A stretch of 64,000 nucleotides of DNA from a bacterium. Lineage in GTDB: Bacteria; Patescibacteriota; Patescibacteriia; Patescibacteriales; XYC2-FULL-47-12. The DNA is taken from contig JAUYLZ010000018.1 of NCBI GenBank assembly GCA_030698385.1, positions 42,744-106,743 of the forward strand, written 5' to 3'. Positions 1 through 64,000 of this stretch are shown one piece after another. The notes under the pieces are model-generated. The model was given only the letters and a program-made list of their open reading frames with translations, was not told the origin of the DNA and did no database searches. How positions within the stretch are numbered: the first letter of the stretch is position 1; every line of letters starts with the position of its first letter. The position numbers and the translations under genes are program-made.

Positions 1-769
1 TTAGATAGATTACATCCGAAACATCTTTGACTGAATGGTAACCGTGAACCAACAAATCCCTAACTATTTTAACAAGTGAATCAACTGGATCAAGAAAGGT
101 CGCGTGGGGGCCAATACTGCGAGCAATTTGATGTTTAATGCAGTTAAAACATGTGCAGGCAAGTATTACCGTATCAGACAACACTGATTCATACGCCGAA
201 AGTTCATCGGCTATCTCCTTCTTACCCTTGTTCGTGTTGAAACTTGCAGAAGCGACCGCACATTCGGATCTGGTTCCAATAATTTCTGTCAGCATTTTTG
301 GGGAGACCGGTCTGAGCGTCTCCTGATAAAACCCAGAGTTGATGGTCGATAACGTACCCATTATCGCAACATTCTTATTTGTTATTTCTGACGCATAGTC
401 ATGTATTAATTTCTTAAAACCATCAACCATGGATAATACTTTTATCTGAGTATTGTCCTGCATCTCACGAGTATGAAAATAAATGATACTTGCAGTATTA
501 CAAGCAAGGATAACTAACTTTGGTTTTATTGTTCCATTAATACATAGAGTAATCCACGAACTAACGATATCCATCAACTGCCCCTCACTTTTCAGACCGA
601 GAGGATTATACTCGGTGTCAGCTAAATATATAACATTGAAATTTCCCAAGAAAGGAAGAGTGGTTTTCAAAACACTTAAACCGCAAGCACACGAATCTAT
701 GATTACCACGGTAGATTTATGGGAATCAAATTTATCTTTTATTCCAATAAGAGACAGTTGAAGATTCAT
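1..769 (-). CDS. Asp/Glu racemase-family protein (MurI-like), C-terminus cut by window edge
   Basis: Absent from the ORF track because there is no in-window stop. My translation from the ATG at 769-767 reads MNLQLSLIGIKDKFDSHKSTVVIIDSCACGLSVL...VILACNTASII...VILACTCFN. It carries the two Cys-containing racemase motifs. The start lies 2 nt after the stop of ORF 772..1785. Confidence 0.6.
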   Translation of the reverse strand, partial: MNLQLSLIGIKDKFDSHKSTVVIIDSCACGLSVLKTTLPFLGNFNVIYLADTEYNPLGLKSEGQLMDIVSSWITLCINGTIKPKLVILACNTASIIYFHTREMQDNTQIKVLSMVDGFKKLIHDYASEITNKNVAIMGTLSTINSGFYQETLRPVSPKMLTEIIGTRSECAVASASFNTNKGKKEIADELSAYESVLSDTVILACTCFNCIKHQIARSIGPHATFLDPVDSLVKIVRDLLVHGYHSVKDVSDVIYL

Positions 770-771
770 AA

Positions 772-1785
772 TTAAAATGTAGTTAGTTCTTCATCTATAA
801 CAAGTGTCTTCACTTTAGAAACTAAAGGTTCATCTAAATACGGCGATCTATTTTCATTATTCAGGCACTTCAAGAGTCCAGCTTTTGTGGAGATTAAATT
901 GAAAGATATGAACCCACGAATTACAACAATCTCTTTGCAGGTAAGATGTGGTTGTAATTTTCTAACAACGTGATCAGCAAAAGTTTTCTCAAAAATCTGC
1001 CTCTTACTCAAGTAGGAGGCCCAATAGTGGTAAGGGTCCTCAGGAAATTCAGGATAGTGTTTTTTGATTTGAGTGATAATTGAGCTCTTCAACATATCAA
1101 GCATAGTAATCCTTTCATTAATTGAATTTAATTCATAAGAACCCACCAACAGTGCGTCCCTTAAACAGTCTATATCTTGTTGTGATAAATAGTTAAGTTG
1201 CTCCAATTGCCTGAATATCCATTTATGATGTGGCATCTCTTGTTCATTGAGAATAAATAAAGCTTCTAAGAGAAGATTAAGGCCGTCATTGATTAATAAA
1301 TGGGCACTCTCTGGGTATCCTCGATGAAAAGAATTTACACTATGAAAGTTAACCCTCCAATAATACTGATTGACGATTTCAACTAAGCGATTAAAGTCTT
1401 TTTTCTTGTCTCGCTGTAATTTATGCTTCAAAAGCTCTGTAATTAAGCCCTCATGCTCATAAACGATGATTCCGTTTGCATACGCATATTTTTTCTCATC
1501 ATTCCACGTTGTCTTAAATTCTTCCGTCATTATCTGTTGGGATAGATTGAATTCAACATCGACCCCATCAAGGTGTATGTGAAAGCTAAATGGTGGGAGA
1601 TAGCTTTCAGCAGGTACCTTCTCTAGAAATACACTTATATCAATATCGGAGTATTCATCTAAAAAATCACGTTTGCCCACGCCACCAAGCAACACTATCC
1701 CGACCACCTCATCTTTTTGTTTCAGCTTATTTGTAAAAGATGTAACAATATGATCATATTTCCATTTAATGTTTTTGGTATTCAT
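772..1785 (-). CDS. Pol-beta superfamily nucleotidyltransferase with helical C-terminal domain
   Basis: Track ORF of 337 aa. N-terminal GIVLLGGVGKRDFLDEYSDIDISVF matches the G[GS]x9-13DxD NTase signature. The substrate is unknown. Confidence 0.6.
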   Translation of the reverse strand: MNTKNIKWKYDHIVTSFTNKLKQKDEVVGIVLLGGVGKRDFLDEYSDIDISVFLEKVPAESYLPPFSFHIHLDGVDVEFNLSQQIMTEEFKTTWNDEKKYAYANGIIVYEHEGLITELLKHKLQRDKKKDFNRLVEIVNQYYWRVNFHSVNSFHRGYPESAHLLINDGLNLLLEALFILNEQEMPHHKWIFRQLEQLNYLSQQDIDCLRDALLVGSYELNSINERITMLDMLKSSIITQIKKHYPEFPEDPYHYWASYLSKRQIFEKTFADHVVRKLQPHLTCKEIVVIRGFISFNLISTKAGLLKCLNNENRSPYLDEPLVSKVKTLVIDEELTTF

Positions 1786-1872
1786 AATGATTTCATGCTT
1801 ATGATAAAGACTGGGACTGCAAAAGCAACCCCAGTCTTCAGTTCATTCCCTGACACCAGACTAAAAGACATG

Positions 1873-3252
1873 TTACTTTCGTCTCCATGTCGTTCCAGTT
1901 TGGCTATCCTCAAGAATGACACTGTTGGTAGAGAGGTGTTTGCGAATACGATCAGCAGTGGCAAAATCACGTTCCTTTTTTGCCTTGTTACGTTCGGCAA
2001 TAAGTCGCTCAATTTCACCTTCCGCAAGATCATCCGCTCGCCCCGCCTCAAACCACTTTACTGGATCTTCAGCGAACAGACCAAGCAGTTCACCCGCTGC
2101 CCTAAATGAAGCAATTGCCTCAATTCTGGCACTACCCGTAAGCTGCATGGCGGTATCTCGCAATGCATGAAGTACTGCAATTGCTACAGGTGTATTGAGG
2201 TCGTCATGAAGAGCAACAACAACATCCTGAGGCGGAGTACTCACAGGCACATCAGGAGCTTCTCTAAGCAGTCGATAGAAACGATCAAGTTGCTGTTTCG
2301 ACTGTTCAAGTAGCCCATCGGTCCAGTCAAACGGTTGTCGATACTGTGCGGAAAGCAATGAAAAGCGTAATACTTCACCGTGCCATTCCCGTAGCAGATC
2401 GTGCATGATAATAATGTTCCCAAGCGACTTGGACATTTTATCCGTGCCCATGTTGATAAAACCGTTATGCATCCAGTAGCGCGCAAGTGGCGCTCCCCCA
2501 TGCGCACAAGACGACTGGGCAATCTCGTTTTCATGGTGTGGAAAGCGAAGATCTTGTCCACCCCCATGAATGTCGATTGTCTGGCCGAGCTCATGCTCTA
2601 TCATGGCGGAGCATTCCAGATGCCAACCGGGCCGACCACGTCCCCAAGGGCTATCCCAACCGGGCTCATCGTCTTTCGACGGCTTCCACAATACAAAATC
2701 CGCAGGATTTTGCTTGTATGACGCAACTTCAACACGTGCACCCGCAAGCATCTCTTCGCGATTAATTCCAGAGAAAGAACCGTATCCGTCGAATTGTTCT
2801 ATCGCGAAGAGAACGTGGCCTTCTGTTACATACGCAAAACCTTTTTCCAGAAGTTCACATACCATAGAGATCATTCTGTCGACATAGTCGGTAGCCATGG
2901 TCACTACTGTTGGCGGAAGCACATTGAGCTTATGGGACTCATCACGATATACGGCTGAATATTTTGCCGTAATTACTCCAATCGGCTCACCGGTTTCTTG
3001 CGATGCGTGGATGATCTTGTCATCTATGTCCGTATGATTATGGGCATAGACGACGCTGTCCACGCCATATTTGTGTCGCAATACTCGGAAAAGCTGATCA
3101 AACACAACCGTTGATCGGTAGTTACCAATGTGAGGATAACTATATACCGTAGGACCGCACGCATACATCGTAACCCGCTTGTGGTCAGTTGGAAGAAAAA
3201 CATGTTTCTTGCGTGTCGCGCTGTCGAAAAGAACAAGGTTTGAATTTTTCAT
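1873..3252 (-). CDS. cysS: cysteine--tRNA ligase
   Basis: 459 aa. HIGN (HIGH-type) and KMSKSLGN class I motifs are present, with CysRS-like length and layout. Confidence 0.9.
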   Translation of the reverse strand: MKNSNLVLFDSATRKKHVFLPTDHKRVTMYACGPTVYSYPHIGNYRSTVVFDQLFRVLRHKYGVDSVVYAHNHTDIDDKIIHASQETGEPIGVITAKYSAVYRDESHKLNVLPPTVVTMATDYVDRMISMVCELLEKGFAYVTEGHVLFAIEQFDGYGSFSGINREEMLAGARVEVASYKQNPADFVLWKPSKDDEPGWDSPWGRGRPGWHLECSAMIEHELGQTIDIHGGGQDLRFPHHENEIAQSSCAHGGAPLARYWMHNGFINMGTDKMSKSLGNIIIMHDLLREWHGEVLRFSLLSAQYRQPFDWTDGLLEQSKQQLDRFYRLLREAPDVPVSTPPQDVVVALHDDLNTPVAIAVLHALRDTAMQLTGSARIEAIASFRAAGELLGLFAEDPVKWFEAGRADDLAEGEIERLIAERNKAKKERDFATADRIRKHLSTNSVILEDSQTGTTWRRK

Positions 3253-3321
3253 GGTTTTACTCCTTTTGGTTTAATGTTTTAAGGCACTCGAATTCCTGAG
3301 GTGGCCGGGTTTGTCAAGACG

Positions 3322-3394
3322 CCAAAAACTTTGGTGTCTGGATAAATTATACCAATAACATAAAATAATAGCAAAAAAGTTTGACATTGTCAAC
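3322..3394. repeat. 73-bp intergenic module, copy A (bidirectional promoter with palindromic -35)
   Basis: Repeated at 18626..18698 with 4 mismatches by eye. Contains the hairpin CGCCAAAaacTTTGGTG and the palindrome GTTGACAtTGTCAAC, which gives TTGACA on both strands. On plus, TTGACA-18nt-TATAAT lies ahead of 3422. On minus, TTGACA-17nt-TATTAT lies ahead of cysS. Confidence 0.8.
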
Positions 3395-3421
3395 GGTGCC
3401 GCTATATAATGAAAGTATAAA

Positions 3422-4183
3422 GTGAAATATAAAATGTACAATACTATTACTAAAAATCAATGGCTCAAAAAATTACAGATTTCACCAACAGCGGTACCTG
3501 ATATTTTTGTTATACACGGCAGTATGTTTTTTAACAAGAGAGTGAAAGAAATCAAAAAGTTTTTAAATAGCAGTCAGGTAGTGCCTGATTTACCTATTGT
3601 TCTAGGAAAACTTGAAAAGCAAAAGGTGGGTATCTCAGTGGCGTACGGTGGACCGATGGCTTCAGAATTTGCTCACATATTCTCTGTATTAGGTACAAAA
3701 GTTATCATACAGACCGGAACATTTGGCGGGTTAAAATCAGAATTGATGCCTGGCGATTGCTGTATACCAAAAGCAGTTTTCCCCGGTGATGACGCATCTG
3801 GCTACTATACAACAAAAAAAACCGTCGCATTACCTACGAACGGTCAATTAAGAAATATACTGGCGGAAAAATTACAGTCTGCTGGCGTATCGTATTGTTC
3901 GGGGAATGTCTTTACAACAGCTGCGATGCTCGCAGAATCTGAACGTGATCTACAGTCCTTACAACGGCAAGGATATTGTGGTATTGACTTGGAAACCGCT
4001 GCGGTCATTGCTGTGGCGCGGTCATTTAAGATACCGGCTGCCGCCATGTTACGTATGGGTGAAAATTTAGCGTTGCATCAAAATAACATTACCGATAAAA
4101 TTGCCGCTGGAGCAACAACAAATATTGCGCTGTGGCATATTGCCATTACAGCGGGTATAGAGTATGTTAGCAGGAATAAGTAA
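3422..4183 (+). CDS. nucleoside phosphorylase (PNP/UDP family)
   Basis: 253 aa. Contains VIIQTGTFGGL and CGIDLETAAV segments typical of the PNP_UDP_1 fold. Confidence 0.65.
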   Translation: MKYKMYNTITKNQWLKKLQISPTAVPDIFVIHGSMFFNKRVKEIKKFLNSSQVVPDLPIVLGKLEKQKVGISVAYGGPMASEFAHIFSVLGTKVIIQTGTFGGLKSELMPGDCCIPKAVFPGDDASGYYTTKKTVALPTNGQLRNILAEKLQSAGVSYCSGNVFTTAAMLAESERDLQSLQRQGYCGIDLETAAVIAVARSFKIPAAAMLRMGENLALHQNNITDKIAAGATTNIALWHIAITAGIEYVSRNK

Positions 4184-4223
4184 TTGTACTTACCCCTGCT
4201 AACAGTTATGTTGCGGTGATGCT

Positions 4224-4298
4224 TTATTCGCATACCCCGCAATGATCGTGCTGATCAACTACCGTTGCGTCTGTAACGAGATCCTCTTTCACGCTCAT
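4224..4298 (-). CDS. small Cys-containing peptide coupled to the radical SAM gene (candidate RiPP precursor)
   Basis: Not in the track (<60 aa). The minus-sense sequence is TGAaAGGAGGTGATGAGCGTGAAAGAG..., encoding MSVKEDLVTDATVVDQHDHCGVCE*. If the GTG at 4292 is the start, 6 nt after GAGGTG, the product is fM-KEDLVTDATVVDQHDHCGVCE. The SD overlaps the rSAM stop codon. Confidence 0.4.
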   Translation of the reverse strand: MSVKEDLVTDATVVDQHDHCGVCE

Positions 4299-4307
4299 CA
4301 CCTCCTT

Positions 4308-5468
4308 TCATGAAAGAACAGAGTGGGGACAACCGGGATGAATAATCGGCTGTTCATATAAGTCTTTATTTTTAAAATAGCTGAATGCTCTAGCCCACAT
4401 ACGACAAATTTTTTGGCATCCGGCGCACCCCGTGTTTTCCCGCCGGACATTTCTAAAATTACGAAATGCGTCACTAGACCAAATTGCATCCAAAGTACTA
4501 GTTAAAACGTTACCCCCTAACAATTCAGTAACGCCGTCAAAATATGGAAACGGATAACAATCACCGTTAGCGCTCACATACATAAAGAGGCGTGCTCCTA
4601 TTTCCGTGTGCCATTCCACTGGCCAAGAGTAACTACTGATTTCACCTTTGTCAAAGGGATGAAGAATAATTAGGTTATTCTTTGCAGCGCGAAGCTTATT
4701 GATCACCGACCATGACTGGAAGAGCACATCGTTAGCAAGCTCGTCCGTAATTTTAGAACGACCATTGAACACTTGACGAGCTAACTTCCAGCTGGAAACT
4801 CTGCCTCGCAGATACTCTGCAATGTCAATCAAATCATTAATGTTGGACTGGTCTAATGTAGTAGTTACTGATAATTTTGCCCATTCCGGTTTTGACGACC
4901 ATAAGTAGTCAAGTGCTTGTTGTAGAGCGTCCCACATTTTTTGCTTGCCAACCCAGCGATTAAAGTTCTCCGCAAAAGAATCCATAGAAATTTGGATGGA
5001 AAAAAAGTAGCGCCAGAGCTCAGACGCTAAGTCTTGCCTCTTGCCAATAGCAACTCCATTGGTTAGCAGTTTCTGCTCAAAACCTAACTCATGGGCAAAA
5101 TTAACAAATTCCAAAAAATTCTTTCTGGTAAAAACTTCTCCGCCAGACCATTCAATTTGTAAGACCCCCCATGCTTGCAAAGCAGACAATAAATCTTTAA
5201 TTTGTTGTTCGGTCATTTCTTTTGGCAGCGGATTGCCTGAATTGACAAAACAATGAGGACAACCAAGATTGCAACGGTTGGTAAATTGAATCTGCACTTC
5301 AATAGGGACTGACATACCGTTGAATACTTGACTGGTTGGAATACTACATAACGAAGTGTCGCAATTGATTTTATTAGCATCGTCAAGGCAATAAATGCGC
5401 CCTTTGTGTGAAAACAGATACTTTTTCACTGATGGCTCAAAACGAAACAATTCTACCATAATCATCAC
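4308..5468 (-). CDS. radical SAM protein with C-terminal SPASM/twitch-like Cys cluster
   Basis: CNLGCPHCF (CxxxCxxC) occurs about 65 aa from the N-terminus. C-terminal features are GDCYPFPY...GCAGCQKIC...GCPH. The likely true start is MVELF at 5459, 6 nt after GAGGTG. It has its own TTGACA/TAAATT promoter upstream. Confidence 0.8.
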   Translation of the reverse strand: MMIMVELFRFEPSVKKYLFSHKGRIYCLDDANKINCDTSLCSIPTSQVFNGMSVPIEVQIQFTNRCNLGCPHCFVNSGNPLPKEMTEQQIKDLLSALQAWGVLQIEWSGGEVFTRKNFLEFVNFAHELGFEQKLLTNGVAIGKRQDLASELWRYFFSIQISMDSFAENFNRWVGKQKMWDALQQALDYLWSSKPEWAKLSVTTTLDQSNINDLIDIAEYLRGRVSSWKLARQVFNGRSKITDELANDVLFQSWSVINKLRAAKNNLIILHPFDKGEISSYSWPVEWHTEIGARLFMYVSANGDCYPFPYFDGVTELLGGNVLTSTLDAIWSSDAFRNFRNVRRENTGCAGCQKICRMWARAFSYFKNKDLYEQPIIHPGCPHSVLS

Positions 5469-5550
5469 CTCTATTTAATTTTAATGTACAACGTATTTCT
5501 AATTTACACCCTCTGGCACATTTGTCAATTGTTACGGCCTACATTCACAT

Positions 5551-5582
5551 AAAAAAGCCGACGAAAAATACATTTCGCCGGC
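5551..5582 (-). terminator. intrinsic terminator after valS
   Basis: Minus-sense GCCGGCGAAAtgtatttTTTCGTCGGC followed by UUUUUU. The mismatch is a G.U only on the minus transcript. Confidence 0.6.
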
Positions 5583-5608
5583 AGAGTTTGCAAAAATAAA
5601 AAATATTA

Positions 5609-8050
5609 TCATTGCAATGTAAGTTTTACATCAGGATGTGTTGTTTCGTACAACTGACCACTTGTAAGGTTCTGATTTAATGTCCCATGACAAGCATTCG
5701 CAATGCCTATAAGGTCTGGTAACATTTGTTGGATGAGCTTGTTCTCTGTGTGTAGAGAAATTGCGGAAATTGTCCCCCGATAATCTCCAACAACCTGGGA
5801 CTTGAAATGACGAACTTTGTTAAGTAGTTCAACAAAAATTTCGCCGATTTCCAATAACTCATTATTATCGTAGCCTGTATTGGTTACAGGCCATTCACAA
5901 GTGTGAATTGAAGTGTGTTCCGCCACTTTAAATACATTATGATAAATTTCTTCTGTAACAAACGGCAAAAAGGGAGCCATAAGCTTAAGGAGAGTATCTA
6001 ATGTATAGTGTAGCGTAAATGTCATTGATGTTATGTCTGTATCGGGGTATTTTTCTGGGTGCCATGTTCTATCCTTACAAAGTTCAAGATAGTTATCACA
6101 GTACTTCACCCAAAAAAACTTTTCCAATGATATTCTAGCCGCATTGTAGTCGCATGCACTCAAGCTGGTTGTGCAATTTTTAATAACATGCTGAAGCTCG
6201 GCAAGAATCCAGCGATCAGAAAATACAGAAATAACAGATTCTGGCACAACATCATTATCACTTAGGAGTGCCTCTATAAAACGAGCTACATTCCATAGTT
6301 TAATCACTACTTTGCGACCGTTTTTGATATCCTCTTCAGTATAACGAAGATTGTGTCCCAGTCCCGCGTTAGTTGCCCACCACCGTATGGCATCGGCAGG
6401 ATAATGTTGCAACACTGTTTCAATAGCTACAAAATTACCCTTGCTCTTGCTCATTTTTTTACCATTACTATCCAACCCCCATCCGGAAATCATAACATTT
6501 TTCCACGGCAGAGAATTAGTATGGTAATGAGATTTGACGACGGTGTAGAAAAGCCAGGTACGGATAATTTCAAAAGCTTGTACTCGCAAACTCATGGGAT
6601 ATATTATCTCCATGAATCTATCCTCAGCGCCCCAATCAGAGTTAATGAGTGGTGTGAGTGAAGATGTCATCCATGTGTCTAGTACCTGTTGTTCCGCTTC
6701 TAGAATTCTACCTTGACATTTCGAGCAAGACAATTTACTCGGTTGATGTTCTCGCGGATCAATCGGTAACATGTCCTCATCAGGCAAAACAATTTCACCA
6801 CAGGCCTGACAGTACCACACAGGAATAGGAACACCATAAAAACGACTCCGAGAAATACACCAATCCCACTTTAAACATTCTACCCACGCACGGTATTTTT
6901 CCTGCATAAACTCCGGTAGCCACGTCAACTCTTTCCCGCGTTGCAAAAAATCGTCTTTATGGTCCAAAATTTTAATAAACCATTGGGGGGAGGCAACAAA
7001 TTCAACCTGGGTACCGCATCGTTCGTGAACATTTTTTATATATTTGACTGCTTCCTGGTTTACAATAAGACTCTGTTCCTGCAAAGACTGAACAATGATG
7101 CTACGTGCCTGTAATACAGATAAACCTTTAAGTGAACCGGCAATATCAGTAAGCTTGCCGTCAGTCGTAAGTAGCACCCGTGTTATAAGTTTATCTTGTT
7201 TCCATTTTTGGACATCTTGAGCGTCTCCCCATGTACACACCATCATGATACCTGTTCCAATATCCCTATCAACATCAGTATGAGTGAGTATTGGCACAGC
7301 GTGTTGCATGTACGGCACTACTGCTGTTTTACCAACAAACTGAATAAATCGTTCATCGTTAGGATGAACATATAGAGCAACGCAGGCCGGTAACATTTCA
7401 GGGCGTGTGGTAGCAATAGTGAGAGACTGCTTTGTTTCAACAGCTTGAAAGATAATGTGGTACATCACACCTTCACATTGCTCGTCGTCTAAGTCAGCTT
7501 GTGCCAATGCCGTACCGCAGAAAGTGCACCAAAACGATGGTGCATTTTCTCGATACACAAAACCATCTTTAAATAGTTCTAAAAATGATTTTTGTGATAC
7601 ATATTGTGCTCTATTGCCAATGGTACTGTAGGACAACGACCAGTCAACACCTATACCAAGCTTGTCCCAAATATTGTGATAAATCTGTCTACCTTTTTCT
7701 GTTTCTTGGAGACACAAAGATATAAAATCACCGCGTGATATTTCTTGTTTATTTATCTTGTATTTTTTCTCCACGAAACGTTCCGTAGGCAAGCCATTAT
7801 CATCAAAACCCATGGGATAAAAAACGTTATATCCCTGCATGCGTCGAAATCGCGTGATTATCTCAGCTTGAATGTAAGACATAGCATGCCCCACATGTAG
7901 ATGAGATGAGCTAACATACGGCGGTGGCGTATCAACGGAAAAAACTGGTTTCTGATTACTTTCACGTTTGAAAGCATACACTTGACTTTGCGTCCAATTT
8001 TTCTGCCATTTTGCTTCAACTTCTAGTGCGTTATACTTTTTTTCTATCAT
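5609..8050 (-). CDS. valS: valine--tRNA ligase (archaeal-like type)
   Basis: 813 aa. Contains DTPPPYVSSSHLHVGH...PMGFDDNGLPTE, DWCISRSRFYGVPIP and KMSKSKGN. Distinguishing Val from Ile/Leu rests on my recall of the N-terminal motif. Confidence 0.75.
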   Translation of the reverse strand: MIEKKYNALEVEAKWQKNWTQSQVYAFKRESNQKPVFSVDTPPPYVSSSHLHVGHAMSYIQAEIITRFRRMQGYNVFYPMGFDDNGLPTERFVEKKYKINKQEISRGDFISLCLQETEKGRQIYHNIWDKLGIGVDWSLSYSTIGNRAQYVSQKSFLELFKDGFVYRENAPSFWCTFCGTALAQADLDDEQCEGVMYHIIFQAVETKQSLTIATTRPEMLPACVALYVHPNDERFIQFVGKTAVVPYMQHAVPILTHTDVDRDIGTGIMMVCTWGDAQDVQKWKQDKLITRVLLTTDGKLTDIAGSLKGLSVLQARSIIVQSLQEQSLIVNQEAVKYIKNVHERCGTQVEFVASPQWFIKILDHKDDFLQRGKELTWLPEFMQEKYRAWVECLKWDWCISRSRFYGVPIPVWYCQACGEIVLPDEDMLPIDPREHQPSKLSCSKCQGRILEAEQQVLDTWMTSSLTPLINSDWGAEDRFMEIIYPMSLRVQAFEIIRTWLFYTVVKSHYHTNSLPWKNVMISGWGLDSNGKKMSKSKGNFVAIETVLQHYPADAIRWWATNAGLGHNLRYTEEDIKNGRKVVIKLWNVARFIEALLSDNDVVPESVISVFSDRWILAELQHVIKNCTTSLSACDYNAARISLEKFFWVKYCDNYLELCKDRTWHPEKYPDTDITSMTFTLHYTLDTLLKLMAPFLPFVTEEIYHNVFKVAEHTSIHTCEWPVTNTGYDNNELLEIGEIFVELLNKVRHFKSQVVGDYRGTISAISLHTENKLIQQMLPDLIGIANACHGTLNQNLTSGQLYETTHPDVKLTLQ

Positions 8051-8200
8051 AATTCACATCCTCCCATACTTTGAATGTTTTACCTTTGTACTCTTAAATT
8101 TTAAGGAACTAATTTATATTACACATACTTACTAACCAATGAGTTATTGAAACATACTTTTTTAAAAAAATCAACCCCTTAATAAAAAAGGCTGGCTTTG

Positions 8201-8605
8201 TCAATTGATTGCAACTTTTTTTAAAATAACAGCGATAGATCCCAAATCGCACTGCGCCGATCGCCCGCCCTCTTTATTGATAGAGGTAGCAATCGTACCT
8301 AAAAAAACATGGAGTTTATAATTAATTTTAAGCTTAATATATAGATACTTTATTACTATTTTAAGTTTTTTTGTTGAAATATCCGGCATTCTCCCGTCAT
8401 AACCTTGATAAATATGTATGCCACTATCATCTATGTAACCGCGAGGATTATTCTCCATAAAAAATCTATCATTATCCCTAACCCATCCTTTATCTTTAAA
8501 CCACTTGCTATGCGGAATATTTAAATTAGGACGAGATAAAAATATCTGATCATTTATAATGACAAACATCGTCCTTTTAACATTCTTTAAATAAAATTTT
8601 GACAT
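8201..8605 (-). CDS. hypothetical protein
   Basis: 134 aa track ORF with no recognisable motif. Confidence 0.35.
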   Translation of the reverse strand: MSKFYLKNVKRTMFVIINDQIFLSRPNLNIPHSKWFKDKGWVRDNDRFFMENNPRGYIDDSGIHIYQGYDGRMPDISTKKLKIVIKYLYIKLKINYKLHVFLGTIATSINKEGGRSAQCDLGSIAVILKKVAIN

Positions 8606-8919
8606 AAAAAACAGTTAGACAGATATATATCTTTAATTATCATAACTTATATTGTCGTTTTATTCAAAAAAATACTGCCTAAAAAGCTTAGGTAGCAAAT
8701 TAGACAGTTTAACAAACAAGCGAAAATTACAAGTGTGGCAGTTTTTGTAGGGTTTTTTCTTTCCGCGAGATCCATCTAATTTTGTAGTTGAAGCCCCAAC
8801 ATAAAAACTGCCGTCCTTGAATTCGTGGCTTTTTTCTATTTCATTTTTAAGAATTATAATACAACTTGATGTCGTACGTGGTTACTGACTGGTACTATGG
8901 TGGTAATCCTGGCACATAT

Positions 8920-8949
8920 AAAAAACGGGAAATTATATAATTTCCCGCT
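8920..8949 (-). terminator. intrinsic terminator after tRNA-His
   Basis: Minus-sense GCGGGAAATTATATAATTTCCCGT followed by a U run. It closes a hisS-tRNA-His unit. Confidence 0.7.
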
Positions 8950-8962
8950 TCAAAAAGAAAAT

Positions 8963-9035
8963 TGGGTACGACGGGGGTTGAACCCGTAACCTCTAGAGCC
9001 ACAATCTAGCGCTCTGCCAGTTGAGCTACGCACCC
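8963..9035 (-). tRNA. tRNA-His (anticodon GTG), A73, no encoded G-1
   Basis: Hand-folded as GGGTGCG TA GCTC AACTGGCA GAGC G CTAGA TTGTGGC TCTAG AGGTT ACGGG TTCAACC CCCGT CGTACCC A. The base 5' of G1 is T. No CCA is encoded. Confidence 0.85.
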
Positions 9036-9048
9036 ATTAAAGATCAAT

Positions 9049-10455
9049 TTATTTTGTTAGTGAACATATTGTAGCAACACATTCGCTAACTGTCAATACC
9101 TGCTGTGTTCGCTTTGACATATTTTTGAGTTGCGCTTTCTTTTGCCGCAACTCATCCGGACCAATAATAATCACGAATGGAATATCTTTTCGTTGCGCGT
9201 AAGCGAGTTGCGCGCGTAGCGTGTGGTCCTCGCCGAGGTACAGCTCGGTACGAATTCCCGTGCTACGAAGTTCGGCACAACAGTGGAGGGAGGCATTACG
9301 CAACGCGCCATCCGACTGGTCAAAAATAGTTACAAGAACATCTGTTAGTGTTTCTTTCACTGTAACTAAGCCAAGTTGTTGCATCCCTACCAGCAATCGA
9401 TCTACGCCGACAGACGCACCGACGCCGGGAATGTTACTCCCCGGCATAAAACGATTCGTCAGGCCGTCAAAACGCCCACCCGAAAAAACACTGCCAAGTT
9501 TTGACAGATCGGTTAGTACGGTTTCAAACACCGGTCCGGTGTAGTAGTCCAGCCCACGGGCAACTGAAAGATCAAAGCACCAATTCGCCTCGGGAATATC
9601 GAGTACACGCAATGTTGCCACGATAATTTCAATTTCTCTTATACCATCTTCTCCGACATTTGACTTGCCGCAAAAAAACTCCTTGAGTTGTGCAATAACA
9701 TCTTGCGTGCTGTCTCCGCGTATTTCCAAAAAACTTTCCACCGCTGTTGCCTGTTCGGCGGAAAATGCTAGTGCTGACTCATCATACTCATTATCCGGTT
9801 GTCGCTGCATTTCTACCAGCACGCCTTCAATGCCGATTTTGTCCAGCTTGTCAATAACACGCAACATCTCGCTCGCCCGCTCACGGCAGTTAACAAGTTC
9901 GGCAAGACCATTGAGCAGCTTGCGCGTGTTAAAGCGGATGAGGAAATTTTTGATGCCGAGCGCGGTCATCGTCGCATACATTACCTGTATGACTTCCACA
10001 TCCGCGAGAATGGAATTTGAACCAATAGTGTCAAAATCAAACTGGTAAAACTCGCGGAAACGACCGGCCTGCGGTTTTTCACCGCGCCACACCCGACCAA
10101 TCTGATACCGCTTGAACGGCTTGGGCAAATCAGGATAAGCGGCGACAACGCGCGCCAGCGGTACCGTTAGGTCAAAACGCAATGTATAGTTTTGTTCCCA
10201 CGTTGCATTAGCAATCTTTTCATCCTCAATGCCGCGCGCGATACGAGCGGTGAAGATGCTTTTCTCCACCTTGGCATTGCCGGTGAGTACATCCCAGCGC
10301 TCCATGCAGGGCGTTTCTAATGGCACAAAACCAAATGATTCATATACTCGGCGAATGGTTGCGATCATATCCTGAAACATAATCGCTTCCCCGGGCAGCA
10401 TATCCCGAAACCCGCCGAGTAACTCTGGTTTGATTGTTATTGTTTTGGTTGACAT
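9049..10455 (-). CDS. hisS: histidine--tRNA ligase
   Basis: 468 aa. Contains GFRDMLPGE and motif 2 WRGEKPQAGRFREFYQFDFDTIG. The REFYQxDFD form resembles eukaryote/archaeal-like HisRS. Confidence 0.9.
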   Translation of the reverse strand: MSTKTITIKPELLGGFRDMLPGEAIMFQDMIATIRRVYESFGFVPLETPCMERWDVLTGNAKVEKSIFTARIARGIEDEKIANATWEQNYTLRFDLTVPLARVVAAYPDLPKPFKRYQIGRVWRGEKPQAGRFREFYQFDFDTIGSNSILADVEVIQVMYATMTALGIKNFLIRFNTRKLLNGLAELVNCRERASEMLRVIDKLDKIGIEGVLVEMQRQPDNEYDESALAFSAEQATAVESFLEIRGDSTQDVIAQLKEFFCGKSNVGEDGIREIEIIVATLRVLDIPEANWCFDLSVARGLDYYTGPVFETVLTDLSKLGSVFSGGRFDGLTNRFMPGSNIPGVGASVGVDRLLVGMQQLGLVTVKETLTDVLVTIFDQSDGALRNASLHCCAELRSTGIRTELYLGEDHTLRAQLAYAQRKDIPFVIIIGPDELRQKKAQLKNMSKRTQQVLTVSECVATICSLTK

Positions 10456-10519
10456 GATATTTCTCCTTATTTTATTTCATGTTATAAAAAACATGAAGTA
10501 TTACGATTCTTGTGATTGG

Positions 10520-11326
10520 TCACTGCTCTGCAATCCAGCGGAGGCATTCTGCTAAACCCGCGGTGTAGTCTGCCGTGGCGATAAACGCCGCGCGATCTTT
10601 ATAACCGTCCGTGGCGTTGCCGACGGCGCAATGTGTCACGCACGGATCGTCAATAAAGTCGGCGAGCTGGTCGCCCACCATGTAATATAGCACATCTCCG
10701 AAAACACCGCGTATAACACGGTAGCCATCAGTTTTGGTTACGCCGCTGGCGTGCGCAATCGCAATGCCATATGATTGGTTGTAGTCCAACGGCTCAAGTC
10801 CCGCGGGCAGTGATAGTTGTGTGATAGCCGCAATTGCTTCATTACTCCAGTCTACATCAATGTGTGTCGCACCCATACTGTCGCTCACGAGCAAATAGAA
10901 GCCGATGCTCTGCTGGCGCAGCGCGTCAACAATCAACAACCGTTGTCCGGACGGAAATGTTTTTCGCTCGCGAATCCAAGTTGCAGAGTCGCCCGCGTGA
11001 ACTGACGCGCCATGCCGCGCTAGTGTGTTTTGCAACGCTCGTATGTACTCACCAATGCCTGTCACGTTCTTTACGAATGTGCAGGCGCCACGATTGCTAA
11101 TAACCGCGCCCTTCTCGCCGATGGTAACCTCCGGTGCAAATCCGAGCCAGTCGGCGATATTCTTTTTAAGCCGTTGCACGGGTGTATCAGAATTAGGCAC
11201 GATTATCAGCCCTTGCTGACGAAACGACGCTACTATATCCGTAACATTTTGTGTAACTTGATATTGCGTGTCTACGACAACGCCATCTTGGTCAACCATA
11301 ACAACTTTTTGCATACTAAACTCCAT
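10520..11326 (-). CDS. HAD-superfamily hydrolase
   Basis: 268 aa. Has an N-terminal DQDGVV (DxDx[TV]) motif and a C-terminal GDQLADFID. Confidence 0.6.
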   Translation of the reverse strand: MEFSMQKVVMVDQDGVVVDTQYQVTQNVTDIVASFRQQGLIIVPNSDTPVQRLKKNIADWLGFAPEVTIGEKGAVISNRGACTFVKNVTGIGEYIRALQNTLARHGASVHAGDSATWIRERKTFPSGQRLLIVDALRQQSIGFYLLVSDSMGATHIDVDWSNEAIAAITQLSLPAGLEPLDYNQSYGIAIAHASGVTKTDGYRVIRGVFGDVLYYMVGDQLADFIDDPCVTHCAVGNATDGYKDRAAFIATADYTAGLAECLRWIAEQ

Positions 11327-11498
11327 CCTTTCTATTGTATAAAGATCAAAAAATCAAAAAATTTTGAACAATACCATGTTTGCACTATGAAAGCTATTAT
11401 TCAGTATTTGCTTACTTTAGGCAAAATATATCAGGTATTGACAAATATTTTTAATAGTATAGAATGATGGTATCACTTTAATAAAATAAAGTCAAGCC

Positions 11499-11816
11499 AT
11501 GCAAAAATGGGATAATCAAAATACAAGAAATCTGATTACTACCTTATTGTTACTAAAAAATGAAGCTGAAATGAAACGTTTTCTGCGTGATTTGCTTACT
11601 GAAAACGAAATCATTGAATTCGGCAAGCGCTGGCAGGCAGCGCAGTTGCTGAACGAAACTGTACCGTACACTGATATCATCCAAAAAACCGGCTTAAGTT
11701 CTACAACCGTGGCGCGTATTTCCAAATGGCTCCGGCACGGCAGGGGCGGCTACCGTTTGGCGCTCAAAAAAATACATGGCCACCATGTAAATGTTAAGAG
11801 TGGTGCATCGCCTTGA
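11499..11816 (+). CDS. TrpR/YerC-family DNA-binding protein
   Basis: 105 aa. Contains MKRFLRDLLTENEIIEFGKRWQAAQLL...GLSSTTVARISKWL. A TTGACA/TAGAAT promoter lies upstream. Confidence 0.7.
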   Translation: MQKWDNQNTRNLITTLLLLKNEAEMKRFLRDLLTENEIIEFGKRWQAAQLLNETVPYTDIIQKTGLSSTTVARISKWLRHGRGGYRLALKKIHGHHVNVKSGASP

Positions 11817-11932
11817 TGTTAAATATGTTCGATATAAAATTTAACATCAAGGCAATCTCCCATCTCTTACGCGATGAGGGATATTATTTTGCTCTTTAAC
11901 AAAATTCAATGGAAATGAAGGGAGAAAGTAAG

Positions 11933-12898
11933 ATGTATGACAACTCGCTATCAATAATAATTGATACGGATCCGGGTGTTGATGACGCGCTCGCGATTAT
12001 GTTTGCGCATCGTGCGAACATGCTGGCGGTACGGGGCATTACCACGGTCTTCGGCAATCAAAGTATTGAGAAAACCACACGAAATGCCTGTACAGTCGTT
12101 GACATTATCGGCGCAGAAGCCCTAATCTACCGTGGTGCTTCCCGTCCGCTCGTAAAACAAGCTTTTTGCGCGGAAAGCCACGGTGAAACTGGACTCGGCG
12201 GTTATTGGCAGAATGGTGAACTTCGTAATGATAAACCGCTCACGCAGCCAGTCGAAAACGCCAATGCAGTAGATTTTCTGGCACAAACAATTTCAATGGG
12301 AACAATGATTGCGTGTATAGGACCTGTCACCAACCTTGCGATACTCGCAAATCTCTGCCCGGATGTTCTCCGCAGAGTACAATCGCTTATCGTAATGGGC
12401 GGCGTCTTCGGTGAACCGGGCAATACCACTCCGTGGGCGGAATTCAATGTTTACTGCGATCCGGATGCGTTCGCACAACTGCTCGCCTTTTCGGATGTGA
12501 GTAAAGTACTAATTCCGGCGAATATCTGCCGAACAGTAACCATGGATGAGGATGACTTTATTGGTATTCAAAATCAAGCGCTCTCCAGCGCCATCAAAGA
12601 CATTGTCAGTGAATATGTTGCTTACTACCGCGGCGAACACGTCTACGGCGGCTTTGCCGGAGGCATCATGTATGATACGCTCGTCATCGCTTACATTCTC
12701 TGGCCGGAACTTTTCAATACTACGCCCAGACATGTGGTGGTTGAAACCGGTAATGGCTCCGCGCGCGGCGCGACCGTAATTGACCGTAAACGAGATAACG
12801 AGCCGAATTGCCTGCTCGCTTGTCCTAGCAACGAAAAGCCGCTTGGCGTGGATGCACAAGAGGTGAAGCGTCGTTTGTTACAACTTCTATCTGGATAA
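11933..12898 (+). CDS. nucleoside hydrolase (IU-NH family)
   Basis: IIDTDPGVDDALAIMFA aspartate cluster. Start moved to MYDNS (GGGAG, then 8 nt, then ATG). The track ORF starts at 11909. Confidence 0.85.
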   Translation: MYDNSLSIIIDTDPGVDDALAIMFAHRANMLAVRGITTVFGNQSIEKTTRNACTVVDIIGAEALIYRGASRPLVKQAFCAESHGETGLGGYWQNGELRNDKPLTQPVENANAVDFLAQTISMGTMIACIGPVTNLAILANLCPDVLRRVQSLIVMGGVFGEPGNTTPWAEFNVYCDPDAFAQLLAFSDVSKVLIPANICRTVTMDEDDFIGIQNQALSSAIKDIVSEYVAYYRGEHVYGGFAGGIMYDTLVIAYILWPELFNTTPRHVVVETGNGSARGATVIDRKRDNEPNCLLACPSNEKPLGVDAQEVKRRLLQLLSG

Positions 12899-12966
12899 CA
12901 GTGGAACAAATTGACAAATGTTTGCCTATCCCTATAATAAATATAGGAAATTGAAAGGAGAATATT

Positions 12967-13725
12967 ATGAAAAGTAACATCTTTATTATTACCGCTGCCG
13001 GTGGTAACGCTACCGCTATTGAAATAACCCCCGCAGAGCTTGACCATGTAGAATACAGCAGGCAAGGAAAAAAGTTGATGGCTCGCACGCAACAATATGG
13101 TGTTGAACAGTGTGGTTTCTTAATTCCCGAGGCGAATCATTTCGAGATGAGCGGCGGGGAATTTTGCGGAAATGCAGCACGAGCGGCATCAATTTTATTT
13201 TCTCAACTTAATGGCAGCCCAAATGTTACATTTTCCATGTCCGGTTTGGCTGGTACGGTAACTGGTACTGTAAAACGTAAACGAGACAATGTATATGATG
13301 TTACCTGCGTATTTCAAGGTATGGAAATTATTCAGCGCAAGGTATGGATTGAGGGAAAACCAGCAGAGTTGGTTGATCTGGGTGGTATCGTCCATGTAGT
13401 ACTGGAATCTGCATTTCCTGCCGATTACGAAGCACAACACCGTCGCATTGTACAAAAACTGCATCTGTCCGAGAAAGATGCTGTTGGTGTGTGTTGGGTT
13501 GAAAGAAAAAATCGCTCCGTGACTATACACCCTGTAGTATGGGTGCGCGGCATAGACTCATTTTTTTATGAGAGTTCGTGCGGTTCCGGCAGTATAGCAG
13601 CAGGTAAAACTCAAAATGTTTCTTCGGTCATTCAACCTACGGGACAAAGCATCGAGGTTGAATTTTCAGAAAGTACAATCACACTACACAGTGAAATGGA
13701 GGTGACTCATGAATACGAATGGTAA
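12967..13725 (+). CDS. DapF-fold PLP-independent amino-acid epimerase/racemase-like protein
   Basis: 252 aa. Two Cys motifs, GGEFCGNAARAA and ESSCGSGS, resemble the paired catalytic Cys of diaminopimelate epimerase-like enzymes. The substrate is unknown. Confidence 0.55.
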   Translation: MKSNIFIITAAGGNATAIEITPAELDHVEYSRQGKKLMARTQQYGVEQCGFLIPEANHFEMSGGEFCGNAARAASILFSQLNGSPNVTFSMSGLAGTVTGTVKRKRDNVYDVTCVFQGMEIIQRKVWIEGKPAELVDLGGIVHVVLESAFPADYEAQHRRIVQKLHLSEKDAVGVCWVERKNRSVTIHPVVWVRGIDSFFYESSCGSGSIAAGKTQNVSSVIQPTGQSIEVEFSESTITLHSEMEVTHEYEW

Positions 13726-14293
13726 GTATAGATTTATCGAAGTAGGTCATTTCGATAACTGCTATTTGGAAAGATTTACGCAAGTTTATCAAGAATCGTT
13801 TGCTGGCCCGCCATACTTTGAGACATATAGCGACCTTGATATTGAGCGTGATGTTTGGACACCGCATTTAAAGAGTGGCTGTATCGTTTTAGCGTTACAT
13901 GCGGGTGAGGTAGTAGTTGGCTTGGGGTGTGCGATGCCGGTGACCCAATGGCAACATGATAAGGAATTTCAGGCTTTCCTTATTGATCACAAACATTGTC
14001 TGCCATTTTGTCTGGATAACGTTTGTTTCATGACGGAAGTGGCGGTAGCAACAAACCATCGCCGACAAGGTATTGGTACGCGTCTAGTGCAAAGCAGAAT
14101 TGAATGGGCGTGCAGGAACGGCATGTCTCACTATATGATGCGCACGGCCGCTGAAGGATCAAATTCAATATGTATGTACCGTAAACTAGGCGCACAGGAG
14201 CTAAATGGCCTTGTTCAGAATGTTAGCGTTCATGCGAAAAAAGTTGGTTCAGCGAGCAAAAAAAGAGTGTACCTCTACGGTTCTGTTGGCTAA
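13709..14293 (+). CDS. GNAT-family N-acetyltransferase
   Basis: 194 aa. Acetyl-CoA motif VAVATNHRRQGIGTRLV. Overlaps the upstream gene by 17 nt. Confidence 0.7.
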   Translation: MNTNGKYRFIEVGHFDNCYLERFTQVYQESFAGPPYFETYSDLDIERDVWTPHLKSGCIVLALHAGEVVVGLGCAMPVTQWQHDKEFQAFLIDHKHCLPFCLDNVCFMTEVAVATNHRRQGIGTRLVQSRIEWACRNGMSHYMMRTAAEGSNSICMYRKLGAQELNGLVQNVSVHAKKVGSASKKRVYLYGSVG

Positions 14294-14311
14294 ATACAAA
14301 ACCCTTTCTCA

Positions 14312-15046
14312 TCAGAGAAAGGGTTTATTTTTTTTAAAATCCAACAGCGAGTAAAGCGATTTTTTTTTGCCATAAAACGCTGCCCATTCCCGATCGCCGT
14401 ATGAAAAATGCCACCATTCTCCGTAAAAGGGCGCGAAATTCTGTTGTGTCAAAGAATCATGCAGTAGCTTACGGTTCTTTGCTTGGATTTTTGAGATATT
14501 TTTACTAAAAGTTTTTATTACTTCTGTATTAGTATAATCGGCAATATTAGTTCCCATGTCTAATTCTCCATTATCATCAACAATCGTTACGTCAACAGCA
14601 CCTCCAGTCACATGACCCGCGACTTCCGGCATAGCTACAAAATTATGTGTTATTGCATTAAGCTCATCTTCAGATAAATCAGGGTGCTGTGCGCGAATAA
14701 TATCCTTTCGTTTGATAAAATATTTTTTTTGCACAACTGGGTGACGATACCCGTAGACCACTTTTAATTTATAGTTTGGATTAATTTTTTTTAAGCTGTT
14801 ATTAGCTTTATTAAGTTTTTGAGCTACGGTTTTTCGTACAAAAATGCTATTGCCAATATAAGGTTTCATGTCAATTTTTTTATATTTACATATTATATCT
14901 GCACACACTTTATTCAAATCTACCAATTCTTCATTATTTTCATAAACCTTTATTTTTTGCAATTCCGCAATATTAAAAATTTTTCTATTTTGAATATAAC
15001 TTGTCATAGTTACAACTATAGCAAATTTTTCTCTTTCTACCAACAA
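14312..15046 (-). CDS. D-Ala-D-Ala dipeptidase (VanX/DdpX, peptidase M15D)
   Basis: Contains YGYRHP, GHVTGGAVDVT and EWWHFSYGD motifs. The true start may be internal (MTSYIQ). A terminator hairpin AAACCCTTTCTCatcaGAGAAAGGGTTT overlaps the stop. Confidence 0.8.
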   Translation of the reverse strand: MLVEREKFAIVVTMTSYIQNRKIFNIAELQKIKVYENNEELVDLNKVCADIICKYKKIDMKPYIGNSIFVRKTVAQKLNKANNSLKKINPNYKLKVVYGYRHPVVQKKYFIKRKDIIRAQHPDLSEDELNAITHNFVAMPEVAGHVTGGAVDVTIVDDNGELDMGTNIADYTNTEVIKTFSKNISKIQAKNRKLLHDSLTQQNFAPFYGEWWHFSYGDREWAAFYGKKKSLYSLLDFKKNKPFL

Positions 15047-15590
15047 CCGAGTAACTAATTATTGTGTCAGGTTAAAAAAATACCCCACAGAAATATACTG
15101 TGGGGTAATGATAAACTTTGTACTACATACAAACTGTATAAAACTATTACTGATTATGTTGCATGTTTAATTCTTCAACAGTTTCTTCATTGCCCAGCAC
15201 AAACGCCTCGCTGTCAGCTCTGTCCGTATTGCGTGCAAAGATAATGACGCAATCCGCAAGCGCATGAACTTCGCTACCACCACCACAACCAATAAGCTCT
15301 CCAGCGTGTAGTGGCTCAAAATCGGCAAAGATTCTGGCGCGCTATTGAAGAAGTGTCACATACAATAATTAAATGTGGCAACCTGCCACGCCTGCCTTTC
15401 GGATCACCATGTAACGGCGATCCTTTCGTATCGTACCTTGAATCGCTTATTCGATAATACGGTGGACATGTACGTGCCCGCCGAATGACAATGATGAAAT
15501 ATAGTAATCATTGTCTTTTTTTTGAAAAAAATCCCCTCCTGTTAACACAATACAAGAGGGGTTGTTAGTATAAAAACAACAAGTTATACA

Positions 15591-16637
15591 CTAAACCAAA
15601 CTACTTATCATACTCTCTAATGCTTCAACCACAGTCGTTTTCACTAAATTAGGTCGTTGTTGCGCTATTGAGAGCGGGATACGATCTAAATCTCCCAAAT
15701 AAACTTTTCGTCCCGATAGTCGTTCAATTTCCAAAAACAGTGCAATGGATTGCTGTATACAGAAAGCTCTGAATTCTCCGCTCATATCTTTAATAGATGC
15801 CCATTGTTGCAACCATTGTGGATCTTCTGTGTAGAAAGCGCCGATAGTTTTGCGCTGTTCCGGTAAAAAAATTGATGACAGCTGATTATCAAAGACGGTT
15901 CTTCCTCCGCAAGGTATGCCGGGGAAAAAATCACGCTCACATACCCAATCCAGTACGGGTCGATTGTCAGATTCATACGTCTGCACGGCGCATATTTTGT
16001 GATGAGGAAGGTCTAAATCAGTAATGTGTCCTCTCTTTTTAATGCATAGACCAACAACAACGCCGACAACTGTGTAATGATGTTCTCTTAAAGTTTGTAG
16101 CGCCCACTGCATAGTATTGCCAGTCCACATGCCGTCGTCAACCACAACCACGTTGTAATTGAAACCGCTGACAGTTTTTTGAAAATTACTAATCTGCGTT
16201 GCCAGTGGTGGTGTGTGGGGATATACCTGACGACCTAGGTCTCTGCCATGGCCGTCAATACCACGAGTGATGTGCAGAGAGAAGACCTTACAACTCAACG
16301 CTAAAGGGTACACTTTATCTAAAGAGATAACCGAATCAAAATCAATCTCTTTACCTATAAAATCATAAATCATAGGTTGGAGTGCACCGACAATATAATG
16401 ATACGGCTGTGAGTCAACAATACATACCTTTTCTTCGGTATTTAACGCTTTGTCTACGGCAGAACGCAAATGTTGATGATTGCGAGCGAACCATTTTTTA
16501 TCAGGGACTACAAACTGAGTTTGTTCTGACCATGTTTTTATTAGAGGGTATAAATCCTCACTAATAATGTAGTGCTGATGGCCACTTTCATGATCAGTTG
16601 TTAATGAATAGCACGAATGATGGTGGGGATCTTGCAT
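15591..16637 (-). CDS. phosphoribosyltransferase-domain protein
   Basis: VVVVDDGMWTGNTM is a type I PRT PRPP-binding motif. Start moved to MQDPHHH (AAGGAG, then 7 nt, then ATG). The N-terminal half is unrecognised. Confidence 0.55.
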   Translation of the reverse strand: MQDPHHHSCYSLTTDHESGHQHYIISEDLYPLIKTWSEQTQFVVPDKKWFARNHQHLRSAVDKALNTEEKVCIVDSQPYHYIVGALQPMIYDFIGKEIDFDSVISLDKVYPLALSCKVFSLHITRGIDGHGRDLGRQVYPHTPPLATQISNFQKTVSGFNYNVVVVDDGMWTGNTMQWALQTLREHHYTVVGVVVGLCIKKRGHITDLDLPHHKICAVQTYESDNRPVLDWVCERDFFPGIPCGGRTVFDNQLSSIFLPEQRKTIGAFYTEDPQWLQQWASIKDMSGEFRAFCIQQSIALFLEIERLSGRKVYLGDLDRIPLSIAQQRPNLVKTTVVEALESMISSLV

Positions 16638-16775
16638 GATAAATCTCCTTTGATAATTTGATAAAAAGATCTGTAGGTGCGTTAGCAACCTATACTGTTA
16701 AATTAGGGTAATTGTATAAAAAAGTCAATAGTGTGCACTCGTCCATGTTACACTTAACACTAAGGAGTGCAAAAT

Positions 16776-16945
16776 ATGATAAAACCTGTTAACATCTGTT
16801 GATTTGACCATTTAAGCCAAAATAAAACAGATATTATGCAAACAATAGCTGAAAGGAAATTAAATCCGCTTTAAGTACTACTTATCTGGCGAAGCTAAAA
16901 AAAGATTAAAGTGGATGTATATCATTCATTACGAATGCGGGGGGG
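16776..16945 (+). pseudogene. degraded 5' stub of an IS481-like transposase (HTH leader region)
   Basis: After AAGGAG comes MIKPVNIC*FDHLSQNKTDIMQTIAERKLNPL*. In the +1 frame follows KYYLSGEAKKRLKWMYIIHYECGG. It ends in a G9 run at 16939-16947, where composition changes. The family call is from memory of the xxAKxRLxWxxxY pattern. Confidence 0.35.
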
Positions 16946-17245
16946 GGATTGGGCGGGCGGCCAACCATAGGCCATAGTGCGCTACACCAAGTTATCTTCA
17001 TTTTTGAGCGCCGTACCCTGCGCTATCCCAATCCGCCAACTGGAGGACGGGGATATTCCGAGTAATACAGTCGCTGGATTCGGCATTTGGTAGCCGTAAC
17101 TGCTGGCATAATCGCCTAGTACCATTTTTAGTATACAAAAATAAAATGACTCACGCTACTTGAATTAAGATAGCATGAGTCATGAAACATAAGTTAACCG
17201 CTAAGCTCAAAGGTCAAGGAGACCAAAGAACCTAAGTCCGGAGAA

Positions 17246-17960
17246 CTAGTTGCTTGCGAGGGAAGCCGAATGACTGAAACCGTGGAAGTGGTAGCCAAGC
17301 GAAGTGTTGTCCCAGTACCACTCGGAATCGGAATCGTTGAAACGCAGAGACAGCACGTTCCGACTGCCGTCCGAAAACCGCAAAACGAGACCGAGGAATA
17401 AAATTGTCTTTACGCCTTTTCGTTTTCGGCGTAACTTCTCCAGTACACTGTCTTCACGGTTGTCTAGGTAATCCTCCCACAGTGAGAAAAACGACCTGCC
17501 TCCGAGCTGAATGTTGTCGCTATTTTTGGCGCGCCGAAGTTTCTCTTCGCCCGTGATTGAAGCTTCACCTTCTTGAATATGAGTCTCCAAGAGAACCTGA
17601 CTCCAATCAACAGATGACAGGTTGTCCTCCCGGGCGTCACGATCTTCCTCGCCCTCCAACCCGTTGCCGTCAGCTGGACCTTTCCAAGCGGGGCAAGGCA
17701 CTCCCAAAAAGGTTGAAAGGATTGAATGGCTTGTCACACGCAATTTCAAAGTCCTCGCGTGCTATTGTCGCCAGACCATGCAAGACATCCAGGACACCCT
17801 TGTTCTCGCGCACTATTGTCGCCAGACCATGCAAGACATTCAGGATACCCTTCAAGGTTTTTTGCTGACGAAGCGTGGTGACGTCTTCGGAAAAAAATCC
17901 CGCCCTCTCCAAGTCATCCGCCAACTGTTTCATTTGATCAACTGTGAATAAAGTAGACAT
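17246..17960 (-). pseudogene. hypothetical gene split by a frameshift (track ORFs 17670..17960 and 17246..17749)
   Basis: Two overlapping same-strand ORFs. The frames can be joined at a T5G3 run near 17700. No recognisable domain. Confidence 0.3.
17754..17855. repeat. 51-bp tandem duplication (2 copies, 4 mismatches)
   Basis: CTCGCG[TG/CA]CTATTGTCGCCAGACCATGCAAGACAT[C/T]CAGGA[C/T]ACCCTT. It encodes KGILNVLHGLATIVREN / KGVLDVLHGLATIARED. Confidence 0.8.
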
Positions 17961-18016
17961 CGCCTACCTCCTATTTTTTTTGGACATCGTCCAAGAATGT
18001 GCCAGCGGACTACTTT

Positions 18017-18081
18017 CGTAGCCATAGCCGCAAGCTCTCTCCGCCAGCGGGCGGATTCAAGACCTTGCGGCTATGGCTACG
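18017..18081. repeat. perfect 18-bp inverted repeat (long hairpin)
   Basis: CGTAGCCATAGCCGCAAG ...29 nt... CTTGCGGCTATGGCTACG. Followed by GGATTCgcatttGAATCC. Confidence 0.85.
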
Positions 18082-18263
18082 CGCTGATTGTCAAGGTTCA
18101 ACCCGGATTCGCATTTGAATCCGAACACCTGTAAAATAAAAGAGTAGAATTTTAATCAAGAAAATATAATCAAAAAAAAGACATCAATCGCTTGATTACA
18201 AAACCCCAGCCCAAATATATTTTTCGAAATAATTTTAAAATAATTAACTAACTTAAAATCCAC

Positions 18264-18566
18264 CTAATACACCCAATATTGTTGTCTTGACAAGGGGTAC
18301 ACCTTAGTATTCATTTCCAACATACATCTGTTATCGTGTCCAAATATATCCGAACTGCAAAAAATACAATGCTGATTGCAGAAGCCAGATGGCCAAATTT
18401 CTGTAGCTACCAAATGATTACGATTTTCTCTGACTAAATCTACATAAAATGATACGTCTACCGGATAAAAAAATTGTGAAGAAGCAATAATGCGGCTTTT
18501 ATCGTTTGATGATTCGACATTATTCCACTTATTAAAAATGTTAACCGGTTCAACTATTCTGGACAT
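18264..18566 (-). pseudogene. N-terminal fragment of a second radical SAM enzyme
   Basis: 100 aa ORF containing EIWPSGFCNQHCIFC (CxxxCxxC), then ending abruptly. Not similar to the 4308..5468 protein. Confidence 0.5.
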
Positions 18567-18625
18567 TTTTTTCCATCCTTTCTTAAAATTTTAATGAACT
18601 AAAATGAACTGCTTTTATCCTAACA

Positions 18626-18698
18626 CCAAAAACTTTGGTGTCTGGATTTATTGTACCAATAACATAAAATAATAGCAAAAAAGGTTGACATTGTCAAC
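18626..18698. repeat. 73-bp intergenic module, copy B
   Basis: Matches 3322..3394 with 4 mismatches. Here the plus-facing TTGACA runs straight into the 3' end of the convergent FadL-like gene. Confidence 0.8.
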
Positions 18699-18725
18699 CT
18701 TTTTAAAAAATACTTGAAAAAACTC

Positions 18726-19913
18726 TTAAAACTCCTGCCGAATGCCAATCCCCAGCATCCAGCCGTTTAAATCAATATCTCCGGCGCCGATGTTGCGCGC
18801 GCTAACTGAAATGCGCCGATCGGCAAAGTAGTAACCGGCACCGAGGTCAAGGTAGGTGTGTTTGACAATTTGGCAACCAACCCCGCCGGTAACAATCCAG
18901 CCGGCTCCGTCCGGAATTGACGGCGGCGAATAGTCGGGCGTGCCGGCAGACATCCAAGCTCCGCCGAGCCGCAAAGTCCAAACTTCGTCCGGCTCGTACT
19001 CCAGCCCGGCGTGCACCGCATCAACCGCGCTCCATCCCAGGTCCAAAACATTCACAGGTAAGTTATCGTAACGAACCGCTACTTGATCATTTTTGCCATA
19101 GTCGGTGCGAAAGTATGATACTCCCGCTTTTAGTTCTTCCAGCGCCTGCCAAGATAAGCCAACCCCGAAACGCTCCGGCTGATAAATACCGGCGGACATG
19201 TTGTCGCTCGCAATGCCCACTCCGGCCGGAAATTTAGTCTCGCCGTCAATACCAACTTTAACTGACGGCGCATACACCAAGCCAAGCTTGAACGGGTCAA
19301 AGCGGAACAGCAGGCCAAGCTGAAACCCATAGCCGAAACCATCGGCTTCGGTTGTGGTCAAACCAAGCAACGCTGTGCCAGTCTGATCCAGCAACGGCAT
19401 CCGTAAATCCGCATCGCCATAAACAGTTTTGAACGAGGCGCCTAACGAAAAATACTCGTTAAACTCGTAGGCGGCGCCAAGCGTTACGTCGACAAACGAC
19501 AGATAGGTGTCAAAGCCTAAGCTGTCGCCGTAGTCCGCCGCCAGACCATAGGGCGCGTCAATACCGAGAGCAAAAACTAAGTCCTGCCAGCGGTACGCGA
19601 CCGCGCCGTAAGGAAACAAAAAGGTTTCATCTCGCGCCGCAAAATGACCGCCGCCTAAAATTAAATCACGATCATAGCTGAAATTTGTTGTCAGCCCGAC
19701 CAAACCCAAATCCCAGGCCCACTTATCAATTGCGGTAAGCGCGGCCGGGTTCAAAAATACCGCGCTGGCGCCATTGGGATCGGCAACCGTAAAACCACCT
19801 GCGGTTGCCAAGTCGCGGGCGGTAATGCCGTTCGCGGGACGATTAAGCGCGCCAGCCAAGCTTGTCTGAATAAAAACAACTAGTAACGCCAAAAATACCA
19901 CGAATCTTTTCAT
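18726..19913 (-). CDS. FadL/TodX-type outer-membrane transport protein
   Basis: 395 aa. Signal peptide MKRFVVFLALLVVFIQTSLAGA, alternating beta-strand pattern, terminal aromatic residue (..IRQEF). Visibly more G+C-rich than its neighbours. Confidence 0.65.
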   Translation of the reverse strand: MKRFVVFLALLVVFIQTSLAGALNRPANGITARDLATAGGFTVADPNGASAVFLNPAALTAIDKWAWDLGLVGLTTNFSYDRDLILGGGHFAARDETFLFPYGAVAYRWQDLVFALGIDAPYGLAADYGDSLGFDTYLSFVDVTLGAAYEFNEYFSLGASFKTVYGDADLRMPLLDQTGTALLGLTTTEADGFGYGFQLGLLFRFDPFKLGLVYAPSVKVGIDGETKFPAGVGIASDNMSAGIYQPERFGVGLSWQALEELKAGVSYFRTDYGKNDQVAVRYDNLPVNVLDLGWSAVDAVHAGLEYEPDEVWTLRLGGAWMSAGTPDYSPPSIPDGAGWIVTGGVGCQIVKHTYLDLGAGYYFADRRISVSARNIGAGDIDLNGWMLGIGIRQEF

Positions 19914-20261
19914 TGCTTTTCTCCTTAGTTGTGAAAGAATATTTTATTCTCCAGCGCCAATGTATTTGGTTGGAGGTCTTTATATACATAAAGAATATTA
20001 CACTTTAACGCAAAAAATAAAAAAGTCAACAGCTTATAAATTACCCTGTGGCAGAGGCCGCGGCGTAAAAGCCGATCCCCCATACCCATGTCGTTGCGAT
20101 ATGTGATATTTTTTTATAAGTTAAAAGACTCTTCGGGGTTGATCTCTCTTTTTCTATCGTCAATAAAATAAATAGCGCAGGGGTTGGCGGCTAACGCTTG
20201 CCTGTGAGTAGCCGGTAAAGAATTGTTAAGGAACAATTCAAATTATTATTACCTAAAAATA

Positions 20262-20609
20262 CTATTTTGTCAATCTCTCCAACAAAATAGCAACCACGCC
20301 GAATTTTTTTTCATCGGCAGGAGTATAAAAAGAGTAATACACGGCGACCGCGTCGCCAATTGATGTTTTATCGGGAGTAACCTGCCGCACGCCTTCGCTT
20401 TCCAGCATATCAGCGAATAATTTGTACACTTTTGTGCCAACAACCTTAAACGGCACGTCGTGCGGCGCGAGCAATAGTGTGTCTCTTTTTTTGACTTGCG
20501 CAAATTTTCCCTTGTTCAGCCTGCCTTCAATGGTCTTTTTGCCGGAGATTAAAAAAGAATGATAGGGTTCTTGCACATTGAATGATATTTGTTGCATATA
20601 TGCTATCAT
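20262..20609 (-). CDS. ASCH (PUA-like) domain protein
   Basis: FNVQEPYHSFLISGKKTIEGRL resembles the YqfB/ASCH N-terminus. Confidence 0.55.
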   Translation of the reverse strand: MIAYMQQISFNVQEPYHSFLISGKKTIEGRLNKGKFAQVKKRDTLLLAPHDVPFKVVGTKVYKLFADMLESEGVRQVTPDKTSIGDAVAVYYSFYTPADEKKFGVVAILLERLTK

Positions 20610-20642
20610 AACAAAAAACGCCCGAACAGGCGAGTTTTGTAG

Positions 20643-20728
20643 TGGTGGGCCGGGTAGGATTCGAACCTACGTAGCCGTGAGGCGTGAGATTTACAGTCTC
20701 ATGCATTTGACCGCTCTGCCACCGACCC
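20643..20728 (-). tRNA. tRNA-Tyr (anticodon GTA), long variable arm, CCA encoded
   Basis: GGGTCGGTGGCAGAGCGGTCAAATGCATGAGACTGTAAATCTCACGCCTCACGGCTACGTAGGTTCGAATCCTACCCGGCCCACCA. Confidence 0.85.
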
Positions 20729-20778
20729 ATATTAATTTCAGATTTCAGATTTTATAATATTCAATCATAAATCATAAA

Positions 20779-21651
20779 TCATAAATCATCAATTTGTCTC
20801 TTCATCTCTTTTAATCTTGCATTTTCCGGATTAATATCTTTTAGCATTTTATACGCGTCTAACGCATCAGCTTTATCTTTTGTTAGTATACTTAAATTAA
20901 AAGATGAGTCAAGATACTTAGGATTTTTCGGTTCAATTTTTAACGCCTGTTGCATGGCTTTTTTTGCGTCTTTATAATGACCTTGTGATTCGTGAATTTC
21001 GGCTAAATTAAAATAATTTTTACCATTCTCATTATTTAGGCCTATTGATTTTATATAATATTTCTTTGATTGTTCCAAATTTTCATTATTTTTCGCAATA
21101 TCAGCTAATCCGGCATAAACCTCGGAGTCCTCTTTGGTTAATTTCAAAACATGCTCAAGCGTCGCTTTTGCTTCCTCAACTTTTTCCATACTCAGATATA
21201 ACTGGCCTAACTTCTTGAAAGCATCAACGTTTTTACTGTCTAGACTGATAATTTTTATATAACACTTCTCAGCCTCAATATAACTCTGCGTATTTTTGAA
21301 GTCATCAGCCGCTGAAAAAAGTTCTTTAATTTCATTGTTGCCGCTTCTTTGCAGGCGCGAACTATATGAATACTCCTGCCGCGTCTTCTGCAGTTTTTCA
21401 TAAAATCCTTTGAAAAATCCGGCTAAAAAATTAATAACCGGCTTAGCAAATTTAACTATTGAATTACCAGACTTCTTTAAATTTCTTTTCAAACGGTTAC
21501 TAATGATTTGATGCTTCATGCGTTTTTCTTTTTCCTGCGGGATAGAGTCAACATCCAGACTGACAACTGCCGGAAATTTTTTTGTAACGACAAAAATGAT
21601 AACCACGGCTGCCGCTAATATCAATAATAATGGAATAATATTGTAAATCAT
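20779..21651 (-). CDS. membrane-anchored TPR-repeat protein
   Basis: 290 aa. N-terminal TM helix followed by repeated AxxxYxxAL-type TPR-like helices. Confidence 0.6.
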   Translation of the reverse strand: MIYNIIPLLLILAAAVVIIFVVTKKFPAVVSLDVDSIPQEKEKRMKHQIISNRLKRNLKKSGNSIVKFAKPVINFLAGFFKGFYEKLQKTRQEYSYSSRLQRSGNNEIKELFSAADDFKNTQSYIEAEKCYIKIISLDSKNVDAFKKLGQLYLSMEKVEEAKATLEHVLKLTKEDSEVYAGLADIAKNNENLEQSKKYYIKSIGLNNENGKNYFNLAEIHESQGHYKDAKKAMQQALKIEPKNPKYLDSSFNLSILTKDKADALDAYKMLKDINPENARLKEMKRQIDDL

Positions 21652-21657
21652 AATTTA

Positions 21658-22425
21658 TTAATTACTGGCGACAATTTTGGCAAATTCTTCAGCTTTTAGC
21701 GAAGCTCCGCCGATTAATAAACCATCGACATGGTCTAGTTTGGTAAAATCAGATGAATTCTCACCGGTAACACTGCCGCCATAGACAACTCGTATCTGAT
21801 GTTTAGTCACGTCAATCCCAAGCAGATCAATCAATGCTACATTGATAATTTTGTGCATGGTCGCGGCATCATCAGGCTGAATTGCCTGGCCGGTGCCAAT
21901 CTCCCAAACCGGCTCATAGGCAACAATAATTTCTTGTTTTGGCAAAAGTTTAATGCCACCGAGCGCCTGCTGCAATTGATCGGTAATGACATAATCGCGC
22001 TTGTCTGGGTCGCGTTCCTTTAAATTTTCCCCGATACAAACAATCGGCGTAATTTGCGAAGTACTGAGCACTGACTTTACTTTTTGATGAATCATCTGAT
22101 AATTTTCCAGCAAGTACTGGCGACGCTCGCTGTGTCCGACAATTACATAACTGCAGCCAAGTTCTTCCAGAATTGGCGCGGAAATTTCACCGGTGTAACT
22201 GCCCTTTTCCTCCCAAAAAACATCTTGCCCTCCCAGCTTCACGAAACTTGAGCGAAAAATCTCGCTAATGCTTGATAAAGCCATGGTTGAAACGCAGGCA
22301 ACCACGTCATTATCGCCGGCGTTGCCTTCATTTAAAAGTTCCGTATATTGCTTTGCCAAACTTATACTTTCCGCAAAACTTAATTTCATTTTCCAGTTGG
22401 CAATGATAATTTTCTTTTTGTTCAT
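21658..22425 (-). CDS. tpiA: triose-phosphate isomerase
   Basis: IIANWKM, VIVGHSERR and AYEPVWEIGTG motifs. Confidence 0.9.
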   Translation of the reverse strand: MNKKKIIIANWKMKLSFAESISLAKQYTELLNEGNAGDNDVVACVSTMALSSISEIFRSSFVKLGGQDVFWEEKGSYTGEISAPILEELGCSYVIVGHSERRQYLLENYQMIHQKVKSVLSTSQITPIVCIGENLKERDPDKRDYVITDQLQQALGGIKLLPKQEIIVAYEPVWEIGTGQAIQPDDAATMHKIINVALIDLLGIDVTKHQIRVVYGGSVTGENSSDFTKLDHVDGLLIGGASLKAEEFAKIVASN

Positions 22426-22454
22426 ATGAAAAAATTAAATAATTAATATTTTTA

Positions 22455-22955
22455 CTAAATAATAGCCAAAAAACCGGCGCTTAGAACAGCCACAATACAT
22501 GCTGACAGTATAACGCCTACGCTGATAAAAAGCAATGCTCTCGCCGGCTTTATGCCAAATAAAAAGGCGGCGATACTCCCCGTCCAAAATCCGGTCATTG
22601 GCAGGGGTATGGCGACAAATAACATCAGAGCAATCTCGCCCCAACGTTCGTATTTTTGCATGAACCTGCGTTCAGTGCGCGCAAAAAACCAATCAAGAAA
22701 CCTGTCAGCCAATGTCATTTTTCCCCTGATTATTTTCACAACCGCGTCAATAAAAAAAATAATTATCGCCGCCGCAATAATACCGCCGACACTGGCCCAA
22801 AAAATAGCCTGCCCCGCCGGCAGATCATAAACTGTCATGGCGACTGGCACTGCTACTCTATTTTCGCCGATTGGCATCATGGCAATTAGCGCGGTCGCTA
22901 ACTCCGGCGGCAAGCCCTGAAAAAATTCTACATATGAATTCATAATTTTGGCCAC
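22455..22955 (-). CDS. integral membrane protein (small multidrug-export-like)
   Basis: 166 aa with about 4 hydrophobic segments. The family call is tentative. Confidence 0.35.
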   Translation of the reverse strand: MAKIMNSYVEFFQGLPPELATALIAMMPIGENRVAVPVAMTVYDLPAGQAIFWASVGGIIAAAIIIFFIDAVVKIIRGKMTLADRFLDWFFARTERRFMQKYERWGEIALMLFVAIPLPMTGFWTGSIAAFLFGIKPARALLFISVGVILSACIVAVLSAGFLAII

Positions 22956-23941
22956 AGATAATTATTATAAGTCCAGTCAACCAGTTTTTTTGTATCCTCA
23001 AATCGCAGTTCAACTCCGGCGCTATTCAAAACAACTGAGATGATTCTGTTTCCATTTTCGTTTTGAAACTTGCCGGCAAAACAAAATCCGGCGCTATTGA
23101 TATAGCCGGTTTTACCGCCCAGCACCTCATATTCATTACTGCCTAAGAGCATATCGGTGTTTTCAATAATGCGCGTCTTACCCTGTTTGGTTACCAGTCT
23201 GTAACTGGATTTAGCAGTCGTGCCGCGTATTTTTTCATTACTTAAAGCGATATTTAATAAAGCCGCGACATCGCTTGAGTTAGACAAATTATTTGAACTC
23301 AAGCCGATCGGATCGACAAATACCGTGTGTTTTAATCCTAATTCAAACGCCTTGTCATTCATCTTGTCCACAAACTGCTGTTCTTCATAACCAATGGCAT
23401 GCACCATGGCTATGGTCTCGGTATTGCCGGATCCAACCAAACTGGCATTTATCAAGTTATCAAGCGTAACAATATCGCCATTGAATAAATAAATTCGGCC
23501 CCCCTCACGCCGGTCATCAGCGGTTATGGTATATTCTTGGTTTAAATCAATCTCCTGATCCAATACAACTAAGGCGGTCATTAGCTTGGTAATACTGGCA
23601 ATGGATGTAATATCGCTGATATTTTTACCAAACAAAACTTCGCTGGTATCAGCATCAATCACAATAGCTGATTGGGCGGTAATCTCCGGCATCGGATCAA
23701 AACCCGGACGCAAACTAATAGTTAAAACCTTTTCTTCAATTTGCGGCAACACATTTTTGTCTGCCGCAATTTCTTCTTGAGCTAAAGTTACGGCCGCGTC
23801 AGCTTGCTCAAAAACCTCAACTTCTCCCATCACTTGCGCCTGCGTTTTGGAAATATTAAAAGTATCCATCGCGAAGGTAATCGGATTTATCTGAAAGATT
23901 GATAAGATTATTATTAAAATAATTGTTACTGCCACTACCAT
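22940..23941 (-). CDS. D-alanyl-D-alanine carboxypeptidase (peptidase S11)
   Basis: SITK (SxxK), SGN and KTGY motifs in the canonical order. N-terminal TM anchor. Confidence 0.75.
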   Translation of the reverse strand: MVVAVTIILIIILSIFQINPITFAMDTFNISKTQAQVMGEVEVFEQADAAVTLAQEEIAADKNVLPQIEEKVLTISLRPGFDPMPEITAQSAIVIDADTSEVLFGKNISDITSIASITKLMTALVVLDQEIDLNQEYTITADDRREGGRIYLFNGDIVTLDNLINASLVGSGNTETIAMVHAIGYEEQQFVDKMNDKAFELGLKHTVFVDPIGLSSNNLSNSSDVAALLNIALSNEKIRGTTAKSSYRLVTKQGKTRIIENTDMLLGSNEYEVLGGKTGYINSAGFCFAGKFQNENGNRIISVVLNSAGVELRFEDTKKLVDWTYNNYLWPKL

Positions 23942-23947
23942 TTATTT

Positions 23948-25675
23948 TTATTCATTTAACTTCCCCTCTCCGTTTGGATTGTAGCCGTTCGCTACCTCAT
24001 CGCCGTCGAAGTAACCGTCGCCGTCCGTATCCGGATTGAGCGGATCAGTGCCCCAAATATTTATTTCTTCATCATTGGATAAATTATCACCATCCCAGTC
24101 TGTATTCAAATCACCATTAGACGAACTCTCAATCGTATTGTCATTAAGTTCATCTCCCGAAAGGCCAGCTGAATCAATGTCATCACTCATCATTACATCT
24201 TCCGGACTAAAAGCGCCAAATATCAATTCATCAACTCCAGAATGAATCCCCTCAATGCTAGCCGTATTTACACCAGCTGACAAACCGCCAACACCGCCTT
24301 CTAAACTGAACACAATTTGATAATCAGCGCCATCCGATGAATAGTACCGATATGTATAAGGGGTTGTGTTGTTTGGATCAGTCGGCAATGGGTAGATGTA
24401 GTCTGAGATAGTCGTGTTTGGCGCGCATTCAAAATCACCCGGGAAATCTCCCGGAACTAATTGAACCGGATACTGCCCACCAGCGGTATAACAAAGCTCC
24501 AAAGCAGTCTGCATTTGTTTGATATCAGCGACACGCTTGGCATCGCGCGACTTGGCCTGCGCATCTTCAAAAGAACCGCCCATCATCTGTTCCATAATTA
24601 ATTTACCATATTCTTCCAAAGAAACTGTCTCGCTTGGCGCTGTAAATGTTGTATTATCAGCTAATTTTTTAAAAGTCATGCTAAAATCAAGCGCTATATT
24701 TCCCTCTTCGGTTTTGATGGTTTGGTCTATGGCAAATTTGCGGAATTGCTTTTCATCCGGACTGACCCATACTTTTATCTTTAAATCACTGAAGGGCTTC
24801 CACTCCTCATCGGAGAATTCTTGAAAACGCTTATCCAACAAGTCACGCCGGTCTTCATCTTCAACTTTTGATATTAATGAACGGACTGCCGCATTAGTGC
24901 CTACGCGGTCCAAACTTATTATATAAACATAAGCCTGCTCGCCAAGCGTTTGGTCGTTTGTATCCAATACTTCAATATTTAACGCATTATTATCTTTTAA
25001 CGAAGCAACAAACTGATCTTTGGTAATATTGGATTCAGTGCCACTTTCCACCAAGCTATTTTCATCTACTTTTATCCATTGCTCCGGCAATTCCAGCGAG
25101 GCAATCCCCAGTGGTATATTTTTAATTTTCGGCCTCAGATAAATGTCTTTGCTATTTATAATCAAAACTTCCAATTCGCCATAATTATTACCATCAACCG
25201 TTATGAAAAAATTAGCTTCGGAATTTATAGCTTCTTGGTTGGTCGCATCGCTGCGCAGTAAAAAAGTCAGCGCTAAGCTGTGCTGGTCATCACTGCTAAA
25301 TAGGTCACTGATTACATCCAGACTTGATGAATCTCTGCCGGTTGGATCTAGAATGCCTTTGGTAACAGTAGTGTTGATTTTTCCGTCAACCTCCACTTTC
25401 TCATAACCATAACTATTGCTCAGTGCTTGCCAAAAAACCTCCACCGGATCGGCGGAAAAAAACTTCTGGTACCCCCACCAGCTGCCGTAAGCAATTCCGG
25501 AAACGACAAAAATACCCAATACCAAAATAATTATTAATTTTAATTTTCCCGGTTTTGTTTCTTTTGACTCGGACGGCTTTTCTGCCGGCATCGGATTAAT
25601 CGCGCCCAAAGATTCGTTGATTTCGTTCTGCGCCGCTAAAGCGCCCGATTGTTTTGGATTTAATTGTTCCTCCAT
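23948..25675 (-). CDS. membrane-anchored surface protein with pilin-like segment and TSP3-type Ca-binding repeats
   Basis: 575 aa. Has a TM helix, then RDAKRVADIKQMQTALELCY, which resembles a pilin-like core. The C-terminus has DTDGDGYFDGDE-type repeats. Confidence 0.4.
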   Translation of the reverse strand: MEEQLNPKQSGALAAQNEINESLGAINPMPAEKPSESKETKPGKLKLIIILVLGIFVVSGIAYGSWWGYQKFFSADPVEVFWQALSNSYGYEKVEVDGKINTTVTKGILDPTGRDSSSLDVISDLFSSDDQHSLALTFLLRSDATNQEAINSEANFFITVDGNNYGELEVLIINSKDIYLRPKIKNIPLGIASLELPEQWIKVDENSLVESGTESNITKDQFVASLKDNNALNIEVLDTNDQTLGEQAYVYIISLDRVGTNAAVRSLISKVEDEDRRDLLDKRFQEFSDEEWKPFSDLKIKVWVSPDEKQFRKFAIDQTIKTEEGNIALDFSMTFKKLADNTTFTAPSETVSLEEYGKLIMEQMMGGSFEDAQAKSRDAKRVADIKQMQTALELCYTAGGQYPVQLVPGDFPGDFECAPNTTISDYIYPLPTDPNNTTPYTYRYYSSDGADYQIVFSLEGGVGGLSAGVNTASIEGIHSGVDELIFGAFSPEDVMMSDDIDSAGLSGDELNDNTIESSSNGDLNTDWDGDNLSNDEEINIWGTDPLNPDTDGDGYFDGDEVANGYNPNGEGKLNE

Positions 25676-25713
25676 ACAAAAATTTATTATATTAAAAAAA
25701 TTATTAAAAAAAA

Positions 25714-26256
25714 TTAAGCTTCTCCGGCTAAAAACTTATCAATATCTTCGTTTTTATGAAGTTTTTCATAATCAGGAAGATCATTGACTGAATTAATGCC
25801 AAGATGTTTTAAAAATTCAATTGTAATATTAAAATACGACTGCCTCTGCTTCGCGTCTTTTTTTTCTTCAATTAAACCTCGTATCTGCAGATTTCGCAAA
25901 ATCAAAGAACAATTAATACCGCGGATTCTTTCCAATTCCAATTTCGTAATCGGCCCGCGATAGGCGATAATTGTCAGTGTTTCAATGGAAGGACGAGTCA
26001 GTTCTCCGGTCATTTCGTCTTTGACAAACTTTTCCGCCAGTTCATTAAGCTCACTACTGGTTACAATTTGCGCTTTTTCTTCGGTCAAAATTATCTGAAT
26101 GCCTCTTTTCTGATGATAATATTGTTCGCTCATCAACTGTACGGTTTTTTTTATCTCATCAACAGAACGAACTGAGGTGAGCATGGCGATTCTTTTGAAC
26201 GCCAGCGGCTTGCCGGCGATAAAAAGCAACGATTCAATTTTGGCGGATAACTCCAT
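25714..26256 (-). CDS. scpB: segregation and condensation protein B
   Basis: IESLLFIAGKPL start, 180 aa, adjacent to scpA. Confidence 0.85.
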   Translation of the reverse strand: MELSAKIESLLFIAGKPLAFKRIAMLTSVRSVDEIKKTVQLMSEQYYHQKRGIQIILTEEKAQIVTSSELNELAEKFVKDEMTGELTRPSIETLTIIAYRGPITKLELERIRGINCSLILRNLQIRGLIEEKKDAKQRQSYFNITIEFLKHLGINSVNDLPDYEKLHKNEDIDKFLAGEA

Positions 26257-26261
26257 ATTTT

Positions 26262-26963
26262 TTAAATTTTATTTATAGTAATATCGGAAAAAAGCTTACT
26301 TTGATCGCAAGACACAATTTTTTGTTTAGTTAGCTCCAATATGGCTATGAAGCTGATGATAATATCAATTTTACCCTCGCTCGTACTGATAAATTTATTA
26401 AAACTCATTACCCCTAATTTATCCAAAGCGCTCCTAAGCGTGGAAATTCTTTCATCCAAACTAACCGACTTAACAATGCTGTCTTCTGCCAAAGTTTCCT
26501 CAGGACGCAGGCGTTTAATAACCACTTTGAACTCGTGCTTTAAAATTTGTAAATTAACGTTTGGCGGCGGAAAAAACATTTTTTCTTCGCTGGCGCCAAA
26601 ATTAAAAGACTCTCTGGCGCGCATATAGTTTCTTTGCGCCCACATATCTTTAATTACTTTTGAAGCATCAAGAAAATCTTTGTAGATTTTGAGCTGATTG
26701 GCAAAGTCGGCGATTTCGTCCTCTTCTTCATCTTGGATCAAATAAGGCAGCAAAGTTTTTGACTTTATTAAAAGCAACCGCGAGGCGATTACCAAAAAAT
26801 TAGCCATTTCTTCCGGATCAATCTGTTTGTTATTTTCAATATAAGTAATATATTGGTCGGCGATTTGGGCCAGGCTGATTTCGGTAATATCAAGCTTCTG
26901 CTCTTGGATCATTTCCAACAACAGGTCTAACGGTCCGCTAAATTGTTCGGCGGTGAAATTCAT
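26262..26963 (-). CDS. scpA: segregation and condensation protein A
   Basis: FSGPLDLLLEMIQEQKLDITEISLAQIADQY. Confidence 0.85.
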   Translation of the reverse strand: MNFTAEQFSGPLDLLLEMIQEQKLDITEISLAQIADQYITYIENNKQIDPEEMANFLVIASRLLLIKSKTLLPYLIQDEEEDEIADFANQLKIYKDFLDASKVIKDMWAQRNYMRARESFNFGASEEKMFFPPPNVNLQILKHEFKVVIKRLRPEETLAEDSIVKSVSLDERISTLRSALDKLGVMSFNKFISTSEGKIDIIISFIAILELTKQKIVSCDQSKLFSDITINKI

Positions 26964-27111
26964 ACGTTAATAGTGATTAGCTATAAGTGAATAGTGAACA
27001 GTAATGACTAATAAACTTTTTTTGCTTTTTCCATTGCTTGGATAATGCCGCAAATTAATTTATAGCCTTCAAAACTTTTGACCTTAATTATTATTAATTA
27101 CTAATCACTTT

Positions 27112-27729
27112 TCACTTGCTCAATTTCCTAATCGCAACTTTCTTTTTCTTTGCAGCAGCTTTCTTTGCCTTTCGCCTCTCTCCAAATACAGCCAAATCCG
27201 CGTCTTCAATGTTTAAAAAATCTCGCACCTTCATCTCTATGGAGTGGTTGAGCCCGCCGGAGGAAAAGAGCGCCTTTTTGGTTTTGGTCAAATTTTTCTC
27301 GGCAATGACCGGCAGTTTGTGCAGTTTGCCAAACGCGCTCACCGTTTCATCTTTTATGTTGAGCAGTCCTTGCATGATTTTTTCACCGGGAATTTTTATC
27401 GTCCTTACGTCTTTTCCCCTCGCTTTGGCAATGCACTGGCCGAGTTTTTCAAAATTCACGTTTTGGTCAGCCGGCAAAATTACCACATAGTAATCTTTAT
27501 CAGCCTTTACCAGAAGCGATTTGGCGATTTCATTTATCTTTTTGCCGGTTGTCATGGCCGCGTCATAAGCCGTATAGACGGTTTTGTGTTCAATAACTTC
27601 ATGCGGCACGCCGGCTTTTTCCAGATAGCTAATCACTTTTTTTGGCAGTTTTTTTACCCGCCCGATGGAACGCTTGGCAGTAAAAAATTTTTTTCCGGTC
27701 GCTTTTTTCGCTGTAATTTTTTTGGGCAT
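27112..27729 (-). CDS. YbaK/EbsC-type aminoacyl-tRNA deacylase domain with Lys-rich N- and C-terminal tails
   Basis: The core HEVIEHKTVYTAYDAA...LLVKADKDYYVVILPADQNVNFEKL is YbaK-like. The tails are MPKKITAKKATGKK.. and ..RRKAKKAAAKKKKVAIRK. Confidence 0.65.
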   Translation of the reverse strand: MPKKITAKKATGKKFFTAKRSIGRVKKLPKKVISYLEKAGVPHEVIEHKTVYTAYDAAMTTGKKINEIAKSLLVKADKDYYVVILPADQNVNFEKLGQCIAKARGKDVRTIKIPGEKIMQGLLNIKDETVSAFGKLHKLPVIAEKNLTKTKKALFSSGGLNHSIEMKVRDFLNIEDADLAVFGERRKAKKAAAKKKKVAIRKLSK

Positions 27730-27955
27730 AAGGATATCTTATATATTATTAAAAAATATGCATGATACATTGTGTTATGCGCCTGCCTGCCTGCCTGCCG
27801 GTAGGCAAGCCGGCAAGGCAGGTTGCGCGCTCTGCGAATAGCATTATTTTAGTAGTTACATTATAGCCTATTTTTGGCGCTATCGCAAAAAAATACTGTG
27901 CAAATCTTGACACAAAAAAATAATAATGTTAGTATTCATATTACCTTCATTTTTT

Positions 27956-28019
27956 ACAAAAAAATATTAAAGGAGAAAACTCCGCCAAATAAATTTGGAC
28001 GGGGTACAAGAAAAAAATG
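27956..28019 (+). promoter_or_regulatory. conserved 5' leader hairpin element, copy 1
   Basis: ACAAAAAAATATTAAAGGAGAAAACTCCGCCAAATAAATTTGGACGGGGTACAAGAAAAAAATG. About 90% identical to the leuA leader at 45278..45340. The stem is CTCCGCCAAA/TTTGG(a)CGGGG. It contains an in-frame TAA, so it is non-coding. Confidence 0.5.
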
Positions 28020-28286
28020 AAAACATCCGTTGTTTTAACCATTGTTCTAATTTGTCTTTCGGTAAAAACGCAGGCTGAAAACTTAGCATGTAACATGGTT
28101 GTTAGCAGTAATGAATGCGTAGTTATTGGCGCAGAAACCGGCAATCAAGAATTTTTCACAGAAGTAATCCATGAAAAAATTGTTCATGACACCAGCGAAA
28201 GAAAAGAACCGCCAAAAAAAGCTGAGAAAAATGAAATGTTACTAATTTTAGCAACAATTCCAAAAATGCCGGAGATACCAAATTAA
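28017..28286 (+). CDS. small secreted protein, hypothetical
   Basis: 89 aa with signal-like MKTSVVLTIVLICLSVKTQA. Promoter TTGACA-17-TAGTAT lies upstream. Confidence 0.4.
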   Translation: MKTSVVLTIVLICLSVKTQAENLACNMVVSSNECVVIGAETGNQEFFTEVIHEKIVHDTSERKEPPKKAEKNEMLLILATIPKMPEIPN

Positions 28287-28313
28287 AAGTGGATAAAATT
28301 ATCCATAGGATAG

Positions 28314-28342
28314 TTGACACGGAAAAAAGATAGGTTTAGAAT
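28314..28342 (+). promoter_or_regulatory. sigma70-type promoter (TTGACA-17nt-TAGAAT)
   Basis: TTGACAcggaaaaaagataggttTAGAAT. Preceded by an inverted pair of DnaA-box-like 9-mers (AGTGGATAA / TTATCCATA). Confidence 0.5.
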
Positions 28343-28348
28343 AAGTAG

Positions 28349-28930
28349 CAGAATTAATAGTTTGATCTTTTTTAATTTGTATTCGGAGTAAAATCTTGAA
28401 GAAAGGGGGGTATGGGATCTTTATCAAATGTAGTACTGTATAAGTGCTAGGGATGAACGCTTTTTATGCGTTCAAATTTCTATTCACCTAACGAGGCCTA
28501 TAATGATAAGAAAAACCAAATTTCCTTAGTGGGTGGTCACCCGTACATTGCTTTTGCATAACATGATCTTTCATCTGTATTGGTGACAAAAATTTCTGAG
28601 AAGAAAACAAAAGGGGAAAACACCGACAAGCCACGGGGAGGCTGAAATATGTTCAGGCACACGAGAGCAGAAATGTAACGGTTGCCAAGTGGCAACCACC
28701 TCAACCATGTTTCAAAAATCCAGAGCAAGCCTTTTTTTTCAAATCTTTTTTTTCGAAGGAGAAATAACATGGACAGAGCAAGAGCTTCACCGAATACAGT
28801 AAATCATAATATTACCGAATCAAGTGGTTACAACAGCCAAATCACTCTCACAGAGGGAACTCGCTGAGAAAAAACCCACAGAGAGTGGTGTTTCACCCGG
28901 GGCAAACAATACGTTTGCCCCTTTTTCATT
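28349..28930 (+). ncRNA. candidate ~580-nt non-coding (or micro-ORF) transcript
   Basis: Bounded by the promoter above and the terminator GGGGCAAACaatacGTTTGCCCC+TTTTT (28899-28926). Only tiny ORFs are present; the best is a 32-aa ORF after AGGAG at 28769. Several local hairpins, e.g. GGTTGCCaagtGGCAACC. No known RNA family recognised. Confidence 0.3.
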
Positions 28931-28957
28931 TGATAAAAAAGATGGGTAAATGTAAAG

Positions 28958-29208
28958 CAGGCGGGCAAACGAAAAGAAGGCGGGCAAACGAAAAGAAGGC
29001 GGGCAAACGAAAAAAGAAGGCGGCCCAGCGCTTGGCCGCCTCCCGAGAAGAAAGAAGGCGGGCGTGGCCGCCTCCAGAGAAGAAAGAAGGCGGGCAAACG
29101 AAAAGAAGGCGGGCAAACGTTTGCCCGCCTTCTTGAATATTAAATTGCCCGCCTTCTTTCTTGAATATCGCATTGTCCGCCTTCTTGAATATCGCATTGT
29201 CCGCCTTC
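28958..29208. repeat. array of GAAGGCGGGCAAAC half-palindromes (forward block, perfect 28-nt palindrome, reverse block)
   Basis: Seven forward cores: five GGCGGGCAAAC at a 19-nt period and two variants forming GGCGGCC..GGCCGCC hairpins. The palindrome GAAGGCGGGCAAAC|GTTTGCCCGCCTTC is at 29105-29132. Three more TTG[C/T]CCGCCTTC follow at a 23-25 nt period. The 19-nt period rules out a coding repeat. Confidence 0.85.
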
Positions 29209-29225
29209 ATAATATTTGCCAAATA

Positions 29226-30176
29226 TTAAAATCTCTCAACCGGTAAAGGCTTTTCCATATTATTATTATAATCACCCACTGTTCGAGTAACGCAGTCGCG
29301 CCCGGCATCATGCAACCAGCGAGTATCAATATATCCGTACGGGCCGTAATCGTCGTTTAAGTTTGAACGCAAAAATTCGGTGCAAAGCTCATACTTTTTA
29401 TCTTCAATAATACTGTATTCAAACTCTTTTTTGGCAACATGATTTTGCAATGTGTCAGCCTGAATAAAATTATTACCGTCAATTAAAGCCGGTAACGACT
29501 CCGGCAACTTGCCTTCCGTGTTGTAGTACATCTGCGCCGCGTTTTCAATCTGGCTCATTTTGTCCACGACTTCAGCGTCCAGGCGCATGCTCCGCGCCAC
29601 GGCCGGCGATTCGACAAAAAAGAAGCTGGCGATAAATACAATGACAACTGCCGCCAATGATCCGTAACCAAACATTTTTATCACACCGTCTTTTTCGCCT
29701 TGCAACTTGTCTCTTTTAATATCATAAAGGTAATAGGAAAATATCGCGCCGGCGATAATTAAAATCGTCAGTCCTTTCAAAAAAGCCTTGAGCGTCAGTT
29801 CCCCGCCCAAATAGTTAAATATCACGTTAATTAAATCGCCGATGATAGTAACTGACGAAATCAGCAATACCAAGTAAGTCAGCCATTTGCGTACGCCGGC
29901 GTCTTTGTCTAAAATACCCGCAAACAAATTTTTATTGATTTGTTTCACGCTCAAAAAGTAAATCGGCGCGGCGACAATTATCGCGGCAATGGCAAAACGC
30001 AACGCCTCAGGATTATAACCGGTATAATCAGAGATATCAGCTACATTTTTATTAATTATCTGAAACAGCACGTTGCCGACGGCTACTGCCAAAAAGCCCA
30101 GCGCTACCAGCGACAGCAGGTAAAAAAAGGCGAACTTGGCGTTATGATTTTGATTGTTAGAGTTTGTTTGGTCCAT
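29226..30176 (-). CDS. multi-pass membrane protein, DUF5671-like N-terminus
   Basis: Start moved to MDQTNSNN, because the track start lies inside the palindromic repeat. FAFFYLLSLVALGFLAVAVGNVLFQIINK resembles the CPR-typical DUF5671 pattern, from memory. Confidence 0.5.
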   Translation of the reverse strand: MDQTNSNNQNHNAKFAFFYLLSLVALGFLAVAVGNVLFQIINKNVADISDYTGYNPEALRFAIAAIIVAAPIYFLSVKQINKNLFAGILDKDAGVRKWLTYLVLLISSVTIIGDLINVIFNYLGGELTLKAFLKGLTILIIAGAIFSYYLYDIKRDKLQGEKDGVIKMFGYGSLAAVVIVFIASFFFVESPAVARSMRLDAEVVDKMSQIENAAQMYYNTEGKLPESLPALIDGNNFIQADTLQNHVAKKEFEYSIIEDKKYELCTEFLRSNLNDDYGPYGYIDTRWLHDAGRDCVTRTVGDYNNNMEKPLPVERF

Positions 30177-30229
30177 ATAATAATTAGTATATATACTAAT
30201 TATAATAGTATAAATTAATAAAAATAGCA

Positions 30230-30270
30230 AAAAAATAATAAAGAAGGCGGGCAAACGTTTGCCCGCCTCC
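30230..30270 (-). terminator. aspS terminator built from the same palindrome
   Basis: Minus-sense AGGCGGGCAAACGTTTGCCCGCCT followed by TCTTTATTATTTTTTT. An extra half-site TTACCCGCCTTCTT lies at 30287-30300. Confidence 0.7.
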
Positions 30271-30318
30271 CCATATATCATATCGTATTACCCGCCTTCT
30301 TAATTGCTAATACTTTGT

Positions 30319-32088
30319 TTAATCAGTAATTTTTAGATGCAGTTCTTTGAGTTGCGCCGGCGTTACCTCGCCGGGTGAATTCAGCATCACATCCCTGCCC
30401 TGTCCGTCTTTGGGAAAAGCGTAAATATCGCGAATCGAATTCCAGTCGTTTAAAACCATCATCAGCCGGTCAATGCCGGGCGCGTTACCGCCATGCGGCG
30501 GCGCGCCGTAAGAAAACGCGCTGATCATATGGCCGAATTTGGCATCAACCTCTGCTTTGGAATAGCCGGCGATTTCAAACGCCTTGTACATAACGCGCGG
30601 ATCATGGTTGCGAATCGCGCCGCTGGTGAGTTCAAATCCGTTCAAAACCAAGTCATACTGATAGGCCAGAATTTCCAGCGGATCACTGGTGGTCAGCGCC
30701 TCCAAACCGCCCTGCGGCATGGAAAAAGGATTGTGGGCGAAATCAATCCTGCCCTCTTCAATTTCAGAGTAATCATACATGGGAAAATCAGTCACCCAGA
30801 GCCAGACGGCTTTTGTATTGTCTTTTAGCCCCAAGCGTCTGCCGCACTCATCGCGGACAGCGCCAAGGCTTTTACAGACTGTTTTCCAGCTGTCCGCGCC
30901 AAAAAATATGATATCCCCTTCCTTGGCTTCGGTGGCTTGGATGATAGCTCTGACTTCTTCAGGTTTTAAAAATTTTAACAGCGGCGACCGTGGTTCTTTA
31001 TCTACAATAATATAAGCCAATCCTTTGGCGTCGCGCGTTTTGGCGGCCTCGGTCAGCTCGTCAATATCTTTTCGGGAAAATTTGGCGCCGCCGTCAATTT
31101 TTAACGCGTGCACCACGCCGCCGTTTTTAATCGCGTCGGCAAAAACCGCAAAACCGCTGTCTTTGACGATTTCGGTAATCGGTTTAATCTCAAAATCAAA
31201 ACGTAAATCCGGCTTGTCCAAACCGTACTTGGTCATTGCCTCACGCCACGGAACGCGCAAAAACGGCGTCCGCATGATTTTTTTGCCGGAAAATTTCTTG
31301 GTCAGTTCAATCATCAGCGGCTCCATCATCGCAAAGATGTCTTCCTGCTCTACAAAACTCATCTCCATGTCCAACTGGTAAAACTCGCCATAGTGCCGGT
31401 CCATGCGCGGATCTTCATCGCGGAAGCACGGCGCGATTTGAAAATAGCGATCAACGCCGGCGACCATCAGCAGCTGTTTGAACTGCTGCGGCGCCTGCGG
31501 CAAGGCATAAAACTTCCCCGGGTAGAGGCGGGATGGCACCAGCCAGTCGCGTGCTCCCTCCGGCGATGAGTTGGCCAAAATCGGCGTCTGCACTTCCCGA
31601 AAATCGTTTTTGTGAAAGTACGCCCGGATGTGCTGGATGATTTCATCACGTATACGCAGCATCTCCTGCAGTTTTGGCCGTCGTAAATCTATGAAACGGT
31701 ATTTCAGGCGCAGATTCTCATTTGTATCAATTGCTTTTTCATCGTCAATTTCAAACGGCGGCGTCTTGGATTCGTTTAAAATAGTAAGCTTGTCAACTTC
31801 AACTTCTATTTCGCCGGTGGCTAATTTTTTGTTTATCATTTCCGCCGGCCTTGGCACAACCGTACCGGCCGCCTGTATTACCCACTCGCTGCGCAGCTTA
31901 TTTGCCTCCGTCCAGGCCTCTTTGTTTTTTTCCGGATCAAAAGTGATTTGCGTCAGGCCATAGCGGTCGCGCAGATCAATAAAAATGATGCCGCCATGGT
32001 CGCGGCGGCGATGCACCCAGCCGCAGAGCGTTACCTCTTTTTTTTCATCTTTTTTGGCGAGCTCACCGCAAGTATTGGTACGTAACAT
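30319..32088 (-). CDS. aspS: aspartate--tRNA ligase
   Basis: LCGWVHRRRDHGGIIFIDLRDRYG, FRDEDPRMDR and class II motifs. Start moved to MLRTNTCGEL, downstream of the T-box terminator. Confidence 0.9.
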   Translation of the reverse strand: MLRTNTCGELAKKDEKKEVTLCGWVHRRRDHGGIIFIDLRDRYGLTQITFDPEKNKEAWTEANKLRSEWVIQAAGTVVPRPAEMINKKLATGEIEVEVDKLTILNESKTPPFEIDDEKAIDTNENLRLKYRFIDLRRPKLQEMLRIRDEIIQHIRAYFHKNDFREVQTPILANSSPEGARDWLVPSRLYPGKFYALPQAPQQFKQLLMVAGVDRYFQIAPCFRDEDPRMDRHYGEFYQLDMEMSFVEQEDIFAMMEPLMIELTKKFSGKKIMRTPFLRVPWREAMTKYGLDKPDLRFDFEIKPITEIVKDSGFAVFADAIKNGGVVHALKIDGGAKFSRKDIDELTEAAKTRDAKGLAYIIVDKEPRSPLLKFLKPEEVRAIIQATEAKEGDIIFFGADSWKTVCKSLGAVRDECGRRLGLKDNTKAVWLWVTDFPMYDYSEIEEGRIDFAHNPFSMPQGGLEALTTSDPLEILAYQYDLVLNGFELTSGAIRNHDPRVMYKAFEIAGYSKAEVDAKFGHMISAFSYGAPPHGGNAPGIDRLMMVLNDWNSIRDIYAFPKDGQGRDVMLNSPGEVTPAQLKELHLKITD

Positions 32089-32104
32089 ATATTTTTTTTT
32101 AATA

Positions 32105-32324
32105 AGTAATAAAAAAAGTTCGTCTCTAGATATTAAAAAATTAATATCCAAGGACGAACTTTGTTCGCGGTACCACCTTAGTTTCCTTAAAAAAAATTAA
32201 GGACTCTCGTTTAAAAGCTATAACGGGCTCAACCCGGCAAGGTCTAATCTCTGTCTGTCTGACAAATTTCTTCTCGCACCTCCCTTAGTGTTAGCTAAGG
32301 TAAAAATGGTTTTTATTAAGTGTT
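32105..32324 (-). promoter_or_regulatory. T-box leader (Asp specifier) with terminator
   Basis: Promoter TTGACT-17-TATTAT (32331-32359). T-box sequence AAGGTGGTACCGCG (plus 32166-32177). Candidate specifier GAC-A in CAGACAGACAGAG. Terminator AGTTCGTC...GACGAACT plus U7 (32111-32160). Confidence 0.65.
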
Positions 32325-32399
32325 ATTAATATAATAGTGCCAATACCAAAATAAGTCAAGAAAAAACCAACGTCTGACAACGTTGGCTTGCGTAAAAAA

Positions 32400-33113
32400 C
32401 TAAATGGCCGCTTTCCATTGGCTAAAAGGTTCTAGCTGATACAAAAGATCAATCTCGCACCACTCCACCTCTTTTTTTGCGTTAAGACAAGCCAACAATG
32501 AAAAAATACTGCCGTAAACGGTGTTGGAGTTAAACGCGATTCTCATAACTAACGGATCGTCGTTTTGTTCAATGTCCGCCATGCTTACGTCATACTGGTC
32601 AAAAAACTCTTTCAGCGGCGCGATAGCGTTCGCTGTTTTTACTTTGAACGTAATGGTGTCAAGCGGCATGACATTATCGCTCAAGACGGGATTGATAACA
32701 ACTCTCGCATGATTTCTGAACGCTTTGAGCAGTTCATCGGGCGCTCGCAAAATATCTCTGGAAAAAACCACCAGTGTCTTGCCGTCGGTTTCACCAACTT
32801 CAATGCCGCTGTAGTCAGCTCCGGTTTTTAAAAAAGCGCGGATAACCGGCTCAATATGATTTTTATCCGAATTTTTTTGCGAAATAATCATCACTGACTT
32901 GCCTATCGGCCGCAGATAAACCGAGTCAGCGCCGACTTGATACGCAACGTTTTGCGGATTAAGAATCGCGCCGATGGTATTTAAAAGTTTCATCTCAGTA
33001 AACTGTTCTTTCATCAGCTCCGCGTCACGATTACTGGAACGAACAGACATAATAATGATAAAGATAACAATAGCGTTGAAAGCAAGCAACATACTGTCAT
33101 TTCTTTGGCGCAT
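32400..33113 (-). CDS. hypothetical membrane-anchored protein
   Basis: 237 aa with an N-terminal TM helix and no recognised domain. Confidence 0.35.
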   Translation of the reverse strand: MRQRNDSMLLAFNAIVIFIIIMSVRSSNRDAELMKEQFTEMKLLNTIGAILNPQNVAYQVGADSVYLRPIGKSVMIISQKNSDKNHIEPVIRAFLKTGADYSGIEVGETDGKTLVVFSRDILRAPDELLKAFRNHARVVINPVLSDNVMPLDTITFKVKTANAIAPLKEFFDQYDVSMADIEQNDDPLVMRIAFNSNTVYGSIFSLLACLNAKKEVEWCEIDLLYQLEPFSQWKAAI

Positions 33114-33180
33114 GATACTTTTCTCTCCTTTTTAAATTTTTAAAGAATTAGCAGTATAGTACCACTATTTATTAAAAAAA

Positions 33181-33891
33181 TCAATCAATATAATATTTTT
33201 TAAAATTATCCAAAATTCCTTTTGTTTCTTTGATCAAATTATTCTCCACAATAATTTTGGCGACTTCGGAAAAATCTTCACTTAATAAAAATCTAAGAAC
33301 TTTTATCGCGTTGGCAGATATTTTTTCACTTTCATTGCTTTTGCATTTAGCGCAGACAACACCGCCGCGTTCATAGCTAAATGTGTTGCCGCTCGGCTGC
33401 AATTTTACCTTGCATATCGCGCAAATATACAACTCGGGACGAAATCCCTGAATAGTGAGAAACTTCATCAAAAATGAAATTTTGAGGACAGCCAGATTAA
33501 ACCTGATGTTTTCCTGATTGATAATACTGAAAAAATTTTTTAATAAACTAAATATTTGACGCTCGTGGCTGTCGGTTTTGACAAAATCATTTACCAGCTT
33601 CATAAGCTCGCCGGCTAGAATTGATTTTTGATAATTATTTTTTATGCCAAAAAAAACCTCCTCATTGATAGCGCTGCCGATATAATCATACTGTTTGCCT
33701 TTGACAATCATTATTTCGCTCAAATTGCACGGCTCAATGTGAGCGGCGATTTTTGAAGTTATTTTTTGCGTGCCGCGCGCGATGAGCTCAAGCTTCCCAA
33801 AATCTTGCGAATAAACAAAAACGCGGGAATCATTTTCGTTACATGCTTCCCGCCTTAGAATTATGCCTTTGGTCTTTTGCGTTGCTTCCAT
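33181..33891 (-). CDS. recO: DNA repair protein RecO
   Basis: GIILRREACNENDSRVFVYSQDFGKLELIARG OB-fold start. Zn finger CAICKVK...CAKC. Confidence 0.8.
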   Translation of the reverse strand: MEATQKTKGIILRREACNENDSRVFVYSQDFGKLELIARGTQKITSKIAAHIEPCNLSEIMIVKGKQYDYIGSAINEEVFFGIKNNYQKSILAGELMKLVNDFVKTDSHERQIFSLLKNFFSIINQENIRFNLAVLKISFLMKFLTIQGFRPELYICAICKVKLQPSGNTFSYERGGVVCAKCKSNESEKISANAIKVLRFLLSEDFSEVAKIIVENNLIKETKGILDNFKKYYID

Positions 33892-33933
33892 ATTAGGTTG
33901 AATAACAAGTTCCGGCTTGGAGTTTTTATTTTT

Positions 33934-34323
33934 TTACAATCTATCTAAATAATTTTGTAAAATGCTCAGCGCCGCTATTTCATCCCGCCCGGCTTTGGTT
34001 TTTTTGTCGCCAATTAGCGAATCAGCGTACTTAGAAGACAGCCGCTCGTCTGCAAAAACGATCTCAATTCCTTTGATCCCCTTGGCGGCGGCCAGAGTGT
34101 GCTTAAACTTTTGAAAATCTTTCGGCAGGACGTTATCTTTATTTACAATTGAATAAGGCGTTCCGACTACCATTACATCAATAGATTCTTTTTTTGCAAT
34201 ATCTATAATATCATCAACTGAACTGACCGTGCCGCAGACAACCGCTGTCTTTGACTCATCATCGGCAATCGCCAGCCCGAAACGTTCGGTGCCATAATCA
34301 ATGCCCAAATATTTTTTTATCAT
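33934..34323 (-). CDS. ruvX: Holliday junction resolvase-like nuclease YqgF/RuvX
   Basis: LGIDYGTERFGLAIAD start, 129 aa. Confidence 0.85.
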   Translation of the reverse strand: MIKKYLGIDYGTERFGLAIADDESKTAVVCGTVSSVDDIIDIAKKESIDVMVVGTPYSIVNKDNVLPKDFQKFKHTLAAAKGIKGIEIVFADERLSSKYADSLIGDKKTKAGRDEIAALSILQNYLDRL

Positions 34324-34327
34324 TTTT

Positions 34328-35104
34328 TTAGTCTAAAGACGTTAAAACTTCATGGCCGCTCGCGGTCACCGCGATTGAATGCTCAAAATGCGCGGACAAT
34401 GATTTGTCTTTGGTAATATAAGTAATGCCGTCGTTGGCGATGGCTATCTCCCAGCCGCCAATTGTAAGCATTGGTTCAATAGCAATGACCAAACCAACTT
34501 CTAGCACATGTTCATCGAGTTTTTCACCGCTGTCATAATTCAAAACTTGCGGCGCTTCGTGCACCTCATGTCCGACGCCATGCCCAACGAGCTCGCGCAC
34601 GACATTAAAACCGTTTGCTTCCGCGTTTATCTGCACCGCGCGAGCAATATCGAGCAATGTCTTGCCCGGCTGGACTTGCTTGATGGCTAATTCCAGACAT
34701 TCTTTGGTAGTATTGATCAGTCTATAGCTGGTTTCATCTATCTCGCCGACCGCGACAGTTATCGCCGTGTCGGTAAAGAGTTTTTTGTACTTCATACCGA
34801 TGTCAAGACTGATAAGATCGCCGTTTTTTAAAAATCTCCCCGGCTCAGACGGCGCGTGCACAACTTCGTGATTGATAGAAGTACACAACGCGCAAGGATA
34901 AGGCTTTGCCCCTTTGTAATCCTTATAACCCTTAAAAGCAGGCACACCGCCTGCTTTTTTTATTAATTTTAAAGCTTGTTTTTCCAAGTCTTTTGTATTG
35001 ATACCGGGCTCAACCATATCCCCAAGCTGACGCAAAATTTCAGCTAAAATCAAGCCTCCTTCGCGTAATGCTTTTATCTCGTCTGGCGTTTTTAGTTTTA
35101 TCAT
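34328..35104 (-). CDS. map: type I methionine aminopeptidase
   Basis: 258 aa with metal-ligand context: DIGMKY.., GHGVGHEVHE and IAIEP. Confidence 0.9.
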   Translation of the reverse strand: MIKLKTPDEIKALREGGLILAEILRQLGDMVEPGINTKDLEKQALKLIKKAGGVPAFKGYKDYKGAKPYPCALCTSINHEVVHAPSEPGRFLKNGDLISLDIGMKYKKLFTDTAITVAVGEIDETSYRLINTTKECLELAIKQVQPGKTLLDIARAVQINAEANGFNVVRELVGHGVGHEVHEAPQVLNYDSGEKLDEHVLEVGLVIAIEPMLTIGGWEIAIANDGITYITKDKSLSAHFEHSIAVTASGHEVLTSLD

Positions 35105-35127
35105 ATTTTTATAAAAAAAATAATGCG

Positions 35128-35745
35128 TTATATTGCCTGCAATATGTCCGCGGCTACTTCATCAATTTTTTGCTCGCCATTAATTTTAATAGTTAAATCT
35201 TGATAATGTTTCAAAACCGCGTCTGCCTGCTGATGATAAATTTTGAGCCTTTTGATAATCGCTTCAGGCTGGTCATCTTCTCGTTGAAGCAGGCGGTGCT
35301 TAATTTCTTCAGCTGGTTTCGGCGCGGTATAAAGGTTGTAAATTTTTCCGGTTTCCGGATCTTGACGCCTATTTGCGAGCCTTTTTAAGGCTTCCTCATC
35401 AGCTATTTCCACATCTATAACTTTACTAACTTCTACATAATTGTCAAGCAGCCTGATCTGTTCCATTGTTCGCGGATACCCATCCAGAATAAAACCTCTC
35501 TTACAGTCATCTTTTTCAATTCGTTTGCGCAAAAGTTCAAAGGTCAGTTCGTCTGACACTAAATTTCCGTGCGCCATGACTTCTTTTACTTTTTTTCCCA
35601 GTTCAGAATTATTCGCTATTGCCTCGCGAAACAAATCGCCAGTTGAAATATGAGGCAAATTTAATTTTTCCGAGAGAATTTTCGCCTGCGTACCTTTACC
35701 CGATCCTTGCGGACCAAACATTATGATAATTTTTTTTTCGTTCAT
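35128..35745 (-). CDS. adk: adenylate kinase
   Basis: GPQGSGKGTQA P-loop and ILDGYPRT. Confidence 0.9.
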   Translation of the reverse strand: MNEKKIIIMFGPQGSGKGTQAKILSEKLNLPHISTGDLFREAIANNSELGKKVKEVMAHGNLVSDELTFELLRKRIEKDDCKRGFILDGYPRTMEQIRLLDNYVEVSKVIDVEIADEEALKRLANRRQDPETGKIYNLYTAPKPAEEIKHRLLQREDDQPEAIIKRLKIYHQQADAVLKHYQDLTIKINGEQKIDEVAADILQAI

Positions 35746-35776
35746 ATTGGTATCATTTTATTTAAAAAAAATAAAA

Positions 35777-36421
35777 TTACTTGCGCAAACCGCCTGATAA
35801 ACCTGATAATGAGTTTCGAAAGTTGCCCATGCCTCCCGGGGTGGTGCCGGCAAACTTGCCAGCCAATGGATCATTAATTGTGTTCCTGCCAATACTGACG
35901 GCTTTTTTACTTTTTAACGCTTCACCAGCGCCAAGACTTCTCTTTTGGTTAACATCAGCGATAGATATTGTTGAGTAGTTCTGGTCTGCCAAACGAGCTT
36001 CATTTGCCTCCAGTCTTTTGGTGACTTTTGGATCTTCGTTCGCGGTTCTCATTTTTTTCACAATTTCAATCGCGACCGCCGACTGGGATTGATGTTCCGG
36101 TCCGGCATAACCGCCATTATCCAGCGCTCTTTGAATAGCCGGTTTCACCAAAGGTTCATCACCTCCAATTAGTTTCATTATTTTTTTTCTTTTATCGATA
36201 TACTTGCCGCCGATATCATACTTTTCTTTCAATTCTTTTTCTACGCTTTCCGGCGTCCGTCCGCCAACAAATAGCTTCTCCACTCTTTTTCTTAATTCAT
36301 TCCCTTTTATCTCTTCTTCCCCCCATTTTACCTTGCCGATTTTTTGCAGCTGTCTATATGTATCTTTGCGCTGTTCAATAAACTTTCGCTGAAGGTCTTT
36401 TTGAAATATTTTTTTTGTCAT
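35777..36421 (-). CDS. hypothetical protein
   Basis: 214 aa, Lys/Glu-rich, no recognised domain. Confidence 0.35.
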   Translation of the reverse strand: MTKKIFQKDLQRKFIEQRKDTYRQLQKIGKVKWGEEEIKGNELRKRVEKLFVGGRTPESVEKELKEKYDIGGKYIDKRKKIMKLIGGDEPLVKPAIQRALDNGGYAGPEHQSQSAVAIEIVKKMRTANEDPKVTKRLEANEARLADQNYSTISIADVNQKRSLGAGEALKSKKAVSIGRNTINDPLAGKFAGTTPGGMGNFRNSLSGLSGGLRK

Positions 36422-36427
36422 AAAAAT

Positions 36428-37375
36428 TTAACCTCGATAAATTAAAAACGCTATATATGCTATATATAATATTATAAAAAAATAACCTTCACGGCGGCTA
36501 AGAACATATTTTTTACCGATGTAAATTGCCGCCAAAAGTATAACTGTAACCAATGCAACGGTAAAAATATCAAAATTCAGAGCTTGCGAAAACTCAATCG
36601 GCCGAATTATCGAACTAACCCCCAAGATCCAAAAAATATTAAACACGTTTGATCCAATCACATTGCCAATTGCCATGTCAGCATTGCCTTTGTAAGCGGC
36701 GACCGCCGAGGCGGCAAGCTCCGGCAACGAGGTACCAACAGCAATTATAGTCAGGCCGATTAATGCTTCGCTCAATCCCAGCTGGCTGGCTATAAAGACG
36801 CCGCCGTCAACAATCCATTTACCGCCCAGAATTAATCCTGCCAAACCGATAGCTATCATCACAACTGATGATGATGTCTTGTATGTTTGTATAGTAATGC
36901 CGCTATCGCTGTCATTACGGATGCCGGCCGCATAGTATATAAATATTGAAAAAAAGGCGATTAAAATAATTCCATCCGCGCGGCTTAAAAAGTTTTCAGT
37001 CGCGCCGTTGATAATCTGATCATTCACCAAAACACCCAGGACAACTACCGCCAGTAGCGACAACGGTATTTCTTTATTAATAGTGCTGGTTTTTACAACT
37101 AACGGATAAATCAAAGCGGCTGTGCCAAGAATAAATAAAATATTAGCAATATTACTTCCTAAAATATTACCAACCGCAATACCGGAGTTGCCATTAGCGC
37201 TGGCGATAATATTTACAAAAAGCTCCGGCGTTGAAGTGCCAAAAGCAACAATGGTCAAACCGATAAAAAGCGGCGACCAGCCGTATTTTTTAGCGATTGA
37301 AGAAGCGCCATCAACCAAGTAATCAGCCCCTTTTACCAAAAAAACAAACCCGGCTACAAACAAAATATAAACCAT
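36428..37375 (-). CDS. Ca2+/Na+ antiporter (CaCA/YrbG family)
   Basis: Duplicated alpha-repeat GTSTPELF / GTSLPELA. Confidence 0.8.
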   Translation of the reverse strand: MVYILFVAGFVFLVKGADYLVDGASSIAKKYGWSPLFIGLTIVAFGTSTPELFVNIIASANGNSGIAVGNILGSNIANILFILGTAALIYPLVVKTSTINKEIPLSLLAVVVLGVLVNDQIINGATENFLSRADGIILIAFFSIFIYYAAGIRNDSDSGITIQTYKTSSSVVMIAIGLAGLILGGKWIVDGGVFIASQLGLSEALIGLTIIAVGTSLPELAASAVAAYKGNADMAIGNVIGSNVFNIFWILGVSSIIRPIEFSQALNFDIFTVALVTVILLAAIYIGKKYVLSRREGYFFIILYIAYIAFLIYRG

Positions 37376-37503
37376 ACACGTCGATACTTTTAAATAAATT
37401 TAAGCTAAACTAAGTATATCACTATCTTTAACTATTTTCAAAAAAAATAACCACTTGAATATGACAAAAGTGGATAAGTAAGTAATTAAATTTATTAATA
37501 TAT

Positions 37504-37887
37504 TTACTTTAATCCTAGCCTTTCTTTAGCTTTCTGGACAACATCATCCATACTGCATTCCGTCTTTACCAAATAATCATAAGCTCCTTCGGCCACGGCC
37601 TCAGCAATTTTTTCATTATTGCTTAAGTTGCTCAAAATTATCACTCTGGCATTTTTCCCCCATTCATTTTTTCTTAATTCCCGCAACATTGTCAGCCCGC
37701 CCATCTCCGGCATAATGATATCGAGTAGTATTAAATCCGGCTGTTTTTCCAAGGCCAATTTTAATCCTTCTTTTCCATTTAATGCCCTAATAACCTCAAT
37801 ATCTTCATTGGTAAAAGTTTCTTTTAACAAATCAAGTATTGATTTTTCATCATCAACAATTAGAATTGTTTTTTTTTCTTGGGTCAT
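37504..37887 (-). CDS. single-domain response regulator (CheY-like receiver)
   Basis: ILIVDDE...DLILLDIIMPEMGG. Confidence 0.8.
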   Translation of the reverse strand: MTQEKKTILIVDDEKSILDLLKETFTNEDIEVIRALNGKEGLKLALEKQPDLILLDIIMPEMGGLTMLRELRKNEWGKNARVIILSNLSNNEKIAEAVAEGAYDYLVKTECSMDDVVQKAKERLGLK

Positions 37888-37897
37888 AGTTAATTGA

Positions 37898-39010
37898 TTA
37901 TTTAGATAAAGGAAGATATACTCTGAACTCTGATCCCTTATTTATGGCTGATTTAAAGCTAATTTGGCCGCCAATTAGCTCGACGATTGATTTAACAATA
38001 TAAAGACCAAGGCCGGTTCCATCCGCGTCTTTACTAACAACATTGTCAGCTCGAAATAATTTGCTAAAAATTTTGTTTTGTTGCGATTTTGGAATGCCCA
38101 TGCCGTTATCAGCGACTGATATTATTACCTTTAATTTATTTTTTTCAACCTTTACGCGCACTCTGCCGTTAGCCTGAGTATATTTAACCGCGTTGCTTAC
38201 TAAATTATCAATTATATAATGCATCAGGTCAGGATCAATTTTTATATTTAAATTATTGCTAAATTCTTTTTTAATCTTTAATTTTTTTGCTTTTATCGTT
38301 GGCTCTAAGCCATCTAGACAAGTCCTGATAATGTCTGACAAGTTGATTTTCTTTGGTTTTATTATTAATTTCCCAAGCTCAATGCGGGATACATACAAAA
38401 GCGCGTTGACCAGCTCAATCATTCTCTGATTGCCTTGATAAATTTCGTTGATATATTTATTTTGATTTTGGTCAAAATTTTTGTTTTTGCTCTGCATCAA
38501 GGCTGAGGCATGCCATTTAATAATCGCCAGCGGCGCGCGCAACTGGTGTGAAGCGAGCGAAATAAATTCTGTCTTCATCTTGTCTAGTTCAAACTGTTCG
38601 GTAATATCGCGCTCTATTCCGACATAGTATTTAATTTTTTTGTTTTTATCAAAAATCGGCGCGATATCTACCTGCGCGTAGTACCGTTCTCCACTCTTGC
38701 GCTGATTAATAAACGTGCCGTGATATGCTTTTTTTTCTTTTTTTATAGTCTGCCATAGTTTTTGATAAAACTTTTTTTCCATTTGTTTTCCCCAGAGAGC
38801 CGGTGTTTGGCCGATCATCTCCGTCTGCGAATAACCGGTAATTTTTTCGGCGGCCGGATTGGCATACAAAATCCGAGACGCGTCATCGGTAATGATAATG
38901 TGGTCCGAGGCATTCTCAACAGCGAGTTGAAATATGCCAATATCAAAATCACTTTCACTGTTTGGTTTCAAGGTATTTATCATACTAGTATTAGATTGAG
39001 ATGGTTGCAA
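37898..39010 (-). CDS. PAS-domain sensor histidine kinase
   Basis: H-box SHQLRAPL, N/G boxes (DNGMGIP, GTGLGL), and an N-terminal PAS-like segment. Confidence 0.8.
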   Translation of the reverse strand: MQPSQSNTSMINTLKPNSESDFDIGIFQLAVENASDHIIITDDASRILYANPAAEKITGYSQTEMIGQTPALWGKQMEKKFYQKLWQTIKKEKKAYHGTFINQRKSGERYYAQVDIAPIFDKNKKIKYYVGIERDITEQFELDKMKTEFISLASHQLRAPLAIIKWHASALMQSKNKNFDQNQNKYINEIYQGNQRMIELVNALLYVSRIELGKLIIKPKKINLSDIIRTCLDGLEPTIKAKKLKIKKEFSNNLNIKIDPDLMHYIIDNLVSNAVKYTQANGRVRVKVEKNKLKVIISVADNGMGIPKSQQNKIFSKLFRADNVVSKDADGTGLGLYIVKSIVELIGGQISFKSAINKGSEFRVYLPLSK

Positions 39011-39049
39011 AATTAATTATACCACACATTAGGCCAACTATTAAATTTT

Positions 39050-39082
39050 TTCAAAAAAACCACAACTCTTGAAGTTATGGTT
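39050..39082 (-). terminator. intrinsic terminator after the tRNA cluster
   Basis: Minus-sense AACCATAACTtcaagAGTTGTGGTT followed by a U run. The non-Watson-Crick pair is G.U only on the minus transcript. Confidence 0.7.
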
Positions 39083-39086
39083 TTTT

Positions 39087-39190
39087 TTTGATTTTGTCGG
39101 GTTGCGGGGAATTCCTGTCCGCCTCTGGCGGAGAACCCCGGCTATCCACCTTCCTCTATCGACTACGGCGGACAAGCAGGACCCACAGCC
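39087..39190 (-). other. tRNA-Pro(TGG)-like element lacking D arm and 5' acceptor strand, with two inserted hairpins
   Basis: Minus-sense GCAGGG CTGTGGG TCCTGC [TTG TCCGCC gtagtcgatagaggaa GGTGGA] TAGC CGGGG TTC [TCCGCCagagGCGGAcagg] AATT CCCCG CAACCCG A. It aligns to the adjacent tRNA-Pro except for the bracketed inserts. Only 21 nt separate the two. Confidence 0.4.
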
Positions 39191-39207
39191 CTGCGCCGCG
39201 CCCGCAT

Positions 39208-39278
39208 GCCTCGTCTGTCGGGCTGCGGGGAATTGAACCCCGGCTACAGGACCCCCAGCCCTGCGTACTACCATTATA
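39208..39278 (-). tRNA. tRNA-Pro (anticodon GGG)
   Basis: CGGGCTG TC GTAT AATGGTA GTAC G CAGGG CTGGGGG TCCTG TAGC CGGGG TTCAATT CCCCG CAGCCCG A. 71 nt, no CCA encoded. Confidence 0.8.
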
Positions 39279-39368
39279 CGACAGCCCGATGAACAGTTAA
39301 TTTCATAATAAATCTTAGCACAATTTTATAAAAATAAAACCCACCTAAAAAGATGGGTTTTTTAATGA

Positions 39369-40523
39369 TTAACAAATTATTTTTTCAATGCGTTCAAGAC
39401 CGGCGCGCAACTGATTCTCACTCACCGCGCAGGTGATACGACAGCAATTGTCAAAATCGCCAAAAGCAATTCCCGGGACAACGGCGACATTGGCTTGGTT
39501 AAGCAAGTGCTCGGCAAATAGAATTGAATTGATTCCGTTTTTTTCATTCATAAACGGAGAAAAATCAGGGAAGGCGTAAAAACCGCCGTCAGCGCCGCCG
39601 CAAAAAATGTTTAACCTTTTAAACCAACACCACAACAGTTCTCTTTGTTTGGCATAGCAATGAATCAACGGCTCTTGATTAAGCGCCTCGACCGCCGCGC
39701 ACTGTCCAATGCTATTTGGGCAACCGGAAAATGTTTCTAAGTACAGCGTAACTTTTTGCGCCAACTCCGCCGGCATAATGCCGTAACCGATTCGCCAGCC
39801 CGTCATTGCGTACGCCTTGGAAAATGATCCGATAATGACCGCGTTTGGATCAAATCGTAAATAAGACTGTTCAAATCCGACCGGATAATAACATTCGTCA
39901 GAAATAACGGCAATGCCGGCCGTTCCCTGCCGATACCGCTTGGCCAGCTGGCTGATCTCTTTTACGACCGAATCGCTGTAAACGGCTCCAGTCGGATTAT
40001 TTGGCGTATTTAAAAGCAAGCAAATTAAGCCAACAAAACCGTTGGCAAGCAACGCTTGTAAATAACGCTCCATTTCACTGGTGACTGGGACAAAATTTTT
40101 GTCACACTCCAACAAATAAACCTTCCCTCCTAGCGATTTGATTCCAAAAAAGTAAGGCGGGTAATGCGGTGTCGGCATCAGCACCGGCTGATCCTGATCA
40201 ATGAGCGTCCAAAATACCGCTGTCGCGACGCTCTTGGCGCCATTGGAAATAACCACCTGTTCCGGTTTAACGCGGTACCTTTGAGCGATACCGGCGCGCA
40301 ACTCAATAGAGCCGCTGGCCGGCGTATACCTGGTTTGATGCAAGTTAATCGCTTTTTGAGCGTGCCTCTCAATTGCCTCAGGCGTATTAAGAAAAGATTC
40401 GCCCACTCCCAGATTAATAATCTCTCTTCCGTCTGCCTGCAAAGACTTAATTTTTTTCAATAAATCCTGCAATGGCGATGGTTCCAAATATTTGCTACGG
40501 AAACTAAACTGCGTTGACATCAC
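39369..40523 (-). CDS. class I/II PLP-dependent aminotransferase (aromatic/aspartate type)
   Basis: SFSKAYAMTGWRIGY Lys motif and NPNNPTG. Last gene after the PDT and PDH genes. Confidence 0.8.
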   Translation of the reverse strand: MMSTQFSFRSKYLEPSPLQDLLKKIKSLQADGREIINLGVGESFLNTPEAIERHAQKAINLHQTRYTPASGSIELRAGIAQRYRVKPEQVVISNGAKSVATAVFWTLIDQDQPVLMPTPHYPPYFFGIKSLGGKVYLLECDKNFVPVTSEMERYLQALLANGFVGLICLLLNTPNNPTGAVYSDSVVKEISQLAKRYRQGTAGIAVISDECYYPVGFEQSYLRFDPNAVIIGSFSKAYAMTGWRIGYGIMPAELAQKVTLYLETFSGCPNSIGQCAAVEALNQEPLIHCYAKQRELLWCWFKRLNIFCGGADGGFYAFPDFSPFMNEKNGINSILFAEHLLNQANVAVVPGIAFGDFDNCCRITCAVSENQLRAGLERIEKIIC

Positions 40524-40546
40524 TTTTTCTCCTTTACATTTAAAAT

Positions 40547-41257
40547 TTAAAGAACTTTATTTTTTACTGACTGTATCGCTCTGACAAACTTACTAATTTC
40601 AGTTCTGGCGTAAGGATTGTACTGTATCATATCGGTAAACAGTTGCCAAGTGTCTTTACTAACATGATCGTTAATGGCCAACATTCTGTCAAAACCGGGC
40701 GTTTTGATCTTTTGATCTTTGATATTGGCGGCGCTAAGAGCTCGGCCGATAAAATGAACCAAGGCTAAGCTGCTTGCCGCCTGCCGGTCGTGATCCGACG
40801 GCGTGGTGATAATAATTTTTAAACCAAGACTCCTAAAAACCGCCTTTACTTTAGATAACATTTTTTTATCAATGGCAATCGGGCAAAGGACGATTTGCAG
40901 GTTGCGCAAACCAAATTTGGCGCTGTCCGGCCCAAACATCGGGTGCGTTCCTAAAATGTTTACGTCCGCGGGCAAATGTTTTCGCAACCACTCGCAAGGA
41001 TACACTTTTACCGAGGCCACGTCCATGATCACGGCGCCGGGCTTGAGCTTATTGCTGATATTTTTAATCAGACTCTCAAGTTTGGAAATAGGCACGGCCA
41101 AAATTATCCAATCCATTTCAGGCAGTTTTTGCAGGGTAGTAACTTTATGCCGGCAATTAACTTTTTTGTTGGCAATAATAAAAATCTGACCGTATGGCGC
41201 GAAAATTTTTGCCGCTAATTTTCCAAATCGACCGAAGCCGATAATGCAAATATTCAT
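40547..41257 (-). CDS. tyrA: prephenate/arogenate dehydrogenase
   Basis: MNICIIGFGRFGKLAA Rossmann start, DVASVK and HPMFGP. Confidence 0.75.
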   Translation of the reverse strand: MNICIIGFGRFGKLAAKIFAPYGQIFIIANKKVNCRHKVTTLQKLPEMDWIILAVPISKLESLIKNISNKLKPGAVIMDVASVKVYPCEWLRKHLPADVNILGTHPMFGPDSAKFGLRNLQIVLCPIAIDKKMLSKVKAVFRSLGLKIIITTPSDHDRQAASSLALVHFIGRALSAANIKDQKIKTPGFDRMLAINDHVSKDTWQLFTDMIQYNPYARTEISKFVRAIQSVKNKVL

Positions 41258-41258
41258 A

Positions 41259-41825
41259 CTATTTCTTGGCAGCCAAAATAAATGTCGTAAAGTTGAACTT
41301 CAAATCCTGAATGCTCTCTTCAAGTATTTCTAAGTCATACAATTCAGCCGCGCGTTTGGGCGCGATGACCGCAGCATTGGATGGCAATACTCCGGCGGAC
41401 AAATCTTTGGCTGCCTGCGCCGTGTCGCTCCACTCAATTAATTCAGCGCCTTGCCAACGCCTTTTTAAATACATACGGCATTGTTTTAAAGCCTGATCAT
41501 GAGATGCAATTTTTTTTATATCTTCTTTAGCGACTCCTGGCAAAGCCATTAAATTGTGCTTAACATCAATTTCGAAGATATTTTCAATTGAAAAAGTATG
41601 TTTAGCCATAGCGTAAATCGCTTCATATACTATACCTCCGTTTGAGTTTTCAATCGGAAAAACTCCTCTGTCAATTTTGCCGCCAATTAATGAATTTAAA
41701 ACATTTTCAACACTGATTAAATATCTTAATTCATAATCAACGATATTGTTTTTTTGGCAATAATATTGCGCGGCTTCTTCGGAAAAACTGCCCTCACTGC
41801 CGGACACGCCGATTGTTATATGCAT
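41259..41825 (-). CDS. pheA: prephenate dehydratase domain protein (no ACT domain)
   Basis: 188 aa. GSEGSFSEEAA and VFPIENSNGGIV PDT motifs. Ends before any regulatory ACT domain. Confidence 0.8.
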   Translation of the reverse strand: MHITIGVSGSEGSFSEEAAQYYCQKNNIVDYELRYLISVENVLNSLIGGKIDRGVFPIENSNGGIVYEAIYAMAKHTFSIENIFEIDVKHNLMALPGVAKEDIKKIASHDQALKQCRMYLKRRWQGAELIEWSDTAQAAKDLSAGVLPSNAAVIAPKRAAELYDLEILEESIQDLKFNFTTFILAAKK

Positions 41826-41908
41826 ATTTTTTTTAATTATTAAATAATTGTATTAGTAAAGGAATAAGGGGCAGACGGGAAAAATCTGCCCCAAAAAGAA
41901 CATTCGCG

Positions 41909-42151
41909 TTAAGCAACCTGTTCAATAAAATCTGAACTGCAATCCAATACTTTTACTATACCGATTTTCACTTTTTTTTCAAATCTTTCAATGGTTTCAA
42001 TATCGCTGATCGCAACCTCAGCGAACAGCTCCGGATGCTGTTCATCATAATAAATGAGCAGGCCAATGTTTTCCGCAGCTTTTGCGTAATTAATTAAATC
42101 GCTAAAAGTTGCTTCATTATTCAGTTTCTCTAAATTCCGCCATAAAACCAT
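41909..42151 (-). CDS. hypothetical 80-aa protein
   Basis: Start moved to MVLWRNLEK (AAGGAG, then 8 nt, then ATG). The track uses an upstream TTG. Confidence 0.4.
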   Translation of the reverse strand: MVLWRNLEKLNNEATFSDLINYAKAAENIGLLIYYDEQHPELFAEVAISDIETIERFEKKVKIGIVKVLDCSSDFIEQVA

Positions 42152-42170
42152 TATATTATCTCCTTTGTAA

Positions 42171-42344
42171 CTACTTATAGTTTCTGACAAAACTCCAACT
42201 TCTGCGTCCCTTGAATAAATTTTTACACTTGCTTCGCTTCTGATGCCAATACCTAGCTCGGTTATTTTCTTGATTCACGTCTTCCGTGCTTTCTTGAGTA
42301 AATTCAGTCTCCACATCTTGTTCTTTGCTACATTTTTTCTGCAT
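42171..42344 (-). CDS. hypothetical 57-aa protein (acidic N-terminus, basic C-terminus)
   Basis: Not in the track. AAGGAG, then 8 nt, then ATG: MQKKCSKEQDVETEFTQESTEDVNQENNRARYWHQKRSKCKNLFKGRRSWSFVRNYK*. Confidence 0.35.
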   Translation of the reverse strand: MQKKCSKEQDVETEFTQESTEDVNQENNRARYWHQKRSKCKNLFKGRRSWSFVRNYK

Positions 42345-42432
42345 TTGATATTCTCCTTCTTGCCCCGTCCTTTAGGCGGGGTTCATTTTTTTATTTTTTT
42401 AAAAGAACAACTCCCTTTCTTGAACTAAAATA

Positions 42433-42623
42433 TAAAAAAACTGACCCCCTTGCGGAAGCCAGTTTTTTTGTTTCCCTAATGATGTATTATAACTTATAAA
42501 ACATCACCAAAAACTGCACTTCCGCGCTGGAAGCCGTAAAAGAAAAAGCTAAAGCTTAATACAGTTTTTGCTAATGTTTTAATCATATGTGGATATTCTA
42601 ACACAGATTTTTAAAAAAAACAA
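42433..42623 (-). promoter_or_regulatory. Phe-type leader-peptide transcription attenuator
   Basis: TGtTAGAAT extended -10 (42595-42600) sits 8 nt before the AUG. Antiterminator GCGGAAG-TG-CAGTTTTT pairs with AAAAACTG-G-CTTCCGC. Terminator ACTGGCTTC cgcaag GGGGTCAGT plus U7 (42433-42466). Confidence 0.6.
42494..42586 (-). CDS. Phe/Tyr-rich leader peptide (30 aa)
   Basis: MIKTLAKTVLSFSFFFYGFQRGSAVFGDVL*. Not in the track. No SD; the AUG is 8 nt after the -10. Confidence 0.55.
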   Translation of the reverse strand: MIKTLAKTVLSFSFFFYGFQRGSAVFGDVL

Positions 42624-42746
42624 GCGGTTGTCCACACCGCGCTAAAACAGAGCTTATTACGGTATAAATAAATCAATTAATTAAAGCTAATATTAAAATA
42701 AAAAACCACTTTTTAAACAAAAGTGGCTAAAAAATTAGATTACAAT

Positions 42747-43508
42747 TTAATTAATCGGCTGCAACTTCTCTGGATAAGTTGCGTTGATCAATGCGCGCGC
42801 TAAAATCAGCGTCGGATCAATCATTATTGTTCCATCAATTTCTTTTTCGGTAATCGCTAATGGTATTTCCGTGCAACCTAGAATTACCGCTTGCGCTCCT
42901 TTTTTTTGCAAATGCTGAACGCCTCGCAAAAATTCGCCGCGCGCTTTTTCGGTCACCGGACTGGATTGCGCTTTGATGCCGTAAGTCTCATCGTAAATTG
43001 CGTTATGAACCATATTCTGCACATCCTCATCAAGCACAACTACCTTAAATCCTTTTGCTTCAAGAATGGCGGGATAGACTTTTGATCGGAAAGTTCCGAT
43101 TGTGGAAAGAACGCCGATGGTTTTGACATCAGGATAGTTCGCCGAAACATATTTCGCCACCTCCTCAATCATATTCAGAAGTGTTCCGGAAAAACCAGTT
43201 TTTATCAACCGCTCATTGATAACATTAAATATCTGCGGTGAATGCATTGTGTTGCAAGGTATGCCAATAACATCAGCTCCCGCGACATACATGCGCAAAA
43301 TAATATCAGCAACTGCCGGCGCGGGATTATCAACTTTTCCCAACAAAAATTGGGTACGATCATTAATGCGTTCAGAAAATGACAGGTGTAGTACTGGCAG
43401 ATGCTCCTGATCATTTAACGCTTGAGTGTTATCCAGAATTTTTTTGTGCAAATCAAGTCCGGCGTATGGGCCGACTCCGCCGACTATTCCAATTACTTTT
43501 TTTTCCAT
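42747..43508 (-). CDS. aspartate racemase (Asp/Glu racemase family)
   Basis: IGIVGGVGPYAGLDL, IPCNTMH and ILGCTEIP. Start moved to MEKKVIG (AGGAG, then 7 nt, then ATG). Own promoter TTGCAA-17-TATGAT. Confidence 0.8.
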   Translation of the reverse strand: MEKKVIGIVGGVGPYAGLDLHKKILDNTQALNDQEHLPVLHLSFSERINDRTQFLLGKVDNPAPAVADIILRMYVAGADVIGIPCNTMHSPQIFNVINERLIKTGFSGTLLNMIEEVAKYVSANYPDVKTIGVLSTIGTFRSKVYPAILEAKGFKVVVLDEDVQNMVHNAIYDETYGIKAQSSPVTEKARGEFLRGVQHLQKKGAQAVILGCTEIPLAITEKEIDGTIMIDPTLILARALINATYPEKLQPIN

Positions 43509-43615
43509 ATCATTTCTCCTTAATACTATTTTCTTCATCATAGCAGTTTGCGCTAAATTTGCAAGAAAAAGAGCCATTGTAAAAATGGCTCTTGATTTTA
43601 AAGAACAAAAATAAG

Positions 43616-45280
43616 CTAAACTGCTACTTCTTTAGGAAGTTCCTCTTGGCTTGACTTTGATTCTAAATGAGCCAAAAACCAGCTCAAACAATTGGCAAAC
43701 GACTGAGCTGTCGCTTGAGTCGTATCAAGATCAACTGAATGGCCGGTAAACAGATTGTGGCCATTATTTTCTACGCGAATCCGAGAAAAAACCGTGGCCA
43801 ATCCTTCAGTACCACCGCCTTTAACAAGACCAGCTTTCCAATCGTCAAGTTTTATTTCCCAATTATTTAAATCGGGGAAAAAATGCTTGGCGGCGGTCAA
43901 GACGGCTTTCATCACGGCGTCATATGTTCCGTCTCCTGAATTTGTTACGGTAACGGAATTTCCGTTAACTGCCATAGATACCGCGGCGGTCGGAATCGTG
44001 CCGCTGCCGCCAAATGCCTGACAGTGAGTAATATTCATGAGATAAGGAACGTCATCTACGCAATCTTGAACGATGGCCGCTATCTCTTCTTCGGAAGCCT
44101 CTCTCATGTTCTTTGATTCTGACAGCCGCATCACCTGTTCATAAATTACCTGCAACTGGTCTCTAGCCACCTTGTAACCCATTTCCTCAAGTTTTTTTTG
44201 CACGCCGGGACGACCAGAGTTAACGTCAATGACATAATTAAACTTGACGCCATGGCCATACTTGGAAGGATCCCAGCTGTAATAAGGACTGGTTTTATTC
44301 TGCTTCTCGGCCTTTTCCTCAATGCCTTGGTGCGTGCCCGCGCTGCAAATTTTATTCTGTTCCCCAACCACCGGCCAATGACGCGGCACGGTCATACCAA
44401 GCTTATTGGCAATGAAGTGAACTATTCTGCAACAATGACTAATGTCAAAATTAACTGCCAAGTTGACAAACCTAATATCTTGCATACAATCACTGCGTGT
44501 GGCCAAATTCCAAAGAATTGATTCGAATTTTGTCATGCCGCTGCGCTCACCCAGTCCAAAAAAAGTTCCTTCAACAATACTTGCGCCCCGCAAAATTGCC
44601 TGCAAAGCATTGTTGGTTGCGTGATCACTGTCGTTATGACAATGGACTGAAATGTGCGCGTCGGCAATATTTGAAACACGTTCAAATAATGTTTTAATAA
44701 TGCTTCCAAATTCATCACCAATTCGCAAACCGGTTGTGTCTGGAATGTTTACCACGGTGGCGCCGGCGTCTATAACGGTCTCGACAATCTCACACAGAAA
44801 ATCAATTTCAGTGCGTGCGGCATCTTCGGGAGAAAATTCCACATGTTCAAAACCGATACTGCGCGCGTATCGCACTATCCGCTCGGCAGTATTTAGATAC
44901 CACTGCTGTTTCCCCTCTTTGGTATCCCCATACTTGCTGTCATAAAACTGGGTCAAAAGCAATTCGTCGCTGGTTGGAATATAGATATGACACAAATCAC
45001 AACCGGCTTCCTTAACCGCCATCACACCTTTCTCCAGCGCAATTGTCAAACCGCCTAAGAGCGGCCTATCTTCCACACTCAGTTCATTAACAAACTTAAC
45101 AATTCTTTGACAATTTTCCATTTGCTTTTGCGAGCTATATGGATAGCCAATCTCAATTCGATCAATACCGCCATCAATCAACATTTTAACATAGGTTAAT
45201 TGATCCTGCGGCGACATGGAGCCACCTTCAACCTGCGCTGACTCCCGCAAAGCTACATCGTTTAATAATATCCTTCTCAT
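43616..45280 (-). CDS. leuA: 2-isopropylmalate synthase (with C-terminal LeuA regulatory domain)
   Basis: 554 aa with an HMGL-like barrel (IEIGYP, HCHNDSDHATNNAL) and a long C-terminal domain. Followed by terminator AGAGCCATT..AATGGCTCT plus a U run. Confidence 0.8.
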   Translation of the reverse strand: MRRILLNDVALRESAQVEGGSMSPQDQLTYVKMLIDGGIDRIEIGYPYSSQKQMENCQRIVKFVNELSVEDRPLLGGLTIALEKGVMAVKEAGCDLCHIYIPTSDELLLTQFYDSKYGDTKEGKQQWYLNTAERIVRYARSIGFEHVEFSPEDAARTEIDFLCEIVETVIDAGATVVNIPDTTGLRIGDEFGSIIKTLFERVSNIADAHISVHCHNDSDHATNNALQAILRGASIVEGTFFGLGERSGMTKFESILWNLATRSDCMQDIRFVNLAVNFDISHCCRIVHFIANKLGMTVPRHWPVVGEQNKICSAGTHQGIEEKAEKQNKTSPYYSWDPSKYGHGVKFNYVIDVNSGRPGVQKKLEEMGYKVARDQLQVIYEQVMRLSESKNMREASEEEIAAIVQDCVDDVPYLMNITHCQAFGGSGTIPTAAVSMAVNGNSVTVTNSGDGTYDAVMKAVLTAAKHFFPDLNNWEIKLDDWKAGLVKGGGTEGLATVFSRIRVENNGHNLFTGHSVDLDTTQATAQSFANCLSWFLAHLESKSSQEELPKEVAV

Positions 45281-45340
45281 TTTTTTCTTTTACCCCGTCC
45301 AAATTTATTTGGCAGGGCTTTCTCCTTTAATATTTTTGTT
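45278..45340 (-). promoter_or_regulatory. conserved 5' leader hairpin element, copy 2 (leuA)
   Basis: Minus-sense ACAAAAATATTAAAGGAGAAAGCCCTGCCAAATAAATTTGGACGGGGTAAAAGAAAAAAAATG. The left arm differs from copy 1 (CCCTG vs CTCCG) but still pairs through G.U. Confidence 0.5.
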
Positions 45341-45446
45341 TTTCGACTTCATAGCCGAATAAATATACATTATTTGTCATTCCTGTGTAGGCAGGAATCC
45401 AGAAATATATATTTCCCCCGGCCATGAAATGTTTGTAAAGAGCTTT

Positions 45447-45656
45447 AAAAAACAAAAAGCCACCCGTTTGGATGGTTTTCTACAACTTTTATACGTTTAT
45501 ATATGAATTAACGCCTTACGCTTTCGCGTTTAAACCATCCAAAAAATCTCGGCCAAGGAGGCTGAGCAAGAGGCTTAAAAGCAATAAGCTTTTGCTAATT
45601 TTTTGCATGATTTTACTCATATATAAATATCCTAACATATTTTTAAAAACTGTCAA
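45447..45656 (-). promoter_or_regulatory. Leu-type leader-peptide transcription attenuator upstream of leuA
   Basis: TTGACA-16-TAGGAT, with the AUG 8 nt after the -10. Antiterminator TTTGGATGGTTT (in the CDS, plus 45532-45543) pairs with AAACCATCCAAA (45467-45478). Terminator CCATCCaaacGGGTGG followed by CUUUUUGUUUUUU. Confidence 0.65.
45516..45620 (-). CDS. Leu-rich leader peptide (34 aa)
   Basis: MSKIMQKISKSLLLLSLLLSLLGRDFLDGLNAKA*. Nine Leu in an 11-residue stretch, using TTA/TTG/CTT/CTC codons. Not in the track. Confidence 0.6.
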   Translation of the reverse strand: MSKIMQKISKSLLLLSLLLSLLGRDFLDGLNAKA

Positions 45657-46171
45657 ATCGCACGCTGTTGCTGTAGTATTTTTACCTGTTTTTCCAATTC
45701 TTGGTACTTTTGTTTTAATTCCTGAACATCACTATTCATTGCCGCCACATCCTCAGATTCCATTCTCATAATACGATCAATTTTTGCCTCAACGCGCGCC
45801 AAATCATTCCGAAATGTTTCCATTTCTGTATGAATCATGCTCAATTCATGTTTAACAAAAACCATGTCCTGCTTTAAACCAGAAACATCTTCTTTCAAAC
45901 CAGAAACATCTTCTTTCAAACCAGAAACATCTTCTTTCAAACCAGAAACATCTTCTTTCAAGCCAGAAACATCTTCTTTCAAACCAGAAACATCTTCTTT
46001 CAAACCAGAAACATCTTCTTTCAAACCAGAAACATCTTCTTTCAAACCAGAAACATCCTGCTTTAAAACACCAATATCTTTTTTAATTGGCTCAAGCGCA
46101 ACATCAAGCGCCGCCTCAATACTGACGTCAATTACTTCTTTGATTGATTGTAGATCACTTTTATCTAACAT
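45653..46171 (-). CDS. coiled-coil protein with DVSGLK[EQ] heptad array
   Basis: 172 aa, nine consecutive 7-aa units, helical flanks. Confidence 0.6.
   Translation of the reverse strand: MLDKSDLQSIKEVIDVSIEAALDVALEPIKKDIGVLKQDVSGLKEDVSGLKEDVSGLKEDVSGLKEDVSGLKEDVSGLKEDVSGLKEDVSGLKEDVSGLKQDMVFVKHELSMIHTEMETFRNDLARVEAKIDRIMRMESEDVAAMNSDVQELKQKYQELEKQVKILQQQRAI
45876..46064. repeat. 21-bp tandem repeat, about 9 units
   Basis: AAACCAGAAACATCTTCTTTC repeated head to tail. One unit has AAG for AAA; the last has ..CATCCTGCTTT. Confidence 0.9.
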
Positions 46172-46288
46172 AAAATATTAATTTACTTTAACTGTATGTT
46201 ATCACTTTCTTATATAAAAAACAAGAGCCGTTCCAAAAACGAAACGGCTCGAAAAACCATAAAGAACAAATAAAAAATAATGCGCTGT

Positions 46289-46636
46289 TTAAAATGTTGC
46301 TACCGGCTGTGTATTATGTATTTGCGGAAGGTCACGCCGTTCCACCTGAAATTCAGGCGGAAACACAACTTGTAAACTCTGACAAAGATGATTGCCTGAT
46401 TTATTTTCAACTGGATAACAATCACCCCAATTAACTGGACCATTCCTTGAAGCGCAAAGAAACCACTTATATTCTCGCCACGCCTTTGCATTCTGACGAT
46501 GCAAATTTTCCCAAAAGGCTCTAATCCCACCCATATCTGCTGATACCGTCATTAGTACCGCGTTAATTGGATGTTCCTTGTTACTTTGAAAAAGCGCGAA
46601 AAGACCCACATTTTTGGCACTCCCTGAATCATGCAT
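46289..46636 (-). CDS. hypothetical 115-aa protein
   Basis: Start moved to MHDSGSAKN (AGAGGTGG, then 3 nt, then ATG). Followed by terminator GAGCCGTT..AACGGCTC plus a U run. Confidence 0.4.
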   Translation of the reverse strand: MHDSGSAKNVGLFALFQSNKEHPINAVLMTVSADMGGIRAFWENLHRQNAKAWREYKWFLCASRNGPVNWGDCYPVENKSGNHLCQSLQVVFPPEFQVERRDLPQIHNTQPVATF

Positions 46637-46710
46637 AATCCACCTCTTTCTTATTTTTTTTAAGCACACACTTTTGCAAGTTGCGGCTCCTCTGTCTAAA
46701 TAAGACAACT

Positions 46711-46901
46711 AAAAAAGTCCCGCCGGGGCGGAACTTTTCTCTGTTGAATTATTTATGCTTTTATATATGAGAAAAACTTCCACCCCCAGGCTGGCTAATA
46801 ATAATACTAATAATACTTGCCCCGCCTTTATGGCTGGGGATTGTTTTGCGGAAATTTTTCATAGTTACTTATTATATTATCATAATAAAAATGTTTGTCA
46901 A
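46711..46901 (-). promoter_or_regulatory. Ile-type leader-peptide transcription attenuator
   Basis: TTGACA-16-TAATAT, with the AUG 11 nt after the -10. Antiterminator GGGGTGGAAgTTTT (CDS, plus 46773-46786) pairs with AAAAgTTCCGCCCC. Terminator GTTCCGC(C)cc(G)GCGGGAC plus U6 (46711-46734). Confidence 0.55.
46761..46862 (-). CDS. Ile-rich leader peptide (33 aa)
   Basis: MKNFRKTIPSHKGGASIISIIISQPGGGSFSHI*. Five ATT codons within six positions. Not in the track. Confidence 0.5.
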   Translation of the reverse strand: MKNFRKTIPSHKGGASIISIIISQPGGGSFSHI

Positions 46902-47003
46902 TTTTGGCAATTTTGCGATTTGACTTAAATCATTAAATATTTTAGTATTAAAAAGCAATAAAAAATCTCAAGCAGAGGTGAAAAATGGAATCATTCAAAA
47001 AAT

Positions 47004-47783
47004 ATGTTTATAACTATTATCAATGACTGCCAAGACGATAACGCGCGCGCTCGACAATTAACCCGCGTTTCAACATTATTTAAGGTTCCGGCCAATTTTG
47101 TCAGTGTCAAAAATGACCTGGAAGCGGCCGGAAATATTATTGACATTCTGGATGCGTCGCAGAAAAAAACCGGCGCAGTCTTGGTAAATGTCGCACCGCG
47201 CAACGGCTCTGCCAAACACTGGAAAAACGGTACGCCTTTCGCTTATTTTTATTATGGCAAAACTTTGGCGCTCGCCTCGGTTGACGGCCTTACTCTGTCG
47301 TTGGTTAAAAAATTAAAACTGACCAAATTCGTAAATATCCTAGATCTGGAAAAAAGTGTAAAGCTCATGGAAAAAAAAAAGAAACTATCAACATCTGAGG
47401 TTGGTAAAATTATCAATACGCAATTCCGCAGTTTTGAATTCCTGCCACGCGCGGCCAGCTGGCTCACACAGGGTTATAAATTGCCTTTTGAAAAAATTAG
47501 TATTGAAAAAATTTCTGACGCGCCAAATGCCATTTGGTGGATTGATAACTTCGGCAACTGCAAAACAACTGTCTTAAGCGCCGAATTAGCAGAAATAAAA
47601 CTTATAAAAAAACTGCAAAAACTTCCCTGCTATCCACGGCTTAAAGATTTGCCGGATAACAAAACCGGTTTAATCGCGGGCAGTTCCGGCATTAATAATA
47701 ACCGCTTTGTTGAAATAATGACTCAAGGCGACAGTACGGCCAAGAAGTTAAAACTAAAGAGTGGTGAAGTTATCGCAAAATAA
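47004..47783 (+). CDS. divergent DUF62 / SAM hydroxide adenosyltransferase-like protein
   Basis: From my recall of archaeal DUF62 sequences, WWIDNFGNCKTTV matches IYIDDFGNVILNL. Likewise NRFVEIMTQGDSTAKKLKLKSGEVI matches [23 protein letters not shown]. The N-terminal TDFG motif is replaced by NDCQ. Confidence 0.5.
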   Translation: MFITIINDCQDDNARARQLTRVSTLFKVPANFVSVKNDLEAAGNIIDILDASQKKTGAVLVNVAPRNGSAKHWKNGTPFAYFYYGKTLALASVDGLTLSLVKKLKLTKFVNILDLEKSVKLMEKKKKLSTSEVGKIINTQFRSFEFLPRAASWLTQGYKLPFEKISIEKISDAPNAIWWIDNFGNCKTTVLSAELAEIKLIKKLQKLPCYPRLKDLPDNKTGLIAGSSGINNNRFVEIMTQGDSTAKKLKLKSGEVIAK

Positions 47784-47839
47784 AAGAGCTAATCATTTGA
47801 CTAGCTCTAAAAAGAACGAAACTAAACCGCGCTAAATTT

Positions 47840-48154
47840 TTAATTGGTGATCTGCTTTAGCTGATCAGCCGACATTTTTTCACAAATTTCTTTAGCCAGA
47901 ATAATATCAACTGGACCGCCATTTAAATTTAATGACTGGATTGCCTTTTTTACTGTTATAAAAACAACTTCCTCTTCTCTTGGGTGATAGTCGGCGAACG
48001 TATAAAGCAACTTCCTGTCTCCGGTCACAACCATTTTAATGCCCGCTTTGTAGCAATAATTAGATTTGTTAACCGGAAAACCTTTTCGAACTCTAGCTTG
48101 CGGTCTAAACTGTGTTACTCCATCATCAAACATGATTTCAATTTTCATCATCAT
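47840..48154 (-). CDS. hypothetical 104-aa protein
   Basis: Track ORF. GGAG lies upstream. Immediately follows the 56-aa ORF. Confidence 0.4.
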   Translation of the reverse strand: MMMKIEIMFDDGVTQFRPQARVRKGFPVNKSNYCYKAGIKMVVTGDRKLLYTFADYHPREEEVVFITVKKAIQSLNLNGGPVDIILAKEICEKMSADQLKQITN

Positions 48155-48169
48155 CTTTCTCCTTTTTTT

Positions 48170-48340
48170 TTAAAATCTAACGGTAGCGACATTTTCTTGC
48201 AATCTTCGTAAATGATAGCCCAACTTTCTTTGTTCGTAACTATCTTTCTTATTCAATCTTTCAAGCTTGTGTTTAATCTGAAAAATCTGTCGACTGCATT
48301 CCTCAACTTTTACTACTACTGACGGTGTCACTTCGCGCAT
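48170..48340 (-). CDS. hypothetical 56-aa protein
   Basis: Not in the track. AGGAGG, then 7 nt, then ATG: MREVTPSVVVKVEECSRQIFQIKHKLERLNKKDSYEQRKLGYHLRRLQENVATVRF*. Confidence 0.4.
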   Translation of the reverse strand: MREVTPSVVVKVEECSRQIFQIKHKLERLNKKDSYEQRKLGYHLRRLQENVATVRF

Positions 48341-48364
48341 GGTACTTCCTCCTTGATAAATTTT

Positions 48365-48566
48365 AAAAGATCAAACTAAAGAGGCCACCCTTTTGGATGG
48401 CCTCAATTTTTATTTTGCTAATATATTAAAACGATAAATGCCATCCAAAAAATGCCGAAGCAATAACTGCTACGACGACTGCGAGTACTACTGCTAAAAC
48501 AGCGTTAATTTTTTGGATAGCTAAACTCATATTTATATATTTTAGCTGATACTAAAATTTTGTCAA
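48365..48566 (-). promoter_or_regulatory. Val/Ala-type leader-peptide transcription attenuator
   Basis: TTGACA-16-TAAAAT, with the AUG 8 nt after the -10. Antiterminator TTTTGGATGGC (CDS, plus 48440-48450) pairs with GCCATCCAAAA. Terminator GAGGCCATCCaaaaGGGTGGCCTC (48381-48404) followed by UUUAGUUUG. Confidence 0.6.
48426..48530 (-). CDS. Val/Ala-rich leader peptide (34 aa)
   Basis: MSLAIQKINAVLAVVLAVVVAVIASAFFGWHLSF*. Seven Val and seven Ala. Not in the track. Confidence 0.5.
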   Translation of the reverse strand: MSLAIQKINAVLAVVLAVVVAVIASAFFGWHLSF

Positions 48567-48608
48567 CTCCGCGCTAAAACTTGTTAGGTTTCAAGCAACT
48601 TTTTTTAC

Positions 48609-48731
48609 CTATTCATCTTTATCATCATTTTCTTTTGTTATAAAAATTTTGGCTAAAACTACAGCGATACCGGCAATTAAGGCGGCGATTAAAACAATCG
48701 GTTTATTAATTGTTTTGATAACTTTTTTCAT
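48609..48731 (-). CDS. 40-aa single-TM peptide coupled to ndk
   Basis: MKKVIKTINKPIVLIAALIAGIAVVLAKIFITKENDDKDE*. The ATG lies 2 nt after the ndk stop. The N-terminus resembles the four leader peptides, but there is no terminator or alternative hairpin. Confidence 0.4.
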   Translation of the reverse strand: MKKVIKTINKPIVLIAALIAGIAVVLAKIFITKENDDKDE

Positions 48732-48733
48732 AT

Positions 48734-49351
48734 TTATTCATTTAGTAACGCTTGCTTATTTTCCCATTTTTTGTCATACACCACCTCATCATAGGGAAGC
48801 GTATAATTGTGCAGTTCATTTTGGTCAAACCAGATTTCAATTTCATGCTTGGCTTCTTCCACTGTGCCAGAGGCGTGGATTAAATTTCTGATACTGCGGT
48901 CATCACTGTCGCTCATGCCGTAAGAATCAACTGAATAGTCGCCGCGAATCGTCCCCGGTGTTGCCGAGAGCGGATCAGTCGCTCCAACAAGCTTACGCAC
49001 AACTTCAACCACATGCGCGCCCTGCAATACAAACGCCACAACCGGGCCAGCTGATAAATACTTTAACAAATTCTCCTGCACATGCTGACCGATTTCAAGC
49101 GCAGTTTTATCAACTTTTATGCCTTTTTTTTCATATCCTTTTAACGCTTTATTGCCAACCGTTTCAAGCCAGGCCGTATTGCTTGGATCATAATGAGTAT
49201 TGATAATTGAACTGTCCGGCCAAACCATCTTCATAGCTTTTATCTTTAAACCTACGCGTTCAAAACGATGCAGAATTTCGCCGACCAAGCCGCGCTGAAC
49301 GCCGTCCCCTTTGACTAAAACTAATGTCATTTCTTCTTTTGGATGTGTCAT
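48734..49351 (-). CDS. ndk: nucleoside-diphosphate kinase (extended form)
   Basis: LVLVKGDGVQRGLVGEILHRFERVGLKI, with the active-site region NLIHASG. 205 aa. Confidence 0.85.
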   Translation of the reverse strand: MTHPKEEMTLVLVKGDGVQRGLVGEILHRFERVGLKIKAMKMVWPDSSIINTHYDPSNTAWLETVGNKALKGYEKKGIKVDKTALEIGQHVQENLLKYLSAGPVVAFVLQGAHVVEVVRKLVGATDPLSATPGTIRGDYSVDSYGMSDSDDRSIRNLIHASGTVEEAKHEIEIWFDQNELHNYTLPYDEVVYDKKWENKQALLNE

Positions 49352-49428
49352 AAATATTTTTACCCCTTACTTTCTTCCTTCCCGGTCTCGCCATGGCGAG
49401 CTTAATTAGGAGGTGTCCAGATGAGGGT

Positions 49429-49842
49429 CTATTTAATATATTTTTTAATTTTTTCACTAACTTGCATTGGAGTTAAGTTTGATTTGACCAAATAATCCTT
49501 GGCGCCGAGTTTCTTGCCTCGCTCTCTATCCTCTTCCTGCGCCAGATTTGTCAGCATTATCACTGGTATCTTGTCTGTCGCTGACTCTGCCTTTAGCTGT
49601 TCAAGTACCGCGAAACCATCCACTTGCGGCATCATAACGTCTAATAAAACCAAATCAGGTATTTCTTTTTGCGCGATTTTCAAACCATCTTCACCGTTAA
49701 CAGCGGTAAAAACACTATAACCGTCATTGGTCAGACTAGTTTTATACATATTCAAAATTGAGTTGTCATCTTCAATTACTAGAATATTTTTTCCCTTGCC
49801 GATATTTTTTTCTTTCATTTTTACCTCTTTTTTTACTGTCAT
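49429..49842 (-). CDS. single-domain response regulator (receiver)
   Basis: ILVIEDD...DLVLLDVMMPQVDG. Confidence 0.8.
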   Translation of the reverse strand: MTVKKEVKMKEKNIGKGKNILVIEDDNSILNMYKTSLTNDGYSVFTAVNGEDGLKIAQKEIPDLVLLDVMMPQVDGFAVLEQLKAESATDKIPVIMLTNLAQEEDRERGKKLGAKDYLVKSNLTPMQVSEKIKKYIK

Positions 49843-49925
49843 AAAAAAATTTATTAACCTAAAAATGCCCCAATCTAACGCGTGGAAAACTACTTTTAGT
49901 ATAACAAAATATGGTAAAAAGGCAA

Positions 49926-52025
49926 CTACCCTGCCAGCCAGTTCGCATTTCTATCAACGCGCTGGTTCAATAAAGCATGCTTGTCAATTCCGTCTTCTAA
50001 AATCAAATTGGCCGCTGCTTGCGTCTGGCGCAATAAATCTAAATCGCCAAAAGTCGCTATTTTAAAAATTGGAAAACCTTTCTGCGCCGTGCCATAAACA
50101 ACGCCGGGGCCGCGCATTTTCAGGTCTGCTTGAGCAAGCGCGAAACCGTCATTGCTTTTTGTGAATACATTCAAACGACGCCGGGAAATTTCGTTTACGG
50201 ATTCGGTAAAAAGCAGACAATATGATTGGTGCGAACTCCTCCCTACTCGTCCGCGGAACTGATGCAGTTGCGCCAGTCCGAACCTTTCGGCGCCTTCGAT
50301 TATCATTAGCGTAGCGTTTGGCGCATCCACGCCCACCTCAATAACCGAGGTTGACACTAATATATTTATTTCATTTTTCAAAAAACTCTCCATGATTTTA
50401 TCCTTTTCATTTGATTTTACGCGTCCATGAAGAAAGGCTATTTTTAAATCCGGAAAAATTTCTTCATTTAATTTTTTAAATTCTTTTTCAACAGATTTCA
50501 CTCCCAGTTTGTCAGATTCAGAAATAAGCGGGCAGACCACAAACGCCTGCCGGCCGTTTTTTATTTCTTGGCTGATAAAATCGTATGACGCTATTCTTTT
50601 GTTTTCCGGCACCAAAAACGTTTTGATTTCTTTTCTGCCCGCCGGCAATTCATCAATAATTGATAAATCTAAATCGCCATAAACCGCCTGCGCCAGACTG
50701 CGCGGTATCGGGGTCGCGGTCATTGACAGAAGATGCGGCATAATATTGGTGTTGCCGGTCTCGCTGGAGTTTCGGCGAAACTGGCCGCTTTGCTTCCGCA
50801 GAGCTTTGCGCTGTTCCACGCCAAAGCGATGTTGTTCGTCAATTATTGCCAGCGCCAGATTTTTAAACTCAATATTTTTCTGGATCATCGCGTGCGTTCC
50901 AACGATAATATCAATTTTCCCATCTTCAATCAGTTTAAGAAATTCTTTTTTGCTCTTCGCTATTTGCTCTTCGCTATTCACTTTTTGCTGAATGCTCGTT
51001 AATAAACCAACCGTAATTTCAGTGTTTTTAAAAAGACCGCGCAAAGTACTGTAGTGCTGACTAGCCAAAATCTCGGTCGGAACTAAAAGCGCGGATTGCT
51101 TTTTGTTCAGCGCGACGTTGAGCATAGCGAGCGCGGCCGTTACGGTTTTACCGCTGCCAACATCTCCTTCAAGCAAGCGCGACATCGGTTTTTCCGATTG
51201 TAAATCATTAATTATTTCCCAAGCCGCTTTTTTTTGCGCGCCGGTTAACTGAAACTTTAATGAACTAACAAACTCTTTTGTTTCTTTTTCTTTAAATTCA
51301 ATTAGCTCTGATTTTTGGCTTTTTATCTTTAGCTTCTGAAGCTGAGTGGCCAGTTGGATAAATAAAAGTTCTTCAAACTGCAAGCGCCGCCGGGCTTGGT
51401 TTAACAAATCTTTACTTTCTGGAAAATGAATATTTTTTAACGCCAAATCAATATCGCAAAGATCGTACTTTCTTCTGATAAACTTCGGCACCACATCTTC
51501 AAGGTGCTCGGCAATACTAACCACTGACTTGATCAAAAAACGCAGCTGCTTATTCGTCAGGTTTCCCGTCAGCGGATAAACCGGCACCAATCCTTTGGTA
51601 TGTGTAGCGCCGGAATTAGAAATTTTTTCATATTCAGGTGAAGTCATCTGCAGACCGGCGTAATCAGTCTTTACTGTGCCGGACAGAGATACTGTGTCGC
51701 CAATTTGTAAACTCCGGCCAATAAAGGGCTGATTGAACCAGACTATTTTTAGCTGGCCGGTCTCGTCATTTATAAGCGCTTCAGTAATATTCATTCGCTG
51801 GCGCGGGCTTCTTTTGTTCTGGATAAACTCAAGCGTTCCCTGCACATTAATATTCATGCCCGGCCGCAAATTAGCAATTTTTTCCGATTGGCTGAAATCA
51901 TCATAGCGGCTTGGATAATGTGAGAGCAAATCCTGCACAGTCAAAATACCGAGCTTTTTTAATTTTCCGGCCGTAGCTTTGCCTACTTTATTGATTTGTT
52001 CAACTGGCGTATCAAGGTTTAACAT
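49926..52025 (-). CDS. recG: ATP-dependent DNA helicase RecG
   Basis: 699 aa with an N-terminal wedge/OB region, GDVGSGKT and DEQHRFG. Confidence 0.9.
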   Translation of the reverse strand: MLNLDTPVEQINKVGKATAGKLKKLGILTVQDLLSHYPSRYDDFSQSEKIANLRPGMNINVQGTLEFIQNKRSPRQRMNITEALINDETGQLKIVWFNQPFIGRSLQIGDTVSLSGTVKTDYAGLQMTSPEYEKISNSGATHTKGLVPVYPLTGNLTNKQLRFLIKSVVSIAEHLEDVVPKFIRRKYDLCDIDLALKNIHFPESKDLLNQARRRLQFEELLFIQLATQLQKLKIKSQKSELIEFKEKETKEFVSSLKFQLTGAQKKAAWEIINDLQSEKPMSRLLEGDVGSGKTVTAALAMLNVALNKKQSALLVPTEILASQHYSTLRGLFKNTEITVGLLTSIQQKVNSEEQIAKSKKEFLKLIEDGKIDIIVGTHAMIQKNIEFKNLALAIIDEQHRFGVEQRKALRKQSGQFRRNSSETGNTNIMPHLLSMTATPIPRSLAQAVYGDLDLSIIDELPAGRKEIKTFLVPENKRIASYDFISQEIKNGRQAFVVCPLISESDKLGVKSVEKEFKKLNEEIFPDLKIAFLHGRVKSNEKDKIMESFLKNEINILVSTSVIEVGVDAPNATLMIIEGAERFGLAQLHQFRGRVGRSSHQSYCLLFTESVNEISRRRLNVFTKSNDGFALAQADLKMRGPGVVYGTAQKGFPIFKIATFGDLDLLRQTQAAANLILEDGIDKHALLNQRVDRNANWLAG

Positions 52026-52161
52026 GACCCTATTTTAACACAAAAATAAAAACCGGCAACGCGTTAACGCTGCCGGTCAATAAAATAAGTCGTCCGCGCA
52101 TTGGACAACAAACATTCGGCTGAAGCTCAATATTTTACCAAAATTACAATACTACCTGCGG

Positions 52162-52767
52162 CTATTTCGCTTGCTGATACAGCTCGCTCACTTTTTCCCA
52201 GTTGATAATATTAAAAAACGCCTCAATGTACTCCGAACGGCGGTTCTGATACTTCAGGTAGTAGGCGTGTTCCCAAACATCAATCCCCAAAATCGGCGTC
52301 ATTCCCTCAGACAAGGGCGAATCTTGGTTGGCAGTGCCCATCACCGCCAGCTGTCCGTTATTGACTACCAGCCAGGCCCAGCCGCTGCCAAAACGCGCCG
52401 AGGCCTCCGCGCCGAACTTTGCCTTGAACTGCGTCATGTCGCCGAAGGCATCATTAATCGCTTTAGCGAGTTCTGCTTCGGGCTGGCCGGAATTTTTGCT
52501 TAATAACGTCCAAAATAACGAATGATTGTAATGTCCGCCGCCGTGATTTTGCACGGCCAAACGGCTTGATTCCGGAATGGTTTTTAAACTTTTTAAAAGT
52601 TCCTCCAAACTTTTGTCTTTGAAGTCTGGTAAATTTTCCAGCACGGCATTGAGCTTGTCAATGTAGGCCTGATGATGCTTAGCGTGATGAATCTCCATGG
52701 TTTGAGCATCAATATAAGGCTCCAGAGCGTCATAGCCGTAGGGCAACTTGGGCAAAACATGATTCAT
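52162..52767 (-). CDS. sodA: Fe/Mn superoxide dismutase
   Basis: [31 protein letters not shown] and DVWEHAYY. Start moved to [10 protein letters not shown]. Confidence 0.85.
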
Positions 52768-52822
52768 ATGGTTTAAAATTAGTAATTTATTTTGCAATCT
52801 GCATTTTGCATTTTAAAATTAA

Positions 52823-53527
52823 TTAATATCCGGTAAAAAGTTCTGTTCTAATATTTTCCTGATCAATGCCGCAATTATTGAGCATATAATTCACCTCCAT
52901 CACCATTTCCGGCAAACCGACAATATAATAAATTGGTTTTTTTATGTCAGTTATGTATTTTTTCAACATCGCTTCGCTAAGGTGTTCTTTTTCGCCGGAC
53001 CAGTTTTTCTCGCGGGTAATTATCGGAATAAATTGAAAATTATCATGTTTAATATTTTTTAATTCTGTCAAAAAAGAAGCATCATCAATTTTTTTACTGC
53101 TATAAAACAGCGTTATTTTTCGCGGCCAATTATGAAACTGGTTTTCCAAAATCAGACCGCGAAACGGCGCGATGCCAATGCCGCCGGCGATAAATACCGC
53201 GGGTTCATCACCGTCATGACAGACAAAATGTCCGATCGGGCCGCGCAGTTCAATTTCTTCGCCCAGCGGCAGGTCTTTTAGAGTTTGCTTAAAAAGCGAG
53301 GGGCCCAGACGCATAGCGATAATCAAAACATCTTCGTTCGGCGCGGTCGCAAACGACATTGAGCGCATGCATTCGGCCGGTCCTTCTTTTATTAAAGAAG
53401 GCACTATCATTGAAACGTACTGACCGGCTGCGTATTTGAAATTAGCCGGTTTTTCCATTACAAAAGCGATCGTATCGCGCGCCACGTTTCTTTTTTCAAG
53501 CAATCTCACTTTGTGAGTTTCGAGCAT
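52823..53527 (-). CDS. FNR-like FAD/NAD(P)-binding oxidoreductase
   Basis: RSMSFA (RxYS-like), GGIGIAPF, 234 aa. Confidence 0.6.
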   Translation of the reverse strand: MLETHKVRLLEKRNVARDTIAFVMEKPANFKYAAGQYVSMIVPSLIKEGPAECMRSMSFATAPNEDVLIIAMRLGPSLFKQTLKDLPLGEEIELRGPIGHFVCHDGDEPAVFIAGGIGIAPFRGLILENQFHNWPRKITLFYSSKKIDDASFLTELKNIKHDNFQFIPIITREKNWSGEKEHLSEAMLKKYITDIKKPIYYIVGLPEMVMEVNYMLNNCGIDQENIRTELFTGY

Positions 53528-53571
53528 ATCAAACTATTAGTACTCTAATTATAGTATATATTAAAATCGCG

Positions 53572-54456
53572 TCAATGCTGGCACATCTCGCAAAAATGCG
53601 TCCCCCGCCCGGCCAGTCTGATTTTTTTGATTTTTTCTCCGCATTTCCCGCACGCCTCACCCTTGCGTCCGAACACTTTGAGAAATTTTATAAAGTTGCC
53701 TTTTTTTCCGTCCGCGTCGCGATAATTATTAAAAGTCGTCCCACGCTCTTTGATGGCTTTTTTTAATATTAAACTCGACCCCTGCCAGAGTTTTTTTATT
53801 TCTGCGATTGTTAAATCTGGCGTTCTTCGACTCGGCAAAACACCGGCGTAATGACAAATTTCGTCTGCGTAAATATTACCGATACCGGCGATAATCTGTT
53901 GATTTAGCAGTAACGCTTTGATATTAGTTTTACGATGTTTTAATGCCTGCGCAAAATTCTTCAGAGTAAAATCCGGCGTCAGCGGTTCAATACCGAATTT
54001 GTTTAAAACTTGTTTTAATTCTTTTTCATCAACTAACTTCATATAACCAAACGTCCGCAGGTCATTAAAAAATAACCGTGAATTATCCTGAAAGCTAAAG
54101 TAGATATGAGAATACTTATTTGGCAAATCCCACTCCATTGATTTGAATGAATGCCCGCCGGCGGCGATTATTTTGCTTACCCCGCCCTGACGGCGAGGAC
54201 CCTTTTGGTAAATTAGCTGTCCGGTCATCTTCAGGTGTATTAGCAAAACCAAATCGCTTTTTTTTAATTCAACGTAAACCAGCTTGCCGCGGCGGTTGAT
54301 TTTTTTAAAAGTATTCCCGGTCAATATCTGGATAAAATTATTCAATCCGCTCTTAACTAAACGCGGTTTAGTCACGGTTACGCCGGTAATTTTTTTACCA
54401 ATTATTTTTTCTGATAAATCCTGGCGGATTGTTTCTACTTCGGGAAGTTCAGGCAT
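53572..54456 (-). CDS. mutM: formamidopyrimidine-DNA glycosylase
   Basis: MPELPEVETIR, with a C-terminal Zn finger CGKCGEKI...CEMCQ. Confidence 0.85.
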   Translation of the reverse strand: MPELPEVETIRQDLSEKIIGKKITGVTVTKPRLVKSGLNNFIQILTGNTFKKINRRGKLVYVELKKSDLVLLIHLKMTGQLIYQKGPRRQGGVSKIIAAGGHSFKSMEWDLPNKYSHIYFSFQDNSRLFFNDLRTFGYMKLVDEKELKQVLNKFGIEPLTPDFTLKNFAQALKHRKTNIKALLLNQQIIAGIGNIYADEICHYAGVLPSRRTPDLTIAEIKKLWQGSSLILKKAIKERGTTFNNYRDADGKKGNFIKFLKVFGRKGEACGKCGEKIKKIRLAGRGTHFCEMCQH

Positions 54457-54521
54457 GGGTAGAGTTGAAATAATCCCGATTCCAGTCGGGATTATTTTTT
54501 AATTTAAATTCAAAAAAAATT

Positions 54522-56297
54522 TTAGTCAATAACGTGTGTCTTTACTTTTTCCTTTATTTCTTTTATAAAATCATCTTTGGCAATCTCTCTTACCTCTACT
54601 CGGCCGCGATCTCTGACCATCAAGTTATCAGAGCCCATTTCCTTGTCGCCAATGACTAGCATATACGGATCTTTTTCTTTGACCGCCTTGCGAATTTTGT
54701 TGCCGACAGTTTCGTTTGAATTATCTACTTCGACTCTGATATCACTTGAACGAAATTCATCCGCAAGTTCCTCGCAGAATTTAACATGGTTTTCCCCGAC
54801 AGCAATTAGTTTTACCTGTACCGGCGAGAGCCAAACCGGAAAAGCGCCGGCGTAGCGTTCAATCAAAAAAGCTATGGTCCGCTCGACCGCGCCGATTGAA
54901 GATCTATGCACCACTACGGTTAATTTTTCTTTGCCATTTTTATCTGTATAAACCAAATTAAATCTGCCTGACATCACAAAATCATATTGCACGGTAAAAG
55001 CAGTATCTTCTTTTCCTCTGAAATTTTTCATCTGGACATCAATTTTTGGACCGTAAAAAGCCGCTTCATCCTCAGCCTCAACAAAATCGGCTTTTCTTTT
55101 TGTCAAAACTTTTCTCAAAATGCTTTCCGCATCATCCCAGGCTTTATCATCTTTAAAATATTTTTTTTCATCCTTTCGATTTCCCAATGAAAGCCGGTAC
55201 CAATAATCATCACCCATTTTTAACCCGAAAATTTTTGCTAAATATTCAATAAGTTCAAGCGCTTTGTCTATTTCATCACCAGCGCTCTCTTTGTCAGCGC
55301 AAATAATATGGGCATCCGCCAAACAAAAACTTCTAATCCTGATCAAACCAGTTAATTCACCGGATTGCTCATAGCGGTAAAGTTTGGCAAGTTCAGCAAT
55401 GCGCATCGGCAACTCCTTATAGCTTCTGGGCTTGCTTAAGTAAAGTTCAAAATGATGGGGGCAGGTCATCGGCCGCAACATGAACTCCTCATTGTCTATT
55501 TTCAACGGCGGATACATTGAATCCTTGTAGTACGGATAATGGCCGGATTTTTTGTACAAGTCAATTTTGGCAATATCGGGAGTATAGACATGTTCGTAGC
55601 CTCTTTTTGTCTCTTCTTCGACGATAAATCTCTCCAAGGTCATGCGCACAATAGAGCCTTTTTTAGTCCACAACGGCAATCCTTTGCCAACCACGTCAGA
55701 AAAAACAAATAATCCCAGCTCTTTTCCCAGCTTGCGGTGGTCTCTTTTTTCCGCCTCAACAAGCATTGCCAAATAATCATCTAACTCCTTTTTTGTCTCA
55801 AAAGCAACTCCATAAATACGAGTCAGCATTTTATTTTTTTCATCGCCTCTCCAGTAAGCTCCGGCTAATTTTGTGAGTTTGAAACTTCCTTTGGCAATAC
55901 TCTTTGCAGATTCTAGATGCGGACCGGCGCAAAGATCTTCGAAGCCGCCGCTATGATAATAACTAACTTTAGTTTCTCCGCCTGTTTTCAAATCTTCAAT
56001 AAGTTCAACCTTGTAAGGTTGGCCGTTAGCTTGCTCTTTTTTTAAAGCCTCATCTATACCCATTTCAGTTCTGGTGAATTCCAGATTCTGGCTGACGATA
56101 TGCTTCATTTCTTTTTCGATTTTTTTCAAATCTTCTTCGCCAACGCTATTTTTGCCAAAATCAAAATCATAATAAAAACCGTTATCAATCGCCGGACCGA
56201 TGGCAAACTTAACCTCCGGCCAGAGCTTTTTCACCGCTATTGCCATGATATGAGACAAAGAATGTCTTTGTTTTTCAATATTATTATCTTTAGTCAT
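54522..56297 (-). CDS. thrS: threonine--tRNA ligase (no N-terminal TGS domain)
   Basis: Starts at the editing-domain HSLSHIMA motif. Class II core. 591 aa. Confidence 0.9.
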   Translation of the reverse strand: MTKDNNIEKQRHSLSHIMAIAVKKLWPEVKFAIGPAIDNGFYYDFDFGKNSVGEEDLKKIEKEMKHIVSQNLEFTRTEMGIDEALKKEQANGQPYKVELIEDLKTGGETKVSYYHSGGFEDLCAGPHLESAKSIAKGSFKLTKLAGAYWRGDEKNKMLTRIYGVAFETKKELDDYLAMLVEAEKRDHRKLGKELGLFVFSDVVGKGLPLWTKKGSIVRMTLERFIVEEETKRGYEHVYTPDIAKIDLYKKSGHYPYYKDSMYPPLKIDNEEFMLRPMTCPHHFELYLSKPRSYKELPMRIAELAKLYRYEQSGELTGLIRIRSFCLADAHIICADKESAGDEIDKALELIEYLAKIFGLKMGDDYWYRLSLGNRKDEKKYFKDDKAWDDAESILRKVLTKRKADFVEAEDEAAFYGPKIDVQMKNFRGKEDTAFTVQYDFVMSGRFNLVYTDKNGKEKLTVVVHRSSIGAVERTIAFLIERYAGAFPVWLSPVQVKLIAVGENHVKFCEELADEFRSSDIRVEVDNSNETVGNKIRKAVKEKDPYMLVIGDKEMGSDNLMVRDRGRVEVREIAKDDFIKEIKEKVKTHVID

Positions 56298-56391
56298 ATA
56301 TTTTTCTTATATTTTATATAATATATTTAAACGCGAACAATGTCAATTTTCGCGCGGTAATCAATGTATCTAAACTTACCTAAGACAAAAC

Positions 56392-56848
56392 AAAAACAGG
56401 ACAACAGCCCTGTTTAAGTCTCAATGCGGTGTGTATTAAACAAAGTTCGAATGTATTTTGCTGATAATCCTGATGCCGACTAATCGCACGCCCCGCGTGC
56501 GTGGTAGCTCTGGATTGAATCGTACGCTCGTATCGTTCCGCCACTGCCTCGCTTCTCTCGGCAACACCAAAGAAAAATGTTCCTTGCTTTCTTGATTTGG
56601 CGGGGGTGAAATTTCTTTTGAAAGTGGAAAGGACATTTTTCTTTGGTGTTCTGCCCTCCAAGTATTCGGGCAGGTGGCGGAACAATGCGGACGAAGTTTT
56701 GGCAAAACTATTTTTTGGGGAAAGGATTTGCCAAAACTTCGACTGATTTGTTTTTGAATTCGGATGTCGCAAATGGAAAAGGAGGGGTTTGGGGAGGAAT
56801 TTTCCATTTGCTCCTCTTTTTGTTTTGGGGGAATTCGGGGCGGACATG
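56392..56848 (-). ncRNA. candidate ~450-nt highly structured RNA with C-rich loops (alternatively a decayed gene)
   Basis: Promoter to terminator AACAGGgctgttgtCCTGTT plus UUUGUUUUG (56392-56420). Long stems of 20 bp with 1 bulge (56563-56650), 6 bp (56651-56673), 14 bp (56693-56740) and 12 bp (56769-56811). Minus-sense loops are UUCCUCCCCAAACCCCUCC, UCCUUUCCCCAAAAAAUAGU and ..CACCCCCGCC.. Confidence 0.3.
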
Positions 56849-56853
56849 TATGC

Positions 56854-56883
56854 ATTATACTGCACTCTTGCAAAAGAATGCAA
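56854..56883 (-). promoter_or_regulatory. sigma70-type promoter TTGCAT-18nt-TATAAT with palindrome over the -35
   Basis: Minus-sense TTGCATtcttttgcaagagtgcagTATAAT. CTTGCAaaagaaTGCAAG overlaps the -35. Divergent from the XRE stub. Confidence 0.5.
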
Positions 56884-56902
56884 GTTTTCCTATTATATAT
56901 CC

Positions 56903-56995
56903 ATGGCAACAGGTAAAAAACTTGGGGAAAACCTAAGAAAATGGCGTTTGAAAGTGGTTTTGATCTGTACCCCTTTCTTTGCGCACACTTTCTAA
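56903..56995 (+). pseudogene. truncated XRE-family HTH regulator (first ~17 aa only)
   Basis: MATGKKLGENLRKWRLK is a typical XRE N-terminus. It then continues as unrelated VVLICTPFFAHTF*. Composition turns A+T-rich from about 56955. Confidence 0.4.
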
Positions 56996-57024
56996 ACTAT
57001 TATAAATAGTCAATATATAAACAT

Positions 57025-58554
57025 ATGTGTTCAATTACGGGTACGTATATATTTTCAAATAAGCCATCTGACACCACAAAATTAGGTGCCAGTATGCAAA
57101 AAGCTTTAAAAGCCCTACAGAATCGCGGTCCTGATGATTCTTCACTTAATTTTGTGAATAAAAATTGCGTAATGGCTGGAAATCGATTAATTATTAGAGG
57201 GGACGCGGAAAAAGGCAAAATGCCTTATAAAAGAAATGGGGACGTACTTTTTTATAATGGAGAAATATATAATTTTAAAAAATTGTCCCCAAAAGCAATA
57301 GTCGACGGAGATACGATTCTTCCAACATATGAAAAATTTGGTACCAAATCTTTTAATAAATTTGATGGAGAATTCGCAATTTCAATTTGGGATGAAAAGA
57401 AAAAAAGTCTAATATTAGCAAGAGACCCTTTTGGCACAAAACCTATTTATTTTAGTTTAAATAAGAACCGATTAATTTGGGCTTCTTCTGCTCATGCAAT
57501 TAATCAGATTGAGAAACATGCATTATGCAAATCTACACAAGGTCCAACATATAAACACAGTTACGCTGTACAGGAACCTTATACTTCATATAACGGTATT
57601 TGGTCTATTCCTCCTGGACATTTTTTAGAAGTAAACAACAAGGGTTGTAAACTTCACTGTTATAACAAGTGGAGTGAATATAAAGCAGAAACAGAAAATA
57701 CTGACGAGCTTTTTAAAGCCCTTGAGGAATCATTGAAATCTCGGCTTGATTATGATGGTGTAGTGGGGATACCTTTATCAGCAGGAGTGGACAGTGGAAT
57801 TATAGCTTTCATGGCAGATAAGTTAAAAATAAAGTACCACATATTTTCAGTTATAAAAATATTTGGACAAGACACAGAAGAAAAAGAATTTATTCTAGAA
57901 AGAATAAAAAGGTTAAAAAATGTTAACAAAGTCACACTTATTGATTTTGGTGAAAAAGAATACAAAAAAGCTATCAAAGAAATGTTTTTACCTAATTATT
58001 ATGATTCTGAAAAGTTTGATAACGGAAACATTCTTATGCATGCCGTATTTTCAGAAATGGCAAAAAATAAAATACGCGTAGTGATTGATGGAAGTGGAGG
58101 GGATGAATTGTTTCATGGATATAAATTTCGTGATGACTTTAAACCCGTAAGAGGTTGGCCTCGATATTGGAAAAATTGTAATTATTTTTATTCATTATTT
58201 ACCACACTCTTAGATTACACTTCCAAAGCTGATCGAGCTGGATCATTTTTTTCCATTGAATCACGCTTCCCTTTTCAAACCACAAAACTAATGGGGGCTT
58301 CACTTAAATTGAAAAAATCTGAAATATTAAAATGGCCACTAAGAAAATATTTATTAGAGAAAGTAAAATACGGTAAGCCATTACAATATGACAAATTAGA
58401 TAAATTAGGATTTTCAATAAAAAACAAGGATAAGACAACCATGATAAATGATATGCAAAATGCATGGTGTAAAAATCACAACATAACAGCATTACCAGAC
58501 AATGAACCATTAAAATTTCCCTTTAAAATAGGTGTTACTCAACCAAATATATGA
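57025..58554 (+). CDS. asparagine synthase-like amidotransferase (Ntn GATase + PP-loop synthetase)
   Basis: MCSITG (Cys2 nucleophile), RGPDD and SAGVDSGIIAF (SGGxDS-type). Confidence 0.8.
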   Translation: MCSITGTYIFSNKPSDTTKLGASMQKALKALQNRGPDDSSLNFVNKNCVMAGNRLIIRGDAEKGKMPYKRNGDVLFYNGEIYNFKKLSPKAIVDGDTILPTYEKFGTKSFNKFDGEFAISIWDEKKKSLILARDPFGTKPIYFSLNKNRLIWASSAHAINQIEKHALCKSTQGPTYKHSYAVQEPYTSYNGIWSIPPGHFLEVNNKGCKLHCYNKWSEYKAETENTDELFKALEESLKSRLDYDGVVGIPLSAGVDSGIIAFMADKLKIKYHIFSVIKIFGQDTEEKEFILERIKRLKNVNKVTLIDFGEKEYKKAIKEMFLPNYYDSEKFDNGNILMHAVFSEMAKNKIRVVIDGSGGDELFHGYKFRDDFKPVRGWPRYWKNCNYFYSLFTTLLDYTSKADRAGSFFSIESRFPFQTTKLMGASLKLKKSEILKWPLRKYLLEKVKYGKPLQYDKLDKLGFSIKNKDKTTMINDMQNAWCKNHNITALPDNEPLKFPFKIGVTQPNI

Positions 58555-60131
58555 AAAAAATATACTCAATAACAATGATAAAAAATGAGATAGACATAAT
58601 CGAAACTTTTGTTCGATATCATCTATCTTTTTTGGATGGAATGGTCATATTAGACAACGGAAGCACAGATGGAACCATTGAGGTACTCTTAAAATTAATA
58701 GACGAAGGGTTACTAATTCATTTAACATTTAATGATAATCCTGCATATAATCAATCTGAATTAACTACTGAACTATTTTACAATACATTAAAAAAATTCA
58801 GTCCTGAATATATAGTTCCTCTAGATGCTGATGAATTTTTAACAACTAATTCTGACAAAGAAATAGAAGAAATAATACAGAACGATATTCAAGACGACGC
58901 GATAAATTATATTAGTTGGGTTACTTATGTGCCGACAGAAAAAGATGACCAAACAGAAAAAAATATACTCAAAAAATTAAGATACAGAAGACAAGAACAG
59001 CACAATTATGACGAAAAAATAATAATACCAACTTCCCTAGCAAAAAAATATAAAATTAAAATAAAACAAGGAAACCATGATTTGTATAAAATCGAAAATG
59101 TCTCATTTAAAAAGAACATACTATCTTCTCTTGATCTGGCACATTTTCCAATAAGATCAATTAACCAAATGAAATCCAAATATTTGATTGGCTGGTTAGC
59201 AAATCTTGCAAGACCAGAACAGGTTTTATTTGACTGGTATTACTATTACAACATAATAAAATCTGGAAAAGATTTTTCAATTAATGACTTGAAAGAAATG
59301 GCTCTATACTACGATATCCCTGACAAAAATATTAAAATCGAAACTGTTGAGGATCCAATTGATTTATCGTTAGTAAATAAAATTGATCTAAAATATACTC
59401 CAACTGAAAACGATAATTTATTGAATAATATCCTAAATTACACGGAGACATTAGCTCACAGATATTCTAATATGGTCAAAAAAAATAATTTCGACGAAAG
59501 CAATTTACCAAGTAACGATAATGATATCCTTCAAACAATTCACGATTATTTACTAATTGAAGGATGGCTTAGTATTAAAGAAGCTTGCGAATTGTACAGA
59601 ACGGTAAAATCTATAGAAGGTGATAATTTAATAATTTGTGAAATAGGAAGTTGGTTAGGAAAATCAAGTTACGTACTAGCTAAAGCAATAGAACACAAAA
59701 AGGATTCATGTTTATACTGTATTGATCCATTTGATGCTTCTGGCGATACCTCCTCAGAATTTATTTATAAAAAAGGAGAGGGCACATCAAAAAAAACTCT
59801 TCTGGAAAGATTCAAAATAAATATGGAAAGACTCAATGTATCTAAATTAATTCATATATTAAAAGGTGATAGTTTCAACATCGTCAAGAAGTTTAATAAA
59901 GAAATAGACTTTCTCTTCATCGATGGTAATCATAACCATGAATCTGTCCTTCAAGATTATAAAGATTGGTCTCCTCTTATAAAAAAGGGTGGATATATTG
60001 CTTTTCACGATGTCGGTGCGGCTCATACAACAGGACCAAAACAGGTTGTCGAATTAGAAATTGCAAATAATCCTATGTGGGGAGAACAACGAATGGTTGA
60101 TGAGTTATATGTTGCAAAAAAGATAAAATAG
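58551..60131 (+). CDS. fusion: GT2-like glycosyltransferase N-domain + class I SAM methyltransferase C-domain
   Basis: N-terminus SITMIKNEIDIIETFVRYHLSFLDGMVILDNGSTDGT...PLDADEF. C-terminus ICEIGSWLGKSS...FIDGNHNHESV...GGYIAFHDV. ATGA overlap with the upstream gene. Confidence 0.6.
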   Translation: MKKIYSITMIKNEIDIIETFVRYHLSFLDGMVILDNGSTDGTIEVLLKLIDEGLLIHLTFNDNPAYNQSELTTELFYNTLKKFSPEYIVPLDADEFLTTNSDKEIEEIIQNDIQDDAINYISWVTYVPTEKDDQTEKNILKKLRYRRQEQHNYDEKIIIPTSLAKKYKIKIKQGNHDLYKIENVSFKKNILSSLDLAHFPIRSINQMKSKYLIGWLANLARPEQVLFDWYYYYNIIKSGKDFSINDLKEMALYYDIPDKNIKIETVEDPIDLSLVNKIDLKYTPTENDNLLNNILNYTETLAHRYSNMVKKNNFDESNLPSNDNDILQTIHDYLLIEGWLSIKEACELYRTVKSIEGDNLIICEIGSWLGKSSYVLAKAIEHKKDSCLYCIDPFDASGDTSSEFIYKKGEGTSKKTLLERFKINMERLNVSKLIHILKGDSFNIVKKFNKEIDFLFIDGNHNHESVLQDYKDWSPLIKKGGYIAFHDVGAAHTTGPKQVVELEIANNPMWGEQRMVDELYVAKKIK

Positions 60132-60132
60132 T

Positions 60133-61056
60133 ATGAAAAACCAAATTCATGAAATACCAATAATCATGTATCACCGAATCCTTAATAAAAAGGATGTTGA
60201 ATTAGGTAGCTGTTATAGTGAAATTAATTCGGCTTTAGAGATATCAGAGTTTATTACACAGATAAATTTTTTAAATAAAAAATATTCAATAATCAGTCTG
60301 AGTAAACTGATAGCGTATTTGAAAGGAGAAGCTGATGTTCCATCAAATTCATGTGTGATTTCTTTTGATGACGGCTATATAGATCATTACCAAAATGTTT
60401 TTCCTATCCTTAAAGAATTAGGACTACCGGCCGTTTTTTTTATTATGGGAGATTGTATTTCAGGAACCAAAAAAGTAAGGTGGCTAGATAAATTTTATTA
60501 CATATTAGACAATACTCCTTATCAAAAAAACTCCGACAAATTTAACGAGATTGTGTCCGATTTTTACAGAACAGAGGTAGAGAAAGATAATCATTACGAC
60601 GACAGCAAACTAAAAACATTCATCAGAAACTCCTCTGAAAAAGATACAATTATTGACAAATTATCCTCGACGCTAAACGTAAAGTTAGATCTTGATAAAA
60701 TTAATAAAAAACTATACTTATCAAAAGAAAACATAGCAGAGATGCTTAATAACGGAATGGAATTTGGTGCACATACCATGTCTCACCCGGACCTAAGTAC
60801 AATTACACTAGAAGATTCAGAGAAAGAAATAAAAGACTCAGGAATTATTGTTAGAAACTTAACCAATAAAGAAGAAATACCTTTTGCATATCCATTTGGT
60901 AGCCAAAAAACATACAATAAAAACATTGTTCGAATATTAAAAGAAAATAATTTTTCGTGTGCCCTAACATCAATCACAGGAACAAACAACACTGAAACTT
61001 CATTATTTGAACTTAAGAGAATTGATTCTGCTAATCTAGAGTTAAATAAATATTAA
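60133..61056 (+). CDS. polysaccharide deacetylase (NodB homology domain)
   Basis: ISFDDGYIDHY and FGAHTMSHPDL. Confidence 0.8.
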   Translation: MKNQIHEIPIIMYHRILNKKDVELGSCYSEINSALEISEFITQINFLNKKYSIISLSKLIAYLKGEADVPSNSCVISFDDGYIDHYQNVFPILKELGLPAVFFIMGDCISGTKKVRWLDKFYYILDNTPYQKNSDKFNEIVSDFYRTEVEKDNHYDDSKLKTFIRNSSEKDTIIDKLSSTLNVKLDLDKINKKLYLSKENIAEMLNNGMEFGAHTMSHPDLSTITLEDSEKEIKDSGIIVRNLTNKEEIPFAYPFGSQKTYNKNIVRILKENNFSCALTSITGTNNTETSLFELKRIDSANLELNKY

Positions 61057-61060
61057 TATT

Positions 61061-62011
61061 ATGTATATTTGTATTACACATTCACCAAGAACATTAGATT
61101 TCTCAAGATCATCTATAAATTTTCTTAAAAAAAGATATAGTTCTTCTAAACGTCTAGATTCTTTGAAAAAGTTTGAGAAATTATCGAAAAAAAATTCTCC
61201 TGACTGGACTAACAATGTATCAGTTTGGAAATTAAACTCAAAAAAATTAAAGATGGATTGTTTACTTTTTTTAGAAAGAGACTACACCGCAAATCATGCA
61301 ATTATAGATAAAGGTTCTTTATTAATATGCGGCAACACCTTTTTTGAAAAGTTTAATTTGAAATCCAAAAAAAAGCAGTTTTTCACACACAACTGGTTTG
61401 CTGGCGGGCATACTATATACAAAGATCCTAAAACAGAGCAATTTTGTATTTCTTGTTCATCTAGCGATTCTGTTTTATTTTTTAATCCCAGAAACAAAAA
61501 ATTTACTAAGACGCTGAGAATGCCTGAAAAATTATATGGGTGTAATTATGACCTAAAACCAACAGACGACGTTAGGAAGCATTACATAAGTAATGATGCG
61601 CAATTGACTCATATTAATTGTTGCTATCCTTGTGAAAAAGGTTACCTTACAACATCCTTCATACAAGGTGCGATTGGACTATTTGATTTCAAAAATAATT
61701 ACAAAGAACTCACTTCTGGTTTTCTTGGTTGTCATGGTGCTCGCACAAGACTTGGTTTAAATGGATTTTATTTTTCAGATTCACCATCAGGTTGTTTATA
61801 TGAAATGAATTGGAAAGGTAAAATAATAAGAAAATTTAATGTTAAAAGTAAGTGGTTACACGATACTCAGTGGATAAAGGATGATATATATTTATTTTCG
61901 TTAAGCGACTCTAACACTCTTCAACTTTGGGATATAAATAAAAGTGTTATGTTATGGAGTATAGATGTATCTGCTTACGGAAAAACATCCCTATTAATAT
62001 CAACTTCTTAG
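61061..62011 (+). CDS. hypothetical protein (possibly beta-propeller-like)
   Basis: 316 aa with no recognised motif. Repeated strand-like segments. Confidence 0.35.
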   Translation: MYICITHSPRTLDFSRSSINFLKKRYSSSKRLDSLKKFEKLSKKNSPDWTNNVSVWKLNSKKLKMDCLLFLERDYTANHAIIDKGSLLICGNTFFEKFNLKSKKKQFFTHNWFAGGHTIYKDPKTEQFCISCSSSDSVLFFNPRNKKFTKTLRMPEKLYGCNYDLKPTDDVRKHYISNDAQLTHINCCYPCEKGYLTTSFIQGAIGLFDFKNNYKELTSGFLGCHGARTRLGLNGFYFSDSPSGCLYEMNWKGKIIRKFNVKSKWLHDTQWIKDDIYLFSLSDSNTLQLWDINKSVMLWSIDVSAYGKTSLLISTS

Positions 62012-62015
62012 TATT

Positions 62016-62981
62016 ATGAAAAAAAATATTACAGAAAAAAAAATATTTAACGAGCTTTCTAAGATCAATATTTATCCAGATAAGATCGAACCTTTTAATG
62101 AAGGAACTTCTAGATCTACATATAAAGTTAAAACTGAAAAAGACACCTTTGTATTAAAGTTATTTCATGACTCAAATTATAATGAGATACAAGACAAAAT
62201 AACCCTTTTGCAAAAGATTTCATCACATTACAGTAATATCATTTTATCTATCAACAACGAACCAATGATAATAAATGAAATACCTTCTTATATTTATAAG
62301 TATTTTGAAGGTCAATGTTTTTCAGAGATATCAATTGAAAATAAATGTTTTGAATTTGGTAAAATAGTCGCAGAGCTGGATACTGCCTTACAAAAGATAT
62401 CGACCGAACTAAGTACTATTTCAGACACAAGTCTGCTTTATCTTCCTGAGCAAAAATTTTCAGACTTAAACATAAACAAACTATCTGGCACAGCGATTAA
62501 AATATTTAATGACAATTTATCAAATATCGATTTTAATAAAATTCGTAAGCAATATATTCATAAAGATTTACATTATTACAATGTTATACACAATCCGACG
62601 AACAAAAATTATTTAATAATAGATACCGACGGACTATCTGTTCAATATCTCCCACGTGAAATCGCGGTATCTGTTGGCAATCTATTATTAGATTCATCAA
62701 ACGTGTTTTCTGAAAAAGAAGTAACAGCGTTAATGAATGGATATAATACATTAATTAAATTAAACGACGAAGAGAAAAAAGCCATACCCTTATTTATTAT
62801 TCAGAAAAAATTGGGAGAGATAGATTATTTATACAAACAGTTGGCGTTAACAAACAAGAAAAATATACAGGATATTAAAAATATTAATAAGTTTATTATC
62901 TTATCTAAAAATGCTTTAGAATATACAATTAACAACTATGATTTTATTACTAAATTTTTTAATAAAGCTAACCAAAAATGA
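62016..62981 (+). CDS. APH/CotS-like small-molecule kinase
   Basis: HKDLHYYNVIHN (HxDxxxxN) and IIDTDG. Confidence 0.6.
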   Translation: MKKNITEKKIFNELSKINIYPDKIEPFNEGTSRSTYKVKTEKDTFVLKLFHDSNYNEIQDKITLLQKISSHYSNIILSINNEPMIINEIPSYIYKYFEGQCFSEISIENKCFEFGKIVAELDTALQKISTELSTISDTSLLYLPEQKFSDLNINKLSGTAIKIFNDNLSNIDFNKIRKQYIHKDLHYYNVIHNPTNKNYLIIDTDGLSVQYLPREIAVSVGNLLLDSSNVFSEKEVTALMNGYNTLIKLNDEEKKAIPLFIIQKKLGEIDYLYKQLALTNKKNIQDIKNINKFIILSKNALEYTINNYDFITKFFNKANQK

Positions 62982-64000
62982 GATTAATTTACATAACAGG
63001 ATCACACTCAAGCGGAAAATCTGGCTTATTGAAATCGATGAAAGATATTCCAAATGCGATTATATTCCAGAGAAAACAACGAGAAGAATTATTCAATGAA
63101 AAAGAATTTGAGTTCCTATTTAAAAAAGAAACAACTAAAGTAGCCGTCTTTAAAAATCTATCCAAGAGGTTAGATTCATCAATTCTTGAGTCCAAAGAGC
63201 AGTTTTTCTTGGCGCAGAAGAAATCTGATTTCTTTATTTTTGCAGATCATTTCCTGCTAGATTGTATGGCATACATAATGACTTGTTTTGAGTTGAAATG
63301 GTTAAATAAAAAAGAATTTGATATATTAAAGATGAGATTTGAAAAAGAATTTTTAAACAATATTAATTATAATTATTCCCTATTTTTTATTAGACCATCT
63401 CTTAGAAAAGTGCAGGAAAATTTTACATTAAACGAATCAACCGACTTCCGTTTTTGGGAAAAGAAAACTAAATTTCTTGAAACATCATACAAAATGTTTG
63501 CGAAAATATATACAGAATATTCCTTAGAGAATAAAAAAGAGTGGCAAATAATAAAAAGTGACGAACTTAAGAAACAACAGGATTTTATTATTAAAAAAAA
63601 TATAACTAACATGAATGATAAATTATCAAATACAGAAACAGTCAGAAAACTTTTTAGCAAACACAGCTCTAAACCAGCAGATATTTTACTTGAAGCTATT
63701 TTGAACTTTTTTAAAAGAATGCCCAGTAATTATGTTGTTCAGAATTTAAAGGATATTGAATTTATATGTATGAATGATGAATGTTATAAAAAATATAATA
63801 TTTCGGAGAATAATTTAAAATCTATTTTAATCAATTTCGGTAATCTAGAAGATTTAAACATATCTTCAATAACGGGATTGGTAGCACACTTATTTGCCTT
63901 GATTGATATCAGTTATCCCGAGAAAGCAAACTTAAGTCCACAGGAGTGGTTAGAAATAGACCTCTATTCAGATGATGTCGCTCGCAGATGGGGTTTTGAA
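62978..64000 (+). CDS. P-loop NTPase-domain protein, C-terminus beyond window
   Basis: Not in the track (no stop). ATGA overlap with the upstream stop. MRLIYITGSHSSGKSGLLKSM Walker A. Open frame to position 64000. Confidence 0.5.
   Translation, partial: MRLIYITGSHSSGKSGLLKSMKDIPNAIIFQRKQREELFNEKEFEFLFKKETTKVAVFKNLSKRLDSSILESKEQFFLAQKKSDFFIFADHFLLDCMAYIMTCFELKWLNKKEFDILKMRFEKEFLNNINYNYSLFFIRPSLRKVQENFTLNESTDFRFWEKKTKFLETSYKMFAKIYTEYSLENKKEWQIIKSDELKKQQDFIIKKNITNMNDKLSNTETVRKLFSKHSSKPADILLEAILNFFKRMPSNYVVQNLKDIEFICMNDECYKKYNISENNLKSILINFGNLEDLNISSITGLVAHLFALIDISYPEKANLSPQEWLEIDLYSDDVARRWGFE

Follow-up and report, generated by a model that had tools for sequence, protein, structure and literature searches.

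Two adjoining genes on the minus strand of a 64,000-nucleotide stretch of patescibacterial DNA (the window) raise the question of whether a radical SAM (rSAM) enzyme could modify a ribosomal peptide of little more than twenty residues, and with which partners. The earlier note on this DNA treated enzyme and peptide as a whole unit without an adjacent accessory gene. Features of the locus are collected in Table 1.

Table 1. Positions of the genes and candidate expression signals of the locus in the window
Feature	Position	Strand	Remarks
rSAM gene	4308..5459	minus	383 aa; ATG start 5459-5457, TGA stop 4310-4308; atypical SPASM-like C-terminal domain
Precursor peptide gene (putative)	4224..4292 (24-codon form from 4298)	minus	22 aa from GTG 4292; TAA stop 4226-4224
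Shine-Dalgarno AAGGAGGTG of peptide gene	4299..4307	minus	abuts rSAM stop codon 4310-4308
NP-I (PNP_UDP_1) fold nucleosidase-like gene	3434..4183	plus	249 aa; convergent with peptide gene
18-bp hairpin	4165..4204		between peptide stop codon and NP-I gene 3' end
Promoter-like site TTGACA-16-TAAATT	5501..5528	minus	upstream of rSAM gene, downstream of valS terminator; consensus match only, 10/12
valS terminator	5582-5557		found by scan
Shine-Dalgarno GAGGTG of rSAM gene	5466..5471	minus	6 nt before rSAM ATG
Promoter-like site TTGACA-18-TATAAT	3381..3410	plus	upstream of NP-I gene; perfect consensus, 12/12

The sequence bears out the arrangement reported earlier, in which the rSAM stop codon lies inside the Shine-Dalgarno region of a 22-24-codon ORF ending in HCGVCE and the rSAM gene itself is preceded by GAGGTG at 6 nt from its ATG. 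The TTGACA/TAAATT promoter-like site said to follow the valS terminator was likewise recovered, both elements being found by the scan (valS was assigned by a profile search, 969 bits). Since the Shine-Dalgarno sequence of the peptide gene begins directly after the rSAM stop codon, translational coupling of the two genes is implied. The peptide ORF is translated as (MS)VKEDLVTDATVVDQHDHCGVCE, and its synthesis could start at ATG 4298 (24 aa), GTG 4301 or GTG 4292, the last being located 6 nt after GAGGTG. The spacing of the homologous loci, for instance AAGGAGGTGATATTT-ATG-AAG in L001, together with the MK- starts of the homologous peptides, favours GTG 4292, which gives the 22-aa peptide MKEDLVTDATVVDQHDHCGVCE. 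The same Shine-Dalgarno sequence and spacing are found in L001, L011/12, L017, L020 and L026.

The hairpin between the convergent genes folds at -25.6 kcal/mol on the minus strand (z -7.5) and at -20.7 kcal/mol on the plus strand (z -5.7), and in L012 an A>G change in it is compensated by a T>C change; it is probably a shared bidirectional terminator. The neighbours of these genes in the window are the housekeeping genes cysS, valS and hisS. A separate IU-nucleoside hydrolase is encoded at 11909-12898 of the window, as are a FadL-type outer-membrane protein and a LeuA-like protein, both atypical of Patescibacteria.

The leader of the window peptide has the pattern M-K-x-x-L-x-x-x-A-x-x-V and the core is H-C-G-V-C-E. 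An ORF of 22-46 aa flanks the enzyme gene in 16/16 dereplicated homologous lineages, whose enzymes are 39-89% identical. In the peptide alignment A5 the MK..L..A..V leader is common to all 16 lineages; in 12 of them the peptide closes with a hydrophobic-Cys core, in most cases H-C-x-V-C, the tails being V-C plus 1-4 residues. Four lineages possess the Cys-free core S-S-G-L-T-D, which aligns position by position with the Cys core. The spacing of the core varies between lineages, and L023 (TTAAVCE) shows that the first Cys of H-C-x-V-C can be missing. The absence of an adjacent small ORF, or of a conserved peptide frame, would have spoken against a precursor; adjacent ORFs, the frame and the C-terminal core are all conserved across the homologous loci.

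The hydrophobic-Cys motif by itself is worthless, since 182 open frames of <=60 aa in the window end in [VILM]-C-x0-4-stop; a second H-C-x-V-C ORF was not found in the window scan. The significance of the peptide comes from conservation: a comparable ORF is present at every enzyme locus with enough flanking sequence, and both leader and core can be aligned. From locus to locus the peptide codons diverge but the residues stay the same. Relative to L012 the peptide DNA has only 3 substitutions in 72 nt and identical core codons. A Shine-Dalgarno sequence at proper spacing precedes the peptide gene in most loci and is lacking in a few, L004, L013, L023 and L029 among them; in L007 the ORF has been relocated upstream of the NP-I gene with its sequence kept. 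The look-up gave no exact-sequence match for the peptide and no annotation anywhere, and the NCBIfam, Pfam and PADLOC scans gave no match at all. The organization of a RiPP system, that is, a short precursor gene beside a modifying enzyme with conserved leader and core, is present in 16/16 dereplicated lineages.

The enzyme is deposited in NCBI as MDP3899835.1, 'radical SAM protein [bacterium]' (exact-sequence look-up). Its place in the radical SAM superfamily follows from PF04055 (69 bits, cut-off 29.5) and from the CxxxCxxC motif C63-x3-C67-x2-C70, invariant in the 35-sequence alignment A1. PF13186 (SPASM) is matched with 31 bits (cut-off 21.5). The SPASM signature is a seven-Cys motif, Cx9-15Gx4C...Cx2Cx5Cx3C...C, which binds two auxiliary 4Fe-4S clusters. 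In the same alignment this motif is incomplete: the only invariant Cys residues downstream of the rSAM core are C345-x2-C348-x3-C352 and C377, and the two upstream SPASM positions are V/A/S/Y in most family members. C345/C348 align with the CxxC of PqqE. With only four invariant C-terminal Cys, the sequence suggests that one auxiliary cluster is held rather than two. The Cys-rich C-terminal region described earlier is thus real, but with four conserved Cys instead of seven its SPASM character is atypical.

The region of about 60 aa ahead of the core had been proposed to recognize the peptide. The extension exists, CxxxCxxC beginning at C63, but a PqqD-type RRE is ruled out for it. PqqD-like RREs are N-terminal winged helices of three strands and three helices; in the AF2 model of the enzyme (pLDDT 92.5) the N-terminal 45 residues form a four-stranded beta sheet without helices, and PF05402 (Pfam) has no match in the window enzyme or any core-family member.

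None of the 35 family members reaches the cut-off of any NCBIfam model. All of the enzyme's top matches are maturases of peptides or cofactors, and each stays far below its cut-off: MftC 96 bits, WgkB 81, StsB 76 and PqqE 71. For MftC (TIGR03962) the cut-off is 265 and the best E among the 35 members 2.4e-27; SkfB (TIGR04403) gives 64 bits against 300 and PqqE (TIGR02109) 70.6 bits against 381. Membership of the mycofactocin, PQQ, SkfB and anSME families is ruled out by these scores and by the absence of partner genes: mftB, mftD, mftE and mftF are absent from the window neighbourhood and the other loci, and no pqq genes lie near the window cassette. HpnH and MqnE do not occur among the best 25 of the 61 NCBIfam matches listed for the enzyme. 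The only PADLOC match is a generic rSAM-core similarity to pVip (78 bits), with no specific defence model. The top PDB sequence match is SkfB (110 bits), and the closest solved folds are SkfB, peptide-bound SuiB and CteB (Foldseek). The enzyme therefore stays outside the non-peptide rSAM families, and the core of the earlier proposal, a peptide-maturase-type rSAM protein with a short precursor that had not been recognised before, is upheld.

The claim that this pair is the whole unit is not borne out: the convergent gene, earlier called a nucleoside phosphorylase and set outside the pair, goes with it. An NP-I homologue lies no more than about 220 nt from the gene of the enzyme or of the peptide in 15/16 informative lineages (tblastn), being convergent in the window, L001, L002, L003 and L020, divergent in L004, L023, L026, L029 and L031, and co-directional in L005, L007, L021, L027 and L033; L032 has no NP-I homologue within 3 kb. 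Co-conservation to this extent, through three orientations, makes the claim of no adjacent accessory gene wrong as regards the NP-I gene. The gene tables show no exporter, protease or immunity gene linked in any of the 16 lineages. Other loci, too, have valS and cysS in the vicinity of the cassette. The carriers are Saccharibacteria, Paceibacterota, other Patescibacteria MAGs and unclassified MAGs, all small-genome and uncultivated. The rSAM family is rare and patchy: in a set of 1.84 billion representatives it makes up about 7-15 clusters (50% identity).

The NP-I protein matches PF01048; it belongs to no curated NCBIfam family, and NP-I proteins gave no PADLOC match. Its AF2 model (pLDDT 89) resembles UP, MTAP, PNP and AMP nucleosidase (Foldseek, TM ~0.78), and its top PDB profile match is the MTA phosphorylase of S. 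solfataricus (124 bits). Aligned with DeoD and MtnN of E. coli, the cassette proteins all have the ribose-binding Glu (DeoD E181), and they carry either Asp or Glu at the position of the base-protonating Asp (D204); fold, ribose Glu and base-protonating Asp place the protein among NP-I nucleoside-cleaving enzymes in the broad sense. The position of the phosphate-binding Arg87 is occupied by Q/H/L/A/S in 15/15 cassette NP-I proteins, and by N in the hydrolase MtnN. A nucleoside phosphorylase (DeoD, Udp, MTAP) needs this Arg, R87, plus R24, in the residue numbering of E. coli PNP (DeoD), and assignment to that class is rejected. An extra Glu, E168, is invariant in the subfamily beside the base-binding loop. 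The MtnN models NF004079/TIGR01704 give 27.7-33.6 bits (cut-off 169) and 24 bits (cut-off 73.8), the HpnG model 35-40 bits (cut-off 187) and the futalosine hydrolase model 20-31 bits (cut-off 125). A word-indexed protein search recovered only 18 NP-I relatives. Seen from the NP-I side, the gene of P0076 (L035) is separated from a contig end by just 160 nt, and the 32-aa ORF upstream of it is unrelated to the peptide; P0077 (L037) and P0081 (L036) are more distant and stand in unrelated gene contexts.

The best explanation, held with moderate confidence, is a conserved three-gene cassette (rSAM enzyme, peptide, NP-I protein) for modification of a ribosomal peptide, a RiPP-like system with a dedicated nucleosidase for an adenosine moiety. 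From the gene anatomy, three-gene conservation, fold classes and conserved residues observed here we infer the following scheme of leader binding, chemistry, cluster number, nucleosidase substrate and product fate. The MK..L..A..V leader of the 22-aa peptide would be bound by the rSAM enzyme, the likely contact being strand pairing with its small N-terminal beta domain. SAM would be reductively cleaved, and the 5'-deoxyadenosyl radical could take an H atom in the C-terminal core, where H-C-x-V-C sits one to four residues before the peptide end. The likeliest product would be an intramolecular thioether-type cross-link or related oxidation at the invariant hydrophobic-Cys dipeptide, with an oxygen equivalent at Ser/Thr in the Cys-free S-S-G-L-T-D sister group, and the single auxiliary Fe-S cluster (CxxCxxxC...C) could accept the electron.

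Thioether formation is proposed by analogy with SkfB and CteB; against this reading, both use the auxiliary cluster AuxI, the Cys ligands of which are absent from this enzyme. The Cys-free sister group and the non-universal first Cys (L023) also mean that a Cys-donor cross-link cannot be the common reaction. The NP-I protein would act as a hydrolase-type nucleosidase stripping adenine from an adenosine-derived product of SAM cleavage. Its simplest substrate could be free 5'-deoxyadenosine, which inhibits rSAM enzymes and is cleaved by MtnN/MtnP-type enzymes (PMC8102628). Because no exporter or protease is linked, the product may remain in the cell. A pure clean-up role for the NP-I protein would be unusual, as we know of no other RiPP rSAM cluster with its own 5'-deoxyadenosine nucleosidase, and the tight linkage would not obviously be explained by it. 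It also counts against the cassette that the NP-I gene of the window is transcribed separately, from its own promoter-like site, and that L032 has no such gene within 3 kb.

Alternatively, the product could be an intracellular peptide-derived cofactor or a thiol- or metal-binding factor, similar to mycofactocin or PQQ and not secreted. Such a role is compatible with either chemistry, radical H abstraction or adenosylation, and is possible, though unlikely. It would agree with the absence of a linked exporter, protease or immunity gene in 16 lineages, with the cofactor maturases MftC and PqqE among the top curated matches, with the uncultivated, small-genome carriers, with the location among housekeeping cysS, valS and hisS, and with the likeness of the H-C-x-x-C tail to a metal- or redox-active motif. 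Cofactors normally have an invariant core, whereas here its spacing varies, the first Cys may be missing and a Cys-free sister group exists. Neither additional tailoring enzymes nor partner oxidoreductases are linked, and a rare, patchy family is unlike that of an essential cofactor.

A different chemistry, to which we give a rather low probability, is adenosylation of the peptide followed by adenine removal. The 5'-deoxyadenosyl radical would be joined to the core, e.g. to a cluster-bound Cys thiolate, with no H abstraction; the resulting S-(5'-deoxyadenosyl)cysteine would be a peptide-bound analogue of MTA/SAH, from which the NP-I protein would then leave a 5-deoxyribosyl (S-ribosyl-type) peptide. 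The tight, orientation-independent linkage of the rSAM and NP-I genes mirrors HpnH/HpnG and the futalosine pair, where the hydrolase MqnB completes a second rSAM/NP-I pair with MqnE. HpnH adenosylates its substrate, from which the PNP homologue HpnG cleaves adenine, and the futalosine pathway starts with MqnE (PMC13459092). Also in favour are the weak NCBIfam matches of the NP-I protein to HpnG (35-40 bits) and futalosine hydrolase, a top solved relative acting on a 5'-thio-substituted adenosine, the missing phosphate-binding Arg, as in nucleosidases, and the invariant extra Glu near the base-binding loop. However, the enzyme has no homology to HpnH or MqnE outside the rSAM core, its full-length relatives being H-abstracting SPASM/twitch maturases. 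An unmodified ribosomal peptide offers no olefin acceptor, and SSGLTD cores would require another acceptor than Cys. The literature searched contains no natural peptide adenosylation by an rSAM enzyme.

It is less probable still that enzyme and peptide form the unit by themselves, the NP-I gene being an ordinary nucleoside-salvage gene kept nearby by inherited synteny. The convergent orientation of the window NP-I gene and its own perfect promoter-like site would fit salvage, on which reduced-genome organisms depend (a separate IU-nucleoside hydrolase is present in the window), as would the recurrence of valS and cysS near the cassette and the lack of the gene in L032. Yet the adjacency is kept through three orientations and both gene orders between loci whose enzymes are 39-57% identical, and it spans Saccharibacteria, Paceibacterota and unclassified MAGs, the other neighbours varying by locus. 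Moreover, the cassette NP-I proteins form their own divergent subfamily without a curated model, and the more distant relatives L036 and L037 occur in unrelated contexts. That the small ORF is open by chance, or acts as a regulatory leader instead of a substrate, as the frequency of frames ending in hydrophobic-Cys and the lack of annotation might suggest, is scarcely credible given the position, length, leader and core kept at the protein level in 16 lineages with diverged DNA, the properly spaced Shine-Dalgarno sequences at most loci and the retained sequence of the relocated L007 ORF.

If the three-gene cassette is confirmed, it would be a new RiPP-like class in never-cultivated bacteria that are generally credited with little secondary metabolism. 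The set fits no described peptide-modification family, and no description of an rSAM/peptide/NP-I system was found in the literature on Patescibacteria/Saccharibacteria RiPPs, SPASM enzymes and nucleosidase partners. Its combination would be unusual: a very short precursor, a maturase without the usual recognition domain and without one of the two usual auxiliary clusters, and an obligatory partner in the form of a nucleosidase of its own. From the nucleosidase link it may emerge that one rSAM enzyme can need its own 5'-deoxyadenosine disposal, or alternatively that a peptide is adenosylated and ribosylated; if true, the latter would be a post-translational modification and a use of SAM so far undescribed in RiPP biosynthesis. 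With only three small genes, the system could easily be synthesized and expressed.

Among known systems, mycofactocin shares the short precursor, with MftA modified at its extreme C-terminus and Gly-Val before the modified residue (..CGVY; here ..HCGVCE), the lack of a linked exporter, and MftC as the top curated match, aligned over enzyme residues 45-366. The likeness of the tails, pointed out earlier, is a resemblance and no more: here the peptide ends in V-C-E, or V-C plus 1-4 residues, and not in the Gly-Val-Tyr of MftA. A separate MftB recognition protein and the MftD/E/F genes are missing from the cassette, MftC has two auxiliary clusters as against four conserved C-terminal Cys here, and mycofactocin clusters have no nucleosidase partner.

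SkfB/SkfA, CteB and SuiB, which forms Lys-Trp cross-links, are the best solved-structure matches by both sequence and fold. Sactipeptide and ranthipeptide systems likewise have a Cys-containing precursor encoded beside the enzyme and a leader-core organization. However, the enzyme meets no NCBIfam model of these families and lacks the PqqD-like N-terminal domain, and it has none of the Cys ligands of the first auxiliary cluster, to which the donor Cys is bound in CteB-type enzymes. Cys-free sister cores and a nucleosidase partner also set the cassette apart. The anSMEs are rSAM/SPASM fold relatives (Foldseek), and their acceptance of a Cys or Ser target parallels the Cys-type and Ser/Thr-type cores found here. 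They differ in having two auxiliary clusters and a large sulfatase as substrate instead of a 22-aa peptide; the peptide has no C/S-x-P-x-R target motif, and no curated anSME model is matched.

In the HpnH/HpnG and MqnE/MqnB pairs an rSAM gene is likewise coupled to a PNP_UDP_1-fold protein by which a 5'-substituted adenosine is stripped of its adenine (PMC13459092). In the present cassette the enzyme belongs to the SPASM-type maturases, with a putative ribosomal-peptide substrate, for which adenosylation is only proposed; the cassette is not assigned to these pairs, as both rSAM homology and the NP-I cut-offs fail. The NP-I fold, ribose-binding Glu and base-protonating Asp are shared with MtnN and MTA phosphorylase, and the absence of the phosphate-binding Arg with MtnN, the cassette protein differing from MtnN in scores far below its cut-offs and in its own invariant Glu E168. 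Both MtnN and MTA phosphorylase dispose of 5'-deoxyadenosine and thereby relieve rSAM inhibition (PMC8102628). These two are housekeeping enzymes, whereas the cassette NP-I protein is tied to the locus of one enzyme.

The radical SAM gene and the peptide gene ending HCGVCE are arranged as the earlier note described them. The enzyme stop codon in front of the peptide Shine-Dalgarno (SD) sequence, the GAGGTG spacing, the alternative starts, the promoter and the valS terminator are all present in the sequence, as is valS itself, so these descriptive statements are correct. Exact look-up at NCBI returned the enzyme (MDP3899835.1, 'radical SAM protein [bacterium]', 112-kb MAG contig) but, for all three lengths that the peptide could have, no record, which confirms that the peptide was unlisted. 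The GTG start (22 aa) is favoured by the SD spacing and by the MK- starts of homologues. The 18-bp hairpin (−25.6 kcal/mol, z = −7.5 on folding; no U-tract), in which locus L012 carries a compensatory A>G/T>C change, is probably a shared terminator of the peptide gene and the NP-I gene.

Features of the window and of homologous loci in other genomes and MAGs (L handles)
Feature	Location	Strand	Remark
cysS	window 1873-3252	minus	flanks cassette
Near-perfect TTGACA-17-TATTAT site		minus	towards cysS
Perfect TTGACA-18-TATAAT site	window, within 3365-3410	plus	upstream of NP-I gene; consensus scan
NP-I (PNP_UDP_1) gene	window 3434-4183	plus	convergent with peptide gene
18-bp hairpin	window 4165-4204		peptide stop codon into last codons (3' end) of NP-I gene
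Peptide ORF	window, starts ATG (4298), AGC, GTG (4292); stop TAA 4226-4224	minus	encodes (MS)VKEDLVTDATVVDQHDHCGVCE
Peptide SD AAGGAGGTG	window 4307-4299	minus	abuts radical SAM stop codon
Radical SAM ORF, 383 codons	window, ATG 5459 to TGA 4310-4308	minus	sequence, translation
GAGGTG, radical SAM SD	window, 6 bases ahead of ATG 5459	minus	sequence
Promoter-like TTGACA-16-TAAATT	window 5528-5501	minus	5' of radical SAM gene; consensus scan
valS hairpin terminator	window 5582-5557	minus	consensus scan
valS	window 5609-8050	minus	upstream of radical SAM gene; profile match 969 bits
tRNA-His	window 8962-9036	minus	near cassette
hisS	window 9049-10455	minus	near cassette
Inosine-uridine nucleoside hydrolase	window 11909-12898	plus
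FadL/TodX-type outer-membrane transporter	window 18726-19913	minus
LeuA-like 2-isopropylmalate synthase	window 43616-45280	minus
Sensor kinase (HisKA_7TM or GAF-HisKA)	L026 1481-3094
Sensor kinase (HisKA_7TM or GAF-HisKA)	L027 10934-11197
Sensor kinase (HisKA_7TM or GAF-HisKA)	L031 742-2244
62-aa ORF	L007 7131-7319	plus	tail ..GCDDDGCDCDCVDCIDCVCDHGPCDCDL
dNK/AAA_18 kinase-like gene	L032 2384-2959	minus	divergent, upstream
ThiF-YcaO-DUF6176-rSAM-peptide-GNAT cluster	L034 257-4838		peptide MKSGIIASLLKKGRKVKKAMSMICMSA
Peptide	L011/L012		MKEDLITEATVVDQHDHCGVCE
Peptide	L026		MKERMLKKAKVVAQPSHCQVCE
Peptide	L001		MKRKLLRSAVRVVRSGHCMVCE
Peptide	L002		MKTKLLSRAVKITANKGHCGVCGPGN
Peptide	L020		MKRRLISRAVRLTKQKGHCGICDTG
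Peptide	L003		MKQLLVKRARKLRTASGHCAVCADG
Peptide	L004		MKNLLEVSVPVVRVVHTCVCLD
Peptide	L031		MQKLLVVSVPVVRVAHTCVCVD
Peptide	L023		MKKCLVKKATKVASATTAAVCE
Peptide	L029		MKKKMVKKAVKVSGKPNSCVCSG
Peptide	L033		MKQKMIESGNAVEVSRSISCCVCE
Peptide	L032		MKEELIRSGSATEIVRTEQCLVCNG
Peptide	L027		46 aa, ending ..KHCGVCE

The two sigma-70-like sites (window 3365-3410) stand next to each other, facing opposite ways, within the 170 nt that separate the divergent NP-I and cysS genes. Aminoacyl-tRNA synthetase genes (cysS, valS, hisS) and tRNA-His surround the cassette, whose invariant core dipeptide is Val-Cys; the L027 cassette is likewise flanked by valS and that of L031 by cysS. These surroundings are probably synteny or coincidence. 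Sensor kinase genes occur beside or near three other cassettes (at L027 together with a response regulator), and the window has no equivalent. In L007, which belongs to a Paceibacterota MAG, the 62-aa ORF with the extreme Cys/Asp-rich tail follows the cassette at a distance of 2 kb on its downstream side.

Since 182 frames of up to 60 aa in the window end with a hydrophobic residue and Cys within five residues of the stop, this motif alone carries no evidential weight, and the evidence is comparative. About 50 close enzyme homologues (36–86% identity) were found among 5.8 billion proteins; the few named carriers are Patescibacteria and 'Pacebacteria' MAGs. The FadL-like and LeuA-like genes of the window are atypical of Patescibacteria, to which most named cassette carriers belong. 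DNA of the homologues came from collections of genomes and metagenomes or was retrieved through exact look-up, and dereplication left 16 lineages with readable flanks. The small ORF expected next to homologous enzymes (22–46 aa) is present in all 16, just downstream of the enzyme gene in 15 and upstream in L007. The peptide frame is conserved as well: MAFFT aligns a common leader, M-K-x-x-L/M-hydrophobic-x-x-A/S-x-x-V/I, in all peptides at a fixed distance from the core. In Cys-type cores only the hydrophobic-Cys pair (V/I/M, then C), followed by 1–4 residues, is invariant; a His and a second Cys 2 or 3 residues upstream are usual, not universal. Of the proposed HCGVCE tail, this pair is what is conserved, and four lineages have Cys-free cores. 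Most homologous loci have a AAGGAGGTGAT-type SD spaced as in the window. The peptide ORF differs from that of L012 (enzyme 89% identical) by three substitutions in 72 nt, with identical core codons. The peptides of L013 (MKTKMIESGKAVEIPRIGGCCMCEWGE) and L017 (MKTMLLLRAVKITKAKGHCGVCGPG..), left out of the lineage count as their short contigs have too little flank, agree with the 16 lineages.

The Cys-free lineages (L005, L006/L022, L021 and L007; enzymes 39–43% identical to the window enzyme) combine the same leader with cores such as MKQILAKKAKKVFGEAKSSGLTDPDEQ. MAFFT sets S-S-G-L-T-D under H-C-G-V-C-E, with Ser at the first Cys, Gly at Gly, Leu at Val, Thr at the invariant Cys and Asp at Glu. 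This alignment points to a common reaction of both core types at a nucleophile-x-hydrophobic-nucleophile segment, and the Cys-free cores argue against any mechanism strictly needing a Cys donor.

Peptide leader and hydrophobic-Cys near the C-terminus are retained with distant enzymes, at L009 and L034 (both 29% identical). L008 and L009, whose enzymes show about 30% identity, come from MAGs with the label Gammaproteobacteria; L009 has the matching peptide MSKVLKRARKIKFCSAKGMVCSN and no NP-I gene by tblastn, so the nucleosidase link may be confined to the core family. The L034 peptide (basic leader, end ..KKAMSMICMSA) lies in a cluster that may represent a related RiPP family joining azoline/thioamide and radical chemistry.

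Of the 16 informative lineages, 15 have a related NP-I gene no more than about 220 nt from the enzyme gene or the peptide gene (tblastn with the window protein and three homologues; the reverse association, from NP-I subfamily to enzyme, was sampled poorly). The NP-I gene is convergent and downstream in the window, L011/12, L001, L002, L003 and L020, divergent and upstream in L004, L023, L026, L029 and L031, and co-directional in L027, L005 and L021 (enzyme-peptide-NP-I), L033 (NP-I-enzyme-peptide) and L007 (peptide-NP-I-enzyme). Both core types are covered, and the remaining neighbours vary. Only L032 lacks an NP-I gene within 3 kb; its kinase-like gene, whose product is likewise nucleoside-handling, takes the divergent upstream position held elsewhere by NP-I. 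Adjacency outlasting inversions and reordering among such divergent proteins indicates functional coupling of the three genes. The unit is thus not the enzyme-peptide pair, as first proposed, but the trio.

The NP-I protein belongs to no curated NCBIfam family (AMP nucleosidase 55 bits against a cut-off of 264; HpnG 37; DeoD 36; MtnN 28). Its model (pLDDT 89) resembles hexameric UP, MTAP, PNP and AMP nucleosidase (TM about 0.78), and the best solved relative by profile is S. solfataricus 5'-methylthioadenosine phosphorylase (124 bits). On alignment with E. coli DeoD and MtnN, every cassette protein keeps Glu at DeoD E181, and Asp or Glu stands at D204, whereas Arg87 is replaced by Q/H/L/A/S (Asn in the hydrolase MtnN); a further invariant Glu, E168 of the window protein, is subfamily-specific. 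In E. coli PNP/MTAN these positions are ribose-binding (E181), base-protonating (D204) and phosphate-binding (Arg87), and the pattern predicts a nucleoside N-ribohydrolase. The 'nucleoside phosphorylase' gene of the earlier note is this convergent PNP_UDP_1 gene, whose product lacks the phosphate-binding Arg.

The window enzyme has Radical_SAM and SPASM domains (Pfam). It falls outside the curated rSAM/SPASM subfamilies: its top NCBIfam match is the mycofactocin maturase MftC (96 bits against 265), WgkB, StsB, PqqE and SkfB follow far under their cut-offs, and across 35 members of the family no curated cut-off is attained. The family is rare: when 1.84 billion representatives were searched in full with HMMER, only about seven clusters (at 50% identity) scored above 360 bits and about eight others at 250–300 bits, ahead of the general SPASM background. 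A confident AlphaFold model (pLDDT 92.5), derived from 35 sequences, is nearest among solved folds to SkfB, peptide-bound SuiB and CteB, then BlsE, PqqE, EpeE and anSME; SkfB is also the nearest solved structure by sequence (110 bits). Residues 1–45 are modelled as four beta strands without helices, with R6-x-E8-P9, F16 and G20 invariant or near-invariant. We infer that the leader may be bound by strand pairing with this sheet. A canonical RRE is ruled out by the beta-only model and by the absence of a PqqD domain from all core-family enzymes (Pfam, homologue search).

Past the radical SAM core the only invariant Cys are C345-x2-C348-x3-C352 and C377; where the seven-Cys SPASM motif has its upstream Cys, most members have V/A/S/Y. 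The CxxC of PqqE aligns with C345/C348, which we take to be the position of the second auxiliary cluster of SPASM enzymes. The family thus probably has a single auxiliary cluster instead of two: the proposed Cys-rich auxiliary region is there, with an incomplete motif.

The most economical scheme would be hydrogen abstraction at the core with nucleosidase clean-up. The enzyme would recognise the leader, take a hydrogen atom from the core, cross-link or oxidise the peptide where the hydrophobic-Cys (or hydrophobic-Thr) pair stands and pass an electron to the single auxiliary cluster, and the nucleosidase would cleave the adenosine product that SAM gives rise to. Radical SAM enzymes are inhibited by 5'-deoxyadenosine, which MtnN/MtnP-type NP-I enzymes clear away (PMC8102628).

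Alternatively, the enzyme could add the 5'-deoxyadenosyl radical to the peptide, the NP-I protein then removing adenine. This adenosylation has real weight, as we know of no precedent for a dedicated clean-up enzyme serving a single RiPP maturase. As an analogue of MTA/SAH, an S-(5'-deoxyadenosyl)cysteine residue in the peptide would belong to the substrate class of the NP-I fold. In the futalosine pathway the base is removed by the NP-I-fold hydrolase MqnB. MqnE of that pathway performs the same kind of addition as HpnH, which joins the 5'-deoxyadenosyl radical to the substrate before the PNP homologue HpnG takes off adenine (PMC13459092), a parallel to the proposed pair. However, the whole-length relatives of the enzyme are hydrogen-abstracting maturases, the Cys-free cores would require a different acceptor, and there is no obvious double bond that could serve as one.

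None of the cassette loci examined has a linked exporter, protease or immunity gene, so an intracellular role is possible, e.g., that of a cofactor-like or metal/redox peptide; the variability of the core and the rare and patchy occurrence of the family speak against an essential cofactor.

Membership failed for every testable named family, by curated cut-offs, partner genes, recognition element, seven-Cys motif or phosphate site, and no description of an rSAM-peptide-nucleosidase cassette was found in the literature searched. The precursor family is new, the maturase is atypical in architecture, and a nucleosidase is the conserved partner. Known here from genes and models, the cassette would work as radical SAM RiPP systems do. 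Its resemblance to mycofactocin lies in the top curated match (MftC) and in the C-terminal G-V-x target of the precursor, that to SkfB/CteB-type thioether formation in the fold of the enzyme, and that to the HpnH/HpnG pair only in the linkage of a radical SAM gene to an NP-I gene.

Follow-up and report, generated by a model that had tools for sequence, protein, structure and literature searches.

In enterobacterial attenuators, tRNA charging is sensed by ribosome stalling (PMC4007540; bioRxiv 10.1101/834739). Comparable leaders that dispense with a 5′ UTR have been described for the Corynebacterium glutamicum ilvBNC operon, where only 1 nt of RNA precedes the start codon of IlvL, a peptide rich in branched-chain residues, and the transcript folds into three overlapping hairpins: an anti-antiterminator over the initiation region (H1), an antiterminator (H2) and a terminator (H3) (PMC11857589). 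Leader peptides have also been reported for trpE, leuA, ilvB and aroF (aromatic) of C. glutamicum (PMC3890552), 14 leaderless leader peptides have been predicted in Deinococcus deserti (PMC4007540), and in mycobacteria a ‘ribulon’ of leaderless polycysteine short ORFs senses Cys and unmasks the SD of the next gene without a terminator (bioRxiv 10.1101/834739).

Here, four minus-strand units in a 64,000-nucleotide stretch of Patescibacteria DNA (the window) are described. They are most probably attenuators in which the ribosome controls transcription of a leaderless or near-leaderless message; a lack of leucine, isoleucine, valine-type or aromatic amino acids is most likely sensed via ribosome stalling at tiny upstream ORFs, by which a terminator would be opened or closed. 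The attenuation mechanism is classical and the lineage is new for such units, no report of attenuators of this kind in Patescibacteria having been found in the literature. A preliminary description of this DNA, which regarded a leaderless, codon-swapped family as undescribed, overstated its novelty, given the near-leaderless three-hairpin attenuator of C. glutamicum ilvBNC, the leaderless leader peptides predicted in D. deserti and the mycobacterial Cys short ORFs.

Architecture of the four units

The single architecture proposed in the preliminary description is borne out by the sequence and by ORF, promoter and terminator scans (Table 1), with each unit comprising a promoter, an ATG 8–11 nt past the −10 with no Shine–Dalgarno (SD) sequence, an ORF of 30–34 codons with a codon run inside it, and a hairpin leading into a U tract. 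The ATG of the aromatic unit lies 8 nt past the −10, and that of the Ile unit 11 nt past TAATAT and 8 nt past an overlapping TATAAT. No SD-like sequence was found before the four ATGs; an SD-like 4-mer at the Leu unit was rejected as a piece of the −10 TAGGAT, in a promoter that overlaps the stop of a coiled-coil gene. Promoter-like sites in the region number 42 (25.3 ± 5.0 expected) and terminator-like sites 20 (8.8 ± 2.7 expected).

Within each ORF the order is AUG, segment 1, codon run (Leu; Ile; Val/Ala/Leu; or Phe/Tyr, extending to Phe/Tyr/Trp in relatives), segment 2 and stop. Segment 2 begins 4–19 nt past the run and the stop codon follows 6–16 nt beyond it, except in the aromatic unit, where segment 2 contains an inner hairpin and its 3′ end is overlapped by the stop; 3′ of the ORF, segments 3 and 4 form the terminator hairpin, succeeded by the U tract. 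Paralogy of the four units, as had been suggested, is plausible: they have 19–22 nt blocks in common at 86–90% identity, including 22 nt at 86% between the Val-type and Leu terminators.

A fifth small ORF (48731..48609) was rejected as an attenuator, since it encodes a small, conserved membrane protein and lacks a terminator. The Val-type peptide is hydrophobic enough for a membrane peptide and resembles this adjacent conserved 40-aa ORF.

Table 1. Features of the four units and of the genes and terminators around them (window positions)
Feature	Position	Strand	Details
Val-type promoter	48539..48566	-	TTGACA (48566), 16 nt, TAAAAT, 8 nt, ATG; 11/12 matches in promoter scan
Val-type leader ORF	48426..48530	-	34 aa, MSLAIQKINAVLAVVLAVVVAVIASAFFGWHLSF
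Val-type segment 1	48508..48521	-	
Val/Ala/Leu run	48465..48503	-	
Val-type segment 2	48440..48453	-	
Val-type terminator hairpin	48404..48381	-	terminator scan, folding
Val-type segments 3 and 4 with tail	48372..48404	-	GAGGCCAUCC AAAA GGGUGGCCUC, then UUUAGUUUG
Genes 3′ of Val-type unit	47840..48340	-	56-aa ORF 48170..48340; 104-aa ORF 47840..48154; both with SD
Terminator ending Val-type operon	47808..47785	-	terminator scan
Ile promoter	46874..46901	-	TTGACA (46901), 16 nt, TAATAT, 11 nt, ATG
Ile leader ORF	46761..46862	-	33 aa, MKNFRKTIPSHKGGASIISIIISQPGGGSFSHI
Ile segment 1	46848..46860	-	
Ile run	46797..46814	-	five ATT
Ile segment 2	46771..46787	-	
Ile terminator hairpin	46740..46711	-	terminator scan, folding
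Ile segments 3 and 4 with U tract	46707..46739	-	GAAAAGUUCCGCCCC / GGCGGGACUUUU
Gene 3′ of Ile unit	46289..46636	-	115-aa protein, W_115 family, Ile-poor
Terminator ending Ile operon	46250..46225	-	terminator scan
Leu promoter	45629..45656	-	TTGACA (45656), 16 nt, TAGGAT preceded by TG, 8 nt, ATG
Leu leader ORF	45516..45620	-	34 aa, MSKIMQKISKSLLLLSLLLSLLGRDFLDGLNAKA
Leu segment 1	45597..45613	-	
Leu run	45555..45587	-	
Leu segment 2	45532..45548	-	
Leu terminator hairpin	45478..45455	-	terminator scan, folding
Leu segments 3 and 4 with U tract	45447..45478	-	AAACCAUCCAAAC / GGGUGGCUUUU
LeuA-family gene	43616..45280	-	554 aa; HMGL-like and LeuA_dimer; best NCBIfam 2-isopropylmalate synthase
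Terminator ending Leu operon	43593..43569	-	terminator scan
Aromatic promoter	42590..42624	-	weak −35 TTGTTT, 17 nt, TG-extended −10 TGtTAGAAT, conserved ATCCACAT, ATG
Aromatic leader ORF	42494..42586	-	30 aa, MIKTLAKTVLSFSFFFYGFQRGSAVFGDVL
Aromatic segment 1	42560..42582	-	
Phe/Tyr run	42530..42553	-	
Aromatic segment 2	42497..42525	-	
Aromatic terminator hairpin	42469..42434	-	terminator scan, folding
Aromatic extended segment 3, segment 4, U tract	42427..42484	-	CAUCAUUAGGGAAAC...CUGGCUUCCGC; GGGGGUCAG
Genes 3′ of aromatic unit	41909..42344	-	57-aa ORF 42171..42344; 80-aa ORF 41909..42151 (W_80 family)
Intrinsic terminator between W_80 ORF and prephenate dehydratase	41892..41868	-	terminator scan
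Prephenate dehydratase (pheA)	41259..41825	-	no ACT domain
Prephenate dehydrogenase	40547..41257	-	
Class I/II aminotransferase	39369..40523	-	

Recurrence in relatives and correspondence of run and pathway

The same unit types recur in relatives, the window and 12 contigs of related Patescibacteria together yielding 29 units. Of the 26 units checked, 22 have their ATG 5–11 nt past the −10, and in three Leu units added later the distance is 6 nt; none of these units has an SD. Promoters of aromatic orthologues read TTGCAT, 17 nt, TGaTAAATT, ATCCACAT, ATG.

In agreement with the preliminary description, which placed the Leu peptide directly upstream of leuA, a Leu-run leader lies directly 5′ of LeuA in 10/10 loci for which DNA was obtained; the LeuA-family gene of the window is the predicted target of the Leu unit. 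In L082 the genes for DAHP synthase and chorismate mutase follow an F/Y/W leader with no intervening terminator, and in L083 and L085 an DIVVVVSLIIPT leader stands 5′ of an IlvA-like PALP gene (IVVVVSLII is the run of the Ile/Val leader at two IlvA-like loci). Wherever a pathway is recognisable downstream, as in these Leu, F/Y/W and Ile/Val cases, it is that of the amino acid or class in the run.

The run itself comprises 9 Leu in 11 codons in the window Leu unit, with four Leu codon types across the ORF; the runs of Leu orthologues use 3–5 different Leu codons, the choice varying by orthologue, and aromatic run positions interchange F, Y and W. The peptide outside the run and the RNA segments drifts while the run residue is kept via synonymous codons, a pattern pointing to selection on the amino acid of the run, not on its nucleotide sequence.

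The proposed keying of one unit to Val is weak: the Val-type run is mixed (Val 7, Ala 6, Leu 2, with varying composition in the orthologues of L082 and L102) and the least specific of the four. Ile leader orthologues occur in L082, L102 and L120, where the Ile runs are longer. The W_115 family is found 3′ of the Ile unit in L082 and L120 also, with only one further relative among 1.84 billion representatives, and the W_80 family 3′ of aromatic units in L119, L120 and L143. No Pfam or NCBIfam family was found for the 115-aa protein, for the 56-aa and 104-aa ORFs 3′ of the Val-type unit, or for the 57-aa and 80-aa ORFs 3′ of the aromatic unit. The Val-type and Ile units, as well as the aromatic unit of the window, stand before small proteins without a known link to amino-acid metabolism; half of the switches precede uncharacterised small proteins.

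The aromatic unit had been placed upstream of prephenate dehydratase, prephenate dehydrogenase and an aminotransferase; the order is correct, but the unit is not adjacent to them, two small ORFs and one terminator intervening. Control of these genes would need read-through of that terminator, and control of pheA by the aromatic unit of the window would be indirect at best.

Alternative pairings and predicted folding

The minimum-energy fold of every unit combines a long helix, pairing nt ~5–30 with the 3′ end of the ORF, with the terminator, and z-scores against dinucleotide shuffles are −5.8, −4.8, −3.7 and −7.0 for the four window units. Across a seven-sequence aromatic alignment (A2), 95.7% of cells are paired in the terminated state (46 pairs, in 7 of which both partners have changed; slid controls 44–58%; 0/500 shuffles) and 92.1% in the 2:3 pairing (29 pairs; slid controls 36–56%). 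Among Leu units, the 12-bp 2:3 helix is 92.6% paired over 8 orthologues and 3:4 has 94.4% of cells paired, a conservation that is partly by construction because the search pattern behind several of the Leu units already fixed segments 2, 3 and 4; the RNAalifold consensus for these units is the 2:3 helix.

Three-way covariation links segment 2 to both of its partners, in the aromatic units at column 85 (with column 20 of segment 1 and column 123 of segment 3) and in the Leu unit of L102 as GGGUGG in segment 2, matched by CCACCC in segment 3 and by ACCCAA in segment 1; for Ile, covariation over four sequences is not significant. Complementarity of segments 1 and 2 exceeds dinucleotide shuffles in 7/7 aromatic, 4/4 Ile (p 0.000 in each), 3/3 Val (window Val-type duplex, p 0.000) and 2/2 Ile/Val units, and is marginal in Leu units (p 0.05–0.2 per unit). 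The 1:2 / 2:3 / 3:4 layout first read from the window is kept in relatives with compensatory changes, Leu 1:2 being marginal, and covariation of segment 1 with segment 2 inside coding sequence supports the suggestion that an RNA constraint lies behind the N-termini that the units share.

When a ribosome footprint was masked, as had been recommended, the majority of the Leu, Ile and Ile/Val units flipped their predicted fold 1–3 codons past the run: P(terminator) was ~0 up to the last run codon and rose to 0.75–0.99 within 1–3 codons past it in 8/9 scorable Leu units (in the window, at L22 to R24). The same switch was seen in the two Ile/Val units, in the Ile units of the window (0 up to I22, 0.83 from Q24) and of L120, and in L102 for the Val-type unit. 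The terminators of Val and aromatic units are very stable: with the A:U extension counted in, termination is predicted at equilibrium for almost every ribosome position, and a switch would be obtained only by a kinetic argument or with the core stem alone. If a single ribosome without steric exclusion is assumed, the predicted fold has 1:2 closed around the stalled ribosome, with little dynamic range.

Proposed mechanism

Conservation of the units, correspondence of run and pathway, kept pairings with compensatory changes and the footprint-masking switch all agree with the attenuator reading. Transcription would start 0–4 nt before the AUG, and ribosomes would load at the 5′ end. With the amino acid plentiful, the ribosome would clear segment 2 as segments 3 and 4 are being transcribed, the vacated segment 2 would be captured by segment 1 acting as anti-antiterminator, and 3:4 would pair and stop transcription. 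If the cognate tRNA were poorly charged, the ribosome would stall in the run, between segments 1 and 2, leaving segment 2 exposed; segment 1 would meanwhile be covered by stalled or following ribosomes or sterically held off, so that 2:3 could pair in place of the terminator and the downstream gene be transcribed. Without translation, 1:2 would pair, the terminator would form and the 5′ AUG region would be occluded.

Alternative explanations

It is conceivable, though unlikely, that tRNA charging is sensed with a main output other than termination, such as translational coupling, mRNA stability or a trans-acting leader RNA or peptide. In its favour, small non-metabolic proteins follow half of the units, the output of the leaderless Cys ORFs of mycobacteria is translational (bioRxiv 10.1101/834739), and trans-acting attenuator products are documented, the terminated leader RNA or peptide of the Sinorhizobium trpL attenuator acting in trans (PMC6614838, PMC7298713). 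Every unit, however, has a canonical hairpin then a U tract, and the downstream genes have their own SD 60–160 nt past the terminator, unpaired with the leader in predicted folds.

Functional hydrophobic peptides (small membrane proteins or type I toxin-like), with hairpins that end their own transcripts and downstream genes that are independent, form a quite improbable explanation. The hydrophobic stretch of the Val-type peptide is long enough to span a membrane, and its N-terminus aligns with the adjacent membrane ORF (48609..48731), whereas the Leu, Ile and aromatic runs are too short. Long 5′–3′ fold-back helices, as found in the units, are typical of type I toxin mRNAs; yet in every unit the ORF 3′ end is also complementary to the left arm of the terminator, with compensatory changes, which would be needless for a plain terminator. 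The drift outside the run and RNA segments, with synonymous retention of the run residue, likewise argues against this explanation, as do the fit of run residue to pathway (Leu with LeuA at 10/10 loci) and the scans of the window and L082, which list no promoter between attenuator and first downstream gene.

Translation-independent RNA switches (riboswitch, T-box-like or protein-bound leader) with incidental ORFs are highly improbable: RNA structure is strongly conserved, in places beyond the peptide, but an Rfam search at E up to 10 gave no T-box, riboswitch or other match reaching threshold (Phe_leader scored 20–28 bits; gathering score 55), the close −10-to-ATG spacing is kept, runs are conserved as amino acids with synonymous variation, and, for the majority of Leu, Ile and Ile/Val units, the switch in the fold falls precisely on the codon boundary past the run.

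Comparison with known systems

The putative attenuators share with those of enterobacteria (trp, leu, pheA, his, thr, ilvGMEDA) a small ORF containing a cognate codon run, the 1:2, 2:3 and 3:4 pairings and an intrinsic terminator before a biosynthetic gene, and would likewise sense tRNA charging through stalling. Enterobacterial leaders, in contrast, begin at an SD-led start codon inside a 5′ UTR, SD and UTR both being absent from the window units, and have control codons that overlap segment 1; there it is the ribosome on the stop codon that covers segment 2, whereas the window stops lie beyond segment 2 or, in the aromatic unit, overlap its 3′ end. Rfam models (Leu_leader, Phe_leader and others) do not match the units.

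With the mycobacterial Cys ORFs, the units have in common a leaderless sensory ORF, codon-run stalling that would remodel downstream RNA, and several loci under one logic, although the former are translational and the canonical terminators with U tracts of the window point to transcriptional control. The sets of D. deserti and C. glutamicum likewise comprise leaderless or 1-nt-leader transcripts that open with a leader ORF, several per genome and keyed to different amino acids; they precede tRNA synthetase or biosynthesis genes in other lineages and differ in sequence, while the window units are clustered in 6 kb, have sequence blocks in common and in half of cases precede small proteins.

The C. 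glutamicum ilvBNC leader combines, as is proposed for the window units, a near-leaderless ORF with an anti-antiterminator at the 5′ end, an antiterminator and a terminator. It belongs to another phylum, with no sequence similarity found and no Rfam match reaching threshold for the window units, and IlvL has 15 codons, compared with window ORFs of 30–34 codons that span segment 1, run and segment 2. Control codons are located in the 5′ arm of the 5′ helix in ilvBNC and in its loop in the window units, of which four related copies, for different amino acids and some before non-biosynthetic genes, occupy one locus.

Leader-peptide units in the window

The preliminary description had proposed a family of four minus-strand modules built to one plan, and all four are present within 42.4–48.6 kb, each with a promoter, a short open reading frame (ORF) carrying a codon run, and a terminator (see the table of coordinates); a search of the rest of the 64-kb window found no further unit. 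The four are related, lie within 6 kb and have sequence blocks in common. Leader-peptide attenuation, the mechanism claimed for them, is supported by conservation of the units, by the match between run and pathway and by the retention of alternative pairings in relatives; the Leu unit is very likely an attenuator, the aromatic (Phe) unit nearly as likely one and the Ile unit probably one, with attenuation favoured on balance for the Val-type unit.

As claimed, no Shine–Dalgarno (SD) sequence precedes any of the four ORFs, and because only 12 of 49 long ORFs in this genome have an SD-like motif, the telling feature is the promoter directly 5′ of the ATG. Judged by promoter geometry alone, transcription would start at or near the leader start codon. 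All four hairpin-plus-U-tract terminators are recovered by a terminator scan, and the predicted fold of each unit is a long helix between nt ~5–30 and the 3′ end of the ORF, plus the terminator (fold z-scores −5.8, −4.8, −3.7 and −7.0 across the four). The described complementarity of the 5′ end to the ORF is borne out in minimum-energy folds, in which the helix between segment 1 (5′ part of the ORF) and segment 2 (its 3′ part) starts 0–9 nt past the AUG; the same ORF segment is also complementary to the terminator left arm, as had been noted, with UUUUGGAUGGC matching GCCAUCCAAAA in the Val-type unit and UUUGGAUGGUUU matching AAACCAUCCAAA in the Leu unit. With segments 3 and 4 as the terminator arms, the alternative pairings are 1:2, 2:3 and 3:4. 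Single-residue runs, a further element of the description, hold for Leu (9 Leu in 11 codons), Ile (5 in 6) and Phe (5 Phe and 1 Tyr in 8), but the Val-type run (7 Val in 13 codons) is mixed with Ala.

Coordinates of the leader units and other features in the window and in related loci (L-numbers)
Feature	Coordinates	Strand	Promoter to ATG	Terminator
Val-type unit, ORF	48530..48426	-	TTGACA (48566), 16 nt, TAAAAT, 8 nt, ATG	48404..48381
Ile unit, ORF	46862..46761	-	TTGACA (46901), 16 nt, TAATAT, 11 nt, ATG	46740..46711
Leu unit, ORF	45620..45516	-	TTGACA (45656), 16 nt, TAGGAT, 8 nt, ATG	45478..45455
Phe unit, ORF	42586..42494	-	weak -35, TG-extended TAGAAT, 8 nt, ATG	42469..42434
Aromatic box	42470..42484	-		
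40-aa ORF	48609..48731	-		
10-mer copies	42637..42646, 47827..47836, 48569..48578	-		
115-aa protein	46289..46636	-		
Coiled-coil protein	45653..46171	-		
Tandem 21-nt repeats	45831..46124			
Terminator before pheA				41892..41868
pheA upstream region	41826..41868	-		
Prephenate dehydratase (pheA)	41259..41825	-		
Block syntenic with L120	33.9-37.4 kb			
L120, block syntenic with window	4683..7662			
L120, relative of 115-aa protein	2313..2672			
L082, 46-aa ORF	2658..2798		TTGGCA, 17 nt, TATAAT, 8 nt, ATG	
L082, relative of 115-aa protein	3676..4023			
L082, prephenate dehydratase remnants	7383..7692			
L083, ~620-aa protein	9945..			
L085, ~620-aa protein	11006..			

Conservation among related loci

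The LeuA-like protein of the window falls in a clade of ~50 sequences at 46–57% identity, beyond which matches fall to 32%; named members are from Patescibacteria or the Parcubacteria group, with one from Margulisbacteria, and the gene content of the window, with many tRNA synthetases and few biosynthetic genes, fits a small genome of the Patescibacteria type. Related contigs were obtained via LeuA look-ups and one DNA-pattern scan of metagenomes (TTTTGGATGG..CCATCYAAA..GGRTGG), which returned 55 loci, nine of them with real units (useful: L096, L102, L108, L118, L119, L120 and L126; some are mutual duplicates) and ~45 being copies of an unrelated GC-rich marine repeat. A scan of a genome collection with a single LeuA protein gave no confirmed locus; loci L002–L081, from a scan with a 49-sequence LeuA alignment, yielded only distant LeuA (~30% identity), the peptide patterns used in that scan being generic, and were set aside. 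Since the pattern that retrieved L119, L120 and L126 fixed Leu segments 2–4, these loci add independent evidence through their aromatic and Ile units but, for those segments, none through their Leu units.

The count over the window and 12 related contigs is 29 units: 13 Leu, eight aromatic, four Ile (leaving out a possible fifth in L146), three Val-type and two Ile/Val. Terminators are also present in the orthologous units found by run-plus-terminator scans, and the Leu unit of L085 has no scorable terminator in a stricter test. The −10 element lies 5–11 nt from the ATG, without an SD sequence, in 22 of the 26 units checked. Across relatives, promoters of Leu and Ile units read TTGACA, 16–17 nt, TAATAT and 6–11 nt to the ATG; those of aromatic units read TTGCAT, 17 nt, TGaTAAATT, an invariant ATCCACAT and the ATG.

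Locus L082 is syntenic with the window, running from RecG, a response regulator and a kinase through a 46-aa membrane ORF, the Val-type unit and a small ORF to the Ile unit, a 115-aa protein, a coiled-coil protein, the Leu unit and LeuA, and then the aromatic unit, a 79-aa ORF, prephenate dehydratase remnants, DAHP synthase and chorismate mutase. The 206-kb contig that carries L120 is syntenic with the window over the block given in the table, in which the attenuator cluster is followed in both genomes by a Na/Ca exchanger, an unknown gene, adenylate kinase and methionine aminopeptidase. L120 lacks LeuA and the pheA–tyrA–aminotransferase genes; its Ile, Leu and aromatic units are still there, before small ORFs, and the sensors therefore either outlived those biosynthetic genes or predate them.

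Alternative RNA pairings

In orthologues of the aromatic and Leu units, the alternative pairings are kept with compensatory changes; the Ile pairings are kept too, yet their support is not significant, only four sequences being available.

Retention of alternative pairings in alignments by unit type
Unit type (sequences)	Pairing	Cells paired	Slid controls
Aromatic (7)	terminated state, 1:2 + inner hairpin + 3:4	95.7%	44-58%
Aromatic (7)	extended 2:3, 29 pairs	92.1%	36-56%
Leu (8)	2:3, 12 pairs	92.6%	26-60%
Leu (8)	3:4	94.4%	20-56%
Ile (4)	1:2 + 3:4	94%	48-74%
Ile (4)	2:3	85%	46-71%

In the aromatic terminated state seven pairs differ on both sides, a number that none of 500 shuffles attains, and the segment 1:2 helix includes four such pairs. 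Column 85, in aromatic segment 2, covaries both with column 20 in segment 1 and with column 123 in segment 3, the signature of mutually exclusive pairings. A box, CA(Y)(Y)AGGGAAAAC, lies between stop codon and terminator in all aromatic units (columns 116–132 of A2, the alignment of seven) and pairs, with compensatory changes, with the 3′ half of segment 2 (UGGUG / UAGUG ... GUUUU), lengthening the antiterminator to about 29 bp. For Leu, the RNAalifold consensus is the 2:3 helix, and in the L102 Leu unit GGGUGG replaces GGAUGG, with matching changes in segment 3 (CCACCC), segment 4 and segment 1 (ACCCAA). Segment 1:2 complementarity exceeds that of dinucleotide shuffles in all 16 non-Leu units (aromatic 7/7, Ile 4/4, Val 3/3, Ile/Val 2/2) and is marginal in Leu units. 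The four unit types are too different for one covariance model.

Codon runs and pathway match

Runs are preserved in orthologues via synonymous variation: three to five Leu codons are in use in Leu runs, the choice varying among orthologues. The aromatic run has invariant Phe at positions 12, 14 and 16, then Tyr at 17 and Phe at 19, with F, Y, W, S and G interchanging at positions 11, 13 and 15; Trp occurs in six of the seven aligned aromatic leaders, the window copy having lost it and retained one Tyr. Segments 1 and 2, unlike the run, are conserved at the nucleotide level, with compensated changes, a pattern pointing to selection on the amino acid within the run and on the RNA elsewhere.

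The claim that the Leu peptide lies directly upstream of leuA extends to every LeuA locus with DNA: a Leu-run leader and terminator stand there in 10 of 10 (the window, L082, L083, L085, L119, L142, L143, L144, L145 and L146). Run and pathway also match for the aromatic unit of L082, where the leader MHKTLLKTAFYFSFWFYGFRRAESSVFSGVLTK lies upstream of DAHP synthase and chorismate mutase with no intervening terminator, and for the Ile/Val units of L083 and L085, where the leader M..KLPK.LDIVVVVSLIIPT precedes an IlvA-like PALP enzyme with a LeuA-type regulatory domain. In both loci this ~620-aa protein behind the Ile/Val attenuator joins PALP (threonine dehydratase-like) to a LeuA allosteric dimerisation domain, a fusion that to our knowledge has no description. 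The Val-type and Ile units of the window are followed by small proteins with no recognisable link to amino-acid metabolism.

In the window, LeuA is the only gene behind the Leu unit; a terminator bounds it, and the amino-acid racemase gene that follows has a promoter of its own. For the Phe unit, the genes named in the preliminary description (prephenate dehydratase, prephenate dehydrogenase and an aminotransferase) do lie downstream, but only past 57-aa and 80-aa genes and a good terminator, so that control of pheA by this unit is indirect at best.

The prephenate dehydratase of the window has only 188 residues, comprising the catalytic PDT domain without the usual C-terminal ACT regulatory domain. 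All that stands in the corresponding place in L082 is a PDT N-terminus of 44 aa and an ACT-like C-terminus of 75 aa (by eye), which suggests that the gene is decaying there. The pheA ATG of the window lies 8 nt after a TAATTA hexamer, without an SD sequence and at the spacing seen in the leader units; a promoter scan of this upstream region called no promoter, and translation of pheA, too, may start on a leaderless transcript.

Ribosome position and proposed mechanism

In Leu and Ile units, 10–15 nt separate the end of the run from segment 2 (4 nt in L142), approximately the distance from the ribosomal A site to the leading edge, and the stop codon lies 6–16 nt past segment 2. Units were folded with the RNA masked from the 5′ end through A site +12, the terminator being scored both with defined core stems and with an automatic hairpin finder. 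Terminator probability is near 0 with the A site at or 5′ of the last run codon and rises to 0.75–0.99 within one to three codons; switch points in the window are L22 to R24 for Leu and I22 to Q24 for Ile. The switch after the run appears in eight of nine scorable Leu units, in both Ile/Val units, in two Ile units (window and L120) and, among Val-type units, in that of L102. Val-type units of the window and L082 give only a dip, and aromatic units show no switch at equilibrium. Their terminators (−19 to −25 kcal/mol) win unless the core stem alone is considered, and regulation there must be kinetic.

If one ribosome is masked and steric exclusion is left out, the 1:2 helix closes around that ribosome in the predicted fold and the switch becomes weak; the model therefore requires segment 1 to be unavailable during a stall. 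As the main step we infer, segment 1 would then lie under the stalled ribosome or one queued behind it, or be held off by the ribosome in the loop, and the placement of the run would favour the antiterminator at a stall only on that condition. Once the ribosome moves on, segment 1 would act as an anti-antiterminator, recapturing segment 2; on an untranslated leader it would enforce termination and occlude the 5′ AUG.

Small downstream proteins and a possible regulon

The 115-aa protein downstream of the window Ile unit has family members (W_115) after the Ile units of L082 and L120, P0123 being a further relative, and an exhaustive phmmer search of 1.84 billion representatives found one relative. 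The 56-aa and 104-aa proteins downstream of the Val-type unit are not conserved in L082 or L102, and in L120, L126 and L102 the Leu unit precedes a 64–94 aa protein rather than LeuA. The small downstream proteins gave no match in Pfam or NCBIfam and only themselves in a word-indexed homology search; AlphaFold2 models (mean pLDDT 49 and 51) were unusable. Ile content in the Ile-unit family is 2.6, 0.0, 5.0 and 2.5% (window, L082, L120 and P0123) versus 8.2% in long ORFs of the window, a composition that would suit a protein made in Ile shortage. Depletion of the cognate residue is confined to this family among the regulated proteins, those under Val control not being depleted.

A possible reading, put forward tentatively, is that the Ile, Val-type and aromatic units, with the Leu units of some genomes, form a clustered amino-acid-specific starvation regulon (‘ribulon’) of tRNA-charging sensors partly uncoupled from biosynthesis, in organisms that would import most amino acids; its effectors would be small lineage-specific proteins of fast-evolving families, among them the Ile-poor W_115, W_80 (the 80-aa protein downstream of the aromatic unit) and a 148–158 aa family.

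Neighbouring sequence elements

Just after ndk lies a 40-aa ORF (MKKVIKTINKPIVLIAALIAGIAVVLAKIFITKENDDKDE), ~70% identical by eye to the 46-aa ORF of L082 and far more conserved than the leader peptides, which has the appearance of a genuine small membrane protein. At the N-terminus it can be aligned with the Val-type leader, of which it may be a paralogue or ancestor; in L082 the 46-aa ORF has its own promoter, and the Val-type leader begins 18 nt past its stop. The 64-kb window has exactly three copies of the 10-mer TTTAGCGCGG, all in the attenuator region: two are 2 nt 5′ of the −35 in the Val-type and Phe units, within a 21-nt block 90% identical between them, and the third follows the 104-aa ORF. 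Allowing one mismatch brings the number of matches to 11, where 5.4 ± 2.2 would be expected; the element may be a site bound by a regulator or a duplication remnant. Between the Ile and Leu operons of both the window and L082 lies a coiled-coil protein, of 172 aa in the window with ~ten tandem 21-nt repeats coding the heptad VSGLKED, and of 147 aa, with fewer repeats and 62% identity, in L082.

Other classes and known systems

Membership of a catalogued leader class is countered by Rfam searches. At gathering thresholds only three tRNAs are found in the whole window; at E up to 10 none of the leader families (Leu_leader, Phe_leader RF01859, Thr/His/Trp leaders) reaches threshold, the best matches being Phe_leader at 27.8, 21.4 and 20.4 bits versus 55 and the rnk leader at 28.1 versus 55, and no T-box is matched. 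A type I toxin or small membrane peptide is unlikely: a ~20-residue hydrophobic stretch is found in the Val-type peptide alone, the Leu, Ile and aromatic runs span just 6–12 residues, and what is conserved is less the peptide than the RNA segments and the run residue.

Attenuators require transcription closely trailed by translation. The units offer evidence at the sequence level, within a Patescibacteria lineage, for such coupling, for sigma-70-type promoters and for leaderless translation. Rfam has no model for them, and annotation across metagenome-assembled genomes could show which amino acids an uncultured organism monitors; several otherwise uncharacterisable small-protein families would be tied to a specific amino-acid shortage, a concrete route to function. 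Novelty, as first claimed, stands for the lineage, full-text searches pairing Patescibacteria or CPR with attenuators or attenuation leader peptides having returned no relevant paper, but not for the mechanism, which is textbook, nor for the leaderless three-hairpin form, which is already described; the value is one of extension and annotation, not of concept.

Leader peptides have been described in Corynebacterium glutamicum for trpE, leuA, ilvB and aroF (PMC3890552), 14 leaderless ones have been predicted in Deinococcus deserti (PMC4007540), and leaderless Cys-sensing ORFs act translationally in mycobacteria (bioRxiv 10.1101/834739). In C. glutamicum ilvBNC, transcription starts 1 nt before ilvL, and an anti-antiterminator over the initiation region is followed by an antiterminator and a terminator (PMC11857589); the window units share with this type a predicted 5′ helix over the initiation region that is an alternative to the antiterminator and still allows the terminator to form. 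They differ from the documented leaderless forms in a longer ORF holding segment 1, run and segment 2, in control codons placed in the loop of the 5′ helix, in the grouping of four related units with common sequence blocks inside 6 kb, and in the driving, by some units, of non-metabolic small proteins; these differences are a matter of degree.

Follow-up and report, generated by a model that had tools for sequence, protein, structure and literature searches.

A candidate leader-peptide attenuator reading phenylalanine and tyrosine codons upstream of aromatic-pathway genes in Patescibacteria

The minus strand of the 64,000-nucleotide stretch of DNA that we analysed (the window) carries, at 42623-42433, what is very probably a ribosome-mediated Phe/Tyr leader-peptide transcription attenuator. 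We are confident that it functions as such for at least the two small genes that follow it, ORF57 and ORF80. The PDT-PDH-aminotransferase genes beyond these (39369-41825) are its probable distal targets. The sensor most likely responds chiefly to how much charged tRNA-Phe is available, and less strongly to tRNA-Tyr. The evidence consists of the sequence elements themselves, their statistical excess over chance, the conservation and covariation of the same elements in related loci, and their genomic association with genes of the aromatic pathway.

Layout and folding of the leader region

The elements of the leader region are listed here in the direction of transcription.

42595-42623, minus strand: promoter read from the sequence, with a -35 element TTGTTT (42623-42618), a 17-nt spacer and an extended -10 element TGtTAGAAT (42603-42595)
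42594-42587, minus strand: ATCCACAT, bridging the -10 element and the leader ATG
42494-42586, minus strand: leader ORF of 30 codons plus TAA (42496-42494), with its ATG at 42586, encoding MIKTLAKTVLSFSFFFYGFQRGSAVFGDVL
42562-42583, minus strand: segment 1, the 5' strand of helix 1:2, ATTAAAACATTAGCAAAAACTG, from the MFE structure, the RNAalifold consensus and the covariation count
42571-42562, minus strand: segment 1a, GCAAAAACTG, codons 6-8, a part of segment 1
42530-42553, minus strand: regulatory codon run, codons 12-19, TTT AGC TTT TTC TTT TAC GGC TTC, encoding FSFFFYGF
42529-42535, minus strand: segment 1b, GGCTTCC, codons 18-20, whose partner is GGAAGT of segment 2
42525-42509, minus strand: core of segment 2, GCGGAAG-TG-CAGTTTTT
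42497-42525, minus strand: extended segment 2, in which the core runs on into GGTGATGTTTTA; its partner is either segment 1 or segment 3
42478-42508, minus strand: apical hairpin of the antiterminator, GGTGATGT...ACATCATT, enclosing the TAA stop
42470-42477, minus strand: purine motif AGGGAAAC, conserved, with the family consensus AGGGAAAAC
42452-42467, minus strand: segment 3, AAAAACTG-G-CTTCCGC, overlapping the 5' terminator arm
within 42449-42440, minus strand: segment 4, GGGGTCAGT, followed by exactly seven T (42439-42433)
42433-42469, minus strand: intrinsic terminator, ACTGGCTTCC / GCAA / GGGGGTCAGT, followed by U7

The codon run of the leader, which sits between segments 1a and 1b, contains five Phe and one Tyr in eight codons and no Trp; a sixth Phe is codon 26. 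Among the 446 short ATG-ORFs in the six frames of the whole window, only two reach six or more aromatic residues in eight, and the second of these is antisense within a gene.

Upstream on the same strand, a gene for an Asp/Glu-racemase-like protein ends at 42747, and two terminator-like hairpins (42728-42704 and 42640-42624) lie on its 3' side. Between the -10 element of the leader promoter and the ATG there are 8 nt, a spacing from which we infer a leaderless mRNA, or one with a 5' UTR of at most 5 nt. Exactly the same distance from -10 hexamer to ATG is found in three of the four leaders of the window. Reading of the sequence before the leader ATG gave no Shine-Dalgarno (SD) motif, while ORF57 and ORF80 have strong ones. 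The family promoter block, cTTGAttttt...TGcTATAAT-TATCCACA(G)GTAG, is conserved and precedes the leader in dozens of related loci. The ATG follows one base after CCACA in the window and in L031, L008a, L096 and L134, and three bases after it in L098; given this short distance, the mRNA of these loci is predicted to be leaderless or to have no more than 5 nt of 5' UTR. In most other family members, the UTR is about 30 nt long and contains a small hairpin at its 5' end and an AU-rich stretch, but no SD. It is plausible that translation of the leader begins from a leaderless or AU-rich start, and mycobacteria offer a precedent for leaderless sensor ORFs (bioRxiv 10.1101/834739).

The 176-nt leader region folds with -55.5 kcal/mol, compared to -30.4 +/- 3.6 kcal/mol for dinucleotide shuffles (z = -6.9, none of 200 as low), and its MFE structure combines helix 1:2 with the 3:4 hairpin. 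In the RNAalifold consensus, helix 1:2 comprises about 20 bp, in which codons 2-9 (IKTLQKT) pair with codons 24-30 (VFCGVLT), and GGAG of segment 2 forms a second short helix with either the first aromatic codons or 1b. Segment 2, which lies in the 3' half of the ORF, is more complementary to the 5' terminator arm than shuffles are (z = -3.2, p = 0.006). Pairing 2:3 amounts in the window to 7 + 8 bp plus the apical hairpin, which is conserved in relatives with both sides changing, as read off the alignment. Taken singly, the energies are -31.3 kcal/mol for 1:2, -27.9 for 2:3 with its apical extension and -14.0 to -19.4 for 3:4, and this order of stability (1:2 > 2:3 > 3:4) is the classical hierarchy.

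An earlier note on this DNA had named segments 1a, 1b, 2, 3 and 4, the U7 tract and the 30-codon ORF, and all of them are found on the minus strand where it had placed them. The terminator that it described, with three G.U pairs and U7, is confirmed as well, except that we count 10 bp instead of 9 in its core (ACUGGCUUCC/GCAA/GGGGGUCAGU, -14.0 kcal/mol); with the flanking A/U pairs the stem reaches up to 16 bp in our scan and -19.4 kcal/mol. The extent of segment 1 had to be redrawn: 1a and 1b are both present, but the segment really belongs to the long helix with codons 24-30.

In classical attenuators, the decision between the alternative structures is kinetic. Over the whole transcript of the window element, the terminated conformation is favoured in every case, by 13-16 kcal/mol, so that here, too, the decision would have to be kinetic. 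We modelled the effect of the ribosome with a simplified footprint, masking 29 nt and withholding segment 4 to mimic a polymerase just past segment 3. In this model, a footprint on F16 yields the 2:3 hairpin as the MFE structure, with 13 of the 14 nt of the 5' terminator arm paired, and 2:3 is also the MFE structure in most of the relatives modelled with a ribosome in the middle of the aromatic run. A footprint on the last Phe (F19) gives no antiterminator, and without a ribosome the MFE structure is again 1:2 plus 3:4. The UAA lies 13 nt past the core of segment 2, inside both the extended segment and the apical hairpin. When a ribosome sits at the stop, its footprint covers the part of segment 2 that lies 3' of the core, together with the 5' strand of the apical hairpin, and reaches only the last nucleotide or two of the CAGUUUUU core; in the simplified footprint model, the terminator is then favoured by 12.7 kcal/mol. 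This placement of the stop agrees with a non-stalled ribosome blocking segment 2, although it does not decide the matter.

In the mechanism that we propose, transcription would begin a few bases 5' of the ATG, and a ribosome would translate the 30-codon leader as the polymerase moves on. When Phe is plentiful, this ribosome would reach the UAA and cover the 3' part of segment 2; when there is no translation, segment 1 would pair with segment 2. In either case segment 3 would remain free to form the 3:4 hairpin, and transcription would stop at the U7 tract, at about 42433. When Phe-tRNA is scarce, the ribosome would stall in FSFFFYGF, between 1a and 1b, and keep helix 1:2 open, whereupon segment 2 could pair with the emerging segment 3 (-27.9 kcal/mol) and no terminator would form. 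The polymerase would then enter ORF57 and ORF80 and probably pass the weak hairpin at 41892-41868 into the PDT-PDH-aminotransferase genes. The conserved AGGGAAAAC motif has no role in this model; among the Phe codons and GUUUU we found by eye only weak, non-compelling pairings for it.

Conservation and covariation in related loci

Homologues of the PDT protein (188 aa) with 60-73% identity are found in 80 genome loci, most of which are labelled Parcubacteria, Moranbacteria, Falkowbacteria or other Patescibacteria (CPR), and the rest 'bacterium' or other taxa. From these labels, and from the 'MAG: bacterium' match of ORF80, we conclude that the window derives from a CPR genome. About 20 of the 80 have an aromatic-run short ORF and an intrinsic terminator upstream of PDT, and in these PDT-anchored loci the leader family always lies upstream of PDT and on its strand. 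The leader peptides of the relatives, for example MIKTLQTTYFFFYFWFALPRRLVVRGVLTT (L019), MTIIKTLQKTAYFYFWFFFGSLRRAVFCGVLTK (L048) and MNNTIRKNLFFFSGFFFFNKRLVFVAIGD (L002), follow the consensus MxKTxQKT-[F/Y/W run]-RRxVFCGVLT, and each of the family members examined has the terminator. Six copies served to build a covariance model, which gives the window element 137 bits and finds further copies at 101 (L007), 77 (L001), 69 (L079), 57 (L028), 43 (L002) and 38 bits (L017). In L001 and L007 (plus strand), the RNA scaffold and the terminator are kept and the aromatic run and any start codon are lost, which indicates that the scaffold can persist without a sensor ORF.

Independently of PDT, we scanned metagenomes with two conserved motifs as anchors (TTGTGRTGTTTTRAY...AGGGAAAAC) and obtained 70 loci, 55 of them with complete leader ORFs, of which 45 are distinct. 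At least five aromatics in eight codons occur in 42 of these 45 leaders; the remaining three have Leu runs on the same scaffold. The core composition of the metagenome leaders is F 203, Y 70 and W 24, with a median length of 31 aa. The description as a Phe attenuator thus holds for the window in that its leader has a Phe run, and is refined in that the window copy adds Tyr and the runs of the family mix all three residues, by which the family is predicted to sense all three aromatic amino acids.

Covariation in helix 1:2 was evaluated in a model-fitted alignment of 15 sequences. Here 91.4% of the cells are paired, compared to about 50% in controls with a slid register, and changes on both sides are seen in 14 of 26 pairs, compared to 5.4 +/- 1.7 in shuffles, none of which reached 14 in 500 trials. 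That the conservation at both ends of the peptide extends to third codon positions is explained by this RNA helix, whose two strands encode them. For 2:3 and 3:4 we dropped column-wise covariation, as both the MAFFT and the model-fitted alignments were one column out of register between loci, and instead tested 2:3 in a register-free way, by per-locus shuffles and by swapping partners between loci. The pairing is significant against shuffles of the same locus (p <= 0.05) in 15 of 17 loci, with a sixteenth, L009, at p = 0.052. In the partner swap across the 17 loci, cognate pairs of segments 2 and 3 have a mean of -18.6 kcal/mol and non-cognate pairs one of -11.4 kcal/mol (permutation p <= 5e-5). 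The terminator stems themselves vary widely among loci (CTTCC, CTCCTC, GATCTC, GCCC and others); since cognate pairing nevertheless holds, the matching segment 2 changes together with the stem. The 1:2/2:3/3:4 reading advanced in the earlier note is therefore backed by homologous loci, by compensatory changes in 1:2, by the locus-specificity of 2:3 and by adjacency to aromatic-pathway genes, described in the next section.

The window contains three further units of the same design on the same strand.

45620-45516, minus strand: Leu-run leader, directly upstream of a LeuA-like gene
46862-46761, minus strand: Ile-run leader, upstream of a 115-aa orphan
48530-48426, minus strand: Val/Ala-run leader, upstream of two orphans

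In relatives, aromatic leaders occur in tandem, and the same scaffold or one like it also carries runs of Leu, Ile or Asn codons. The attenuator reading of the Phe leader is strengthened by cognate pairs in the same genome, such as that of the Leu run with LeuA.

Downstream genes and competing explanations

The following features lie downstream of the leader, again in the direction of transcription.

42171-42344, minus strand: ORF57, the first gene 3' of the attenuator, an orphan with a strong SD (AAGGAG)
41909-42151, minus strand: ORF80, an orphan with a strong SD (AAAGGAG)
41868-41892, minus strand: hairpin GGGGCAGA-TTTTTCCCG-TCTGCCCC with the tail TTATTCCTTT, perhaps a weak terminator separating PDT from the small ORFs
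41825-41259, minus strand: PDT, with the catalytic domain only and no ACT domain (Pfam)
41257-40547, minus strand: PDH (Pfam)
40523-39369, minus strand: class I/II aminotransferase (Pfam)

This layout is the one that the earlier note had described; its link from the leader to PDT, PDH and the aminotransferase is, in the window, an inferred one, with two orphan ORFs and the hairpin in between. The distance from the U7 tract to the PDT start is about 610 nt. The gene order PDT-PDH-aminotransferase is conserved in relatives, and the composition around the operon gave no sign of a foreign island. In Pfam searches, the window PDT is not fused to a chorismate mutase and lacks the ACT feedback domain, so that control at the RNA level may be its main regulation. 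Searches of ORF57, ORF80, ORF56, ORF104 and ORF115 against Pfam, PHROGs and PADLOC returned nothing significant, and the sole protein-database match of ORF80 is the same genome's own protein ('MAG: bacterium', 93 aa as called). In an all-against-all BLAST of 228 upstream ORFs, 166 were singletons. The hairpin at 41892-41868 was also considered as the remnant of a second leader, and it has no similarity to the scaffold.

PDT begins 30-60 nt after the leader terminator in three relatives (L002, L009, L034). Elsewhere among the PDT-anchored loci, the next gene after the leader is a DAHP synthase (L022, L079), or small ORFs intervene, followed by a DhnA/DeoC-type aldolase (one ORF, L048) or by a chorismate mutase immediately before PDT (L031, L008). 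Most relatives have one to four unrelated small ORFs and then a strong hairpin 50-70 nt before PDT; these hairpins are analogous, and not homologous, to the one at 41892-41868. The leaders from metagenomes are found directly before PDT with an ACT domain (L087, L096, L099), before a short PDT (L084, L090, L133), before DAHP synthase (L091, L092, L094, L096, L102, L126, L137) and before a DeoC-type aldolase (L121, L131). Of these assignments, L087, L092, L096, L102 and L131 are confirmed by Pfam, and the rest were made by tblastn or by reading translations. A sensor of F/Y/W codons placed before the first common step and before the Phe/Tyr branch makes physiological sense.

The alternative that fares best accepts the attenuator and confines its regulon in the window to ORF57 and ORF80, with the hairpin at 41892-41868 ending the unit and PDT, PDH and the aminotransferase being transcribed independently. 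The hairpin scores as terminator-like (9 bp, 6 of them GC pairs), yet its tail, TTATTCCTTT, is a poor U-tract. Between hairpin and PDT (41826-41867), a promoter scan found no promoter-like site, which makes read-through plausible, whereas several relatives do have promoter-like sequences just before PDT. Comparisons with other loci likewise point in both directions. The sister Val/Ala (48530) and Ile (46862) attenuators precede only small orphan ORFs and then a terminator, and a recognisable aromatic-pathway gene is present in only about 13 of the 42 metagenome loci that extend at least 1.2 kb downstream, the others having SD-led small ORFs. In the PDT-anchored loci, on the other hand, the leader always lies upstream of PDT and on its strand, and its place directly before PDT in L002, L009 and L034 indicates that PDT was the ancestral target. 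We consider a regulon of the two small ORFs alone to be a possibility of some weight, if the less likely outcome, and lean modestly towards the PDT-PDH-aminotransferase genes being truly under the attenuator in the window, reached by read-through.

Sensing by a trans-acting factor on the RNA (a T-box-like tRNA sensor, a TRAP-like protein or a metabolite riboswitch) in place of the translating ribosome appears improbable to us. An ATG-to-stop frame with an aromatic run has been maintained in 42 of the 45 distinct metagenome leaders despite heavy nucleotide divergence, and in paralogues the run is swapped as a block for Leu, Val or Ile codons, as a codon-reading sensor predicts. Such a factor might explain the invariant unpaired AGGGAAAAC between helix 1:2 and the terminator, the two loci with a scaffold and no intact ORF, and the leader's lack of an SD, but in the window and in 14 related loci neither the T-box nor any Rfam family other than tRNA comes up to its threshold.

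Least probable of all is that the 30-codon ORF is an ordinary gene for a small hydrophobic protein (a toxin or membrane peptide), followed by its own terminator and without a sensor function: the peptide is indeed hydrophobic, its N- and C-terminal residues are conserved family-wide, and the sister Val/Ala-rich ORF (48530-48426) resembles a single transmembrane helix, but the conserved ends are the strands of helix 1:2, with compensatory nucleotide changes that include third codon positions, the central run keeps its F/Y/W composition and not its sequence, Leu runs occupy the same scaffold at other loci, the terminator arm of each locus finds its complement in the 3' part of its own ORF, and with 8-11 residues the aromatic stretch is not long enough to cross a membrane.

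Returning to the ribosome-mediated attenuator, its wider role may be seen in two ways. More tentatively than the attenuator itself, we suggest that the Phe leader could belong to a modular scaffold for sensing starvation, present in many copies across the Patescibacteria. Its fixed parts would be a conserved promoter, an ORF that is leaderless or lacks an SD, a long helix 1:2 and a terminator, while the codon run would be exchangeable (aromatic, Leu, Val/Ala, Ile, Asn) and the direct cargo would often be hypervariable orphan small proteins with strong SDs in place of biosynthetic enzymes. In that case ORF57 and ORF80 would be the primary targets. If this were true, these bacteria, which depend on a host for amino acids, would employ arrays of attenuators (a 'ribulon') through which the supply of amino acids governs small proteins with effector or regulatory roles. 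The association with biosynthetic genes places the patchily distributed DAHP synthase, PDT, PDH and aminotransferase genes under predicted amino-acid-responsive control, suggesting that they are of real use for Phe/Tyr supply.

Patescibacteria have tiny genomes with few known regulators, and to our knowledge almost nothing is known about their gene control. The present analysis predicts a concrete and widespread RNA switch in this group and implies that transcription and translation are coupled in it. With more than 60 diverse sequences and clear covariation, the family could enter RNA family databases. A scaffold with a swappable run is also a natural design for amino-acid sensors and might provide an inducible element for those few CPR strains that can be cultivated; a recent CPR review names an inducible system as a need and mentions riboswitches only as a wished-for tool (PMC11665869).

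Relation to known attenuators and leader-peptide systems

At the gathering threshold, Rfam matches only three tRNAs in the whole window and only tRNAs in the 14 related loci. A permissive search of 41800-42760 returned sub-threshold matches, all with E >= 0.07, which comprise Phe_leader and noise. Phe_leader (RF01859) scores 21.4 bits (E = 0.69) at 42435-42561, well short of its gathering score of 55; this weak alignment is full-length and falls exactly at the coordinates of the element. By these searches, no curated RNA family covers the element or its relatives, which would constitute a new family of a known attenuator type. A full-text literature search for attenuators or leader peptides in CPR/Patescibacteria found none, returning only RiPP 'leader peptides' and unrelated papers.

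The trp, his, leu, thr and ilv attenuators follow a four-segment logic, and their regulatory codons match the pathway that they control. The window element shares both properties, and further versions for Leu, Ile and Val/Ala occur in the window. It departs from the classical attenuators in that a single conserved combination of promoter and RNA scaffold serves for several kinds of codon run, and in that many copies precede only small orphan ORFs and not biosynthetic operons. Comparative surveys are available for the classical leader-peptide attenuators (PMC1262725, PMC2965389).

With pheL-pheA of E. coli and other gamma-proteobacteria, the window element has in common a short ORF with Phe codons, a set of mutually exclusive hairpins (pause/anti-antiterminator, antiterminator, terminator) and prephenate dehydratase as a target, in the window a probable one. 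There is no detectable homology between the two (21.4 bits, against the gathering score of 55). The window leader has 30 codons, where the E. coli pheL leader has 15, and mixes Phe with Tyr, and in relatives also with Trp. It lacks an SD and is probably leaderless, and its codon run is located in a bulge between the two halves of segment 1. Further differences are the host, which belongs to the Patescibacteria, and the PDT, which has neither the chorismate mutase fusion nor the ACT domain. Reports of pheL come almost exclusively from gamma-proteobacteria, with a few candidates in Bacteroides and Desulfobacterium (PMC3082878), and a survey of Actinobacteria reported no Phe or Tyr attenuators (PMC1262725).

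Mycobacterial leaderless polycysteine sORFs (the 'ribulon', bioRxiv 10.1101/834739) resemble the window element in having an SD-less sensor ORF at or near the 5' end of the mRNA, in occurring as several independent copies per genome, and in responding to amino-acid supply through ribosome stalling, as we predict for the leader. In contrast to these sORFs, the window element carries a canonical intrinsic terminator, pointing to transcriptional control, and the residues that it would sense are aromatic.

Amino-acid leaders of the window

Besides the Phe attenuator upstream of the prephenate dehydratase (PDT) and dehydrogenase (PDH) genes, we found three further attenuators in the window, listed here with the terminator of one of them:

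45460-45656, minus strand: Leu attenuator
46715-46901, minus strand: Ile attenuator
47780-48566, minus strand: Val/Ala attenuator
48404-48381: terminator of the Val/Ala leader

The Leu attenuator has the promoter TTGACA-16-TGtTAGGAT, with the ATG at 45620 beginning 8 nt downstream. Its leader ORF, MSKIMQKISKSLLLLSLLLSLLGRDFLDGLNAKA, has Leu at 9 of the 11 codons in the run, spelled with four different codons (TTA, TTG, CTT and CTC). The terminator, CCATCC-aaac-GGGTGG, is followed by a T-run, and its arm is complementary to TTTTTTGGATGG. About 170 nt 3' of this attenuator starts a LeuA-like gene (45280-43616), the next gene being Asp/Glu racemase-like.

In the Ile attenuator, the promoter (TTGACA-16-TGaTAATAT) is followed by a leader ORF at 46862-46761, MKNFRKTIPSHKGGASIISIIISQPGGGSFSHI, with Ile at 5 of the 7 codons in the run. 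An antiterminator of about 17 bp (z = −5.5 against shuffled sequences) shares sequence with the terminator, AAGTTCCGC-cccg-GCGGGACTT. Downstream lies only an orphan ORF of 115 aa (46636-46289), and then a second terminator.

The Val/Ala leader was matched with 32 bits by the Phe-leader covariance model, which was built from six copies of the Phe leader family. Its ORF (48530-48426) is MSLAIQKINAVLAVVLAVVVAVIASAFFGWHLSF; segment 2 of the leader RNA, TTTTTTGGATGGC, pairs either with segment 1, GCTATCCAAAAAA, or with segment 3, GCCATCCAAAA. Its targets would be just two orphan ORFs, of 56 aa (48340-48170) and 104 aa (48154-47840), beyond which the next gene is convergent.

Leaders and leader remnants in relatives

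Among the PDT-anchored loci of related genomes we found degenerate copies of the Phe leader and short ORFs with a run of another composition, which are listed here with the unpaired motif of the leader family:

Window 42470-42477: unpaired motif AGGGAAAAC, here as AGGGAAAC, between helix 1:2 and the terminator
L001 1205-1341, plus strand: degenerate leader copy
L007 994-1135, plus strand: degenerate leader copy
L031 1586-1672, minus strand: Asn/Asp-run short ORF
L017 1209-1274, minus strand: Asn/Asp-run short ORF

Most close family copies keep the motif, which is missing in the minus-strand copy of L007, in L028 and in L002. It has no role in the attenuation model. Possible functions are the binding of a factor or participation in a leader RNA that acts in trans. 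The two degenerate copies retain promoter, helix 1:2 and terminator, the aromatic run being deleted and the start codon gone. Of the two, only the copy in L001, whose PDT is the closest to that of the window, retains the motif; the corresponding sequence in L007 is AGTTAAAAC. L007 also has an intact leader copy in the opposite orientation (683-855, minus strand, 101 bits).

Tandem attenuators occur in L008 (3735-3830 and 3929-4009) and L079 (3039-3197 and 3393-3544; also 2281-2367), with further instances in L019 (3753-3833) and L050 (172-258). Some arrays consist of two serial aromatic leaders ahead of DAHP synthase or PDT; in others, the aromatic leader is immediately preceded by a Leu-run leader, such as MKQANNKNLLLSLLLLLPDRVACFDS, and the small ORFs that belong to it. 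The Asn/Asp-run ORFs (for example ...LKNDNNNGNKD... and ...NINNNDNGNDN...) are accompanied by terminators and significant antiterminator complementarity, and are possible Asn-sensing attenuators.

The interval between leader and PDT, and its surroundings

Window 41868-42344, L005, L006 and L076 about 4480-4990, and many other loci: small-ORF region
Window 42362-42382, plus strand: terminator-like hairpin, GCCCCGTCC-TTTA-GGCGGGGT, then TCATTTTTTTATTTTTTT
Window 39217-39288, minus strand: tRNA-Pro GGG (ARAGORN)
L031 7846-7916: tRNA (Rfam match)
L008 8089-8159: tRNA (Rfam match)

From the leader terminator to PDT, the loci carry hypervariable small ORFs with strong Shine-Dalgarno (SD) sequences, followed by a strong hairpin. 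These ORFs show no homology to one another (of 228, 166 are singletons); CxxC...CxxC motifs occur in a subset. Between the sister genomes L005 and L006 the ORF differs, and of the hairpin only the base is retained (GCAATG...CATTGC). The region looks like a hot spot of cassette replacement.

A tRNA gene lies directly 3' of the operon or of the small-ORF region in the window, L031 and L008. Several metagenome loci have the same tRNA-like sequence, recognised solely as a recurrent reverse-frame ORF, and some also have putative recombinase genes, as judged by sequence. The region may be an integration hot spot.

The hairpin at 42362-42382, between the attenuator and the SD of ORF57, the first ORF after it, reads correctly on the plus strand only, and no plus-strand gene of the window ends there. 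It may be an insulator against antisense transcription or the 5' hairpin of the ORF57 mRNA.

The window also encodes a protein with repeats:

45653-46171, minus strand: 172-aa coiled-coil protein

It includes a tandem array of the heptad DVSGLKE, with about 11 near-perfect copies, which corresponds to a 21-nt repeat in the DNA.

The window PDT (41259-41825, minus strand; 188 aa) is a catalytic domain alone, without an ACT domain, and the short PDH (40547-41257, minus strand; 236 aa) has the N-terminal PDH domain as its sole detected domain. In other CPR loci, PDT has 277-290 aa and includes an ACT domain, or PDH is long, at about 342 aa.
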